NCBI GenBank assembly: GCA_973895155.1
Contig: OZ316892.1
Span: 20,833,619 to 20,897,618 of the forward strand
Source: Marsupella aquatica
Taxonomy: Eukaryota > Plantae > Marchantiophyta
Direction: 5' to 3'
Length of the DNA: 64,000 nucleotides
The translations under genes and the position numbers were made by a program. Within the stretch, counting starts at the first letter, position 1. Each line of letters begins with the position of its first letter. The notes under the pieces were generated by a model. It searched no databases and was not told the origin of the DNA. It saw only the letters and a list, made by a program, of their open reading frames with translations. This document shows positions 1 through 64,000 of the stretch, piece by piece.

Positions 1-1177
1 AGAATGAAGAACAAAATTCATTTTGGATGTCTCAATTTAAGGTTCCCATGAGGTTGCAACACTGACATACGTTGTATTGTAGATTGTAATTAGTGTCTTA
101 TTACACATTTTCAACTAACCATGCTAGTGATGTCAAAAATGACACAACTCCCAGTCCTTAAATCTCAGAGAGAAAACCGATATTCACACATTCTACATTT
201 TCAAAGAAGGTATGCTCTATTTGCACAATAGCTAACATGTTTCAGGGAGTTTGTGCCATTTTTCGGAAGTAGTGATGGGAAGGTGGATAATTAGAATTTT
301 TGACCAGTGAGTGTGTCCATACCACTAGTATTGTAGCGATTGATTGGGACACGGTGAACAGTTACTTTGATTGCCTGGATGGATTTTCTCCTAGCATATT
401 AGTTTCAGCACAGTGACACTTTAACACGGGACTGGATATTGTAAAGAACACCTCAAGTCATCAGATGTTCTGCAAAATGCAACGTTTGCCACAATTTAGA
501 AGTTCCAAGAGTAGTACTTTACCATGGCCCATAAGATGTTTCCACCCAGTTTACTACATTTCTGACAACTTTAAAATTGATACAAAAGCATCCAACAACT
601 TAGCTTATGTCTTGTGGTCAATAGTATTTCTCCACTTGCAGTTTGACTATAAACCTGGCATTTCTTGGTTTTTAGTTGACCCTCCTTGATTGGGTCTTTT
701 GCCTGAGGGATCATGTCTCCCGGTTGGACACCCTTTGAAAAAATAGAGTGCAACTATATTGTAAAGTATGTCTAACAACCATGCTTGGAAAATAACTGCC
801 CCTTATAAGATGCTCAATAACGTCTTATTAATTGGCGCCATTAATAATATCCCTTTATTTATGGCGTGTTAGATTAGATGACGTACACACACACACAACG
901 TAAAACTGATCCTGAAACGAAGTTAAAAGCTGGAAAACATAGTTGAAACTGTTATATGGTGAATCCATCTTTCAGATTTTGTCTTATTCAGAGTTTTCAT
1001 GTCATATATTTTTATTTCAATATGCCTTATCAAGGGGCAGCCTGTGTATCATATACATTTTTAATTAATTTATGGACCCCTCTAATTTTTAGTATCTAAA
1101 GTATTTTGAACTTATTTTGGCAGCCCCCTTATCAATTTTAATGTTTGTGATTTATTAGGGATGAAATGAAAGGCTCC

Positions 1178-1232
1178 CCCACTTGAACATTCTCATGAAT
1201 GACAACCACTTGAACATTCTCATGAATGACAA
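1178..1232. repeat. Tandem duplication, about 27 bp x2
   Basis: CCACTTGAACATTCTCATGAATGACAA occurs twice head-to-tail. Confidence 0.9.
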
Positions 1233-1473
1233 AAATGATTCTGATTGTGTGTTTAAGTTCCTCTCATGTCTTTCTTTCCTAAGTTTATGATTTTTATTGA
1301 AATGAGTCTCATTCATGAGGACATTGAATTAAGTGCACACATTGTAGTATCCTTGATTGTACTTTTCATTGGTCACTGTGCACCAATCATTTTAGTTATG
1401 TTTTCATATTTTATTTACTTTCAAATCACTACAAGACAAAAACTCAAACATGTTCCGAGATGAGCATGCTATA

Positions 1474-1596
1474 TTGTGAGACTATCAAGAGTGAGATGCT
1501 GAAGATATTATTTTTAGATTCAATATTAGATAACATAGTTGTGGGACTATCAGGAGTGAGATGCTGAAGATATTATTTTTAGATTCAATATTAGAT
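1474..1596. repeat. Tandem duplication, about 65 bp period x2
   Basis: TTGTG(A/G)GACTATCA(A/G)GAGTGAGATGCTGAAGATATTATTTTTAGATTCAATATTAGAT at about 1474 and about 1539. Confidence 0.9.
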
Positions 1597-2256
1597 TGTG
1601 CGATGCTAATGGACTACATATCTCCTTATTTTAAATATACCGTACGTTAGTTGAAAAAGTAGGGTTATTTTGAGTGTTTTTATAAAATATATTTTCTGCT
1701 GTAATTGTGTTGGTAAGTTGCCAAACATAAGGACATGCTACTATGCTAGTGTGAGATGAATGTTGTACTGTAGTGTCATGCAAATATTTATGGGATTCAG
1801 CAACTAATGTCAACTGTTTGGGAAACTGCTTACCGTAGTACGAACAACTTTGTGATACTGTGCCAATCATTTGAGAGTACGGAATATCCTAGTGATGCAA
1901 TAGGCTAAGGACGGATTTAGTTAATTTACTCATGAATATTAGCATTCTCATCACAACCCTCGAAGGGGTATTGGTGTAAACTTAAAGCACCTCGTCATTT
2001 TTTTCTGTTTGTAAGTTTCAGGGTATTATTGGACAAGAATGCACAGGGAAGATTTGGTTCAGCTCCTGATGAGAGTTATCATCCACTTAAATTACTAAAA
2101 ATAACAATCTCTTCAGCATTTAATTTCATCAAGTTCCTGTTACAGGAGCAATATGGACAATGTATACAATATGTTACAGGAGCAATATGGCACTATAAAT
2201 AATTACTCCAGAATTTCAAAATCGAATGAAAAAATTTAAAGAAATCTAAATTTAAC

Positions 2257-4628
2257 TTTAAAAAACAATAGTTTATCGGGTACTGATCAGTCTCACTTAT
2301 CAAGCAAGCCTACAAATGTGAGCACTTTTCAGTTATCAAGCAAACCTACAAATATGAGCACTACTATATAAGTATTGTTGCATTGTAAATTACGTGGACG
2401 TTGACCAAATGCTAGCCAGGAAAAGGAATCCTACATATTATGTGAAAGAACGTTTTGCAAAAGTGTTCTCCATGAAAACTCTCAGATCGACACGTTCCTT
2501 GCATTCGTGTAGCATTCGAAACTCCAAAGAAGGAGTGGATTCCTTGAATTCGTGTGCCATGGAAAGCTCCAAAGACGGCGACAGTCGAGAATGCCAAGAC
2601 AAATGACAGACGATAGCTCGGCCGTAGAAATGCCAGGACTCCAGGTTACAAGCAGCCAGAGCCAGGTGCGAAGTGAATGGAGATTAAGAGTTCGAGAGTT
2701 GAGGAATGAGGAATAATGGAAGTCAGCAATGTGGACTCTCAAGAGTTGGCCTCACCAGTACCGGCCCTGCCCGAAAATTATGTTAGGGGACGGCGTTTTT
2801 CTCTTGGACAACGCACTCGAGATTAGGGCGAGGGACCGAGGGCAGTTACTGGCCATAGAAAAGGAGAATTGTCCGACACTTCTCCCCTTGTCACATTCCT
2901 CTACCGTAGGGTGTGACTTTCCTTTCCTCTAGGAGTGACACTTTGCTTTACAATTTTAGTAAAAATTACTAAAAATGGTCCTGTAGGGTGTGACTTAATT
3001 TCCTCTCCTCTAGGGCCGGCTCTATGGGTGAAACTTTGCTCCACAATTTAAAAAACAATAGTTTATCGGGTACTGATCAGTCTCACTTATCAAGCAAGCC
3101 TACAAATGTGAGCACTTTTCAGTTATCAAGCAAGCCTACAAATATGAGCACTACTATATAAGTATTGTTGCATTGTAAATTACGTGGACGTTGACCAAAT
3201 GCTAGCCAGGAAAAGGAATCCTACATATTATGTGAAAGAACGTTTTGCAAAAGTGTTCTCCATGAAAACTCTCAGATCGACACGTTCCTTGCATTCGTGT
3301 AGCATTCGAAACTCCAAAGAAGGAGTGGATTCCTTGAATTCGTGTGCCATGGAAAGCTCCAAAGACGGCGACAGTCGAGAATGCCAAGACAAATGACAGA
3401 CGATAGCTCGGCCGTAGAAATGCCAGGACTCCAGGTTACAAGCAGCCAGAGCCAGGTGCGAAGTGAATGGAGATTAAGAGTTCGAGAGTTGAGGAATGAG
3501 GAATAATGGAAGTCAGCAATGTGGACTCTCAAGAGTTGGCCTCACCAGTACCGGCCCTGCCCGAAAATTATGTTAGGGGACGGCGTTTTTCTCTTGGACA
3601 ACGCACTCGAGATTAGGGCGAGGGACCGAGGGCAGTTACTGGCCATAGAAAAGGAGAATTGTCCGACACTTCTCCCCTTGTCACATTCCTCTACCGTAGG
3701 GTGTGACTTTCCTTTCCTCTAGGAGTGAAACTTTGCTTTACAATTTTAGTAAAAATTACTAAAAATGGTCCTGTATGGTGTGACTTAATTTCCTCTCCTC
3801 TAGGGCCGGCTCTATGGGTGAAACTTTGCTCCACAATTTAAAAAACAATAGTTTATCGGGTACTGATCAGTCTCACTTATCAAGCAAGCCTACAAATGTG
3901 AGCACTTTTCAGTTATCAAGCAAGCCTACAAATATGAGCACTACTATATAAGTATTGTTGCATTGTAAATTACGTGGACGTTGACCAAATGCTAGCCAGG
4001 AAAAGGAATCCTACATATTATGTGAAAGAACGTTTTGCAAAAGTGTTCTCCATGAAAACTCTCAGATCGACACGTTCCTTGCATTCGTGTAGCATTCGAA
4101 ACTCCAAAGAAGGAGTGGATTCCTTGAATTCGTGTGCCATGGAAAGCTCCAAAGACGGCGACAGTCGAGAATGCCAAGACAAATGACAGACGATAGCTCG
4201 GCCGTAGAAATGCCAGGACTCCAGGTTACAAGCAGCCAGAGCCAGGTGCGAAGTGAATGGAGATTAAGAGTTCGAGAGTTGAGGAATGAGGAATAATGGA
4301 AGTCAGCAATGTGGACTCTCAAGAGTTGGCCTCACCAGTACCGGCCCTGCCCGAAAATTATGTTAGGGGACGGCGTTTTTCCCTTGGACAACGCCGTCCA
4401 AGGATTAGGGCGAGGGACCGAGGGCAGTTACTGGCCATAGAAAAGGAGAATTGTCCGACACTTCTCCCCTTGTCACATTCCTCTACCGTAGGGTGTGACT
4501 TTCCTTTCCTCTAGGAGTGAAACTTTGCTTTACAATTTTAGTAAAAATTACTAAAAATGGTCCTGTATGGTGTGACTTAATTTCCTCTCCTCTAGGGCCG
4601 GCTCTATGGGTGAAACTTTGCTCCACAA
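2257..4628. repeat. Near-identical 790-bp tandem repeat, three copies
   Basis: Units start at 2257, 3047 and 3837 (TTTAAAAAACAATAGTTTATCGGG). The ORF track repeats at a 790-bp offset, and only a few substitutions plus one local change in unit 3 separate the copies. Confidence 0.97.
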
Positions 4629-6526
4629 TTTTAGGAGAAAATACTAAAAATGTTGAAACATTGGGCAGTGGTGATTTAAAGTCAAGTCTCAAAGTAATTT
4701 AAATCCCTCCCTATTGGGAGACCTCCCAAATAAAGCGCGGCTGTCGGAGGACTTCCCTTTCGGCACGGCAGCCATGGGGGCTTTATATGGGGAAACTACC
4801 TCCTAAAATATATTAGGTGGTGAGGGACATGACACTTGCTCATCAATGAATTAAAGTACTCACAACTATATTTCACTAGCAATTCCTTCCATCTACATGT
4901 CAGACAAAGGACAAATGACAAAGCAAGCTATTACAAACCGAGCAAACGAAGGTTCCGCAATCATGTACTCTGAGTACTGTTATGTCTAAAACGCTGCTAA
5001 CTAAGCTACTATAGGCATCATGTATTCACACGATCGAAAATGATAGCAAGAGTTGACTTGCTGCAATTGATAGTTTTAGCACTAGCTGAGACCAGACCCG
5101 CTTGCCTGCAAATATTTCCTTGAATTCCAGCATGCAACCGTGCACCCAAAAGCGGGAAAGCTCAAGGTACGAGTTGGTGGTGCGCCAGAAAGCTGGTTAG
5201 GCGCCTCCGCATTTTCAGCTTCCAAACGCACATGCAGATAATTTTGCAAGTGACCGTAGACGGTGGAGGATTTCTATGTTCAGCTCGAATGGCCACACAT
5301 TATGCGATGCTACTGAGGCCAGAGACTACTAAGGGTAGCGACTGGGCTGTTAAGATCTGTGGTTTTAGAAACCTGAAGAACACGTATGATACACTGGCGG
5401 TGCTTACCCGGCCTTGGTGAATTGTTCGTAGACGCAGCTTCACTACTGCTAACGCGCATATACAGTAATGTATAAAGCCCACCCAATTGCGGTAGGCCTC
5501 TATCCTTCACTCCATTTAATGTCATGCAGTTAAATTAGAGTGACTTTAGCGTGATACCAATCTCGAATTCATATCCATGACTGAAAAAAGAGTGCTATTG
5601 AGCTATTGATCGAGCTGACCAGGTATATATATAACGTTATTGATCAGACTTAAATTCATAAAATTAGAGTGAAAAGCGTCAAACCAAGAGTTTGCGGAAG
5701 GATAATCTGTTAGACAGCCTCGAGACTTCATTTTGAAATTGAACAAGGCGTTGGATTTACATTTCAGACAGAAACACCTTGATTTCGCTTCAATCTGTTA
5801 AATTTAACTGTCTTTAAAAGCAACCATAGTAGACTCATACTGGAGTAACTTGAAGACCTCAATATCTGAAATTTGTGTTCCTTGTTAGTTTGAATTAGTG
5901 CCAGCTTCGACGATTTCCGGGATTCACCACCAATAGTCGTGAATACAGTTGGATCACGGGATTTCACGTGACACTCTAATTTAACTGCCCGCACTGTGTG
6001 CAGAAAAAGCAGTGTACCTGAGACGCCCGTAAGATTGATTTAAATTGTTGTGGGTGCTGCTCTCATGCATATTCGACTTAAGCCCCTAAGGGGTTTTCTA
6101 GCTTTATTAATTATACCTCCCAAAATGCATGTGCCGTGAAGCCTGGCCAAGACGGTCCATTGCAAAGGACTTGGATCAAAACGGGCACTTGAGGCCTCCT
6201 GACCGGCAAGAAGAATGCCCAACCTTGCACAAATTGAATGACAATGGTAGTCCCCTGAAAGAACAAAAGGGTCCCACAGATTCAACGAAAGCAACGAAAG
6301 CTTCGTCACAGTAGAAACCACTGTCAAGCAAAAACTAACAAAACCAGTTTATTGCTCTCGGATTTTTTCTATAATACCAAACGTTCGAAGTCCATAACGT
6401 GAAGATCCGGGCCGAGAACTCAGCATGACAGTCCATGATTGTCAGCTTTCTTGACTCAAACATTTGATCCAAACATACATGCAGAGGCCGGCTCAGTGAC
6501 GCACAATTTGAAGCAGCTCGTTTTGT

Positions 6527-6537
6527 CTCTGATACCA
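6527..6537 (-). mobile_element. tRNA-Met primer-binding site of a degenerate LTR element
   Basis: Reverse complement reads TGGTATCAGAG. No recognisable gag/pol nearby and the LTR limits are not resolved. Confidence 0.4.
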
Positions 6538-9355
6538 CAATATTCGACGTTGGCGTTCTTAAAGATACCGAATGAATTCATGACTCCTCAAATTCGCCGA
6601 CCTGGTAGCCATGCTTCCTTTCACTTATGCCGTTTACCGCTCTACTTACTAATTTTAAGGTATTTTGCTTTGACGATCCCAACTTATTCAATTCTCTTAC
6701 CAAAATTTATAAATCAGGGAAAACAAAGTACAAAGAAGTCATTGCGAAAGTTCGACTATTCCAAAAGCATAGTCTGAGCAAACAAACTTTGGCTAGCGCG
6801 ATCGATTACGGTAGTTTGACAAACCCGAAATTCCGGACCACCGTTTTTCAGGTTTCTCATCTGTTTCACTAACCTGATTGACACTTCCGCCCTGCCTCTA
6901 TAGTTAGGGTCCACCTATAAACCAATTCAACAAGTTATTCTCGGAATTGTAAGTTACATCCTATCGTGGCATTCTACGAGGCTCTCCCAAGCTGTCGAAA
7001 GCTCTGGGCCCATGTCGGTCTATTGTTTCCGTTTCAATTTCCGTCTGTTTAGTTTAGCATCCTTCCCATTTCCGTCATTTTCCTACATATTCTCACATGT
7101 ACGACGATTGGTCAATTTCACAGGAGCAGATTTTTTGGGAGCTAAAAATAAAGTTTACTCTTCTACCTTAAACGTAATTGCCTGGTTTGATTCTAGAACA
7201 ACTCCAACTTCAGATCAGGGGAATAAATATACAGCTCACCTGTGTCCGGCCCCTAGTATCATAACACGGGAGATGACTCTAATTAGTTGAAGAGTAAAAT
7301 TGTGCCTAACTAATGAATACTACTCCGTCGTTTTCCAAAAGACGTGAAATAGGAAAGACTTGATTTAAACGGTGGCTTAGAGACTTGATATAGGATTCAG
7401 GATTTAGGATTCTCAAATTCGAGTCAATGATGAGGACGAGTCTCTTCACCTATAGCAGTGGCCATCTGTCTCCCATGCATAGTCCCGCGGCTCTGTTTGA
7501 TTCTGAGTTAGATTTGTGAAGCAAAACGTTTTAGTCCTGAACAAAATTGTCACGGACTTCCTCAACTGGTATTTCTTTTCTTTTGGGGAACGGAATGTGT
7601 CGACTGTTTATCAATTGAAAATGTTTCCTGAACCTTTGAGTAGTCACAAACGTCCATGTTGAACCACCGTAAAGGCTTATCTAGTTAGCGACAATGGCAT
7701 GCAGTCGGATTTCGTGTGGAACGCATGGATTTACATACAGTGAATGATAATGAGCGACCTTTAGGCATTACATTGGCCAGTCAAGATCAGACAGTTCAGG
7801 TTCTCCTGCAATGCCATTGTTTTTTTCTGCTATCCAAGATCATGGGGCATCGAATGAGTTGCTGCTTTGGCGGAGACAAAGGCCAGGGTACAGGTCCATG
7901 CAAGGATTGCGTGAAGTATCGTGGCTACTCTTCTGCCCTTGGTCAACTCATTATTGGCGATGGAGACATCACGTAGCTACTGAAAAGTTCTCCGTCTGTC
8001 AGGAATCATTTCGTGTTGTTTACTTATTCTAGTGACGATATACAAATAGAATACATGCCTTTTTCTTTTCTTTTCTCTGATTAGATTCTCAATGCGCCTT
8101 CCTCAGAAACTCTCATCTACTATTGGGTCAGAAACTCTCATTTATTGGCTGGATCCGACCAGTAAACAGTGCTTATTGTCGGTCATGCCTATCAGTGTTT
8201 TTTGTAGTGGCGAAAATTCGCCAAATTCCACCTCCCCAAAAAACTTTTGCCACGGCCACTTTTGGCAAAAATTGACTATTATTTTGCTGTCTCATTAGCC
8301 ACGTCCCATTAGCCAGAATCTAAGGGTCACCCTTAATCTAGGGCAATCTGATTGTAAGAAAAACAATTGAATAGTGAATTTTTGAGCATCTTCTCCTTCA
8401 CACATACATTTCACACTCTGGCAAAAAAGTAAAATCTATATAAAATAGGCTGATGCCTATCCCATATGCAAGGGAAGATATGAAGGTGTACCCAGTTTAC
8501 CAGAAAATCTTGCCAATGCGACTCTCATTTAGTATTGCTTGGGTCCCACCATTCAATGGTGCCAAGACTCGGCCATGCGCACCCTAGGAGATATATCTCA
8601 AACTGCACAGAGGTATCCCTAGATTTACGTGGCAAATCAAGAACTATAATACACAGTTGCGCCACTTTTTAGAGTGGTCGTCATTCAAATTTGCAGGACA
8701 CAAAAATTAAAAAATCTGGTCAAAGGTAAGCAATAAAGCCAAAGTGTGAATTGAGTTTAGTGTGAGTCACAAAAAGTTACACCCTGCCCAAGACAAGTAA
8801 AAATAATCACACGAGGCACAAAAAAGAAGAAGTGAAAGACTTTAACATAATGCACAAGGATCAAGGAGTATACATTCATGCAAGAAAATATTGTACATAT
8901 TCACATGCAAATTTGTATTGTAGATATTCATTGTACATATTTCAATATTGTGTGCATCATAATTTGTATAATATTGGTAAAACCATAAAAGTAATTTTTA
9001 ATTGCTAATAACATTTTAGTCACTAGATCAATAAAAAAACTATTCTCCCAATATTTGTGATGATTTTTACAGTCATTTGTAGTGTCATTTTCAATGCAAT
9101 AAAAACAAAAGTAATAAGGCCCAAAGACATAGTGAAGCGCATGGCATGAGTGTTGATGGCAAGGTCTCAGGCGAGGGGCACAATCGCAATGTAGGCGAGA
9201 ATGTAGGGTAGCCCCTCGATCTCACATGGGTGGGGAAGGGGGGCGGTGAATGAGTGGAGTGATGGTGAATGTGAAAAAGAGAAGACCAAAAATAGGAAAA
9301 GGGGAAAAGGGGGAGGTTAAGGTTTGAAAATAACAATCTTTTTTCTTAACAATAT

Positions 9356-9945
9356 CTTTTGTGCAACGCACGGGTATTTTCCTGAACGATGTCTTGGCCG
9401 ACACGACATCTTTTCCCTCAACGATGTCTTTGCCGACACGAAATCTTTTTTCTCAACAACATCTTGGCCGACACGACATCTTTTTTCTCAATGACTTCTT
9501 GGCCAAGACGACATCTTTTTTCTCAACGACCTCTTGGTTGACACGATATCATTTTTTCTCAACGACCTCTTGGCTGACACGATATCATTTTTTCTCAACG
9601 ACCTCTTGGCTGACACAATATCTTTTTTTCTCAACGACTTCTTTTCTCTCAATGAATAACCTTTAGGGCGACTCTACATAATTTCTCTCCACGACCTCTT
9701 GGCCAACACATCTTTTTTTCTCAACGATATCTTGGCCAACATGACTTCTATTCAAAACAACCTCTTGGGCGACACGACATCTTTTCTCTCAACGACCTCT
9801 TGGGCGACACAACATTTTTTTCTCTCCAAGACTTCTTGGCCGACACAACATCTTTTCTCTCCACGACCTCTTGGCTGACATGACATCATTTTTTCTCAAG
9901 GACATCTTGGCCGACACGACTTCTTTTGTGCAACGCACAGGTATT
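9356..9945. repeat. Minisatellite of degenerate ~33-bp units bounded by a 23-bp direct repeat
   Basis: Consensus CTCAACGACCTCTTGGCCGACACGACATCTTTTTT, roughly 17 copies. CTTTTGTGCAACGCAC(G/A)GGTATT at 9356-9378 and 9923-9945. Confidence 0.9.
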
Positions 9946-10390
9946 GAGCTAGTGGGGTGCATGATTTGGTGGGAAAGTGGACACACAACCAAAGGTAGCT
10001 AACAGTTTTTGGGGATGTGGAATTATTGGGTTTGCACCTAAAAAATACAAAACCCAAAAAATATCTTTACCTTCTAGGATGAGCATGGCCGAGTCTAGGA
10101 AGGTGGTTTGGCACCTTCTGTTTTTTTTAGGATATAATTCCTCGAAAACTGATCAAGAACATTTATAGCATCTCGTCCCTTAGCAAGACTGACATTCGCT
10201 ACAGTGGCTAATTAAAAAAGGAAAACATTGAAAAAATAAGCTGACTCGAAGATATATTTCAAATTGCCTAAAAAAAGGGGGCCACATGATCCCATATGAT
10301 CAACAGGCAAAAAGACCAATCAAGGGAGAACAAGGAACATACCAAAAAATGAGAGATGCGCATTCTAGAAAATTAAATATAACGGTCTAT

Positions 10391-13300
10391 TGTTGGGATC
10401 TACATAGGGTAGAGTTTGTTGGACATCAGTAGTCCTAACCCAATTCCCACTCTAGCAAGTGACCTTCTCTACTCGATCGAGCTTTATGGACGGGTCACTA
10501 TTAGCACACACCCTGTCCCAAGTGACTTCACCCCAACCACAGCCACATGGAAGTTCCCTTTCTATTTGACAACTTTTCAATTGTAACACAGTGACGGACC
10601 AAACGAGAAGTATGACCACCAAACGAGAAGTGTGTTTTCGATTTCGCGAAAAATGGCAAAAAATCACTAAAATTAAGATCAAAAACGCTATTTTGAGGAT
10701 GAATCCAAAATCGCATCCAACATCGGATTTCAAATTGAGATACTATCGACGCAAAAACAAAGAATTGTCACAATACAAAATTCTGATACACTTCATCTAA
10801 AAAAAGTGCAAATTCCAAAACCTAGAAAAACAATGCTTTTCACGTGATCCTTCTAAAAGCTAAATCCGAGCGTCAAACAAAACGAGTAAAACACAAGATT
10901 TCATTTTCGCCATCAAAATGGCAAACTCAAAATGGGATACGGCGCATCCCATTTCGGATTCAACCGTTGAACGTGGACGAAAACCACACCAAATCATTCT
11001 CTTGACGCTTCCATTTAACTTTGGGTTTAAAATATTTGAATTTTTAACTGCGGTAAAACCAAAAACTGCGAAAAACTGACCGCGGACTACAGTCGACCCA
11101 CACAATTAGTTAAGTTAACCTGACGACATGTCCGGTAAATTTTTAGCCCATAACGCATGATGAATATGAGATGGGATCCAAGTATCCACTATCGTATTCA
11201 ACCTCAATGTTTTCCACCTCCAACTTTGCATCAGGAGATCTTTCGACATGAATACCAACTGAGATCCATGGATCCCATTTTTTTGCAAGTCCAAAAACTC
11301 ATCGGGAAAACAGGAGGATGAATACCAGATGGGATCCATTTTGAACTTTTCGCATTGCATACCTTGATATTCTAGTTTGAAGACCAATTGGGATTTGCGA
11401 CGACTTCCTCAAAAATTTACAATTTAAATTTCAGCATTCCTTGAAAAGACAGACTCTCACTTTAAAAAACCCTTATATGGACCACTCAGGGAATGCCAAT
11501 AGGGATCCACGTATCCCATTTTTCTAAACAAGTCCAAAAATAACCCACTCAAAACCAAGGATGAATACCAAATGGGATCCATGGATCCTATTTGGTATTT
11601 GCCTGCCAAAATTTGCCTTTGCCGCACCTTGCACCTTGATATTGAGGTTTGAATACCAACACGGATCCATGGATCCCATTTGGTATTCACCCGCCAAAAT
11701 TTACCATTGCCACACCTCGCACCTCAATATTGAGGTTTGAATACCGACACGGATCCATGAGTCCCATTTGTTGATTCAACTCCAAAACAATTTTGGATTT
11801 TTCCTTGCTCAGCACAACCCCAATCACATCCATTTTTTACTCTTTCAAAATATGTAGGACCAATCAACAGACCTACCTAAAAATGGAGGCAAATACCAAG
11901 TGGGTTTGTGGATCCAACCTCAAATTCAAAGTCCCAGATTGGCCCTCGGTCACAAGTTACTCATCCATTTTCACATTTGAATACAAAATTGGATTTCATT
12001 TGGTCTTTACAAAATTATTATCACACTTTGTAAAGTTCTTGATTTATAAGATAACATGTTCTTATACCAAATGAGATAAAACAACATGTTCTTATACCAA
12101 ATGTGAGATCCATGGATCCCAGTTGATATTCATACAAGGTTTTATGACTTTTTCCTTTCTAGATTTGTGAAATAACATGTTTGAATACTACATGGGATAC
12201 TTGGTATCCCACTTGGTATTCATCTTGAACTTTTGATCATTTGTGATATTTTTACAAATGCAATCTGTTTTTTTAGCAAGATTTTGCTTGATCCCAGATT
12301 TTTCTTTTTCTATTTTTGCAGTGCTGAGTAAAGCGGCCGAAAAGTCTCAAGCTCTTCTTTCTAACGGTATCAATTATAAGGAATTTGGATAAATACCGAT
12401 AAAGATATGGCTTCCAAAGCGTGAGAGGGTACAAACTTAAATTTTTGTAATTTTATAAATTGCACCCCACAACTTAATCTGATCTTATCTTAGTCAATCT
12501 TGCATTTTGCACCTAAATGCTTCATATTCAGAGGTTGAATGCAAAGTGGGATACGGGGTATCCCACTTTGCATTCAACCTCATTTTTTCACGTTTATGAT
12601 ACCCAAACTGGATTTTTGAAGATTGAATCCCAAATGGGATACGCCGTATCTGGACCGCCATTAGACTCACAAGAGAAAATGTTGTTTTCCCAAGAAAGCT
12701 AAAGCTTGAGTCGGTGTCTGTCACTGAACGGCAGCAAGAGCTTCAGTGCGTGTTTAGTCAAACTGCGTCTGCGAAACAATCAGTAATCCATAAGACTTTT
12801 CCCATCATTCCAAGAAAACTCTAGGTAGATACCACATGGGATACCCCGTATCCCACTTCGCATCCAACCTCCTTTTTTAGCTAAAGAGAAACCAAAACTG
12901 GACATTTGAAGGTTGAATCCCAAACGGGATACTCCGTATCTCATTTTGCATTCAACGTTGAGGTTTTGACATTTGGAGTCTAAGATGCTTCATATTCGGA
13001 GGTTGGATGTGACATGGGATACCCTGTATCCCACTTTGCATCCAACCTCCTTTTTTAGCTAAAGAGAAATCAAAACTAGACATTTGAAGGGTGAATCCCA
13101 AATGGGATACGCCGTATCCCATTTCGCATTCAACGTTGAGGTTTTGACATTTGGAGTCTAAGATACTTCATATTCGGCGGTTGGATGCGATATGGGATAC
13201 CTTGTATCCCACTTCGCATCCAACCTTCTTTTTTAGCTAAAGTGAAACAAAAACTAGACATTTGAAGGTTGAATCCCAAATGGGATACGGCGTATCCCAT

Positions 13301-13899
13301 TTGGGATTCATCCTCGCCATTTCTATGAAGATTCTCACTTGTTAGTCAAATCTGATTTTCGGGGAATACAAGTTTGTATAGACGGTGTGCATTCGTCGAG
13401 AGTAAGAGGATACAGAGCGAGACAAAATGAGCGAAAAATTCTCAAGCGGTGATCTCCTATTTATAGTTTTCTCTCTGACCGTGGTTAGTATTTGACTGCA
13501 GTTGTATCGCAGTCGGTTAAATATTACCGTTGAGAAGAATTGTTTGGGAATATTCTTGACGGGTAAACCAATATCGGCACTTTTACTGCGTTTGTTTTAA
13601 TTTTTTTTGGAATTTCGCGGTTGGATCCGAAATGGGATACGTCGTATCCCATCTTCGTATTCGTGTCGATTTTTCCCATATTTTAAATTTGAAAAACTAG
13701 TTTTTAGGGGGAATACTAATTCCGTATCCAAGACTTTTTTGCCTTAGAATTTTTTTCACCGCGGGCAAAATGAGAAGTGTGGTCACACTTCTCGTTTGGT
13801 CCGTCACTGTGTTTTGTTCATAATGCCCTTATACCATAATTGATATTAATGTCAAGTGTCTTTCATTTTAGTGCAAAATGGACACCCTCCTATGTTGGC
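10391..13899 (-). mobile_element. Putative 3' LTR (~280 bp) split by the TIR element
   Basis: On the minus strand a polypurine tract AAGGGGGAG (~13903-13912) precedes TGCCAACA; the candidate end ...GATCCCAACA is at 10391. No partner LTR was found. Confidence 0.4.
10585..13813. mobile_element. Non-autonomous TIR DNA element (3.2 kb) rich in palindromic repeats
   Basis: TIRs AACACAGTGACGGACCAAACGAGAAGT...ACTTCTCGTTTGGTCCGTCACTGTGTT; TTGT on both flanks (10581-10584, 13814-13817). Many internal ATGGGATAC..GTATCCCAT and GGATCCATGGATCC palindromes; no transposase ORF. Confidence 0.85.
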
Positions 13900-14219
13900 A
13901 AAACTCCCCCTTAGGGATCCTTTTCCCTAGCATGCTTACACTTAAGTGAGGGAAACAAAAATTAAGTTAGTGTGTAAACAAGTTAGACCCAATTGTCGAT
14001 ATTTGTTAATGAAAGTAGATATAAGCATGCCCACATCAAACTAGGTAAAAGTCCCACATAAGGTAGGTTAATTTGAGTTTCTGCCCCGGGGAATGACAAT
14101 TTTGCATTGTGTGATCACTTCAATATATTGATATTTGTTTTAATTAGTTTGTGGATAGTAGTGGACCTAAATGCCCTTGGTGCCTGGACTCCTACACAAA
14201 ACTCCTTGAGCCAGGCATT

Positions 14220-16050
14220 TGTAGGATCAAAACGGAGCATGACGTCTCATCATAATTATCACTCATACAATGTCACTCGAGTACACCAACACAAAGATAC
14301 GTGGTTCACCCCGGCGGGGCTACATCCATGTTTGCACCAAGAGCTTCTTTATGAGCACCAAAAGTACATATCACCATAGCTCCATGGTCCAAGCTCTCTC
14401 TCTCACACAAAGTTCTCAACTAAGTGTTTTCTCTCCATAGGATACAAAAAGGGTTATCCCTTCATGAAGAGTCTAGGCAACTAATGTTAACTCTGGTTAA
14501 CTTACTCTAGTTAACCTAACCAAGGTTGAGTCAAAACCCTAACAAACTCCCCCTTGACTCTAGCCTTGAGCTAGTTGCTAGCATTCTGAAGCTAGATCTG
14601 TAGTGAATTGCAATGTCTTGCAAAATCATCATGAAGGATAACCTTGGTTAACATGTCAGCTAGATTGAGTTTACCATCATCTTGACTAGCTCAACCTTTC
14701 TTGCTGACATTGCATGTCTGATGAAGTGATACCGGATATCAATGTGTTTAACACTACCATGTGTCATAATTTGATTGGCAACAATGTGTAAAGCACTATT
14801 GCGTTGTGTAATCCCCAAATCCTTCACCAGGTTGCTTAACCAAATTAATCGCCTCCTTAGCTGCTTCAGCTATTGCCACAAATTTAGCTTCAGTAGAAGA
14901 CTGAGATATGAATGTTTGCTTTGTGGACCTCCAACTCACACATCCACCTGCAAGAGTGAAAGTGTATCTTGAGGTGGACTTCCTCTGGTCCAAATTTCCT
15001 TCATAGTCAGAGTTCACATAGTCAATCAATGATTATGCATCTTCACTGTGTGCATCAAACAGCAGTCCAACAATTGAGGTTCCCTGCAGATAACATAGTA
15101 TCCACTTCACTACTTCCCAATGTATCTTTCTTGGATTAGCCATGTACCTACTCACCAATCCAACAACATGTGCTATATCGGGCCTGGTACAAACCATGAG
15201 ATAAATTAAACTGCCCACAATACTATCATAGGAAGCCTTAGGCATATGATCTCTCTCAATTGCATCTGTGGGGCAGGATGCAACTGAAAGCTTAAAATGT
15301 GACGCCAAAGGAATACTCATAGACTTGGCAATTGCCATATTGAACTTGGCAAGAATCTTATCAATATGTACTTACTTTGTGTCAACCACAATATGTCATT
15401 TTGTCTATCCCTATGAATCTCCATGCCCAATATGCGCTTAGCAGTACCCAAATCTTTCATACTAAACTTAGAGCTCAATTGAGCTTTCAGCTTAGTAATG
15501 TCAGATTTATTCTTTGCTACTATGAGCATATACTTCACATAAAGAGCTAACAAATAAAACCAAAAGTTCATCATTCACTCTCTTCATGTGTAGATGGGAT
15601 TGAGGGGGAGACTTTATGTTGTCACTTGGATTTATTCAAAGTGTGCATCAATCTTCCCCTCAATCTTGTCAACATTGGAGTTTCTATCATTTTCTCCCCC
15701 TCTTTCAATGAGAACCTCATTGAACAAGATATTGATGCTGACTACCAGCTTTTGTGCCAAAGGGTATCATAGACAATACTCTTTCACTCCTTTTTGATAG
15801 CCAAGAAATATGCACTGTACAAACTTTGGATCAAATTTAGTGTGTGATATTGGAGGCAAGAGAGCATATGTCTCATAACCAAACACACCTAGTTCAATGG
15901 TATAATCAACCTGCAGGTTTTTGGTGTCACATTTCAAAAGGAGTCTTACAACCAATGTTGCTAACTTGAGACAAAGTTAGTAGATTTAAGCTGTTGTATT
16001 AACAGCTTCAGCCCATAAGATTTGTGGAAGACTTGCTTGACTTAACATAA
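14220..16050 (-). mobile_element. Degenerate Ty1/Copia retrotransposon: 3' LTR, PPT and pol remnant
   Basis: RT motifs MKDLG..KRILGMEI and SIVGSLIYLMVCTRPDIA; RNase H RKSTS..SWRS.KQ..SSTEA; integrase-adjacent K.DPK..CIFLGY. PPT AAGGGGGAG just right of the LTR; candidate LTR TG..CA at 14220-14544. Frameshifts and deletions present. Confidence 0.9.
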
Positions 16051-16071
16051 TTATTCCATGAACGCTCCAAT

Positions 16072-16241
16072 TGTTAGGAATTGACTCAATTCAATTTCCT
16101 GGCTTAGTTAGTTTGGCCTTACTAGGGTTAGTTAACCTTGGGTTAGATTAGGAAAAGATCCGCTTAGATTAGGCTCACACATCTTGGCCCTCTTGGGAGT
16201 CTAGTTTGGAGCCGACAATTTCTTACAAGTGGTATCAAAGC
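16072..16241 (+). mobile_element. Short LTR followed by a tRNA-Met PBS (5' end of another LTR element)
   Basis: TGTTAGG...CTTACA (16072-16227), then AG, then TGGTATCAAAGC (16230-16241). Confidence 0.6.
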
Positions 16242-17358
16242 TTCGTGTTTGTGGTTCAGTGGTCTGGACAACGGTGAGAGCATTTGTTGTGTTGGATCGT
16301 GGTGAAAGATTGAATCATCATCATTCTATGATTGCATGATCTTTTCATTGGCAATTTTGCGTTGATCATTTCATGTTTGGAAGAGGTGATGGTTTCTCAA
16401 TTAATTCAAACTTTGCTGAAGTATTGGAGAAGTCATTGTGTTTTCAAAGGGTATTGTTGGGAGGACAATCTGACAATTTATTGTGTGCATCGGCAGACAC
16501 TTTGTCTCGATGAAAGTTTCACACCATTTCATCCGACGAGTGCAGAGTAATCTCTAATTGAGTTTGTTGTTTAGAGCTTGGTTACAATAATCGTAGTTGT
16601 CTACTTACCTTGTGGGGCCTGTGTGGAGATCACTGGTGTGGGGTCGTATTTTCTCGTCAAAACTTTGAGGTTCGTGACTTGTTCAAAGTTGCAATTATTA
16701 TTTCTCTTGTTATTCCTTTGGTCTTCGCACCGCAATATTTCACGGCACAATGGAGGGTATCATTTTTTTTGTGTACGCTTTGTACGAGGCTTTGTATACG
16801 CGCGTACGGTGTTAGGGAGATATGCACAAGCAAGAAGGATTTAAGAGGGGAGACGTGGGTCCTTATCCCAGCCAGTACAAAGAGGGGCTGTGCAGGGTTC
16901 TGCAAGAGGCCCTATGCCTAGTACTATGTTGTTGGCCCAAGGTGCTTGGAGAGCTGGTACAGTTTCTGTACCTGCAAAGTACAGTAGTATAAATGAAGGT
17001 ACATTGGAGGGAGTGAAATGATTCACATCCCTTTTGGAAACCTTATGTAGCACAAGGGGGCCAAGAGCAAAGGACAACAATTATGAGGGGGAGGTGAAGG
17101 AGCTGTACCAGCCCTAGGTACTCCATTAAGTGTTTGACATTTAATGATTAGGTACACTTGCCAAAGCCCAGGTACACTTGAGTTGGAGGGGAGAGTAAGC
17201 GTAAGTGCTCCCTTTCTAATGATTAAGGACAAAAGCCAATCTTGAGGGTAATTAATGCTAATCTGCATTAAGTACCCCGTCAGTGGTGCCCGCTGCCCGT
17301 ATGTACTATGTTTGATTTTAGAATAAATAGCTGATGCAAATGAATGTTATCACAAGTT

Positions 17359-17600
17359 GTGGAGAGGCTCAGTGGTAGCACAACTGTCACGGCTTCGTAT
17401 GGGAGGAGCCGCTGGTGGTGCAAGGGGCACTAGGGTGCTTGCTCAAGGTATTCCGTGGAGGCGTTTGAGCACCAGGGGCACTTAGGCGCGAGTGCTGAAA
17501 TTGGTGAGTGCGCTGGGTGGCAAGGTCCACCACTACAACTCAGTTAGGGATCAAGAAGTCCTGGGTTCAAAACCAGTTGTGTGCAAAGAATTCTTTTTAA
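17359..17600 (+). mobile_element. tRNA-derived SINE-like sequence interrupted by an LTR fragment
   Basis: A-box-like GGCTCAGTGGTAG lies before the insertion and B-box-like GGTTCAAAACC after it. Removing 17385-17539 joins them at tRNA-like spacing. Confidence 0.55.
17385..17534 (+). mobile_element. 150-bp solo-LTR-like insertion with 5-bp TSD
   Basis: ACAAC on both sides (17380-17384, 17535-17539). Homologous in inverted orientation to ~21307-21460, which abuts a PBS. Confidence 0.7.
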
Positions 17601-17904
17601 CATTCACCCCACCCAAAAAGTGGGGATCATTCACGCTACTAACATTAAAAATATATATGAAGGGGCGGGCAGTAGGCGCGAGCAGGTGTGTACCCAAGGC
17701 TCTTAATGAGAATCAGGATTGCCTTTCGTTGTGAATTTCTAATGGAGGTATTTTAATGTACATGCAATTGACACTTGGCAACCGTGCATGGCTTTGCATA
17801 AGGACACTAAGAAGAATTTAAGGGCGACATTTGATCTTTGGTGTTTTCTTGAAAAACATTTTATTTTGCTCTTCTTTTGCGGTTTCCTTTTGTACTGCAA
17901 TTTA

Positions 17905-19539
17905 CACTAGTACATTTTACCTCCTTTTTCCGATTCTCTCCACATCGGACGCCTTTGTAAAATAAAATTTGAAAAACCATATATCCGATACTACTAGCAT
18001 CGCAACATGCCATTTTAATAGTATCGGATATCGACAATCGGACTTCTATCGGAAAGTCTGATGGTGGGAGAATGGGAAAGTCTGATGGTGGGAGAATGGG
18101 AAAGTCCGATGCTAGGAGAATGGAAAAGTCTGATGGTGAGAGAATGGGAAAGTCCAATGCTAGGAGAATGGGAAAGTCCGATGGTGAGAGAATGGGAAAG
18201 TCCGAAGCAATCAAAATGGGATATGCATTTCAGCGGACGCGACATGCTCAGGTCACCCATCTCTTCCTTTAATTGGGTTTCTACTTTCATTTGGAACTAT
18301 GAGCTAGGTGCCCATCTCCCTTGACATGTGAACTCTTCAAATTTTCTCAACTAATTGGTCACCCATCCCAATTGCTATTCCTCCAACATGAGCTTAACTT
18401 TGTGGTTCTTATTCCTTACATTGTACATGCAAGCTTAGCACTTTTGTTGTTTGACTTAGAGTGTTTGGGGATTTTATACACTTGTGAGTTTACTAAGACC
18501 CATAATTTGGACCCATTCTTGATCCATTTTTCTCTATCATGAGATTAGATCTTTGCATCTAGTGACCTATTCTAGTTACCCTATTACATTCCCCTAGGAG
18601 AAACCAATAGAAATCTGGCAGGGGTCATTCATCGATAGTAAAGCCCTCCTTCATTAGATTTGATATGGGATAATTATGGCTTATTAGTTATGGATGATAT
18701 TTTGGTCCTTCCAAAGCCTCAGCGCCAATGGCTCCTGATTGTCTCATCTTTTATCAACTATGTTGTTGTTGGACTTGCAACAAAGACTACATGGGACAAG
18801 CAACCTCCTTCTAGATGATGTATTTTGGACTTGGCATGTTGAGCACATATTTCCGTAAGGGAACAATATGTTGGGTCTTGGAATGAGGCAAAAACAACAC
18901 TCAAGTCTATTTGCCTCAAGTATGAAGTTATTCATGCATGGAAGAATGATTGCATCTTTTGGGAAGAGTCTGTCGGTGCAACCACATACCCCATCTAACA
19001 CATCAAAACTTTTCATTCTAACACAATCAAAAATTTTCTTTTTGTCATAACCAGATTTTCCCATACTCCCAGCATCAGACTTTCCCATTCTTCTAGCATC
19101 GGACTTTCCCATACTCCCAGCATCGGACTTTCCCATTCTTCCAGCATCGGACTTTCCCATACTCCCAGCATCGGACTTTCCCATTCTCCCAACATCGGAC
19201 TTTGCCATGTTAGCACAATCGGATATAATATCCGTTATTATTAACTACGGAAAGTTTCCGATCAATATTGTAACGCACATCATTTTCGTTACAAAAAACA
19301 TCGGACATATCAATCAAAGTTTATGTTGAGGGATCCGATGTGTTTTCTAACGGATATGATCCGTTTTTTAACGCATCGGAAAGGTTCCGTTGTCAATTAT
19401 ATCGGAAATGAAGATATCCGAAGCCGAGAGTATGGCATATTGCCATTTTTTGATAATCGGAATTTCCGATGCTAAAAGAATCGGACGCCGATTGTTCGCA
19501 AAAATTGAGCATCGGAAATCAGCTTAATATGTACTAGTG
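17905..19539 (+). mobile_element. Non-autonomous CACTA (En/Spm) element, copy 1
   Basis: Termini CACTAGTACAT...ATGTACTAGTG, 3-bp TSD TTA, 24-bp subterminal repeats in opposite orientation at the two ends. Internal TnpD-like fragment EAKTTLKSICLKYEVIHAWKNDCIF (~18880-18995, + strand). Confidence 0.93.
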
Positions 19540-19599
19540 TTATTTCTCTCGGATGGACAGGTGTCACCTCCACATTCCTTTTGATGTAAAAGTACTTAC

Positions 19600-21460
19600 T
19601 ATGTATTTTGATTCCTTGGAAAGATTCCTTACCTGAGAGCTGATTTTTGCCAAAATTTTTGAATTTGGATCCCTTGCCACCCACCTTTGCCAAGTCTGGT
19701 CGGTTATTCACTACCATAGTGTCCAAGGTTGTCAAAGGCATCAGAAAGCGTTTTAAACTCATGACGCTTTTCCTGTAACTTTTCTTTGAGTAGCGACAAG
19801 AGCTTCACTATACAGTTGTGAAGCTGCATATGTAGGGTCTCTTGCCCTATCGGGATACACGCCAACTGGTTCTGGTAATAAGTGATGAACTTTTGGATAT
19901 CGCCCGTGAAGCTCATTTCCGTTACATATTTATGCGCGTGCCACTCTGGGTACTTAGTGGCGACATGAGCACGGAGACCCTCAACCAGGTTTTCCTAAGT
20001 TAACGGCAAGGAGGAGTCCTCTTCCCTGGGCTCTCACTCCGTGTAAAAAAAGTGGACCCCACCTGCGATCAGGCTCTTTTTTTGTTTACCCCTTGTTATT
20101 TCCATTTTACTATTAAAAGTTCCCTTATTACCAATAATAATTATAATTATTAGTTCAAAATGAATAAAAATTACCCTTTGAGCGTTTGCACGTCCTCCAC
20201 GTATTAGTTAAGACTGAGGGCCCAGGGGTCCTCTTGCGACTTCTTGCAAGACTGGTACCAAGTCAAGGCATTGTCCTTCAGGTAAGGAGCAATTGCGGTA
20301 GCCCAAGTGGATCGCTTAAATACATAGGCTTGGAGATGAATCTCCATCGTGGAGAGCCAACTCAAGAACTTTTTTCCACTTTGCTTGTAGGCCCCGTCAT
20401 AAGTTGGAGGAGTTGGTAATTGGTTCACTTGGAACATACTTCATCCAAGTTCTACCATTCCCCCCTCCGGACGCAACGCACTCTGACTACCTAGACTTAG
20501 TAAGTACTTGATCTGGGCGCCCTTGTTGTGTTATGGTTGCTCATATATGAGACACTGGTCTTGAGTCAACGGTCCTAAACCGTTGTCAGCAGCTGGGACC
20601 TTGCGGGTTGTATGACCTGGACAGTCATCCAACCGCCTTTCCTTTATAGGCCGCCTATCCTTAGGTTCACGTGTGGAATTTGGTGACACCCCCGTAGCTT
20701 ATGGGCACCATGACCTCCCGGGGCTGTGGCACCACCCTCATCACCCTGGTTTTGCTTGGTCAAATTATCCACAATGATGTCCGGCTTGACATCATCCTCT
20801 AGTTCCGCATCCAACCCTCTTAAGGCTGGGATCAGCCCCTCTAGCTTTTGGGTCCTGACCCTCTCCCTCCAATTATGTCTTTGAATTGCTATTGCTCTCA
20901 TCTAACTCGGTGTTATCATTCATTTGCTCAACTTGTCTTTCAAAGGGTCAGCGGCCTCCTTCCCTTTAAGTTGACGACGCTTTGCACTCAATGTCTTTGT
21001 TGTGGTGGCTGACGGTCCAGCTGCCATGTCCTCGTCTTCCTACTTGTAGCTTACGTTTGTCTAGGGAAGTGGACCCGTCTTCTTTCTGTTTATCTGGAAT
21101 TGGGACCCTTCCCTTGGCGGAAAGAGCCTTCTTGCCAATCTTTGATCGAGTGTTCTTAACCATGTTTCTAGCAACTGAATCTGCCCGCAGTCAACCCATT
21201 GGGCACATTGAAGCACTAAGTCCCCACAAAATTCCATTAAATTTTTTGGATTCCGACTTAGCCCAACTCCGGCCCGGTCTATGCCAGCAATCGCTCTGAT
21301 ACCACAAGTGGTGGACCTTGCCACCCAACACCCTCACCAATCCCAACACCCACGCCTAAGTGCCCCAGCCTAATGCCCGAACATCTCCATGGAACTCCTC
21401 AAGCAAAAAACTTGATGCCCCTTGCACCGCCTGCGACCCCTCCTATACAAAGTCACGCTT
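19600..21460 (-). mobile_element. Degenerate Ty3/Gypsy-like 5' remnant (LTR end, PBS, gag)
   Basis: PBS TGGTATCAGAGC at 21304-21293. Gag-like PPTYDG..WLSTME..YLKDNALTWY in ORF 20204-20437. The rest is broken by stops. Confidence 0.75.
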
Positions 21461-21631
21461 GTTCCCTAACATGATAAGCGCTCAACAATCCTCCCTATCT
21501 GCACAAGTAACCAAGTACCTTGGTAAGTAACCCGACAAGATCTAGATCTCCCCAAGTCGAGCATCCTAACTTGAGCTCAACAAACCTTAGGTAAGTAGGT
21601 CAGTGATAGGTCCTCATCAGCCTATTCATTA

Positions 21632-21745
21632 AAAGTGTACTTTCTTTTGTTCACAAATCAGTCTTGAAATGTACACTTTCATGTCCCCAAATGTACACTT
21701 TAAGAAACCCAAATGTACACTTTTTGGTCTCTAAATGTACACTTT
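21632..21745. repeat. Cluster of AAATGTACACTTT motifs at ~22-bp spacing
   Basis: Four copies at about 21667, 21690, 21711 and 21733 plus an inverted variant at about 21632; resembles transposon subterminal repeats. Confidence 0.7.
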
Positions 21746-22020
21746 ATAGGCCAAATCATATAAGTATTATATTAATAAATAATACATATTATATCATTTA
21801 TTGATTCACAAAGAATAATAGTATAGAGATCATTATTTATGAATTCACAAAGAATAGTAGGATAGAGATCATACTTATAAAAACATTTCAGCACAAATAA
21901 ACCCTTGAATATGTGTGAACAAAATGACATAACTCCAAATAGATTATAAAATAATATACAATTATCTCCAAATTTACAATGTATTTCTTCTATTTAAGGG
22001 GCTTAACATGAGTCATATCT

Positions 22021-23061
22021 CTAAACAAAGTGCTCCTTACAATGTGTATTTGAGCACGTGCCCCTGTCTCCTTTACTATCTACCCTAGTGTCACGGTTGC
22101 AAGTCCCTTTATCTTCAGGGAGCTGAAACTTGGTGGTGTTGTTCCTAATGGCTATAATCTCTCGCAAAAAGTGTCTGGGATTTTCTCTATGCGGACCTGA
22201 ATAGTCCCTTCCTACAAATGCTTTAGCAAGTGACGTGACAAGTGTATCGTCAAGTTCTGCCTCAAGACGTAAACTACATATACGATGCTTCACGTTCCAA
22301 GGAATCTCATTGCTATTGAGGTCCAACACACTATGCGTAAACTGTGACTTCCAAATTTTTGTTGCACATCTCTTACTAAGTTGATCATAAGTAATTTCAT
22401 TTTTTACCTTGTCTCTCTTTATGTGCAATAGAGACCACAGTGGAGAGTTAAGAAGAAGATAACATCTAATGTCACTTGCATGGGATAGTTTCTCAAGACA
22501 AGGCCAAAGAATTGTTAGAAGAAAATTATCTCCACCATTGGCATGCGTGTAGGGCACTGGAAATAGTCCGGTCATGCTTGGGTTGGCAAATGCCTTAAGG
22601 GGGGAGTCATCCACGAGGAGGGTGTTGGTTTCATCATATAGATTTCCAAATCCACTCCATACCACCCGAAAATCCTTCAATACTTAGCACATTTTCCTTT
22701 CCGTTTGTAATGTCACGCCTTTGAATGCCTGTGTCAAAGGCTTCCACTTGTGTGAATACAAACTTAAGTTTCAACCTCTCCTCAACAGTGAACATCATGT
22801 TCAGCATTTTCACTGTTCGATGTACCCCAGCACATGTCCAAATTGCAACGTCAAATTGGTCAAAAACCAACTTTAGAAACTCATGGAGCCCTGGCCTTTC
22901 TGTGTACATGCGACTAATTCCATTTTTTCTATCCCAATGCACTCCACTTGGGATCACAACATTTCTGGATTTGCCCTTGCTTTGGAATTCAACTGAATCC
23001 CAAAGTATTTTGTTAAGATCCAAAATCAGCAATTTGCGCTTGATGGAACAAGGTCTTGGTT
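22021..23061 (-). pseudogene. FCP1/SCP (NIF, HAD-superfamily) phosphatase-like gene with a frameshift
   Basis: KLLILDLNKIL, ERPGLHEFL..FDVAIWT, then after a frameshift at ~22680 KDFRVVW..YDETNTLLVDDSP.K..NP. A TTGCAG acceptor lies at ~23062. Confidence 0.85.
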
Positions 23062-23313
23062 CTGCAAGTGCAACAAATACCAATCTTAGAGATAAAACCA
23101 CATTTGAAGTTTGGATAGAGATCATCTCTGTCAATCCAACACAAGTGGCCAACCACAAAGAAAATATATCTGCATACTGATCAAATTCATTGAGAAACCG
23201 TAAAGAGGAGATGGATATTGATACTGATGCTCTAATTGTTAAACTTGAAGTATAATTATACAAACTATATTATATCAAATTGATAAGGTCACATCGCTCA
23301 ATCTAGACCTTGG

Positions 23314-24873
23314 CTAACAATGCGATCCATATTCATCAATCAAGATATCATCACCGAGTTCTTGTTGGATCTCATAATTGACATCGGAGGTACTCTCCTC
23401 TACCCAATAAGGTGCAGACCAAACCGGAGTTATCAATCCCAATTCTCCACTTCTATAAGTTGGATCTTTCTTGTGCTTTTTGTACGAGTCATTGTTCAAA
23501 ATCGATTGAGCAGCATCCAACGCAACTTCAGTTCCTACATTGGGTCCACTTTTCCACACGTAACATTGACAATCATATTCAAGTGACTTATATCCAGTTG
23601 ATCCTACTCTCTTCCCTTTCTTTTTTGAGAGTGGAAGGATAACAGGACTTCTTGACTGTGATCGAACAAACACCAATTTGTCATTAGAAGCGGAAAAGAG
23701 TGTATTGGGACAAATTGAAGCACCTGCCTGGTTGTCAGCAGTCGTGGATGCACTTGCTTCATTCACGGGAATGTCAGCTATTTGGATGGGCTGTGGTCTC
23801 AATCCCAATGTGTCGAGTTCATTGGACTCACCATGCCTCTCCGCACCTTGATTGAGAAGGTTGTTTGAAGAAAGTTTTTCAAAAGTATCAACTTCCATCT
23901 CTTGTCCAGGCACTTGTGGATGGAGACCATCTCTATCCAAGTTATCATCATATTGGCCCTCGTTGGGGCCCATGGGGGCAGCATCTGTAATTGGTGAACT
24001 ACAAGGTGCAGATCCAACAATCATATCGTCGTCCACAAGGTCAATATTTTCACCCTCGCCAACTCGGTCATCCAAATTCTTCACGTATGCCTCTGATGGC
24101 CCATCGTCTTTGACTGATTGGTCAGCTCCATCTTCTTGATCACCATCTGATTCATTTTCAATAGCAACAGCGGCAGAAGAGGGTTCCCAATGTCTAGAAC
24201 TTCCACCGACATAGCGATCATAATGATCTTTGATGGTGGGAACCTTCTCACAAAGGAACGAAGCGTATGCTTCCACAAAATGTCTCTCATGTTGAGAGTC
24301 ACAATAAACAAAACATTCACGTTGAGAAAAAAGGGATGCCTTCATCACTTGACCGCCAGAGAAAAAGTCAAGAATCAAATCCCCCAGCTCGGATAGTGTT
24401 TGGATGATCTTTTGGATCATCCGTGTGGGTTTGGTGTGAGGATTCACCCACCCACCCCGAGCGCCGACAGTCTCAAATCGAGGTGCCATGTGCAAAAGGA
24501 TTGCCGCCTCTTTTGGGGTCATCATATTTTTTAGATCTTCATGCAATGACTCCTCGTCCGCGTCCTTGGCCTTTCCCTTTCCCTTGACCTTCTCAACCAC
24601 GAAATCAGTATCCTTTTCACCGTACACCCATTTTGGCTTCATTTGGTTGGGCTTGAACACTTCATCCCAGCTGACATTCTCCTCGCGAGAAATTCCGGCA
24701 AAGATAACCTCTTCTATTCCTCCCTTCCAACATGAGTCTTGAGGGTGAGGTTGATCATCTCGGTAATAACTCCCATACTCAATGTGAATACTTAGAGTTT
24801 TTGAATGTCCTAATTTATGAAGAGCGCTTAGGACATTCAGTACAAGATAACCCGGATGGACAGTTATCATCAC
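23314..24873 (-). CDS. N4/N6 (beta-class) DNA methyltransferase-like ORF with acidic tail; N-terminus missing
   Basis: NPHTKPTRMIQKIIQTLSELGDLILDFFSGG..KAS..R matches the HPxxKP..LI..S..GD.VLDPFxGSG (motif X/I) signature; IEEVIFA resembles motif VIII. No DPPY/SPPY in the ORF, which is cut upstream by unrelated retroelement-like DNA. Confidence 0.72.
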   Translation of the reverse strand: MMITVHPGYLVLNVLSALHKLGHSKTLSIHIEYGSYYRDDQPHPQDSCWKGGIEEVIFAGISREENVSWDEVFKPNQMKPKWVYGEKDTDFVVEKVKGKGKAKDADEESLHEDLKNMMTPKEAAILLHMAPRFETVGARGGWVNPHTKPTRMIQKIIQTLSELGDLILDFFSGGQVMKASLFSQRECFVYCDSQHERHFVEAYASFLCEKVPTIKDHYDRYVGGSSRHWEPSSAAVAIENESDGDQEDGADQSVKDDGPSEAYVKNLDDRVGEGENIDLVDDDMIVGSAPCSSPITDAAPMGPNEGQYDDNLDRDGLHPQVPGQEMEVDTFEKLSSNNLLNQGAERHGESNELDTLGLRPQPIQIADIPVNEASASTTADNQAGASICPNTLFSASNDKLVFVRSQSRSPVILPLSKKKGKRVGSTGYKSLEYDCQCYVWKSGPNVGTEVALDAAQSILNNDSYKKHKKDPTYRSGELGLITPVWSAPYWVEESTSDVNYEIQQELGDDILIDEYGSHC

Positions 24874-25073
24874 AACAATGGTAGGATTCCGTGGTAGCTC
24901 TACTAAAGTTAGGCCGTAGTGATGACCTTCGAGCAGTGAGTATTGTTAAGGCTCGTGGGCATCTGCAGGTAGATGAAGCTACTCACGCTATAATAAATCA
25001 TTCGGACATAGATGAATTTAAGCCCAATGTTAGTAAGACTAAGATCGGTACCTCACCCAATTTTGGTGATTGT

Positions 25074-25083
25074 CTTGATACCA
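25074..25083 (-). mobile_element. PBS-like site of an LTR element adjoining the methyltransferase ORF
   Basis: Minus strand reads TGGTATCAAG, a few bases after CCACCA. Confidence 0.45.
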
Positions 25084-25207
25084 CCAAAGATGGTGGAGTG
25101 TGATGCCTAGCCAGGAATCACTAGGCCAGTTAAGTGGGGAAACGGAGGTGTACCCTATAAACCCATTAGTATAGTAACAAAAACAAGGAAAATATAAACA
25201 ATTAAGG

Positions 25208-28200
25208 GTGACTATGGAACCTGGGCTGTGGCCGGAGGTAAGGACGCCGGGGGAGAGAACACGATTAGGGTTAGGTTGTGCTAAGCATCGGCGGCTAGGG
25301 GTAACCAACGGGAGGAAAGACCAGAGGAGGAGAGGGGTAAGGACCGCTCGCGAGGAATGGTGGCTCATTTGCAAGCACGAATTGAGCAGACGACTGCGGA
25401 AGGCCAACTACTGTCGGCTACTTAGGCAGGCACTCTGGGCGGGAGCAAATACCAATGATCGAGTCAAGGAGGGTATGAGCAACGTCAATCAAGCGACACA
25501 TTTTTGGGGATGCCTGTTTGAACGGGCAACTAAGTACATTAGGACTTACAAGGATGAAGAATCGAAGAGAGCAGCTCGAGAACAGCAGGAGCTCGCTCGA
25601 CTGTGGGAGCTGCAAAAGTCTGCCTTCTTAGGAGGAGAACTCATCAAGGCCGAGTTCTTGTGGACTCCTACTGCCAATCAGCTCGATGACCTTATGTTTT
25701 GCGAAGAAAGAATCGTCAGCATTCGGGAAGCCATCAACCGCTGCAACGACACACACTAGGAGTTGAAGGGTAGCACGGAGGGGTGGACAAAGGCAACTGT
25801 GCTAGGAGAAACATCCACAGCAGCCGAGATGAAGAGGAAAGGAAACAACAACGAAGAGGCCACCCCGACAAAAAGAACGAGGTCGGCGGCACCAAGGAAG
25901 CCAACAGAGCAGCAGAACGGGAGGTAGGGAGAAGCCAAAGAGGAGGAGGTCTATCCCATCAATGTCATGAATCCAACAAAGGATGACATCTGGAAAGGCT
26001 AGGCGGCGACCCTACCAGAGGAAGTGCAATTATATTTTGCACGAGAGGAGGATGCATACTTTACGGTCATGCAAACCAAGAAGTACCAGGGCTTCATGGC
26101 CGGATCCGGCTTGGAAGCCTTTGTAAGATTACCATGGCTAAAGCCGGAGGTGCCGGACTCAGACTTATTAGAATTTGTGGGATCATGGGAACCCGAGACC
26201 AATTCCACTAGGGTGTATGGGAAGGATTTCTATCTCACTCCCTGGATGATTGCCGAGGTGTTTGGCTTGCCGATGGGTAATAAGACCAAGGTTGATACCA
26301 GGAAGACCTTACCTGACAAGGGGTTCCTGTCGTTCCCAGGACCATCAACGAAGAATGGCTTCTTCCGGAACACCTGCACCAACCCGCACATCGAAGAGAT
26401 GATCGATTTCTTGCGGGTGACCATGCATTATAACTTGCCAAGGGCAGAGATCGGCAAGGCTCAGGTCTACCTGGAACAAAGGCCAGACCCAAGCCGGGAT
26501 TACAACGGGTACCTCCTCAACCAACTGAAGAAGATCTTGAAGGAGGAATAGCAGGTGATTGGCATGGGAAGCATGTCCCGGCTTGGCTATCACATGCCGC
26601 TGTTGTGCCGGTATGCCAGAAGTCAAATCTTTGCCCCAGTACTTCCCCTATCGGCAAGGGCACCGGAGGAGGTTCTGGAGTAGAGGCCGGCAGCAAAAGA
26701 GCCCAACCAGCCTGCCAGTCCTACAATCGAGCAGATGTTTCGGCCAAGGAAAGAAGACTTGCCGATACAACAATCAGGCATGCATAATCTGCTAAAATTG
26801 CTGGAGAAGGAGAGAACGGCACCGGCAACGGCAACGGCACTAGTACAGGACACTGCCCCAGAGGCCGGCTTAAGCCGACTCAGGAGGGAAAACCCCTTTA
26901 TCGGAGCCAAGGAGAGAAGGAGGTCGGAACACAAGTCGGGAGTTTGAATGTATGTGGGAGCTTCAAGCCCCGAATCGGAGGCAGAGTAGCCTAAGGCTCC
27001 TTTCCGCGGAAAGCAAAGGGAGAGGACAGCCTTAAAACCAGAGGAGGAACAAGAGCCCATGATCTGTGAGGCCATTTTCATAGTAGGACTAGGGGAACAG
27101 AGGGGAAAGCCGGGAGTCCAAGCAGTGGAGGAGGCGGTGGAGGACTACAGCAATGATAACTTCAGCTATGGGTCGGATCATCATGTTCCAGGAGTAAGGA
27201 CCTGTGGCCGATTTATCCCCACGCTTCCAAGAGTAGTTCGAGGGGACCCTACCCAGCAGAATAGCCCCGAGTCTCCCCACTAGAGGTTGCTCCCCCAAGC
27301 TTTGACGGCATAAAGCAGACGGCACAAGAATTTCAGGAGCGACTTAGGGAGGAAGAGAAAGCAACCCTGGCTAGGGAGAAAGATTTACCAGGAGGAGATT
27401 GGCCGAAGGACATCAGGCGGCTTGCCGAAAAAAGAAGCAACCCTCTTGCCACCGTAGAAGAAATCCGCAAGGCGGCTTGGGAACAGAGGCCAAGGTGGTT
27501 GATGCTGATGACTTCTACTTACTCCACCTATGCTAAAGATAGAGCCATGGAGTACGGGGAGATGTGTGGGGACCTGGCGCTCAACATCTTTGGGGAGGAG
27601 TTGGAGCAGGGACCTTTTTTTCAGAGGGAGATGTTGGAGAAGCACCGATTAGAAGAAGCGGTGGCTTTGGAGAGAAGCAAGAAGGACGAGGTCATCCGAT
27701 GGCTTAGGGAGATGGAAGCCGAGGTGGAAGACCTGCAGGCGGCCAAGAAAGCCCAAGATGAGCTGCGGATTAAGCGGCATGAGCTAAACATTATGCAAGG
27801 ACAATTGGATGCCGCTTAGTCTGGCAATCAAATTATCAAAGATAAACTGACTCGGACCCAAGGAGAGTTGGCCGGCGCGGTCAAGGACAGGGAAAAGTGG
27901 AAGTAGGAGCTGAGGGACGCAGAGGAGGCCCACATAGCCGCCAACAACCGGGCCATGGCAAAGACTCAGAGAAAGGAGAGGGCATTGAAAGGAGAGCTCG
28001 AGGATATCCGCGGAGCCCTTGAGCAGAAGGAAGCCGAGTTAGAGAAATCATATCAAGGGATTATTGCGCTGCAGCAGGAGCTTGCGTCCCTGACGGCCAG
28101 CTTCAAGGTCGACCTGCATGAGAAGGACAACCAGCTTGACCAGACTTATGCCAAAATGAATAAAATGGAGTCTGAGGTCGTAGCGGAGCTCGACAAGGAG

Positions 28201-28920
28201 CTAAGAGCAACCCAGGAGGAGAGGGCTACCTTAAAATTGGAATTGGAAGAAGCCAGAAAGGAGCTGCAGGAGGGACGGAAGGACCTGGAGGAAGCCCAAG
28301 AGGAGTTGGAGGAAACCAACAGGAAGATGGAGAACTTACAACGGCGGGCCGACAACCAAACGGAGCGGCTGAAGAAATAGGCCGCAGTGTTTAAGTGCTT
28401 AGCTTCATCTGGTCCAACTCCAATTGTGGGAACTCCGTTACCAGGAGGGGTACTGGCCGAAAGACAAGCCGAGACACACGCCCCGGTGCCGGAGGTAGGT
28501 AGCAAGGGGAAGGGACCAGCTACCGAAACAGGGAAGAAAAAGAAGCGGAAACCTTCTGGGTCTGTGAGTTATACGACTTACCAAGCCATTGTGACCCAGG
28601 AGGTCAACCCGGCACCAACCTCCGGCATGATCATGGTAGTAGATCCACTTGTTGAAGAAGGTGGGGATGGCAAGGCCGAGGCTGGGATAGCTATTGATGA
28701 AGCCGAGGTACCGGATCCTCCACTAGAACATGCCGGGGAGGCCGAAGCCGTATCAAAGGCCGTGACCGATGCTGGGGCCGAAGCCGAGGGTGGACCCAGT
28801 CAAGCCGATGAAGAGTTGACTCGGTCCGGGGCAGGTAATCTGTCAGAGGTTGGACCGACGGCAGTGGCTGCGGGGGAAATGTTGGGGGCGTCCATTGAGG
28901 GTCTGCCACCGGTGTTGTGA
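25208..28920 (+). pseudogene. Decayed long accessory ORF (plant-mobile-domain-like N-part plus coiled coil), probably retrotransposon-derived
   Basis: ORFs 25208, 26024 and 26735 share one frame; 27499, 27955 and 28387 share another; isolated stops separate them. EFVGSWEPETNSTRVYG..LTPWMIAEVFGLP resembles PMD/plant-transposon domains. E/K-rich heptads at 27500-28380. Antisense to the nearby PBS. Confidence 0.65.
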
Positions 28921-31054
28921 CGGTGCAAGGGCGCCGTTCCTTTCAAGAAGGGCGGACGTGGAGGTAGGAGGCATGAGTGGGCAGCGTGGGCTCAGATCTC
29001 CAAGTTTAGGATTTGGATCAAGACCAGGAGACGGCCTTGACACTTAGATTAGTGGGATGGCGGATCCACTGGTAGGAGCAACACTTGTGCTCCTACCTCG
29101 CTGTACAGTTAGGTAGATTACAGGTAGGATAGATTAAGCTTACACAACGAAGTTCTGGATAGATCCGCTGCCAGGATAAATACCTGGGCAGCGGGGAGTC
29201 CAGGGCCTCTTCTTTAACAAGTTTTTAGTTGCACCAGCAGGGCTGGGATCAAGTAATAAGAGAAGCTCTCGGTTAGTTATACAGTGACCCTTGTGTATAT
29301 TCATGTTTCCTCATGCCTAAGAACTGAATAGAGTTGGCCTCATGGCTTAGTTCGCAGAGCTTGTGTATGAGATGTACTGTTTGTATGGCAAGTGCATGGT
29401 ATAACTCAGTCAAAAGGAGTCATTTTGCTATTTGTGTGTCGCATTAACTTGTGTGAAGAGAGCCCACATCAATGAAGGGAAATAGCAAGGGAGTGAGAGT
29501 TGGATGTGTCGAGCTGAGAGAGGTCTTAGCGGCTTAACCAAGCCAATTGGGGATCATTTCGGCGGCGGAATCCAAACATACCTAATTAATGGAAGACCAG
29601 GAGAGGGATACAAGGGAAGGACTAGAATAGGTCGGCTAAGTATCTCATGACCAGATGAAGGATCTATCCAGTATATATGTGTAAAATGTTAATAGTAGTT
29701 GAAGGAGAGTTAGCAGCGTCCCATGCCGCTAAGCCACGGAAACGGCCTCGCCAAGGACAAAACCTGCAGGAATTGGCTTGAGCAAGGGGGTTTTCTTGGG
29801 TTTGGGGAGCCATGGGACGCACCGCATGGAGCAACAACATTTCAGAGACTTCAGCGTGCTATTTTGGACTTTTCTGGAGACCTCATCATGTCTTTGAAGT
29901 CTTTTTGTATTTCGGAGGAGTAATTAGAGTGCTATAGTATGTAGCAGACTGTTGTATTCCAGTGATGGTATGAAATCCACACTGAACTGGATGTTGTTTC
30001 AAGCTCAAACTTTATACAGTAAAGTACTTGATCAATACAGTGTTGTTGTCTCAACACAAGCTTCTGTATATGTGTTGAGTCCTCAATTCTTGTCTATGGA
30101 TGCGCCTCTGATCAATATGTTACTTCAGTTGTACCTTTCTGACACTTAAGTCTCTGGGCATGAAGACCACAACTGTTCAAGAGAAGCTTGGAAGTTCCTT
30201 CAATAGGTGGTCTAGATGATATATTTTAGTTGAGGAATATCTTGATTGACATGTGAGTAAACCTGTGTTCTTTGCACTAAATCCTCGAGGAGACAAATGG
30301 GCACCAGAGGTTTTGTAACTTGGAAGGCAGCTATACAGTGGGAAGAAGTTGGCTGGAAGTGACAAGTGTGGATTGGTATATACTTGCAAAAATCTTGAAT
30401 GTACAAAAATAGCGCCCTGCAATTAGGTGTGTAATCCAAGGGATTATTGTGAGTTGATACTTTTGTAGAGTACACCTGACAACAGAAAGTTTGAGACCAC
30501 ATATGGATGTCCCGTATTATTGTCATTCAAGTGTGACATAAATAGAGACTTAATAACTGTTTCTATCTGAACAATTGCTTTGTGCATGATTCAGATATGC
30601 TTACAGAAAGGTACAACCACACGCAAGGAAATCAAGGCACATCATGTCCACAAGGCCCTTGAAGAAATGAGAAGGAAAAATTCCTTAAGTGATGAAATGC
30701 AGATCCATTAACATGAAATATTACAAACATGATTATCTTGTGAGCCGAGTGCCAAAAGTGGCACTCGGTCTACCATCTAGAGTATGTCACTCAGTCTCTA
30801 CCATCTAGAGTATGTCATCTAGAGTGTCCCTTAGTCTAGACATGATGTAGTCCTGCCCGAAGTATCTTGAAGGTTTAGTCTGTGTTCAAAACGCAAAACA
30901 CCAGTACAAATTGTATAAGTACCTGATTGCAAATTTACAAAGGCCCAACTACCTAAAAAAATAGAACGCATTCATACAAGCAGCTCAAAGAATTCTCATA
31001 TAAGCATTGTCGCTAGTTATCTGGCCACATATATCTCCCAGACCCTTAATACAC

Positions 31055-31455
31055 AAGGACACAGTCTAGTTTATACATTGGGAGAGTCCTTTGTGAAGTC
31101 CATGTAAAAGGATATAGGACATGGTCCTTTCTGCGGTTAAGGACTGTGTCATTAACTAAGGAACTAGTCCTTTACCATGACTTGCACCAAGGACATAGTC
31201 CTTGAATATGTCCTTAGTCAAGGATCTAGTCTTTGAATGTGTCCTTCACGAAGGACATAGTCCTTCACAAATCCTTTTTAGTCCTTTTGAAAGGACATGG
31301 TCCTTTCCATGGTCCTTTCCAATATGACTCTGTCCTTGTCCAAGGACACAGTCCTAGTCCTTGTAAAATGACCGAGTCCTAGACATGCCATCAAACCAAA
31401 AGGAGTCGCTATGTAGAGGAGTCCTTACTAACAGCAAGGACACCTTGGACATGTC
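31055..31455. repeat. Array of short AGGAC-n-GTCCT palindromes
   Basis: AAGGACATAGTCCTT, AGGACATGGTCCT, AAGGACACAGTCCT and variants, more than ten copies. Related motifs occur at 34710-34875 on the other side of the transposase. Confidence 0.8.
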
Positions 31456-31619
31456 TTTACATAAGAACATAATCCTTACACATGGACGCACTAAGGATGG
31501 GTTACGGGCAAAGCTCAATGACATTGTATTGCACTGCATGGTTAAGGTAGTGCATGGAAGTGTTGATGTAGATTGCAAGGAAAGTAGGAAGTTGGGCAAT
31601 TCAGAAATTTACCTCAATA

Positions 31620-34334
31620 GACGATTCTCTCATGACCGCAAAGAATCTGTAATTGCTGCAAGTGTGTCTTTGTCCAATTTGAACTTTCTGCTACCACCCT
31701 TCCGTCCTTGGGTATCACATGGGCTTAGCCCAAATCGAATGTGAATTACTGACTTTGCAAGACTAAAAGCTCATATGAAACTAAATAATGAGAACAACAC
31801 AGTGAATTCAAATATTGGAGGTAGAGTTCCACACTTACAGCTACACCCTTTCCATGTCCTGAAGCATGGAAAAACCATTTCATCCGTGCACCAAATCTCT
31901 TGTAATACCTTGAGACGTAGTAGAAAGGTCTAAAAGCCTTAAATTGTGAGGCAGCTCCATCGGACCAAACGCAATGCTGAGTGAATTCAATTCCCTCTTG
32001 CTTCATCCAATGGTAATGAGCATCCATGCAATGCTGCACAAACAAGGTGTCATGAGTATTATCATCACTGATATAGAAATGATAGTCGGCGATGATATCT
32101 CTGTCACCAGCTTCACTCTGTGCCATACTCACTGTCCGTCCCACTGCAGCCTCCATAGATTGGTGCACATCTTCTTGATGTCTATAGGTCACATGGATCA
32201 ACAAAGTAATCTGTTTGTTGTCCCAATGTTGCGATTGAATCTCATTTTGCATCTTGAAAGTGTAATTTTCAGAGAAGTCAATTGAAGACACTATGGTTCC
32301 TCTTGGGAACGTCTTCAAACACAATCTAAACTGGTCACTTTGCCAGCAAGCTCTAAAATCATGAACAACAAATGACTTCATTCTGGCTTCGACCACGTTC
32401 CTGAAATCACTTACAGACGTAGTCTTATACACCATCCTCAAGCGTTTAGACTTTTTTTGTGAACTCTCATCACTTCCCTGCTTCTGTGCTTTCTTCATTT
32501 GTAAGTTGTCATCTAACTCCTGATATTCAAAACTCTGCCAACTAATAGTTAGTTGTTGTGTGGAATCCAACTCCCATGGACACCAGTCCAGATTCAGCGT
32601 TCCACAATCTACAGAAACTCCCATAATACAGTCCTTCTTGTGCCATACCTGCCCCTCGGTTTTCTTACACAGCGCACCTTCCATCCAACCTCGAACAGAG
32701 GTAATGTGTGTCCTTGAAGCTACACAAGAAACACCTAATGGAATGGCCACTGATTTACAAGTACAACACTGACAACTACACTGAGAGGGGTGATGAAACT
32801 TCCTGAATTTGTTTAGTGCCTCTTTCAGGAGGTCCATTTCAACTTGCTGCTTGCAGCAGCATACATTTCGATCCTTCATGGTTCGAATGTAAAACGGTTT
32901 CAGATAATTGAAGGACCGCAGGCCTATAGAAACAGCATTGTTCTCAGCCTTGCACCAATGTTGGAACTTGAAGAAAAATTCAACCTGTAAGTAGACATCA
33001 ACAGGGTGTTAATAGATTACCCAAATTCAGGCTCTCAAATTTGTATCGTTGGCTACAACTGAAGACGGGACTAAAGAATGCAGAAAATTTTAAGAACTCT
33101 CAAAGAAATTGAAGTAGCCAATGTGAGGATATCCTTCCTTTGTATCCTCAAGCCAATGTACTTTATGTTCCTCATGTTGATTTGGTCCAAGTCGCTTTCT
33201 AGCTATCTCTTTCTTGCCTGGTGAGATTCTAGTGTATGTGCTCCAAAATAGTTCAACAATCTTGCGCACCTTTGCACTAATCTTGTCACTCCTGGTTTTC
33301 CTTTCCCCCATTGGGTATTTTATACATTGGTTCTCATCTATCTGCTTCCGCATGTTTGATGCTTTTTGAATGTTGTGTCTCTTGATACCAAAAGCCTTAG
33401 CTAAAGAGGACTGATATCGCTTGCCAACCGTGGACTGTCCGACCATAGCTACCAACACTGAATGCTTTACAGCCAAGTGATCTTTCTTTTTACCCCACTT
33501 CACAATTTGCAAGGTCTGCCTAAGGTCAGTTATAGCAGCTCCTACAGATGCATCTAACTTAGGGGTCCCAAGAGCTGCAGGATGATATTCTCTCAATGAA
33601 GAATGCAACCAAAATCGCTCTAGGACTACCTTCCTTGCGGATAAGTTGAAATCTCTCATTTTTTTGAATAAGACTGAAGTTACCTCGGAGACCACTGAAT
33701 CAACCACTCGTCTCGTTCTATTGGGCGTTTCCTCAGCAAGATGACTAGACAAACTTAAACTTCTCATCCTCCAAAGTCTCCAATATGCAGCTCGTTTTCT
33801 AGCAGCATCTTTCTCCCTGAATTCTCTGGCCAAATGAGGGTCCTCTTGCATGCTTTGTAGACAGTGAGCTCCTTGACCTAATCGCACACGCAGTACTTCG
33901 AGGGCGGCTTGCTTTTGCCCTATCCTAGAGCGCAAGCGTGACAATGTTTCTTTGCCTTCAGCACAATCATTCTCGATGTTGTGCAGCTTCAACACAGCTT
34001 GAGCGGTTGCCTCTCCATGTAAGCGAAGCGCCTCATTCCTAGCAGCAGTTAATAATACCTCACTTTGCTGTTGAGCATGAAGAAGCAATTGATCAGCTTG
34101 CTGCTGAGCATGAAGAAGCAACTGATCAGCTTGTTGCTTGGCATCAAAATCAGGCCCGTACTATTGCCATCTTCCGGTTGAATGCCTCTATTCAATTGCT
34201 CAGTGTTGACCTCTTGGCACTGCCCGATAGGCTTGTCATACCATGACTTTTGCCTTTGAAAATTGTGCCGTTCTTTTTTTTTTCTCTTCTTGGGATTTAT
34301 CTTGGCGCCCCGCTTGGCGCCGCACTGGTGGCAT
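31620..34334 (-). pseudogene. Sola-like (Sola2-type) DDD transposase, spliced, internally deleted
   Basis: F..LKPFYIR..CCC, DFSENY..QNEIQSQHW..QIT, FYISDD..HD, WSDGAASQFK, FFHASGHGKG. The expected following DGxG segment is absent; 5' part (33090-34334) has frameshift/stop. Confidence 0.8.
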
Positions 34335-34914
34335 CTTGCTAAAATTGATGGCAGCTCCTACAACACGATGAGCTTTTGAACATGAGTTCAAAAAAATATT
34401 TCATAAGTTAAAGAGGCCATGATCCAAGTTAAATGAGGCTCTAGATGGCAAAAATTCATGTGGGAACACCCGCACTCAGGCAAACAAAAAATGGAGTCTA
34501 ACAACATTGAGATGTCGTGCGGCTTACCCTTTACCAACGAGGTGAACACCCTACATTGCACAAGACGGTCGCCAAGCTTTTTGCTAGTTCTATGGATGAT
34601 CTTTAGAATTTGTCGAATCCGCTTGAGGCCAGAAGCTCTCTGGTAAAACTCCTGAAGCAAACTCGCAAAACATTACCGCAGACAGTCGACAGCCCTTCAA
34701 TTCCCTGGCTTCAAGGACATGGGTCCCTGCCTCTTCCGTAGAGTCCTAGCTGAGCCTAGCTAGGACTCCTTAGTCTACGCATAATTAAGTATTTTGAAAT
34801 TCAAATCGCTACTTAAGTCCTGTTTCATTGGTATTCATTACCACTTGGACTTCCTTTTAAGTCCTTTTGTCCTTAACCATTGAATCATTAATGGACGCTA
34901 CTCCTAATCAAACC

Positions 34915-35209
34915 CCCTGGGAATCACTCGTTGGATTATTAGAACGGGGTGCGAACAAATGAAGGTTCTTTTTAATCTTGTTGGTGTAATAATTATAATC
35001 AAAATTTTGTACTAAAGGTGTTTAAAAATCTAATTTTGGTAAAAATATTAGTTTTTATATTCAGCAAGGTATTTAAAAATTTGTCAAAGCCATATAATCA
35101 AGGGTACAAGGGTATTTTTAATTGAATTTATTTTTTAATTTATTTTTTCAAATTTCATTGGTTTGTTCTCACGTGTTTTAGGGGTTTTACTCTAAGTGAT
35201 TCCCCAGGG
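34915..35209. mobile_element. 295-bp MITE with 8-bp TSD (hAT-like)
   Basis: TIRs CCCTGGG(G)AATCACT; ATCAAACC at 34907-34914 and 35210-35217; AT-rich core. Confidence 0.88.
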
Positions 35210-35624
35210 ATCAAACCTCCTGGCACGCTTCCAAATGGACTACTGGAGGTGAGGGGAAGACCCCACCTTCCATTCTCAATAAAGCAATCCAGGCCATTCG
35301 GTGTAACACCTTGTCCATCCCTTGAAAAAAGGGAAGGACTGGAATCCTTTTGGTGGAGATTTTGGATATCCTTTTTGCCCCCCTCAAGCTTGCAATTGAC
35401 CTACTTCAAATTAGTTTTCACTATTCCCTAAGTAGATAGATAAAATGATCAAATGTTTTGTGGCGCTTGCTGTACCATTCCTGCAAAAGCTAGTGAAACC
35501 CCAAGATGAAGGTCATCTAAAAAATTTCAAAAATCAATTTTCTTCAAATTTCCATACTAGGTAAGACAATTTTTAAATCTAGATAGTATCATAGAAAATC
35601 TCAGCCCAAAGGATTTGAAACCAA

Positions 35625-35745
35625 CTGGCTTTGACGGCCAGTTGGCCAAAAGATGAGCCTAGAACCAAGAGGTCCCAGGTTCAATATTCCCCTTCACATG
35701 CAAGGGGTGTGGAGTGTGTGTGTGTGTGTGGGTGGGGTGTAGTGG
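35625..35745 (+). mobile_element. Possible tRNA-derived SINE remnant with (GT)n tract
   Basis: GGCCAGTTGG...CCAAGAGGTCCCAGGTTCAAT resembles A/B boxes, followed by (GT)n. No full cloverleaf. Confidence 0.35.
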
Positions 35746-36270
35746 TGGGAGTATTGATTATCCCTTCAGCCCCAGGCTCACCGCTTCGGGGTTCTAGTTT
35801 AATCCTCTCTTCCTCTTGATTTGGGTCCATGTGGGATCCCTAGGTATTGTCCCCTTGTGGCTACCCTACATAGAAATGCATGCTCTAGAGCAGGATGTCT
35901 ATACTCTTTTGGATAGGCCTGCTTTCGGTTTTCAAGGAAAGCAAACAACAAATTAAAGTATGGCAGAAAAAATCTTTTGATGCATCTTAATAAGCTGATG
36001 ACCTTAATAGCATTTAATAAAAATAACATAATAACTATTGACTTGGGATCAGGATTGACTATGGGGGTCACCATATGGAGGGCCATACATCATGTGCAAC
36101 GTTTTAGGGTTTGACCCAGGCTCTAACTTATAAGTGAAATGTTTTTTTGCAAACCCTTTAATTTTTTTTTTTGTCATTTTTACTAAAAAACCCCCAAAAC
36201 TTTAAAGAAAGTAATTTTTATAATTAAATAAGCCTATGTGTTGTTAAAGTTGACCAGTCAATAAAACATG

Positions 36271-36828
36271 CCCTATGTGTTTTTCCACCAAACTTTGGAA
36301 GTCTTCCGCCACACCCATTTAAATGGGCCTATACTTTGTTGCACATGATGTGCCACTTCCGTGGAAGTGACCCCCCCCCCCCGAGGACTGACTATTGTTC
36401 AAATTTATCATCAATGTAAAGTGCACACATGTCCATCACGTACTATTAGTCATGAACATCCAATTGATCTCGTGCATCATCTAAGAAATCCGATGGCATG
36501 CACACACTTTTTCTTGAGACCACTGTGCACCGTTGTCCATCATCTTCTTTGTTAGTCAATGATCCATCCAAGAATCCATCAAGTGTGTCAATAGAGGGTC
36601 AAGCAACGAGATCATTTAAGGGCTATAGTTAGTTGTTATTTTTCACGTAAATTGAAAGTAAAGAAAGTATCCTGAAGATATAATAATTTTTAAAATGGTA
36701 CAATTGGTTACTATTTTGCCCTTGCTCTTTCAGATTTATAAGTGCCACATCAGGTGTGACAAAGTATAGATCATTTAGATGGTCTTTAAGAAAAACTTCC
36801 AAAGTTTTGTGGAAGAACAATTATAGGG
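36271..36828. mobile_element. Old element with ~90-bp imperfect terminal inverted repeats
   Basis: 36271-36358 is the approximate reverse complement of 36740-36828 (TTCCAC.AAACTTTGGAAGT...CTATACTTTGT...GATGTG.CACTT). No clear TSD. Confidence 0.7.
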
Positions 36829-36944
36829 ACCATTAAATCTTTAAAAAACAATAAGCCCTCATTAAACAAGGTGCCTCCCAATTCCAATATTCAGTTTGAA
36901 TATTTTGGAGTTTAAATTTTGGAGTTTCAGGCAAAGGTTAAAAT

Positions 36945-37860
36945 TTAGAGCTTGATGCCATAACAAGATTAGTGAAAGACAATGTTGTTAGAGCTTGATG
37001 CCATAACAAGATTAGAGAAGGACAATGTTATCTAGGAGTATTGTCGTTAGACCTTGGAGTGCGTTGTGTAGGTCTTAGAGGAGAGTGTTTTTTGGTCATG
37101 GAACCTACCTCTGACAACTTCTTTTGCACTTTATGTTTGTACTCTTTGGACCTCATCTGCTTATTTTTCATTTTACTATGTTTAGCCCTTCTTGTATTTG
37201 TTTAGCCCTTCTTGTACATAGGCTTGCAGGAGTGTGGTTTTTGAGTAGGTGTCCCACATTTGGGATCCTTTGTCACGATCCTTTTCAATCTGGCACTAGT
37301 GTACATTTAGTCAAAGTCCTTTATGCGATGCGGTCTAAACAGACACGAATGATGATGCCGCGAGAATCACGGGTTGCTGTATATAGACTTGTAGGAGTGT
37401 TGTTTTTTAGTAGGTGTCCCATTGGTATCCTGTACCACATGATCCTTTTCAATCTGGCACTGTTGTACATTTAGTTCAAGTACTTTATGCCATGCGGTCT
37501 AAAACAGAAACGAATGATTCTGCAGCTGGATTCACGGGTTGTTAGATCCTCCTCCTCCCCAACGCACATTCCATTCCTCTGTACCGTCGTTTCTTCAATC
37601 CGGGCATCGACTGAGTAAGGTACACCACAGACGGGTACATTTCGACAGACACTGTCCTACTTGGGAATCTGAAGAAACAGGTTCTGTCTATTTCTCGCCT
37701 ACAAAACTCCAAAAAATGCACAAAACTCCAAAACGCAGCGTCTCGGCTGGGATGTGGGTCCATGCTAGGGAGGCCTATCTGCCCCAGCTCCTTGATTTGT
37801 AAATGCGCGTCTTGGCTCGTATGTGGGTCCATGCTGGGGAGGACTATCTGCCCCAGCTTG
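36945..37860. repeat. Three separate tandem duplications upstream of CYP701 (~43, ~164 and ~68 bp units)
   Basis: TTAGAGCTTGATGCCATAACAAGATTAG x2 (36945-37030); ATAG.CTTG.AGGAGTGT... x2 (37219-37540); GCGTCT.GGCT..ATGTGGGTCCATGCT... x2 (37738-37858). Confidence 0.85.
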
Positions 37861-37995
37861 ATTGTACATGCACGTTACCATGCTGGAGGTGCAGTATTAG
37901 TAGTCACAGAAATCAAATGCCAATAGCAATTTGTACCAAGTGAATGAATGCTCAACTAAACTAGCTGTCGGGAAAAAAAACTCCTTCTGCTCAAC

Positions 37996-40900
37996 ATGGC
38001 GTCCATGGGGGAGGTCCTGCAGCCCCGCTACACGAAGGCTCTGGGTTCCCTTCGAGTGTCTGCAAACGAGACTCTGAAGTTTGCTCTCGGAGATGAGTCG
38101 CTGAACTGGACCAATGTGACGATGGCTGCCTTGGTGTTGGTGCTCACCTCCTCAATTGTCTTGAAAGCTTTCGGGAAGACGAGAAAGAATGTGCCTCCCT
38201 GTAAGTGAAGGTTTATAGTGGATTTCCGCATGGTGAAAGTTAAGCATTTATGCATGTAACAAACATGACTCGTTTGAATGCCGATTTCCGGTCTTGCCTG
38301 AAGGCTGAATAGTTAGAAAGAACTCACTGGGACTTCATCTATTTTGGTTGCTGTGCGAGTCATTTTTAGGCAGCGCTTTACCGTGCTTACAAATGTCTGA
38401 TTCATCTTTCGTTGTTCCGGTGATCTCAGCAATTCCAGGAGCGCTTCCATTCTTGGGAAATTTTCTGCAGATGACCGAGGCCAAACCCTATCGAACATTT
38501 AGAGAGTGGTCATTCAAGTACGGACCCATCTTCTTTGTCCGAACTGGATCACTCAGAAGTGTGGTCATTAACAACGCTGACCTCTGCAAAGAGGCTTTTG
38601 TCACGAAGCATAATTCCCTATCAGGAAGAAAGCACTACACGGGCATGGAGGTCCTCACGTGTGGCAAGAGAATCGTCGCAATGTCGGATTATGGCCCCGC
38701 TCACCTAACACTGAAAAAAGCATATGTCGGTCATTTGCTAAATCCCACCATGCAGAAACAAAATCGCCCCATCCGTGAGAAGAATATCGCTCTGGTGTTG
38801 GATAGCATGATGACTACTGTCCAAGGCAAGGCGTCTCATGTCTTCGATGTCTCGGACCTCATCAGGCAGTTCTTGTACCCTTTCACCTTGGAGCAGGTGG
38901 GAATTTCACTCGATTAGTTGCATGTAGCCTCCAAATAGCCTAATATTCTTGGAAGCGAGGACTTCGCATGAGCTTCACTAACTGTATGAGATACTTTGAC
39001 GATACATCGTATGTCAAATGAAAGATGAGACGACTGTTACCACAGATGAAAATATTAGCGGAGGAGAAATCGAAGTGTCAGTGTTCGGGACGACGTACCA
39101 TTTGAGTCCGACGGACACATGGATAGAAACTAATTCTCACCTGTCTTATTATTGCTGCAGCTCTTTGGGTACGTTCCTGACAACGTGTTTGTTCCGCAAC
39201 TGGGGAAACATTTGGGAAAGTGGGAGATGTACGATAGGCTTGTTGTAGATATTTTAAGAAACGTGACAACAGTAGACTACAGGAACTTCTTCCCAGCTCT
39301 CAGTTTTCTTGGCAACAAGTCTCTCGAGAAGAAGCTCCAGGAAATTGTAGACACGAGGGCCTACATCATGGACGCCTTGATCGAAAAGCAGAAAAAACTT
39401 ATCGAGACGCGGGTACTCTATTCAACCGCGTAGCTAGTCTGTTCCAGTCGTTCGTCATAGAAATGCCAGATCGAGTATAAGGCTTGAGTGTTCTTCCCTG
39501 ACAATGTAAGCTCGTTATCAGCTAGGTGTTTAGCTTGGATTAAGCGCTAAGAAGTTCTAATATTAGACATTAATGCTTTGGATATATTGTATAGATCTGA
39601 GAACAAAAGCGTGAGTTAAGTCGTCCGAGAAATTTGTACTGTCGAAAGATGCATAAGTTGTAGGTGTCCTTGCTAGATGACAGGAAGCATGGGACAACTC
39701 TTCCATAGTGTGAAACTGTAATGTACTCTGCGTTGCTTTGTCATATTGTGAGAATTTGCTTACCGTGGACAATTTCAAGAAGTATGTGAGGTCTGACTAT
39801 ATGGCTCTGTTTAACATCAAACAGGGACCTACACAGTGCTACAGTGACATCCTATTGACACAGTACAGTGACTGGGAGCCAATTCAGATCCAGATGAGCA
39901 TCTGGGAGCCTATCATCGAGGGTGTTGACAGCAGTTTGGTTACAACAGAGTGGGCCATGTTTGAGATTATTAGAAACCCGCACGTTCATGTGAGTGAATG
40001 TACACTTCCTTGTCTCATACCTCTCCCCAAATCTTCTTCCATTTGGCTGCTTTGCCAATTGCCACTAATTGTATGGAAAGCTGGCCGAATCTGCTATCTG
40101 ACGGCCTTCAAATTAATTTCTGGGCATGCAGGAAAAACTCTACAAAGAAATCAAGTCTGTTGTGGGTGATCGTATGGTGTGTGAAGATGACATCGAGAAC
40201 CTGCCTTTCTTGATGGCCTGCATTCAGGAGACCTTGCGAGTCTACCCTGCCCTTCCCCTTCTCCCTCCCCGACGCGTGACCGAAGATATTACCCTTGGTG
40301 GTTACGATATCCCGAAGGGCACGGATGTAAGTGCCTCCTCGATCTACCCGACTCTCTTTTGTCTGACAATACAGTCTAGCTCATGATACTCTTTCATCAA
40401 AAGGGAACGGTGCGAGGTTCAGAGTACAAGCGTCAAACTCCCACGGTATCAAAGGGACGCACTGCATGTCTATCTCGATCTGTTCAATAACGGAACTGGA
40501 AGATTGTGATGATCGGTATTGGCACAGTCGATCGGTATGGTGGTCTCTTTATTAAGTAATAGTTTCAATCAAATCATTCACGCTATTTATGACAACTCCA
40601 ACTCGGGATAGTGTCATTTATTGGCCTACTCTGTTTCTCTGGAAGATCTTAGTATGCTTCCGTTCGCGTGTCTTATATTGCCTCGCCTTGTCTTCTCTAG
40701 TGTTGCTACAACACTAGAGAAAGTCACACTTCACCAATATATTAGAAAATTCCAACCACATCCTCACTAAGCGCCAGTAATTAACAAGTTATTGGTAATC
40801 ATAGGAGCATGAAAGCTAAATAATAGGCAATGACACCAGAAGTTATTTGTGTACGTGGATCGACGTTGTAACCGATGATAGCTTCATGCTTCATGCCACC

Positions 40901-41299
40901 TTACTTGTCTACTCTTTATGCATGCAGGTTTTGTTCAACCTCTACGGAGTCAATATGGACCCGACCGTGTGGGAAGACCCGATGAAGTGGAACCCTGAAC
41001 GTCTTCTGGACACCAAGAAAATGGACTGGTACCGAGACATACGCATGATGCCTTTTGGCGGCGGTAAGCGCCAGTGTGGAGGAATCACTCAAGTCATGAA
41101 AGTCATTCCGATGGCCATTGCTTCATTCATTCTCCACTTCGATTGGAGCGAGCCTGCACTCTCTGCCAAGGAGAAGTCGGCCGAGGAAGATACTGTGTTC
41201 TTGACAACCCACAAACTCTATCCTACAAAAGCCATAGGCAAGCCAAGAGTGAGTTCACGAATCAAGTTTCCGGAAGCTGTAGAACTGGCATGGAAGTAG
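37996..41299 (+). CDS. CYP701: Cytochrome P450, CYP701 family (ent-kaurene oxidase-like), six exons, 551 aa
   Basis: GT-AG exons 37996-38200, 38430-38896, 39161-39412, 39825-39989, 40132-40326 and 40928-41299 total 1656 nt and stay in frame. CYP701-type motifs: GNFLQM.E.KP, VAMSDY, VDYRNFFP, WEPIIE..D..LVTTEWAM, ETLR, PER, FGGGKRQCGG, LTTHKLYP. Confidence 0.93.
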
Positions 41300-44200
41300 C
41301 TGGTGACAATATTGGAGTGATTTATAATGAGGCAAGCTCGTAGGGTAAGGTATATAAGACAGAAATATCTAATATATTTAATATATATAGCCCCTCCTAC
41401 TCTCCTATACAGCCGGATATACAGTCGCCATGTAACACTTCCTTAGTTCCTTTGAGCAGGAAGGACCTACGTGTACTCTAATTAATATTAGAATCACTCG
41501 GCTACCACGTTCGTAACAACTTTCCGAGGGGTTGAAGCTCCCATGTACTTATTGGTATTTCGTAGCTAGCACCTCGTTTCAGACTTACCGGGTGTTCAGC
41601 TGTTTGTGATCCGGGTGACAGCTAGCTTTTAGGTTATGGAAACATTATGATGTGACTATAACCAACATATCATAGACTTCTATAAGTAGACTTGGATCCT
41701 GCACTCAGTACGATGGCTCCACAATTTTTCAGGAGTCCTTACTAGACCGGTTTAATAGTTGGACCCTTGAAATACTTTGAGTCTTAGGTTGGGTGCTTGT
41801 TTTGTTCTCTTACATAGCTTCGCCTGAACACGTGAGCGGGGACGTGAACCGTGTTCGACCTCTACGGTCCTTTGTATTTCTCATCCAGACTTCCAAAATA
41901 AAATTATGTAATATATTGACAGAAGCTTGAAGTGACAAATATATCATGAAAAGTTTCCGACAGGTACGGCTATACTTCTGTCTCACATATAACACAAGAA
42001 GAATGGTAATAATGACTTACTCTACCAAATGTCCCCCCACAAACCATTGATCTCCTAGAAGTTATTTGAACTTGAGGACCTGAATATCTTGGAATGGTAC
42101 TAGGACGACGGCGATTAATACAGAGTACAATACAACACATCTTAAGTACACAGTAAGCGAAACGTTCCCTCTTGACCTACATATCTCGGTTGAACTCCGC
42201 GGTATAGCAACCGGCCGGTCTCGGTCAAAAAGGTGTCTGCCATGTTGCTGAGATGGCAATTATGGAAATTCCTTCAATTCTTTAGCTCGAGAAATCTTTA
42301 GCTCGAGGAGGAATACATAAAGTTGTAGAACGCGTTATACATTGAAACACATCTTACCCAACATTGTGTATTATTTTGGCATTCAACTTCTCGCCAACGA
42401 CGGTGAAAAAGGGTTCAGTCTCAGGGAAAATAAAAGTGAGCTAGGGCGGAGATCTACTGGCCAAATGCTCTTCCTGTTTTTGCTAACTAGAATACCCAGT
42501 GTCCAGAGTGGCTCAGTTGACTGGTGACATTTAGACACAACTGCCCTCTATGTAATTCAAGCCACATATACTAGCAACTATGATCTGCTGTACCTTTTTT
42601 TACTCTCGTTTTTTGCCATTGATGGAAAAGAATGGTGAGTGGAGTCTAGAATTTCTTTCCCAGTTAAGTACTCAACTTAAAGATTAAATTGCTGTAAGTT
42701 AGTTTTGAAGAAAATAAGATACCGAAACTCGATACCGAAGTCTGGACAGTAGGAACAGCCTCCACACCATCATAAATAGCCAGATAATTAATATACAGTG
42801 AGTCCTACTTCTGATATACTCTCACTTACATTAATAGCTAGTGGTGAGACATACGTATAAATTTTGAAGTTTGTTTAGACTTTCAACACACATTATTTAA
42901 GTGACACACCCTTGCTGACAATTAAAAGTATCCTGGGTATGCAATTCCCCTGTTTATGCCATATCTTTTTAATTCTTAATAGTGGATCCAGGTACCATAG
43001 ACAAAGGTAATTTCATTTCAATCTAGCAAAGTAACTCTTGCATCTTGAACATATATATCTCTGATGCGGAAAATAAATTTTAAACTAAATTTCCTGGCTT
43101 TTCTGCAGCCTCGAAGTTTGCAAATGGTTTAGTGAGATACTATTCCTCAATTCCAACACAATTGAGTATTTTGAGTCCTTGAAGCACCTTCTTGAAAAAG
43201 TCTACCCTAGCCAAAACGGGATCAAAGCTTCTGATGTTCAAATCACAGCTTGGACACTCAGATTTAGCATTTAATGTTGCTGTGGTCTAAAACGAATCTC
43301 CCTCTGAACGTGCAAAAGGAAAGCTACTGAGGATAGTGCTCAGTTTTGACTAGCGACATTGAAAACATGGATATATTGCGAAAACACAGACAGATCAATC
43401 GAAACACAAAGTGTCGGCCCTCGATCAGCTGATGTCAACCAGTTTCCAAAACGAAGCCAATGCAGAGTTCCAGCCTTCAGCTCCTGTCAACAACTTTCCA
43501 CCTAGGAACCGGCATGCCCGAACACAGATTGGAAGAATGGGAATCAAGGAACGTTTCAATTCATAGGATGGCAAACAACATGAGTAGCACAGACGCAAGA
43601 ACAAGAGAAAGCAGAGATAAAAAGAAGAAAGAGACAGCTAAAGGCCAGAGAAGAGTCATAGACAAGCAAAGTGGCTGAGAGTGAGGGAATCAGCCTGAGT
43701 GAGCAGTTATGTTAAGTGATCTAAACGTCTGCTTGATCAATTGCAAATACATTTCCAAATTTTCAATTTTAGTGAATGATGAGTGACCATACTTAAGTGA
43801 TCTGAATGCATGCATGATCAATTGAAAATGCATTTCAAACCCTCATTTAATATTGCTGAAAGCTCATCTAAAAACACCTAGAAATATGAGTCCACTGTCC
43901 AATCGATGATTATGCCATACGTATGAAACATGTGGACGAGGAATACTGCTTCAAGTGGCCGTCTATTTTACTCATCTCCGTGTCAGGCACTGCAACGGAG
44001 TCTCTGATGAATGCCTTAAATGGAAGTGATTCAGCAGCTCCCCATATTATGTACATCTGGACTACTGATGATCATCTGGTCGAGACATACAACAAACGTG
44101 ACAATGTGCGGGAATGCAAACTCATTTCCTTGCTACATTGTACTGTACGAAATCGGACGTCTTCGTTTACGTTGCGCTTCCAAGTAAATTCTATGATACC

Positions 44201-45543
44201 TACCATTGTTTTTATCTTCTCCAACGCTCCCCATATTAGCATATTAATTGATGAACGTTATCTGTAATGATCCAGGGACTGTTGATTCTCAGGATCGCCC
44301 TTAATTCCGTCCTTCGTGCTTTTCTGTATATATGTGGACTCCTCGCTGTGATACTCATTCATTCGGAATCAATAAACGTTATTGGAAACTTTATATGTAC
44401 ATCGTGCAAACCATCGAAGAACATTGAAGATATGCCATCTTCACATACAGTTCCAACGTGGGGAGAATTATCGCCGAGATCACGGCCGCCATCCTAGCTG
44501 CTACTGCCTGAGATCGCTCCGCCCTTCGATTTCGAGTCTCGTCCTCTTCTTGATTTCGAGCCTTCCATTTCTCTAAGTAAGCTGCGATGCTTGTTTTCTT
44601 TGTAACTACCACGATTTGAGCTGCTGTATCTCCGGTGAAAAATGTTGTTGCAACTTCATTCCTTCAATTTTACTTCTTTTGGACAGTCAATGGGATCCTT
44701 TGGCAGATCTCCTGCTCAGTACCCTTCCAATTTCATTCGATGTGCAAATCTGATAGCTCAGTCCATTGAAATTATCTCCATTGATTTCATTGACTTGATT
44801 GCAGGGCTTCGTCTGTTGTCCAGCTGTGACCCAGTGAACTCACAGGTAAGTCAAAATTCAAATCTCAAGCGATGCTATGTCAATTTTAATTTATCTCTGA
44901 CCATCCTGTAATGCTCTCCGGTCTGTCACACCGCTTACAAAATTGAGTACGTAAATTACTGTCTCGACTCTTTTCCAAATCCGATACAGAGTTTTGCTCT
45001 TGTCAAGTTTATACTCGTTTTTTTCAACATGCAGCCTTTCCATTCCGTCCCATAGAAATTCTGCTTCCTTCCTGAGTTGACGTGTGTCGTGCTTTATGCC
45101 TGAGGTTAAGGATTGGCTATACTTGGTTACCTCTCCAGCACAGCAACGAGAAACGTCCAACCCTAGTTAAATAGTTACGGACTCTAGTCTCTTTCTTCGC
45201 TTCACAAGCCAACTACAGTGGTTCCGTTTCTAACCTTCATCCGTTATCTACCATACTTGGCGGAGTTGCCTAATCTGAGGGCCACTCTCCTCGGTCAACC
45301 CTAAACCAATGACATTTACTCCACAACCTCATTCCTAGCTTTAGATCCAGCTTTATTAGATAGATAAACTTTTACTGACTACCTCCTTCCTAGTATTCGG
45401 TCAAGGCTCGAGCTTTATTAGATAGATAGGATGACCATGAAAGTAGAGGGCATGCAGCATTTAGGTTGTCTTTGTTTAGACCCATAAATATATTAAAAAC
45501 TATTTTACAAGGTTGCATCTTTTCATAAAGTGGTTGTCATTTA

Positions 45544-46168
45544 ATGAAAGGTGAATATACACATACTTTTTACAGAAAAAGGCCAAATAGAGTACAAAAG
45601 AATAAACAAGAGAGGTCCCAAGTGGACAAAATCAAACGCAAAAGAAGTGAGCAAAAGGAAACCCTAAAAACCAAGAAAGAGGAACTAAAAGAAGTGAGCA
45701 AAAGAAAACCCCTAAAAACCAAGAAAGAGGAACTAAAACTACCGCAAATGGACCAAGGTCCTCATCATACCTAGCAAATGTGGCAACAAGCTAGTGGTCT
45801 ACATCAAGTGTCGAAACTAGATCGGCAAGTGGGACAGGAATGTCCTCTAGGGGGGCTAGCCGCTGCGGAGTCACACTAGCACCCACTATCAGAGATCGAC
45901 GATAGACGGCCCGAGCTTGAGCACGCTGTAAGGTGACTGAAATGCGTTGGCGAAAGTGCGTGGTCAAAACAGATAGCGAGGGCCCGGTGGGACCCATCCG
46001 GCCGTGAACATCCCGAGCAGCTTGGCGAAGAAGCCCGTCGAACTGATGATGGAGACGCCCAAATATCTCAAGAGCAAGGGGCAAGAAGCTATCAGATGAA
46101 GCTCGTGCAGCATATTTGGCCTCCTTCGTGGTTGCTGCTCGTGATGCTGCTGCCCCTGCCGTTGTTGC
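45544..46168 (-). mobile_element. 5'-truncated non-LTR retrotransposon, RLE-type (CRE/R2-like) C-terminus plus 3' UTR
   Basis: GAAASRAATTKEAKY..FLPLALEIFG..RQRISVTLQRAQA, stop at 45791. GC-rich island in AT-rich flanks; T-rich 3' UTR with a 47-bp duplication. Confidence 0.75.
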
Positions 46169-48239
46169 ATTCAAATGTGTTAGTTGATCATTGAAATGTA
46201 CAATGTTGACTTGTTGGGTCTCTTTGGTCTTCTTAGTGTCGTCCCTTCCCCCCTTTCTTGGGTTCTTTTGTCCCCACTTTTGTCTTTGTATCATGTCTCC
46301 CAGTTTGGCGTTCTTGTCTTTTTGGCAGTGTGATCTATACAGTGTACTAAATCATTCAGTGTGAATGAAAATAATGAAAGTGAAGTGCACGGTTTCCAAG
46401 AAGGGATTCAATAGGGGGGTTATAGAGGACAGAGGAAATGGGGAGAGCCAGTACCAATGCACTAGGGTCAAGGAGACTTCCCTTTACAAACTCAGTAAAA
46501 AGTGTGAACCAATAGGAGCCCTTCATTAAAAATTTATTTTCCTGACAAAGTCAGATCTTTATGTCTCTTTTAATCTCAATTGTCCCTGCCTCAGCTGCCC
46601 AAAGTTGACCAAGATGAAAATTTGGGCACGCTATAACACTTATTAAAATTGGATATTAGCATAAAGATTTTGAGGAAACTTGAGGGTATAAATAAAATAT
46701 ATAAATATTTATTTCTTTTAAAAAAAAATTTTAAAAAATTAATTTTTTGTATCACTTGGTTGTGCCTGGAGTCTATTATCTTGTGTCTCCAATTTCTTGT
46801 GAAATGCACTGGTTATTGAACATCCATCACTATAATAACTTTACCTTGCCTTGTCATTTTATTCTCACATTGACATATCATGTATGTCACCACAGCGTCT
46901 TTTTCTCACCTTGTCATCTTTTTTCACCTCAAGGTCTTACCTTTATCTCACCTTGACATTTGTATCTCACTGTTAGATATTGCTCTAGTCTTGTGACTCA
47001 TGAGCTAACCATAGTTAGTCTAACTCGGGTTAGGACTTAGCTAATGTTAGCAGTAGTGCTGTTGTGTCCAAAGCACCCAAAGCACCCAAAGCACCCAAAG
47101 AACTGAGCGCGCGCAACTATTTTCAAGAGTGGGAATTTTGAAAATACAGAGGGAAGTAGTTAAAGCCGTTTTACACTGTAAATCACTCCTTATGGACCTG
47201 TAAACTGACTATAAACCATTGTAAAGCTGGTTTTTAGAACCTAGAGTGAACCCGAGTCAATTTGGATGGCCTTTGAAGTGCAAGGGTTGAATTTCAAAAA
47301 TGAATTAGAAAGAAGGAGTGATCACATTTACAAGAGTGTAAGTCCTGACTTACAAACCCTATAAACAACTGTAAATGGGGTGCAAAGGAGGTGTAAACCA
47401 GCAATTTTACGCCCTTTCCAAGATCTGTAAGCCACCTTGTTGAGTAGTAGATTTTACCGGAAGGGCATTCTGAAATTGAATGCCAAACCCTGCAGGAAAA
47501 GGGGAACATATTGGGTATTTTTTTATTTGGGTACTTGTCAAAAAACATTGCCACCTAACATTAATTATCTACTGTGCATGACAAATTCTAAAATGTGGTA
47601 CCCATCTATTATTTTAGATTATCAAACCTATCCCTAAAGGTGGTACTTCTTTTGATACTTGTTTGGACAGAATTTTGGCTGATGCTACCCAAATTCATCT
47701 GACTTTTGATAGGATATGGAATTGCTACAGTATGGCTTCAAGGGAATCCCAATGAAAATACTCATCCAAGATCGACTAGTTTTTTGTCCCACATCCTCTT
47801 GTTGGGTAGTGTGGTGTATACTGTACGTAGGACCACTAGACCCTAGACTAAAAGATATGCTTTGTTGATGCTCCTCAATGACAAAAACAATGATCATGTC
47901 ATTATAAATGACACCTTTGTCTATTTTGTAAACGCATGGATACAACTCCATTAATTTTTTAGTAGTAGATTTCCCCTTTCCACTTAACATGACTGCATAT
48001 ATATAATGCATGTTAAGGCAATTTTTTGGGTGATGGGTTATTTCTCAAAACTATGTGTATGCACTAGATCAAAATTTGTCAAGACTCGCAGATTAGTCAA
48101 ATGCATCAATTAAATGGTATCATTCAGTGACGGTATCATAGTCATATTCATTCCAAAATTAATGCTATAGTTATATAACTCTTGCACTAAGAACCACCAA
48201 TAAATAAGAACAAGTATAGTGCCCCGCACCCTTCACATG

Positions 48240-49873
48240 CACTAGTACATATTAAGCTGATTTCCAATGCTCAATTTTTGCGAACAATCGGCGTCCGATT
48301 CTTTTAGCATCGGAAATTCCGATTATCAAAAAATGGCAATATGCCATACTCTCGGCTTCGGATATCTTCATTTCCGATATATTGACAACGGAACCTTTCC
48401 GATGCGTTAAAAAACGGATCATATCCGTTAGAAAACACATCGGATCCCTCAACAGAAACTTTGATTGATATGTTTGATGTTTTTTGTAACGAAAATGATG
48501 TGCGTTACAATATTGATCGGAAACTTTCCGTAGTTAATAATAACGGATATTATATCCGATTGTGCTAACATGGCAAAGTCCGATGTTGGGAGAATGGGAA
48601 AGTCCGATGCTGGGAGTATGGGAAAGTCCGATGCTAGAAGAATGGGAAAGTCCGATGCTGGAAGAATGGGAAAGTCCGATGCTGGGAGTATGGGAAAGTC
48701 CGATGCTAGAAGAATGGGAAAGTCCGATGCTGGGAGTATGGGAAAGTCTGGTTATGACAAAAAGAAAATTTTTGATTGTGTTAGAATGAAAAGTTTTGAT
48801 GTGTTAGATGGGGTATGTGGTTGCACCGACATACTCTTCCCAAAAGATGCAATCATTCTTGCATGCATGAATAACTTCATACTTGAGGCAAATGGACTTG
48901 AGTGTTGTTTTTGCCTCATTCCAAGACCCAACATATTGTTCCCTTACGGAAATATGTGCTCAACATGCCAAGTCCAAAATACATCATCTAGAAGGAGGTT
49001 GTTTGTCCCATGTAGTCTTTGTTGCAAGTCCAACAACAACATAGTTGATAAAAGATGAGACAATCAGGAGCCATTGACGCTGAGGCTTTGGAAGGACCAA
49101 AATATCATCCATAACTAATAAGCCATAATTATCCCATATCAAATCTAATGAAGGAGGGCTTTACTATCGATGAATGACCCCTGCCAGATTTCTATTGGTT
49201 TCTCCTAGGGGAATGTAATAGGGTAACTAGAATAGGTCACTTGATGCAAAGATCTAATCTCATGATAGAGAAAAATGGATCAAGAATGGGTCCAAATTAT
49301 GGGTCTTAGTAAACTCACAAGTGTATAAAATCCCCAAACACTCTAAGTCAAACAACAAAAGTGCTAAGCTTGCATGTACAATGTAAGGAATAAGAACCAC
49401 AAAGTTAAGCTCATGTTGGAGGAATAGCAATTGGGATGGGTGACCAATTAGTTGAGAAAATTTGAAGAGTTCACATGTCAAGGGAGATGGTCACCTAGCT
49501 CATAGTTCCAAATGAAAGTAGAAACCCAATTAAAGGAAGAGATGGGTGACCTGAGCATGTCGCGTCCGCTGAAATGCATATCCCATTTTGATTGCTTCGG
49601 ACTTTCCCATTCTCCTAGCATCGGACTTTCCCATTCTCTCACCATCGGACTTTCCCATTCTCCTAGCATCGGACTTTCCCATTCTCCCACCATCGGACTT
49701 TCCCATTCTCCCACCATCGGACTTTCCGATAGAAGTCCGATTGTCGATATCCGATACTATTAAAATGGCATGTTGCGATGCTAGTAGTATCGGATATATG
49801 GTTTTTCAAATTTTATTTTACAAAGGCGTCCGATGTGGAGAGAATCGGAAAAAGGAGGTAAAATGTACTAGTG
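48240..49873 (-). mobile_element. Non-autonomous CACTA element, copy 2 (inverted relative to 17905-19539)
   Basis: Same termini, TSD ATG (48237-48239, 49874-49876), near-identical interior; keeps IHACKNDCIF in the TnpD fragment. Confidence 0.93.
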
Positions 49874-49879
49874 ATGGGT

Positions 49880-52680
49880 TCCGTGGTGTATGTAGATCTC
49901 CACAACACTTTGAGGCCCACCTTTAGACCCAGTCCCAAATGGGCCATTTTTTGTGGTCTTAAATGACATCATGAAGGACCCCTCTAATGACCACATATGC
50001 AGTCATTTGGCTCATATGACCTCCAATGTGACAGCTCTAATGACCATTTTTCATATCACTGGCATTTATGACACCCCATTGTTCACAAATGACCCAATAA
50101 AGGGCCATCTGTAGAGCCCCTTCTATATTCCTTTGCAAAATGAAAATAATATTTCAACCCCTAACACCCCACAAACACCACCAAGGCAAACACAGGGACG
50201 ACACCCTTCCATTGGTGTGGCAACACCCCTAGTAGAGACAAAATTCAGTTCCATTTGCCTTTAGATGAGGTGATATCCCTATTTTGTGACACTTTTGGCA
50301 TATCCCTCTAAAGTGGTATGACTTGGGAGTGATTTAATTTCCCCAAAAATTTGCATCATGCCTTTGTGTCCAGCAATTAAAAAGCTAGACAGTAAGTCAA
50401 ATGAAATTTACAAGTTCGTACATAAATATAAATGTACTTTTGACTCAATGGACCTTCACTCATCATGGCCTACAAAAAGCTCCTAGAACCACAAGCTAGG
50501 GTTATTTGTGCTGGTCCATAATGACACCATGAGGGACCTCTCTAATGATCACATATCCATTCATTTGGTACATATGACCTCCAATATGACAGTCAAAATT
50601 ACCCCAATTTGAGTCATTTTCATAATGACACACCATTGTTGCATATTGACCAAATAAAGATTACAATAACTCCTCAGAATGCCCCATCGCTATTCATTTG
50701 CAAAACAGAGTATCCCCCATCCAAAACACCAATACAAATATCACATAGTTACATGGAATGATGATGTCCAACCCTCCATTCTTGTTGCACTACCTCTTGG
50801 AGAGACCAACAAAAAAGGGTTCCATTTGCCTTTGGATAAGTGGTATCCATTGATTGTCACTTTTTTGGCAAATCACTCTAGAGTCATACTACTTGGGAGT
50901 GATTTCCCCAAGATTGCATCATGCCTTACGTAAATGCAAAACTATGCGTCAAAATTAATTATGGTGCACTAGTGGTAGGAGAATAGTAAATATAGTGTTC
51001 CACACCTAGTGTCCGAGGGGTTGTCAGCTCTATGTAAAGCCACATGGCACTCTAGGGCCCATCTTCAACCTCTAGCCCCAAACTGGTCATTTGTGCTAAT
51101 CCTGAATGACTACACAAGGGACCCCTCTAATGACTACAAATACATTCTTTTGACACATATGACATCCCATATGACAATTGCAATGACCCTACATGTAGTC
51201 ATTGGTAATTATGACATGCAATGGTTCACAAATGACCGAATGAAGACCCTTTGGGGGTTTCACTTTCACAAAAATGGCACATCGATCATGTGCGACAAAG
51301 TATATGGTCATTTTATTGGTTTGAAGGGAAGACTTAAGAATTTTCTGAGAAGAAAAATTGGGTCTTTTAAATCAAATATTCCAACTTTATAGGGGTTGAA
51401 AATTAAATATTTTTTCTTACATTTTAGGGGGTCCAAGGCCTAAAATGTCACAGGTGATGGGGAGGCATCCATATAATGAGACCCCCGAGGAAGGCTCTAG
51501 TACCTCCAAAGCGAGCCCAATCTATATTCCTTGCAAAATTGGAATATTCCTACTCTCTACCTCAAACCCGCACACACACCCTAGAGAGCGAAGCACTACG
51601 ACCTTGCCCATTCCATTGATGTTGCACTATGTACCTCTTAGAGAGACCAAAAAATGTTTTAATTTGCATTTGGATAAGAAGGTACCATCCATAATGACAC
51701 TTTGGCACTCGCTTTGGCAAATCCCTCCAAAGTTGTATGACTTGGGAGTGAGTTTTCCAAAGTTGCATCATGCCTAAAGTAAACACAAAAACATGGCTCC
51801 AAAATATTTATAGCGCAACTAGTGGTCAGAGAATGACGAGTATAGTGTCCCGCACCTAGTGAAGGGGTTGTCAGCTCCATGTAGGGCCCCATGGCACTCT
51901 AGGGCCCACCTAAATCTCCTAGACCCAACAGGGTCATTTATGCTAGTCCATAATGACACCATGAGAGACCTCACTAATGACCACATATGCAGTCATTTGG
52001 TCCAAATGACCTCCAATATGACTGCCAAAATTACTCTTACTGCAGTCATTGGCACTAATGACACACCATCACTCCAAAATGACCCAATGAAGATTACAAC
52101 ACCTACTCACAATGCCCCAACACTATTCTTTGCCAAACGGAGTATCCCCATCAAACACCAACACAAAAATCACACAATTACATAGAAGGAGAACAATCTT
52201 CCATTGGTGTTGCACTACTTCTTGGAGAGACAAAACAAACGGCTCAATTTTCCTTTGGAAATGATGGTATGACTCTATGGTGACACTTTTGGCAAATCAC
52301 TCCAAAGTTGTATGACTTGGGAGTGATTTCCCCAAGGTTCCATCATGCCTTTGAAAGTAAACACAAAAACACGGCTTCAAAGTGCTAATGGTGCAACTAG
52401 TGGTTGGAGAATAGCAAATATAGTATTTTGCACCTAGTGGAGGGGTTGCAAGCTGTATGTGGGGCCACATGGCACTCTAGGGAAGTTTAGCCCCAAATTG
52501 GTCATTCATGCTTGTCTTCAATGACTGCACTAGGGACCCCTCAAATGACAACAAGTCCAGTCATTTGACTTATATGACATCCCATATGACCATTTCAATG
52601 ACCCTACTTGTAGTCATTGGCACTTATGACACGACTTTGTTAAAAAATGACTCAATGAAGGTCCTAGTATCTCCAGAGAG
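49880..52680. repeat. Diverged tandem array of ~560-850 bp units rich in AATGAC/GTCATT motifs
   Basis: AATGAC..AGGGACC..TAATGAC..GTCATTTG..ATGACCTCC recurs at about 49960, 50520, 51105, 51950 and 52520; TGACTTGGGAGTGA recurs too. The first unit begins left of CACTA copy 2 (~48215). Confidence 0.85.
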
Positions 52681-53826
52681 AGCCCACTCTAGAGGCCTCA
52701 TTCACAATTGGGTGTACCTCAAAGGATTCACTTTTAGGACTCAAAAACATGCTTTTTTAGTGAAAAATGACTTTCGTAACATGGAAAAAGGTTCATCATG
52801 ATTTTATCTCAAGACATTTAAGGACTATTTTACATGGTGTAACCTACCTCACCATGTAGATACATCAAGTTTTCAACTGTTTTAAGGGATCCTGTTATTG
52901 ATGGCCCTAAATAAGCCAAAATTACTGATTATTTTTGTCCTGTACATAAAGGTTTAGTGTGTGTCACTATTTAAGTTTTGAAATATAAGATTATGCTATT
53001 AGTATGCATGCTTTGGTAAAATTTCATTGTCAAAAATGCATTTTTTAGAGTCCTTTTGAGTCCTGAAATGATGTGACCCGTTGCGTGACAAGTCCTTTTA
53101 TCAATCTTTGAAGGACATATAAGGAAAGCTTCAAAGTCTCAAATGCTAGATAGTTTAATGAATGTTACCAACCTATAGGATGTTTATTAAGTATAGTACA
53201 TCAAATTTTCTATATCATCTCATTACACCCTACACAAGGAAGATCTGCAAGGTTAGGAGTTTGAAAGAGGGGAATATAGGGGGTAAGTAGGGAAATTAAT
53301 CCCAACGTACCTCATGCTCCCCGCCCCCTTACTATTGGGGGTAATTTCCAGAAGATGAGTTGGGAATTCATTCCCCTCTTATCAAAGCGATTCAGGGTAA
53401 GGTATTTGTCCCATATTTAGTAGGGAACCAAATCTCCTTGTAGTGGACGGGCTGCTATGCTTGTAAATTACCTATGTCCCTAGGGTAATCATTCGGTGTG
53501 TCTTGCAAGTGCATAACCTAAACCCTAAACACACACAAAAGAACACAAGAAAGAATACCAAAGAAACAGTGGACATGAGAAACAGTGGACATGATTCAAA
53601 GATGAAGTGTTCAATTCATAATGCTCCCGCGGGAGGCTCGAACAGGTACATATGTGGCAAGGAAAGACCCACTCAGGCTCTGTCCTCCTAGTCTCATCGT
53701 TGTCCCGCTGCACTAAAATCACAACGGGAGGAAACGAGAGTGGCACTGACAAGTAAACGAATAGTAAGAGTGTCACTGCCTAACTGACTCAAGCACCAAA
53801 GAGAACCTTAGCTAAAACTCATCTAG

Positions 53827-56800
53827 CTACTCTGATGCATTGAACCTCTGCTGCCGATTCTCTCCCAGTATGAACTCCAGATTTTGTTCCATGTTATCTT
53901 TTTTCCCGGTTGCACAGCCATACATGATGTCCCTGATCATCACTCATTTTTTGTTCTGCACAAAACATGCAACATGCGTACAATTAGAGACCACATATAT
54001 GGAATTCATAATTCATCATTACTAGTGAGTGCGTGCAGGAATTGTTAGGCAAAGCACGCGAACTGAAATACCCCAATAATACCCCATACACAAAGTGACT
54101 TTATTCACCTTGCAGTCCATGCAAGCACTTCTAATCTTACCTGCAGCTCCAAAATCTTCAACTAAATCGAATCTTCGGCGATAAACCTGACGACTTTCAC
54201 CGGCCTTGTTTGCCCTATACGATGTGACCGATCAACAGCCTGGTCCTCTACCGTGGGATTCCACCACCCGTCTACCATAAGAACATGTGTAGCCTCAGTG
54301 ATGTTGAGTCCTGTGTTTGTTGCCATCAAGGACAAGAGGATAATGCTGATCTGCATGAAATGAGTAGAAACAGTTTAATTAGAATATAAAGAGTTTACCC
54401 TTTGAACAAATACAGACACCGATCTGCACGGATAATGACGGTTGTACCTCTGGGGTCGTCTTGAAATCATTCAAGGCTTGTTCTCTGACATTGGAATTCA
54501 TTCCTCCATCAATCCTTGTGAACTTTAGACCAGCCTTCAGAATGTGTGGCTCAAGCATGTCGAGACACGAAGTCCATTGTGAGAAAACAAGAGCCTTCTG
54601 CCTAGGCACAAAGCTTTCGCTGCTGCCCTGTCCTGTAGTGTCCAGCGGAATCGACTTCAGGTATTCCAAGACTGCATCAAATTTTGGAGGAGGTGGGTGT
54701 TGGACATCATATTCTCTTCGCGCCTTCCCTTTTGACTCTGCACCACCATTCACTAGCCTCAAATCAGCTGGCCTGTATAGGACCTGGGCTGTCACGTATT
54801 TTGAACATTTTGCTGATTTGCAGGTTCCAGCTTCCCGGTCTATTGCACAAATGCCACAGTATACATGGCCACAACCAGAAATCTGAAATGGACTTCCAAT
54901 CAAGCCCCCCTGCACAATCCAACCGTTAAAGTGAGTGCGTGCAGAAATTGTTAGGCAAAGCACGTTAACTGAAATACCTCAATCATACCCCAATAATACC
55001 CCAATCATACCCCATACACAGAGTGATTGTACTCACCTTGCAGTCCACGCAAGCACTTCCAATCTTCAATTGCTGAAACTCTGACACGAGTCGGGCTCGT
55101 TGAGGCTCACTAAGGGGCGTTCTTTGCACTTTGTTCCCGATCTCCTCTTTGCGAATTTTACATAAGGAAGGAAGTTTCGGGTGCACTGCAAATTGTCGCA
55201 ACCGGAGCAGAATGCTCAACACATTCGATAAGGCACCTCTTTCGGCGTCACGGAATTCCTACAACATTACAGGCACATTAATTGCCACCGAACAGACACC
55301 TTCAAGGGATCAAATTGAACTCTCATACGTCTTTAACATTGGGGATTATTAAGAGCCTTACGTACCTTGTATAACTCCTTACTCTTTTCCTCCTGATCAA
55401 AATAAGCGTTTCGTTCTTGCTGTGTTCTCCATTCAACAATTTGCACCTCGATCGTCTTAGGGGGCAGTGGGAGTATGCCTGCATGTAAGCACAGTGGCAG
55501 GGTAAATGCACAATTGATAAAGAAATTAGGCTTGGGATTAAACAAAGTGAACTCTACCATGATATATGCATGCACGCTTACTTTTGTCTCTCCTGAGCGC
55601 AATCGCAACCAAGTGTTTTGAGAGGATGCCATTCGCTATCTTTGGCCTTGTCTTCAGCAGCTTCTTTAACTGCGAGAATTCCTTCCACTCTCCTAGAGGA
55701 TAATACCTCATAAAACTGAAGTAAGGAAATAGATCAGAAGCCTCGTTCTGTATGGGTGTACCGCTTAGGCACCACCTCCTCTCTGCCTTGAGACAACGCG
55801 AGGCCTTGAAATTTTGACTAGTTTTATTTTTCATAACATGACACTCATCCAGGACTACTCTAAGCCAACTAATCTTAAACAATGGACCTGCAAGTCTAGG
55901 TTTTTTTACAGGTCTCTTCATACTCCCTTTTGGCACGCTGGACGTCTTTGGAGCAATGGGAGACTCCCCTGTCATGATTGAGTACGTAGTGACAAACCAC
56001 GTCATGGCTTGAAATAAAGTTGATGTCTTTATTCCTCTTGTTGTGGTAGAGGAGGACCTTCACTTTTGCTATCTTGGAGGTCCTTGCAGCTATTTCTTGG
56101 CCCCATTGAATCACCACGCTGGCTGGACAAACAACTAGAGTTGGCCCACACTTATGAGGGCGATTCGCGAGAAATAGCGCTATGACATGCATGGTTTTCC
56201 CCATTCCCTAAAAAAATCCAAGCCAAGAAACGGTCAGGGACCCACTCACTTGCAGACAAGGTGCGCGCGTACCCCTAACATACTCCAAAAATACCCCCAA
56301 AGTATCCCGCTGAATGAAAATAATGAGTGCGACTTCGGCTTAATTTGGGGGCTTTTGTACCTGGTCATCCGCCAACATCCCACCAATTGGAGAGCTTTTT
56401 CCGGATTTGCGTTCCAACATCCATGCAAGACCAATCCGTTGGTGTGGATATAGAGCTGTAGTCATTGTACCAGGTGGAGGGCATGCCTCCTCTGTCAAGT
56501 GAGACCCTTGGATATCAATCTGCGGATCCCGCGCACAGCCAAGTTAGATATGCTTGAACATTGTTTCTGAAAAAACAGTAATCACACAACAAAAAAAAAA
56601 TTGCTAACCTTTCCACTCTCTGTGGCACACTCTTCCCAGTGAATGTCTTGTTCTGAATGCTCGTCATCCTCCACTTCATCTTCTTCTTCTTCTTCCTCTA
56701 CCTCTTCCTCTTCCTCTTCCTCCACTTCGATAGCCCTCCTCTTCGCTGGTGAGTGACTGCCACTCGGAATAGAGTCCTCTCGCCCTCTCTTTGAAGCACG

Positions 56801-58704
56801 AGGCAAATTTGGTTGTCGTGAAATGTGACTCGTCCTAGCCTCCCATCCCGGACTCTTAGTTGGAACATGAAATAGAACAGAAATTGGAGGTGACCCTGGT
56901 ACTTCTGATGCAATTGCACCCGACGATTTGTCCTCCTCTGTAGCTGAGACCTCTACTTTTGATGTTGGTGCAGCATTTGGTGCCTCTCCTTCTAAAAGTG
57001 ACATCTCTTCTTCTGATGCCGGTACCTCTGCCAGTACTGGTGGTGCGGCTGCCTGTAACTCTACCAAAACTGGTGAGTCACCTCCACTCGACATAGACTC
57101 CTCTTGCTGTATCTTTGAAGTAGGATAATGAATTGGGAAAGTACCTGCTTCTGCTGGTGCTGCTACTGGTACCTCTACTATAGCTGGAACACCAGGATAA
57201 TAAATTGGGAAAGTACCTGCTTCTGTTGCTGCTGCTGCTGGTACCTCTACTATAGCTGGAACACCAGAAACTGGCGGTAACTCTGAAATTGGGCTACGCT
57301 GTGATGCCTCTGCATCATAACCTGCATGTACCCTGGCACCAAGACCTACCAGAACCTCACAACATCTCTCGTCACCTCCGCTCTCACCTTCTCCACTCGA
57401 TGTCTCACTGCCAACTTATTCTGAATGCAACCCAACCTGCCTTTCCAATTCTAATATGCGGACTCTCTGTCTGTCGTTTTCTTTCATCAAATCAAGGACC
57501 AATTTTTTATGATTCTCCACTGCTTCTCGTAGCATGTCCGATTTTTCTGCAAGATCAACCTCTAGCGCACGTATGTGCTGTGATAGAACACGCATGCACT
57601 CTGGCACAGAGGGTGGCGATTTGTGCTCACCCTGAGGACATTTCTGTTCATCCCTGGAGAATTGGGGCGCAACCTCTGATGGCTGCCCCTCACCGTCAGA
57701 CACACCATCCCCTTCCTTGTCCTCTCGTGAGCCATCTTCTCCTTCCTCGTCCTCTCGTGATCCGTCATCCCCTTCCTCGTCCTCCTGTGAGCCACTGTCC
57801 CCGTCCTTGTCCTCTTCTGAGCCAGCCTCCCCTTCCTCCTTGTCGTCCTCCTCATGATCATCTTCGTGTTGTTCGACCATAAGCTCCTCCAGCGAATACC
57901 CGTAGTGTACAAGAATCTGCGTTATAGCAGTGCCACAGTAGCAAGGAAGTCGTTTGTCTACGACACCATTCTTCGATAGGTGTGACTTTAACCTGAGGAT
58001 CTCACTCGTCAGATTATCGTACACCAAATGTGCCCAATCGGGCTTCACCACGGGAGTTTCAGCTCCTCTAAAACGATCACGTACCCTAATCGTATCCCAC
58101 CAATACGCCCAGTATACCCACATGTCTTTTGAGGTGACTTGAGTGGGTTTGCTCTTGCCTGAGAGCAATTCAGAAATCGCCCTGATTATCCCACACCACT
58201 GCATATATGGCGCAGTGATTTTGTCTAGACTGTATGGGTTGCCTTTCGTCTTGGCAGAAAACATGGAATTTAGTTGACCTTGGACCAACCCAGGTTTAAA
58301 TCGGGCCCATTCTCCAGACGGAAAAGCAAATGCAGCTCGCAATACCTCTCTGTTGAATGTGTGAGTTGCACCCCGGAATGACACACAGTTTTGACCTTGA
58401 TCATACCCTACTGCGAACTCCTTTACAGCAGGAATTGCAACTCTGGGCCAGTCGAGTTCAAAACATGGAACCAAACCAGCTTTTCTAGCTAAATTATGGT
58501 CTGCAGGGGCCATCCCTAGATAATGCCGTATTACCCTCCCCAAGCATGACTTCCAAATCGTCTCCGTCACGACTGTACAAACAAAGCAGGCCTTAGTTGC
58601 GCCATTCTAACAATCGATCAATATACTTCATGCGGAATTAAGAACCAAAGGAGTTGAGTGAAAGAGGGGTACATACGATCTGTGATATCCTCGTCGCTCT
58701 GCAT
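53827..58704 (-). pseudogene. Spliced gene fusing a plant-transposon-type domain and acidic linker to a RAD5/16-type SNF2-RING-helicase; several premature stops
   Basis: LYPHQRIGLAWML..GGMLADDQ|GMGKT, TLVVCPASV..QW, TTYS, RVVLDECH, RWCLSGTPIQN, LLRLRQ..HP, split RING (CVDC..CGHVYCGIC..C..C), KALVFSQW, RIDG, GLNITEA, WWNPTVEDQAVDRSHRIGQ. ORFs 57416-58570 and 56582-57094 are in frame across one TAA. Candidate first exon 58704-58677. Confidence 0.85.
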
Positions 58705-59416
58705 CAACAATGCGACCGGCGCTGGACGATCATGTTGACGAACCATACTTTCACCAATCCTCCAACGTCACCCCGCGCTCGTCGATACTTGCTTCCGTTG
58801 CTAACACCCCAAGTGTTATCCAATGGCAGACTTGTCAGCCACAAAGATTTACGAAACCTACACAATCAAAGACTGGAGCTCAGGAGCTCGCACCATTGCC
58901 CAAAGCTTATAAGGAATTCCTCATAGGGCGTTCATGTGCGCAGTGGCATGCATCATTTAGTCACTGCAGTTTCAGTAGTAGATCTCACAACAAAGATTCT
59001 GTCTCCGATCGGTGGCACCGCCCTTTCACTACCCCAACGTACATTTTATCACGTTCCCAAGTAACCTGGTAATACCCATCCATTATGTCACGTCCGACCC
59101 AGAATCCAATGATATTCGTGACCCGTGCCGTCCCCGATCATACCCCGTGTGAAGCACCATAGCGTCACCATCACAGGCTCACGTCTGACCTGCATCTCAC
59201 ACATCCTACGGTCTGCATCCTGGTCAGTATTCAGTTATTGACAAAACGGCGCCTCTCAAGTGTTGTCATATCCCATAGTATCTTTCTTTTTGTCGTACTT
59301 GGGACTTTCCATGGTATTACTATACGGTATTCCACCGTACAAGAATACCATGGTGAAGTCCAATTGCACAAAAATCAAGCCTCAACGCAACTAATCTTTG
59401 AAAGGTGATGTGTTCA

Positions 59417-60256
59417 TCAATTTGTGACGCTCTTGTAGATTGGGCAACTTGACCGAGAACCCTGTACAGACAACCAGCTCACACCAACCTTCCCGAGGTC
59501 CTTCTCATTATCATTTGCATTGTGCGATTTTGCCATGTCATCCCCTCCCTCCTCCTCCTCCTCCTCCCCGTCAGAAGCACCGTCCACTCCTACATCCCCT
59601 GCTTGCATTTCCGTTGCCGCATCGCGCCTGGGAAGGAGGACTTCCCTTACAACACACAGGTCAGGGACGGAAAGTGAGTCCGCTAATATTGCAATCATTA
59701 TGTCCCCTACCTCTGGGAAAGGAGGGCAGTTTGCAATTGTGGTAGGGAGTTCCCGTACTAAAGTATCTCCAATCTCCAAGGCTACAACCTCCCTCCCGCC
59801 TCTTCAAATTGGGAAGAACTTCTGTAGAATTCTTGACATAGGCCTACAGTTGTTGCCATGTGCGTGATATACTTTTGGTTCCAAAAGAGTAAACAGGGAA
59901 TACTCATCTCGTTCCCAAGACAGTAAATTTTGCCGAGGATCCTGTGTATACTGTTGTTTATACCAATCCGCCTCAAAGAATATGTCCATGTGGCCATCGA
60001 ATTCGTGCATGAAAATCTTTTGGAGTACTGCTTTCCAGTTTTGAGGATGTGAAGCATCTGTACTCCCATCTACCAGTACAACAACGTGATCGCCAGGCCT
60101 GTACACTTCAGCTCTCCACACAGCTGATTGCAATGGAGTGCAAGATTCACTACTTTCGTTGTCCTCACTGATGTTGAATACTCCAACATCTGTCCAATGC
60201 TGCTTCAATGCACTAGAAGAATCCGAGGTGAACTGAGACCGCAATATGTGACTCAT
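59417..60256 (-). pseudogene. BAH-like domain gene with one in-frame stop
   Basis: YRPGDHVVV..WKAVLQKIF..FFEADWY..RPMSRILQKF resembles BAH domains. ORFs 59804-60256 and 59417-59779 are in frame across a single TGA. Confidence 0.55.
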
Positions 60257-60530
60257 TTTGGCTCATGTGACTTCATTGTGACTCAACGTGACTTGACCCA
60301 CGCTGTGACCCTTGGAGTTGCAAAAGTTGAGACCAAAAAATGGAAGTCACTATTGATACTGGGCTTTGCAACTTGCTTGATACCCATTTGTGACTGATCT
60401 GTGACTTTATTGTGGAGTCTAGCCTTGTTTCGACGTGACTGCAATATGACTTCAGCGAGTCACATCGTAAGTCACATACATGACTTACCCGCATTCAACA
60501 ACGACTAGCGTGTGACTATTTAGTGTCACA
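60247..60530. repeat. Dense GTGACT/AGTCAC short-motif array
   Basis: More than a dozen GTGAC(T) or GTCAC motifs in both orientations within 280 bp. Confidence 0.75.
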
Positions 60531-61065
60531 GGAGAGACCAATGGAGACCCTGGCCCGCGTCACACAACAGAACCATTTGGGACTCTATATACTCATGTTT
60601 ATAACTAATAAGGTTCACATGCAAGTTATAACCATGACTAATGAACACAGAGGGACAGTTCATAAGGAGAGAGAGCACTCGACATTACAATACATAGAAA
60701 CCTGATGTTCTAACTTTAGAAATATAACACATTGAATACAAGAAATGAACATAGCATGAATGACATCCACATGAAACAAAGCATCATATAAGCAGATCCT
60801 ACATAAAACATTCATAAGAATTAAACACAATCACAATCTTGCTAAAAAATGAAGATCATTTGAATTCCAATGGAATAGTTTACAATGTGATCAATGTAAT
60901 TTAGACAAAACAGGAACTCATAATTGATGACTGTAGGATGAGATAACTGAAAGCACATGCATGATACTATGAATCTCCAAGAGGACATGATTCTTGTACT
61001 GCTTCTTGACATCTAAAATCTACATAACATGACTCACACTACAAACAAATAATGGCATGACATTG

Positions 61066-64000
61066 TTATGGATCCTCTATGAACTTGCTTGGCCATAATA
61101 CCAAAGAACCTGCAGCATCTCCAAGTGTCTTTTGAGGAGGATCGTCATTTGTGTTTGGAATGGGAAGGACAGCTTTAGGTTTCACTAGTAATGTGACTAA
61201 CACTACTGAATAACCTGGGGGAATCCTCTTGCCATGGAACGTTGTGGAACCAACCTGCACTCTGCCAAATCCTACTCGTGTTCCACTCTCATCAACAGCT
61301 AACAAGCCACTTTGTCCCTCAGCATTAGGTGTTTTCCCCACTTCCACCTTAGATCTTTCTGCCAACACTGTTCTTGGAGGTTTGTATGAAACCTTTGACG
61401 TGGCTCTGCTCCCACCAGCAGACTTGCTTCGTGTGCGCATGCTTCCTCTCTTCACAGTAGTGAAGCTAGGCTCAATAGGTTCCTCTGTTAGGACTGTCAC
61501 AGTAAGCAGGTTCATCACCTGGGAGTGTCATACCAACTAACTCTTTGGTTGGATTTATCTCAACAAGAGGCACACCTGTCATTGAGAATGATACATTCTG
61601 CAAATCATTTATCTCTGCAATGGAGTCAAGATCTACATAGCATGAATCTGGCTCAATGGTATCATTGTCATGCTTGCTGATATCCTCATTTGCCCCAACA
61701 TTGATATCATCCACTCCCTTGCCAATGTCGTCCTCATCCAAACATGGTTGACTGCCCTCTGTCAAACAAGTTGCTTGTACAGACTGCAACTTTGTTGCCT
61801 CTAAATTACAGCGAGTATTTGCCAGGTTCTCATACTTCTTCTCTGTAGCACCTGTCTTATTCTCTATGGACACAACAACCACAATATATGTTACTGAAAA
61901 TAACACATTCAACAAACAATGTCAATTCAAACTATACATTTAATAATCATATCCCACACAGTTGTAAAGGCCTTACCTTCAAGCCTACATGTCGTTGACA
62001 TGCCAGAAGAGTGCATCGACTTTGCCACCTCAAGTGGTGATGGTGGAACTCCTGCAGAATTGGAATCAATTTTATCTCTCACCGACACAACAGCTTCCAT
62101 TAATGTCTTGAAGTTCACATGGAACAAGTCAGTCAATGAATTCAAACGTTCATTGATCTCTGGAAGACATGTTTCGACAGCCTTCAAACGACCACTTATC
62201 TCTGTAAGTGAAGATCCACCTCCCTACATGACACAGGGGTATAGGTTCAATCACTCCATATGAAATGTTGGGCAATATATGCACAATCAATGTTATATAC
62301 AGTGTACACCTGAAATTCAACGCAGGTCATTCAATTACCAATCAGAACTCATATAACTTACATGCTTGGAGGATTTAGATGCACCCTCTTGAGCCCGGGT
62401 GTTCACAATTTCAGCCCTCAACTCTTCTTTTGAAGGGCTTTGCCCCAATTGGGCTTTCTGCACATGCATGACAAACACAAGTTATCGATCAATATTCAGG
62501 GAACGTACACTAAAACAAAGTTTACATGTATGGGTTTACACTAAAAAACAGTACATAGTGTAGCATAAATTACATAGCTAGGCCATTCATTCTTACCAAA
62601 CGTTTAGCTGTTAGTGCAGTGCCGGTCCTTCCTGTCAGATTAGGGTTTTGAACACTCAACCTGGCCTCGGTCATCTGTGAACTCTTCTTTTTTGAAGCAT
62701 CTGTTACAAAATAAGCTACTAACCTTGCCCACACTTTATCATCACAACTGGCTGGTGGAGGCATATCTGGCTTCTCCCCACCTTCCTTCCAAGCCTTATG
62801 CATTCTCCACCTCTCTTGCTTGATGATTTTACCTGCTGTACTCTCTAGGCAACCTATGTCCACGCCATCATCACTGCCCACATAATTCCATTTGGCAGCA
62901 ACATTTTCACATACAGTCTTCCAATCTTTTGGATGCTGTTTTTTAAAATTAATAACACTCACATCTAACCAACGCAATACTTCAGCTTTCAAATCAGCAT
63001 GCCATCGGTTCTTGCGAGGACACTCAGCATCCACCCATTGTCTCTCATTCAACTTTACGTTCCCTTTCTTTGTCACCTCCCCTCGTGCACTGCTCTCGGT
63101 AGTACTGGGCGTTGTATTGGCCACCCCTTCATTCACCCTACCTGGGGTTCTGAAGCCACCTGGGAAAATACAATGCCATTCATGCTTGAGAACTACATAT
63201 AGCAGAATGGATGATGGCAACATTCAATGCTTCACTTCAAGAAAAATTCTTCAAACATACATACCTGTAGCTCTGCCTGTAGATGCCTGTGCAGGGACTG
63301 CACTCTGAAATTGTTGCAACCCTGGACCACCTGTCCAGCCTAGTACAGGGGCCGGATGATGTCACTTTCTAGGTATGTGTGTGCAAACATATGTACTGAA
63401 AACTAAGTACAAACTATAGGAAAACAACTGAACATTCACCGACATACCTGTCCCCCTTCCGTGCTGCGTCTGCATAGGGGCATTAGTGAATACTTGAGTC
63501 GATGGTTCGACTGTCCAACCTGCACACATACATTTTCTATCATTATACATGTGCAGAGTCCCCCCCACGTGAATGGACTCCACGTACATATAATGAGTTC
63601 TTCCATTGCTGACAAGATCAGACATTACCTGCCCCTCTTCCAGCGTTTGTAGGTACTGAATTTTGATATCCCTGCCAATTACCTTCACCACCTTCCCAAC
63701 CTTGTTCATTCCACGACCCACCACCATCCTCCCAACCTGGTTCAACCCATGTCTGTCCTTGTGGACATTGGAACTGATCATTACTAGCATTTGCCCAATC
63801 AGGTTGGGCAGAATCTGCATGCAATGGCAGGTGGACAAAATTTCATGTTGTCTGAATCCAATACATCCCAAACAATGTCAAAAATTGATATGCAGTCTGA
63901 AATTCAGGAGTGCCATGCCTTCACAAAGAACTGGCATATAGATATATACTCACATCCCCATGGTTGAGGTGGACGTCCATACCCACGAGATTGTGGGTTT
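61066..64000 (-). CDS. CACTA/En-Spm TnpA-like (Transposase_24/Ptta-type) multi-exon gene, 5' end at or beyond the window edge
   Basis: ERWRMHKAW..PPASCDDKVWARLVAYF..KKKSSQMTEAR..NLTGRTG; small exon LGQSPSKEEL. C-terminal TFHGKRIPPGYSVVLV..LPIP..TLGDAAGSLVLWP is typical of CACTA accessory proteins. Exon structure is only partly resolved. Confidence 0.78.

What the first reader, a model, noticed from the sequence alone, without database searches (positions are those of the whole stretch)
22021..24873. Prokaryote-type N4/N6 DNA methyltransferase coupled to an FCP1-like phosphatase inside plant mobile DNA
Seen: a 519-codon minus-strand ORF with beta-class amino-MTase motif X/I (PHTKP..II..S..GDLILDFFSGG), followed within ~250 bp by a co-oriented FCP1/NIF-like phosphatase, then subterminal-like repeats at 21632-21745. 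Known: beta-class 4mC/6mA MTases are mainly bacterial and phage enzymes, with few eukaryotic examples (bdelloid N4CMT, Marchantia sperm DN4MT1). Inference: this is cargo of a DNA transposon that marks DNA with a non-5mC base and could tune Pol II CTD-like phosphorylation. A phase-compatible splice (CTC G|GT near 23355 to AG|AA at 23061) could make a single MTase-phosphatase fusion.
Basis: partly seen in the sequence, partly recalled or inferred. Interest (0 to 1): 0.85.

Follow-up and report, generated by a model that had tools for sequence, protein, structure and literature searches.

The report
Transposon pseudo-methylase plus phosphatase-like cargo
This is a broken piece of a repeated plant mobile element, likely a liverwort DNA transposon, whose methylase-shaped gene belongs to a family that has lost the methyl-transfer motif and sits next to a phosphatase-like gene, so it likely helps the element bind and regulate itself rather than write 4mC or 6mA; a similar cargo is already described in algae.

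Summary
The sequence is real; the proposed chemistry is not supported. The 519-codon ORF, the NIF-like gene 252 nt downstream and the repeat array are all present. But this copy is a relic: the methylase-like gene is cut off at 24902 (its catalytic-motif region and N-terminus are missing) and the NIF gene has a 4-bp frameshift that other copies lack. Full-length relatives (Calypogeia, Riccia) have a ParB/DUF3723-like N-terminus and a true beta-class amino-methyltransferase fold (Z 16.9), yet 0 of 36 keep the [DNSH]PP[YFW] catalytic motif: a pseudo-methyltransferase clade (99/99). The NIF domain lacks the second catalytic Asp and is nearest UBLCP1/HAD-IIID, not FCP1. Linkage is conserved: other copies keep both genes adjacent, and five Riccia gene models join them. 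No TIR, TSD or own transposase could be tied to it. ParB-methylase cargo of giant transposons is published (Ectocarpus Sola1-1; red-algal Plavaka). New here: catalytic loss plus the phosphatase-like partner. New variant of a known kind; interest 0.4.

The parts
23314..24902 (-). 5'-truncated gene of the pseudo-methyltransferase family: C-terminal two thirds of a beta-class amino-MTase fold (motifs after IV, X, I, II), acidic linker, small conserved C-terminal domain; open to its stop at 23314-23316
   Evidence: 33-43% identity to Calypogeia fissa and unnamed relatives from 24882 on; HMM match starts at 24906; nested in the degenerate clade
24902..24905 (.). Break point: the element's sequence stops and an unrelated, lower-copy repeat begins (likely a deletion joining two elements)
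   Evidence: depth falls from 689 to 124 (X2) and 50,315 to 2,441 (X3); three X3 contigs continue differently behind 24902; an X2 contig of the other unit leaves the window at 24905
23062..23313 (-). Spacer, likely intron-like: ends in a pyrimidine-rich AG acceptor at 23062; length differs in other copies; the only in-frame ATG (23125) is not conserved
   Evidence: 186 letters replaced by 128 in X5/X4 copies; 23124 differs in X5 (337.5 of 337.5) and part of X1-X3
22021..23061 (-). NIF/FCP1-like HAD gene (motif I D-L-N) with a C-terminal extension; 4-bp frameshift at 22681 in this copy
   Evidence: Pfam NIF in two frames; TIGR02245 HAD-IIID best; 4 letters absent in X3, X4, X6 copies; 50% identity over 74 aa to the Riccia NIF part
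21631..21746 (.). Array of an imperfect 14-bp palindrome (TGTACA core), four copies at 22-bp period plus one variant; likely subterminal or self-recognition sites
   Evidence: TRF score 97; 10 of 14 self-complementary; kept, with variable spacing, in other copies
21616..21630 (.). Probable left end of the element, abutting an LTR (21308 to about 21619); not resolved
   Evidence: two X6 contigs with unlike flanks before 21616; X4 contig from 21625; weak

Best explanation
This is the broken 3' arm of a repeated element, likely a liverwort DNA transposon, carrying an accessory module that likely works as a self-binding regulator and not as a DNA methylase. Shown: the intact family protein is ParB/DUF3723-like domain + helical domain + beta-class amino-methyltransferase fold + acidic linker + small C-terminal domain; the catalytic PP(Y/F/W) is gone throughout the clade while the first Asp and the motif X/I pocket are kept; a NIF-like HAD gene with a non-canonical motif follows; a palindrome array follows that. 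Inferred: the ParB-like/helical part docks on the element's own palindromes; the dead methylase fold serves as a DNA-, base- or cofactor-binding and dimerisation scaffold; the NIF-like protein, probably made from the same transcript by splicing, acts as a slow phosphatase or phosphoprotein-binding adaptor at the element; together they would counter silencing or aid transpososome assembly, as VANC does for VANDAL. This copy can make neither protein intact.
For: Fold: top 11 matches all beta-class, Z 16.9, rmsd 3.5, 224 aligned to CcrM; Z 12.7 on a second model. Motif IV: 0 of 36 rows [DNSH]PP[YFW], none with Pro at either position, 34 keep Asp; column matches DPPY of a canonical enzyme. One clade of 29 rows, 99/99, apart from Ginkgo DIPH and canonical rows. 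Motif I one residue short and motif II acid replaced in that clade; both features bind cofactor in N4CMT. N-terminus of a Riccia member: DUF3723 0.95, ParB_N 0.90, TM 0.56; it aligns to a member of the window's side of the tree, E 3e-22. Repetition: near-identical contigs at depth 346-359 against 12-18 for lone contigs in X2; 2,287-2,976 against 38-40 in X4. Linkage: contigs span both genes in X2, X5, X6; 5 of 46 scanned relatives join both domains, all Riccia sorocarpa, on 4 contigs. Precedent: PMC12477816, 10.1101/2025.02.11.637652.
Against: No TIR pair, TSD or transposase could be tied to this arm; the neighbouring transposase-like ORFs carry another palindrome and a lower depth. The ParB-like domain was shown only on a relative, by a language-model search and predicted models; my own fold of that part had pLDDT under 50 and Pfam, PHROGs and NCBIfam did not name it. 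Binding to the palindrome is untested. The excess of silent differences between copies is only suggestive (9 of 18 and 11 of 23; p 0.008 and 0.005 against all changes, 0.11 each against transitions only). A one-residue-short motif I also occurs in one outgroup row (P0140). Summed contig depth is no copy number.
Confidence: 0.62

Rival explanations
1. Intact members are active but atypical methyltransferases (DNA 4mC/6mA, RNA or protein) using D-F-x-R in place of DPPY, and mark their own element.
For: Whole fold kept; Asp of motif IV kept in 34 of 36; D-F-F-S-G-G and N-P-x-x-K-P strongly kept; Iyer et al. note unusual strand-4 variants in two permuted clades.
Against: Both prolines and the stacking aromatic, which the mechanism needs, are lost; motif I is shortened and the ribose-binding acid replaced.
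Confidence: 0.17
2. The two genes are one spliced fusion (methylase-like + phosphatase-like), at least as an isoform.
For: Strong acceptor at 23062 just before NIF homology, no conserved own ATG, short variable spacer; the four best-scoring donors in the upstream ORF (23831, 24320, 23846, 23723) are all in the matching phase; five Riccia models are fused.
Confidence: 0.3
3. The pair is passively carried debris (Pack-type capture or Helitron/LTR cargo) with no role for the element.
For: This copy is truncated, frameshifted and nested among other mobile DNA; no transposase link shown.
Against: Long open frames kept across copies 10-20% apart and across Calypogeia and Riccia; the same gene order in a distant subclade; the frameshift is private to few copies.
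Confidence: 0.1

Closest known systems
ParB-like + N4C/N6A methyltransferase accessory gene of Ectocarpus Sola1-1_Ec32 (PMC12477816; passages and supplement rows seen)
   Same: ParB-like domain joined to an amino-methyltransferase domain in a protein of about 1,000-1,100 aa, carried by mobile DNA; proposed to bind its own element.
   Different: Here the catalytic motif is lost across the clade, a NIF-like gene follows, and the host is a land plant; homology to the Ectocarpus protein and Sola membership were not tested.
Plavaka accessory genes PAG2 and PAG3 of red algae (10.1101/2025.02.11.637652; section and passages seen; supplements closed)
   Same: PF01555 and ParB-like cargo on giant DNA transposons, next to tandem inverted repeats.
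   Different: There PF01555 is joined to SET and ParB to a 2OG-oxygenase, in two genes; no phosphatase-like gene is named in the section read.
MpDN4MT1 (10.1101/2021.02.12.428880, passages) and bdelloid N4CMT (PMC8885841 passages; PMC10406627 section 12)
   Same: Beta-class fold in a eukaryote (N4CMT structure matched at Z 14.5).
   Different: Those are host genes with (T)SPPY and shown 4mC activity; DN4MT1 has no extra domains. This family is multi-copy, multi-domain and lacks the motif.
Inactive methyltransferase domains: METTL14/Kar4 and DIRS1-borne MTase (PMC4738411, passages)
   Same: Fold kept, active-site motif disrupted; the DIRS1 case is also transposon cargo.
   Different: Different methyltransferase lineage; retroelement or host gene rather than ParB-linked DNA-element cargo.
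FCP1/SCP/UBLCP1 NIF-domain phosphatases (PF03031, TIGR02245)
   Same: NIF domain with W-T, K and D-D motifs.
   Different: Motif I is D-L-N (Riccia D-V-E) instead of D-x-D-x-T/V (recalled); no BRCT or ubiquitin-like domain found.

Membership tests
Beta-class DNA amino-methyltransferases (PF01555) | Permuted fold, catalytic strand before the SAM-binding motif | tested here: met
   Relatives' models: Z 16.9 (rmsd 3.5, 224 aligned) and Z 12.7 (rmsd 5.0, 196 aligned), top 11 rows beta-class. The window's own ORF was not folded as the first sequence.
Beta-class DNA amino-methyltransferases (PF01555) | Catalytic motif IV [DNSH]PP[YFW] | tested here: not met
   Region absent from the window; 0 of 36 relatives that cover it.
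Beta-class DNA amino-methyltransferases (PF01555) | SAM pocket: F-x-G-x-G motif I and acidic motif II residue | tested here: inconclusive
   D-F-F-S-G-G kept but one residue short in all 29 clade rows; acid replaced at the aligned column, an acid one place later in some. Binding not tested.
Beta-class DNA amino-methyltransferases (PF01555) | Pfam gathering score | tested here: not met
   24.3 bits against 26.7; 0 of 6 close relatives reach it.
Eukaryotic 4mC writers (DN4MT1, N4CMT) | SPPY motif | tested here: not met
   for the feature; for its absence.
Eukaryotic 4mC writers (DN4MT1, N4CMT) | Phylogenetic placement with DN4MT1/N4CMT | not tested
FCP1/SCP CTD phosphatases | NIF domain | tested here: met
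   Both halves pass the Pfam cut-off (30.4 and 24.2 bits against 21.8).
FCP1/SCP CTD phosphatases | D-x-D-x-T/V motif I (recalled) | tested here: not met
   D-L-N in the window; D-V-E or D-T-E in 6 of 6 relatives with the motif; HAD-IIID scores above FCP1_euk.
ParB-methyltransferase accessory proteins of giant DNA transposons | ParB-like N-terminal domain on the same protein | tested here: inconclusive
   Supported on a Riccia relative and by alignment to P0143; missing from this truncated copy; own model too poor there.
ParB-methyltransferase accessory proteins of giant DNA transposons | Lies in a repeated element with its own palindrome array | tested here: met
Sola (or other TIR) DNA transposons | TIRs, TSD and a linked DDE transposase | tested here: inconclusive
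   Only one arm is in the window; no inverted partner for the array; no genome held.

The most novel reading that the evidence does not exclude
Liverwort DNA transposons turned a phage-type ParB-methyltransferase into a catalytically dead partner or reader, fused by splicing to a phosphatase-like domain, that docks on element-specific parS-like palindromes and dimerises with, borrows or blocks the active ParB-methylases of sister transposon families: a METTL14-like pseudo-enzyme in an arms race between mobile elements.
Probability: 0.15. Interest if true: 0.8.

Novelty: new variant of a known kind. Interest (0 to 1): 0.4.

Why it matters
It corrects a tempting reading: PF01555 hits in bryophyte repeats need not mean 4mC or 6mA. 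A clade that keeps the fold and the cofactor-pocket motifs but has dropped the catalytic motif, across two liverwort classes, points to a non-catalytic job for these proteins. With young high-copy subfamilies at hand, it makes the published idea of self-binding transposon accessory proteins testable in a land plant, and adds a phosphatase-like partner that my ten literature searches did not find described.

Tried and rejected
No genome is held for the window, so no genome-wide copy or boundary search. No RNA holder listed; the laid runs are contigs, so expression and splicing are untested. Homologue search with the NIF half: 0 of 17 candidates passed. Profile scans found no relative in viral contigs (0 of 36 stretches) or prokaryote genomes (0 of 92); 1 of 117 in metagenomes, a 1.8-kb contig with the 5' part and an intron but no flank. 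The missing 5' part is nowhere in the window. No Rfam match in 21300-31500. No PDB sequence match for the neighbouring transposase-like ORF; its Sola-like label is recalled. The helical and C-terminal domains got no clear fold match, but were barely tested. A motif-I tally failed (0 rows, script fault); I rely. Two rows (P0081, P0132) dropped out of the tree for want of the anchor motif; long branches meet in it. Rejected: the transposase-like ORFs at 31749-34160 as this element's own (other palindrome, lower depth); DAM-retrotransposons as closest known (other enzyme class, absent LTR form in streptophytes); contamination (introns in relatives, nesting among plant elements, presence in three organisms). 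Walker et al. 2025 (Cell), Iyer et al. 2011 and the UBLCP1 paper were not seen.

Full report
Observation. The minus-strand frame 24945-23314 is open for 543 aa, 519 from the ATG at 24873; 30 base shuffles of the window gave at most 186 aa. Pfam N6_N4_Mtase matches only residues 169-210 (profile 163-205 of 221; E 3.6e-5; 24.3 bits, under the cut-off), and NIF matches in two frames. The repeat array is four exact 13-mers at 22-bp period plus a variant, an imperfect palindrome.

This copy is a relic. Relatives are 680-1,009 aa, but similarity to the window begins only at 24882-24906, and none of the stored proteins finds the missing 5' part elsewhere in the window. Laid contigs explain why: depth drops after about 24900, three X3 contigs continue behind 24902 with other letters (by hand, these read in frame like the relatives' helix upstream of this point), and a contig of the neighbouring lower-copy unit leaves the window at 24905. 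So two elements are joined here, likely by a deletion. The NIF gene is frameshifted at 22681; copies in X3, X4 and X6 lack those four letters. Further right, 25099-29826 is a separate TG...CA insertion with a 5-bp duplication and an empty site in X2 and X3.

The family. A profile search gave 133 representatives at E up to 0.001. Named members are Calypogeia fissa, Riccia sorocarpa and, more distantly, Ginkgo biloba; most have no name. The host is therefore likely a liverwort (inference). Two models of relatives match beta-class amino-methyltransferases in all of the top 11 rows (Z 12.7 and 16.9), and the profile finds M.RsrI at E 1.6e-11. The N-terminus of a Riccia member resembles DUF3723 (0.95) and ParB_N (0.90; TM 0.56) and aligns to P0143 at E 3e-22; DUF3723 is conserved Starship cargo (passages). 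Phage ParB-methylases were the nearest non-plant clusters, at lead level only (0.79).

Catalysis. The mechanism needs [DNSH]PP[YFW]. The aligned column reads D-F-S/G/T/A-R or D-L-T-H in the family: 0 of 36 rows have the motif, none has either proline, 34 keep the Asp. In a tree of 33 domains, 29 degenerate rows including the window form one clade (99/99), apart from Ginkgo (D-I-P-H, full motif I) and canonical enzymes; the clade also has a one-residue-short motif I and lacks the acid at the motif II column. Motifs X and I stay highly conserved, so the pocket is still under some constraint. I read this as a pseudo-methyltransferase; an atypical activity remains possible (0.17).

The phosphatase-like gene. 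It passes NIF, scores best with HAD-IIID and weakly hits UBLCP1. Motif I is D-L-N here and D-V-E or D-T-E in relatives, against D-x-D-x-T/V in CTD phosphatases (recalled). Nothing points to the Pol II CTD.

Linkage and fusion. Contigs of other copies span both genes, with a spacer of other length in organism B. Five of 46 scanned relatives carry both domains in one model; all are R. sorocarpa, on four contigs, in another subclade. Still, the acceptor at 23062 is strong, the NIF frame has no conserved ATG, and the four best donors in the upstream ORF are in the matching phase, so a spliced isoform is open (0.3).

The element. Near-identical contigs have 20- to 75-fold the depth of lone contigs, which suggests tens of young copies; depth is no exact copy number. 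Silent differences are enriched but not decisively (9 of 18, 11 of 23; 41 sites taken from the 80 rows that the two tables showed of some 2,300). No TIR partner, TSD or own transposase is in the window; the transposase-like ORFs at 31749-34160 have their own palindrome and lower depth.

Known systems. A ParB-like plus N4C/N6A methyltransferase gene is described in Ectocarpus Sola1-1_Ec32 and proposed as a class of self-binding accessory proteins (PMC12477816, passages and supplement rows); red-algal Plavaka elements carry PF01555 and ParB-like genes beside inverted-repeat arrays (10.1101/2025.02.11.637652, section 8; its supplements are closed and may list further cargo). DN4MT1 and N4CMT are active host enzymes with SPPY. 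Ten searches showed no paper on a liverwort pseudo-methylase with a NIF partner; subscription journals are mostly outside the library. Earlier notes of this scan, seen only after my reading was formed, report fuller Sola-like elements with the same three parts in this genome; they are unchecked AI notes and not counted as support.

Verdict. Real, broken, multi-copy cargo; works like a transposon's self-binding accessory module (inferred, 0.62); not a member of the active amino-methyltransferases or of the CTD phosphatases by their defining motifs. New variant of a known kind; interest 0.4.

Noticed in passing
window 25099-29826: 4.7-kb TG...CA insertion with a 5-bp target duplication, empty site seen in X2 and X3, very high depth, no internal long direct repeat, decayed plus-strand ORFs with a coiled coil; likely a very long solo LTR or non-autonomous retroelement.
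   Followed up: partly
window 31050-34900: Transposase-like ORFs (31749-34160, minus; Sola-like by recalled motifs, no Pfam or PDB hit) with five copies of their own 13-bp palindrome at 31116-31355 and related motifs near 34740-34880; part of a lower-copy unit that reaches 24905.
   Followed up: partly
window 17905-19539 and 48240-49873: Two inverted copies, 91-99% alike, of a 1.6-kb non-autonomous element with 24-bp repeats and a CACTA-type end at 19539.
   Followed up: no
window 54382-63223: SNF2, RING and helicase-C fragments upstream of a Transposase_24 match, all minus strand: possible CACTA element with a chromatin-remodeller cargo.
   Followed up: no
window 38000-41300: Intron-containing cytochrome P450 gene; resembles ent-kaurene oxidases (recalled, not tested).
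   Followed up: no
window 2257-4631: Three tandem 790-bp units at 99-100% identity: very recent duplication or assembly artefact.
   Followed up: no
window 10917-13674 and 9376-9927: Arrays of a GGGATAC-type palindrome at 88-90-bp period and of a 35-bp unit; likely further element-specific motif arrays.
   Followed up: no
window 19540-21619: Decayed minus-strand LTR retroelement piece with primer-binding site and LTR from 21308 (110 contigs with unlike flanks there); a 76% alike inverted LTR piece at 17393-17533.
   Followed up: partly
P0128 (Ginkgo biloba Gb_37443): Relative outside the degenerate clade with D-I-P-H at motif IV and a full motif I, plus a weak DUF6551 (ParB-like) hit: seed plants may hold less degenerate members.
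   Followed up: partly
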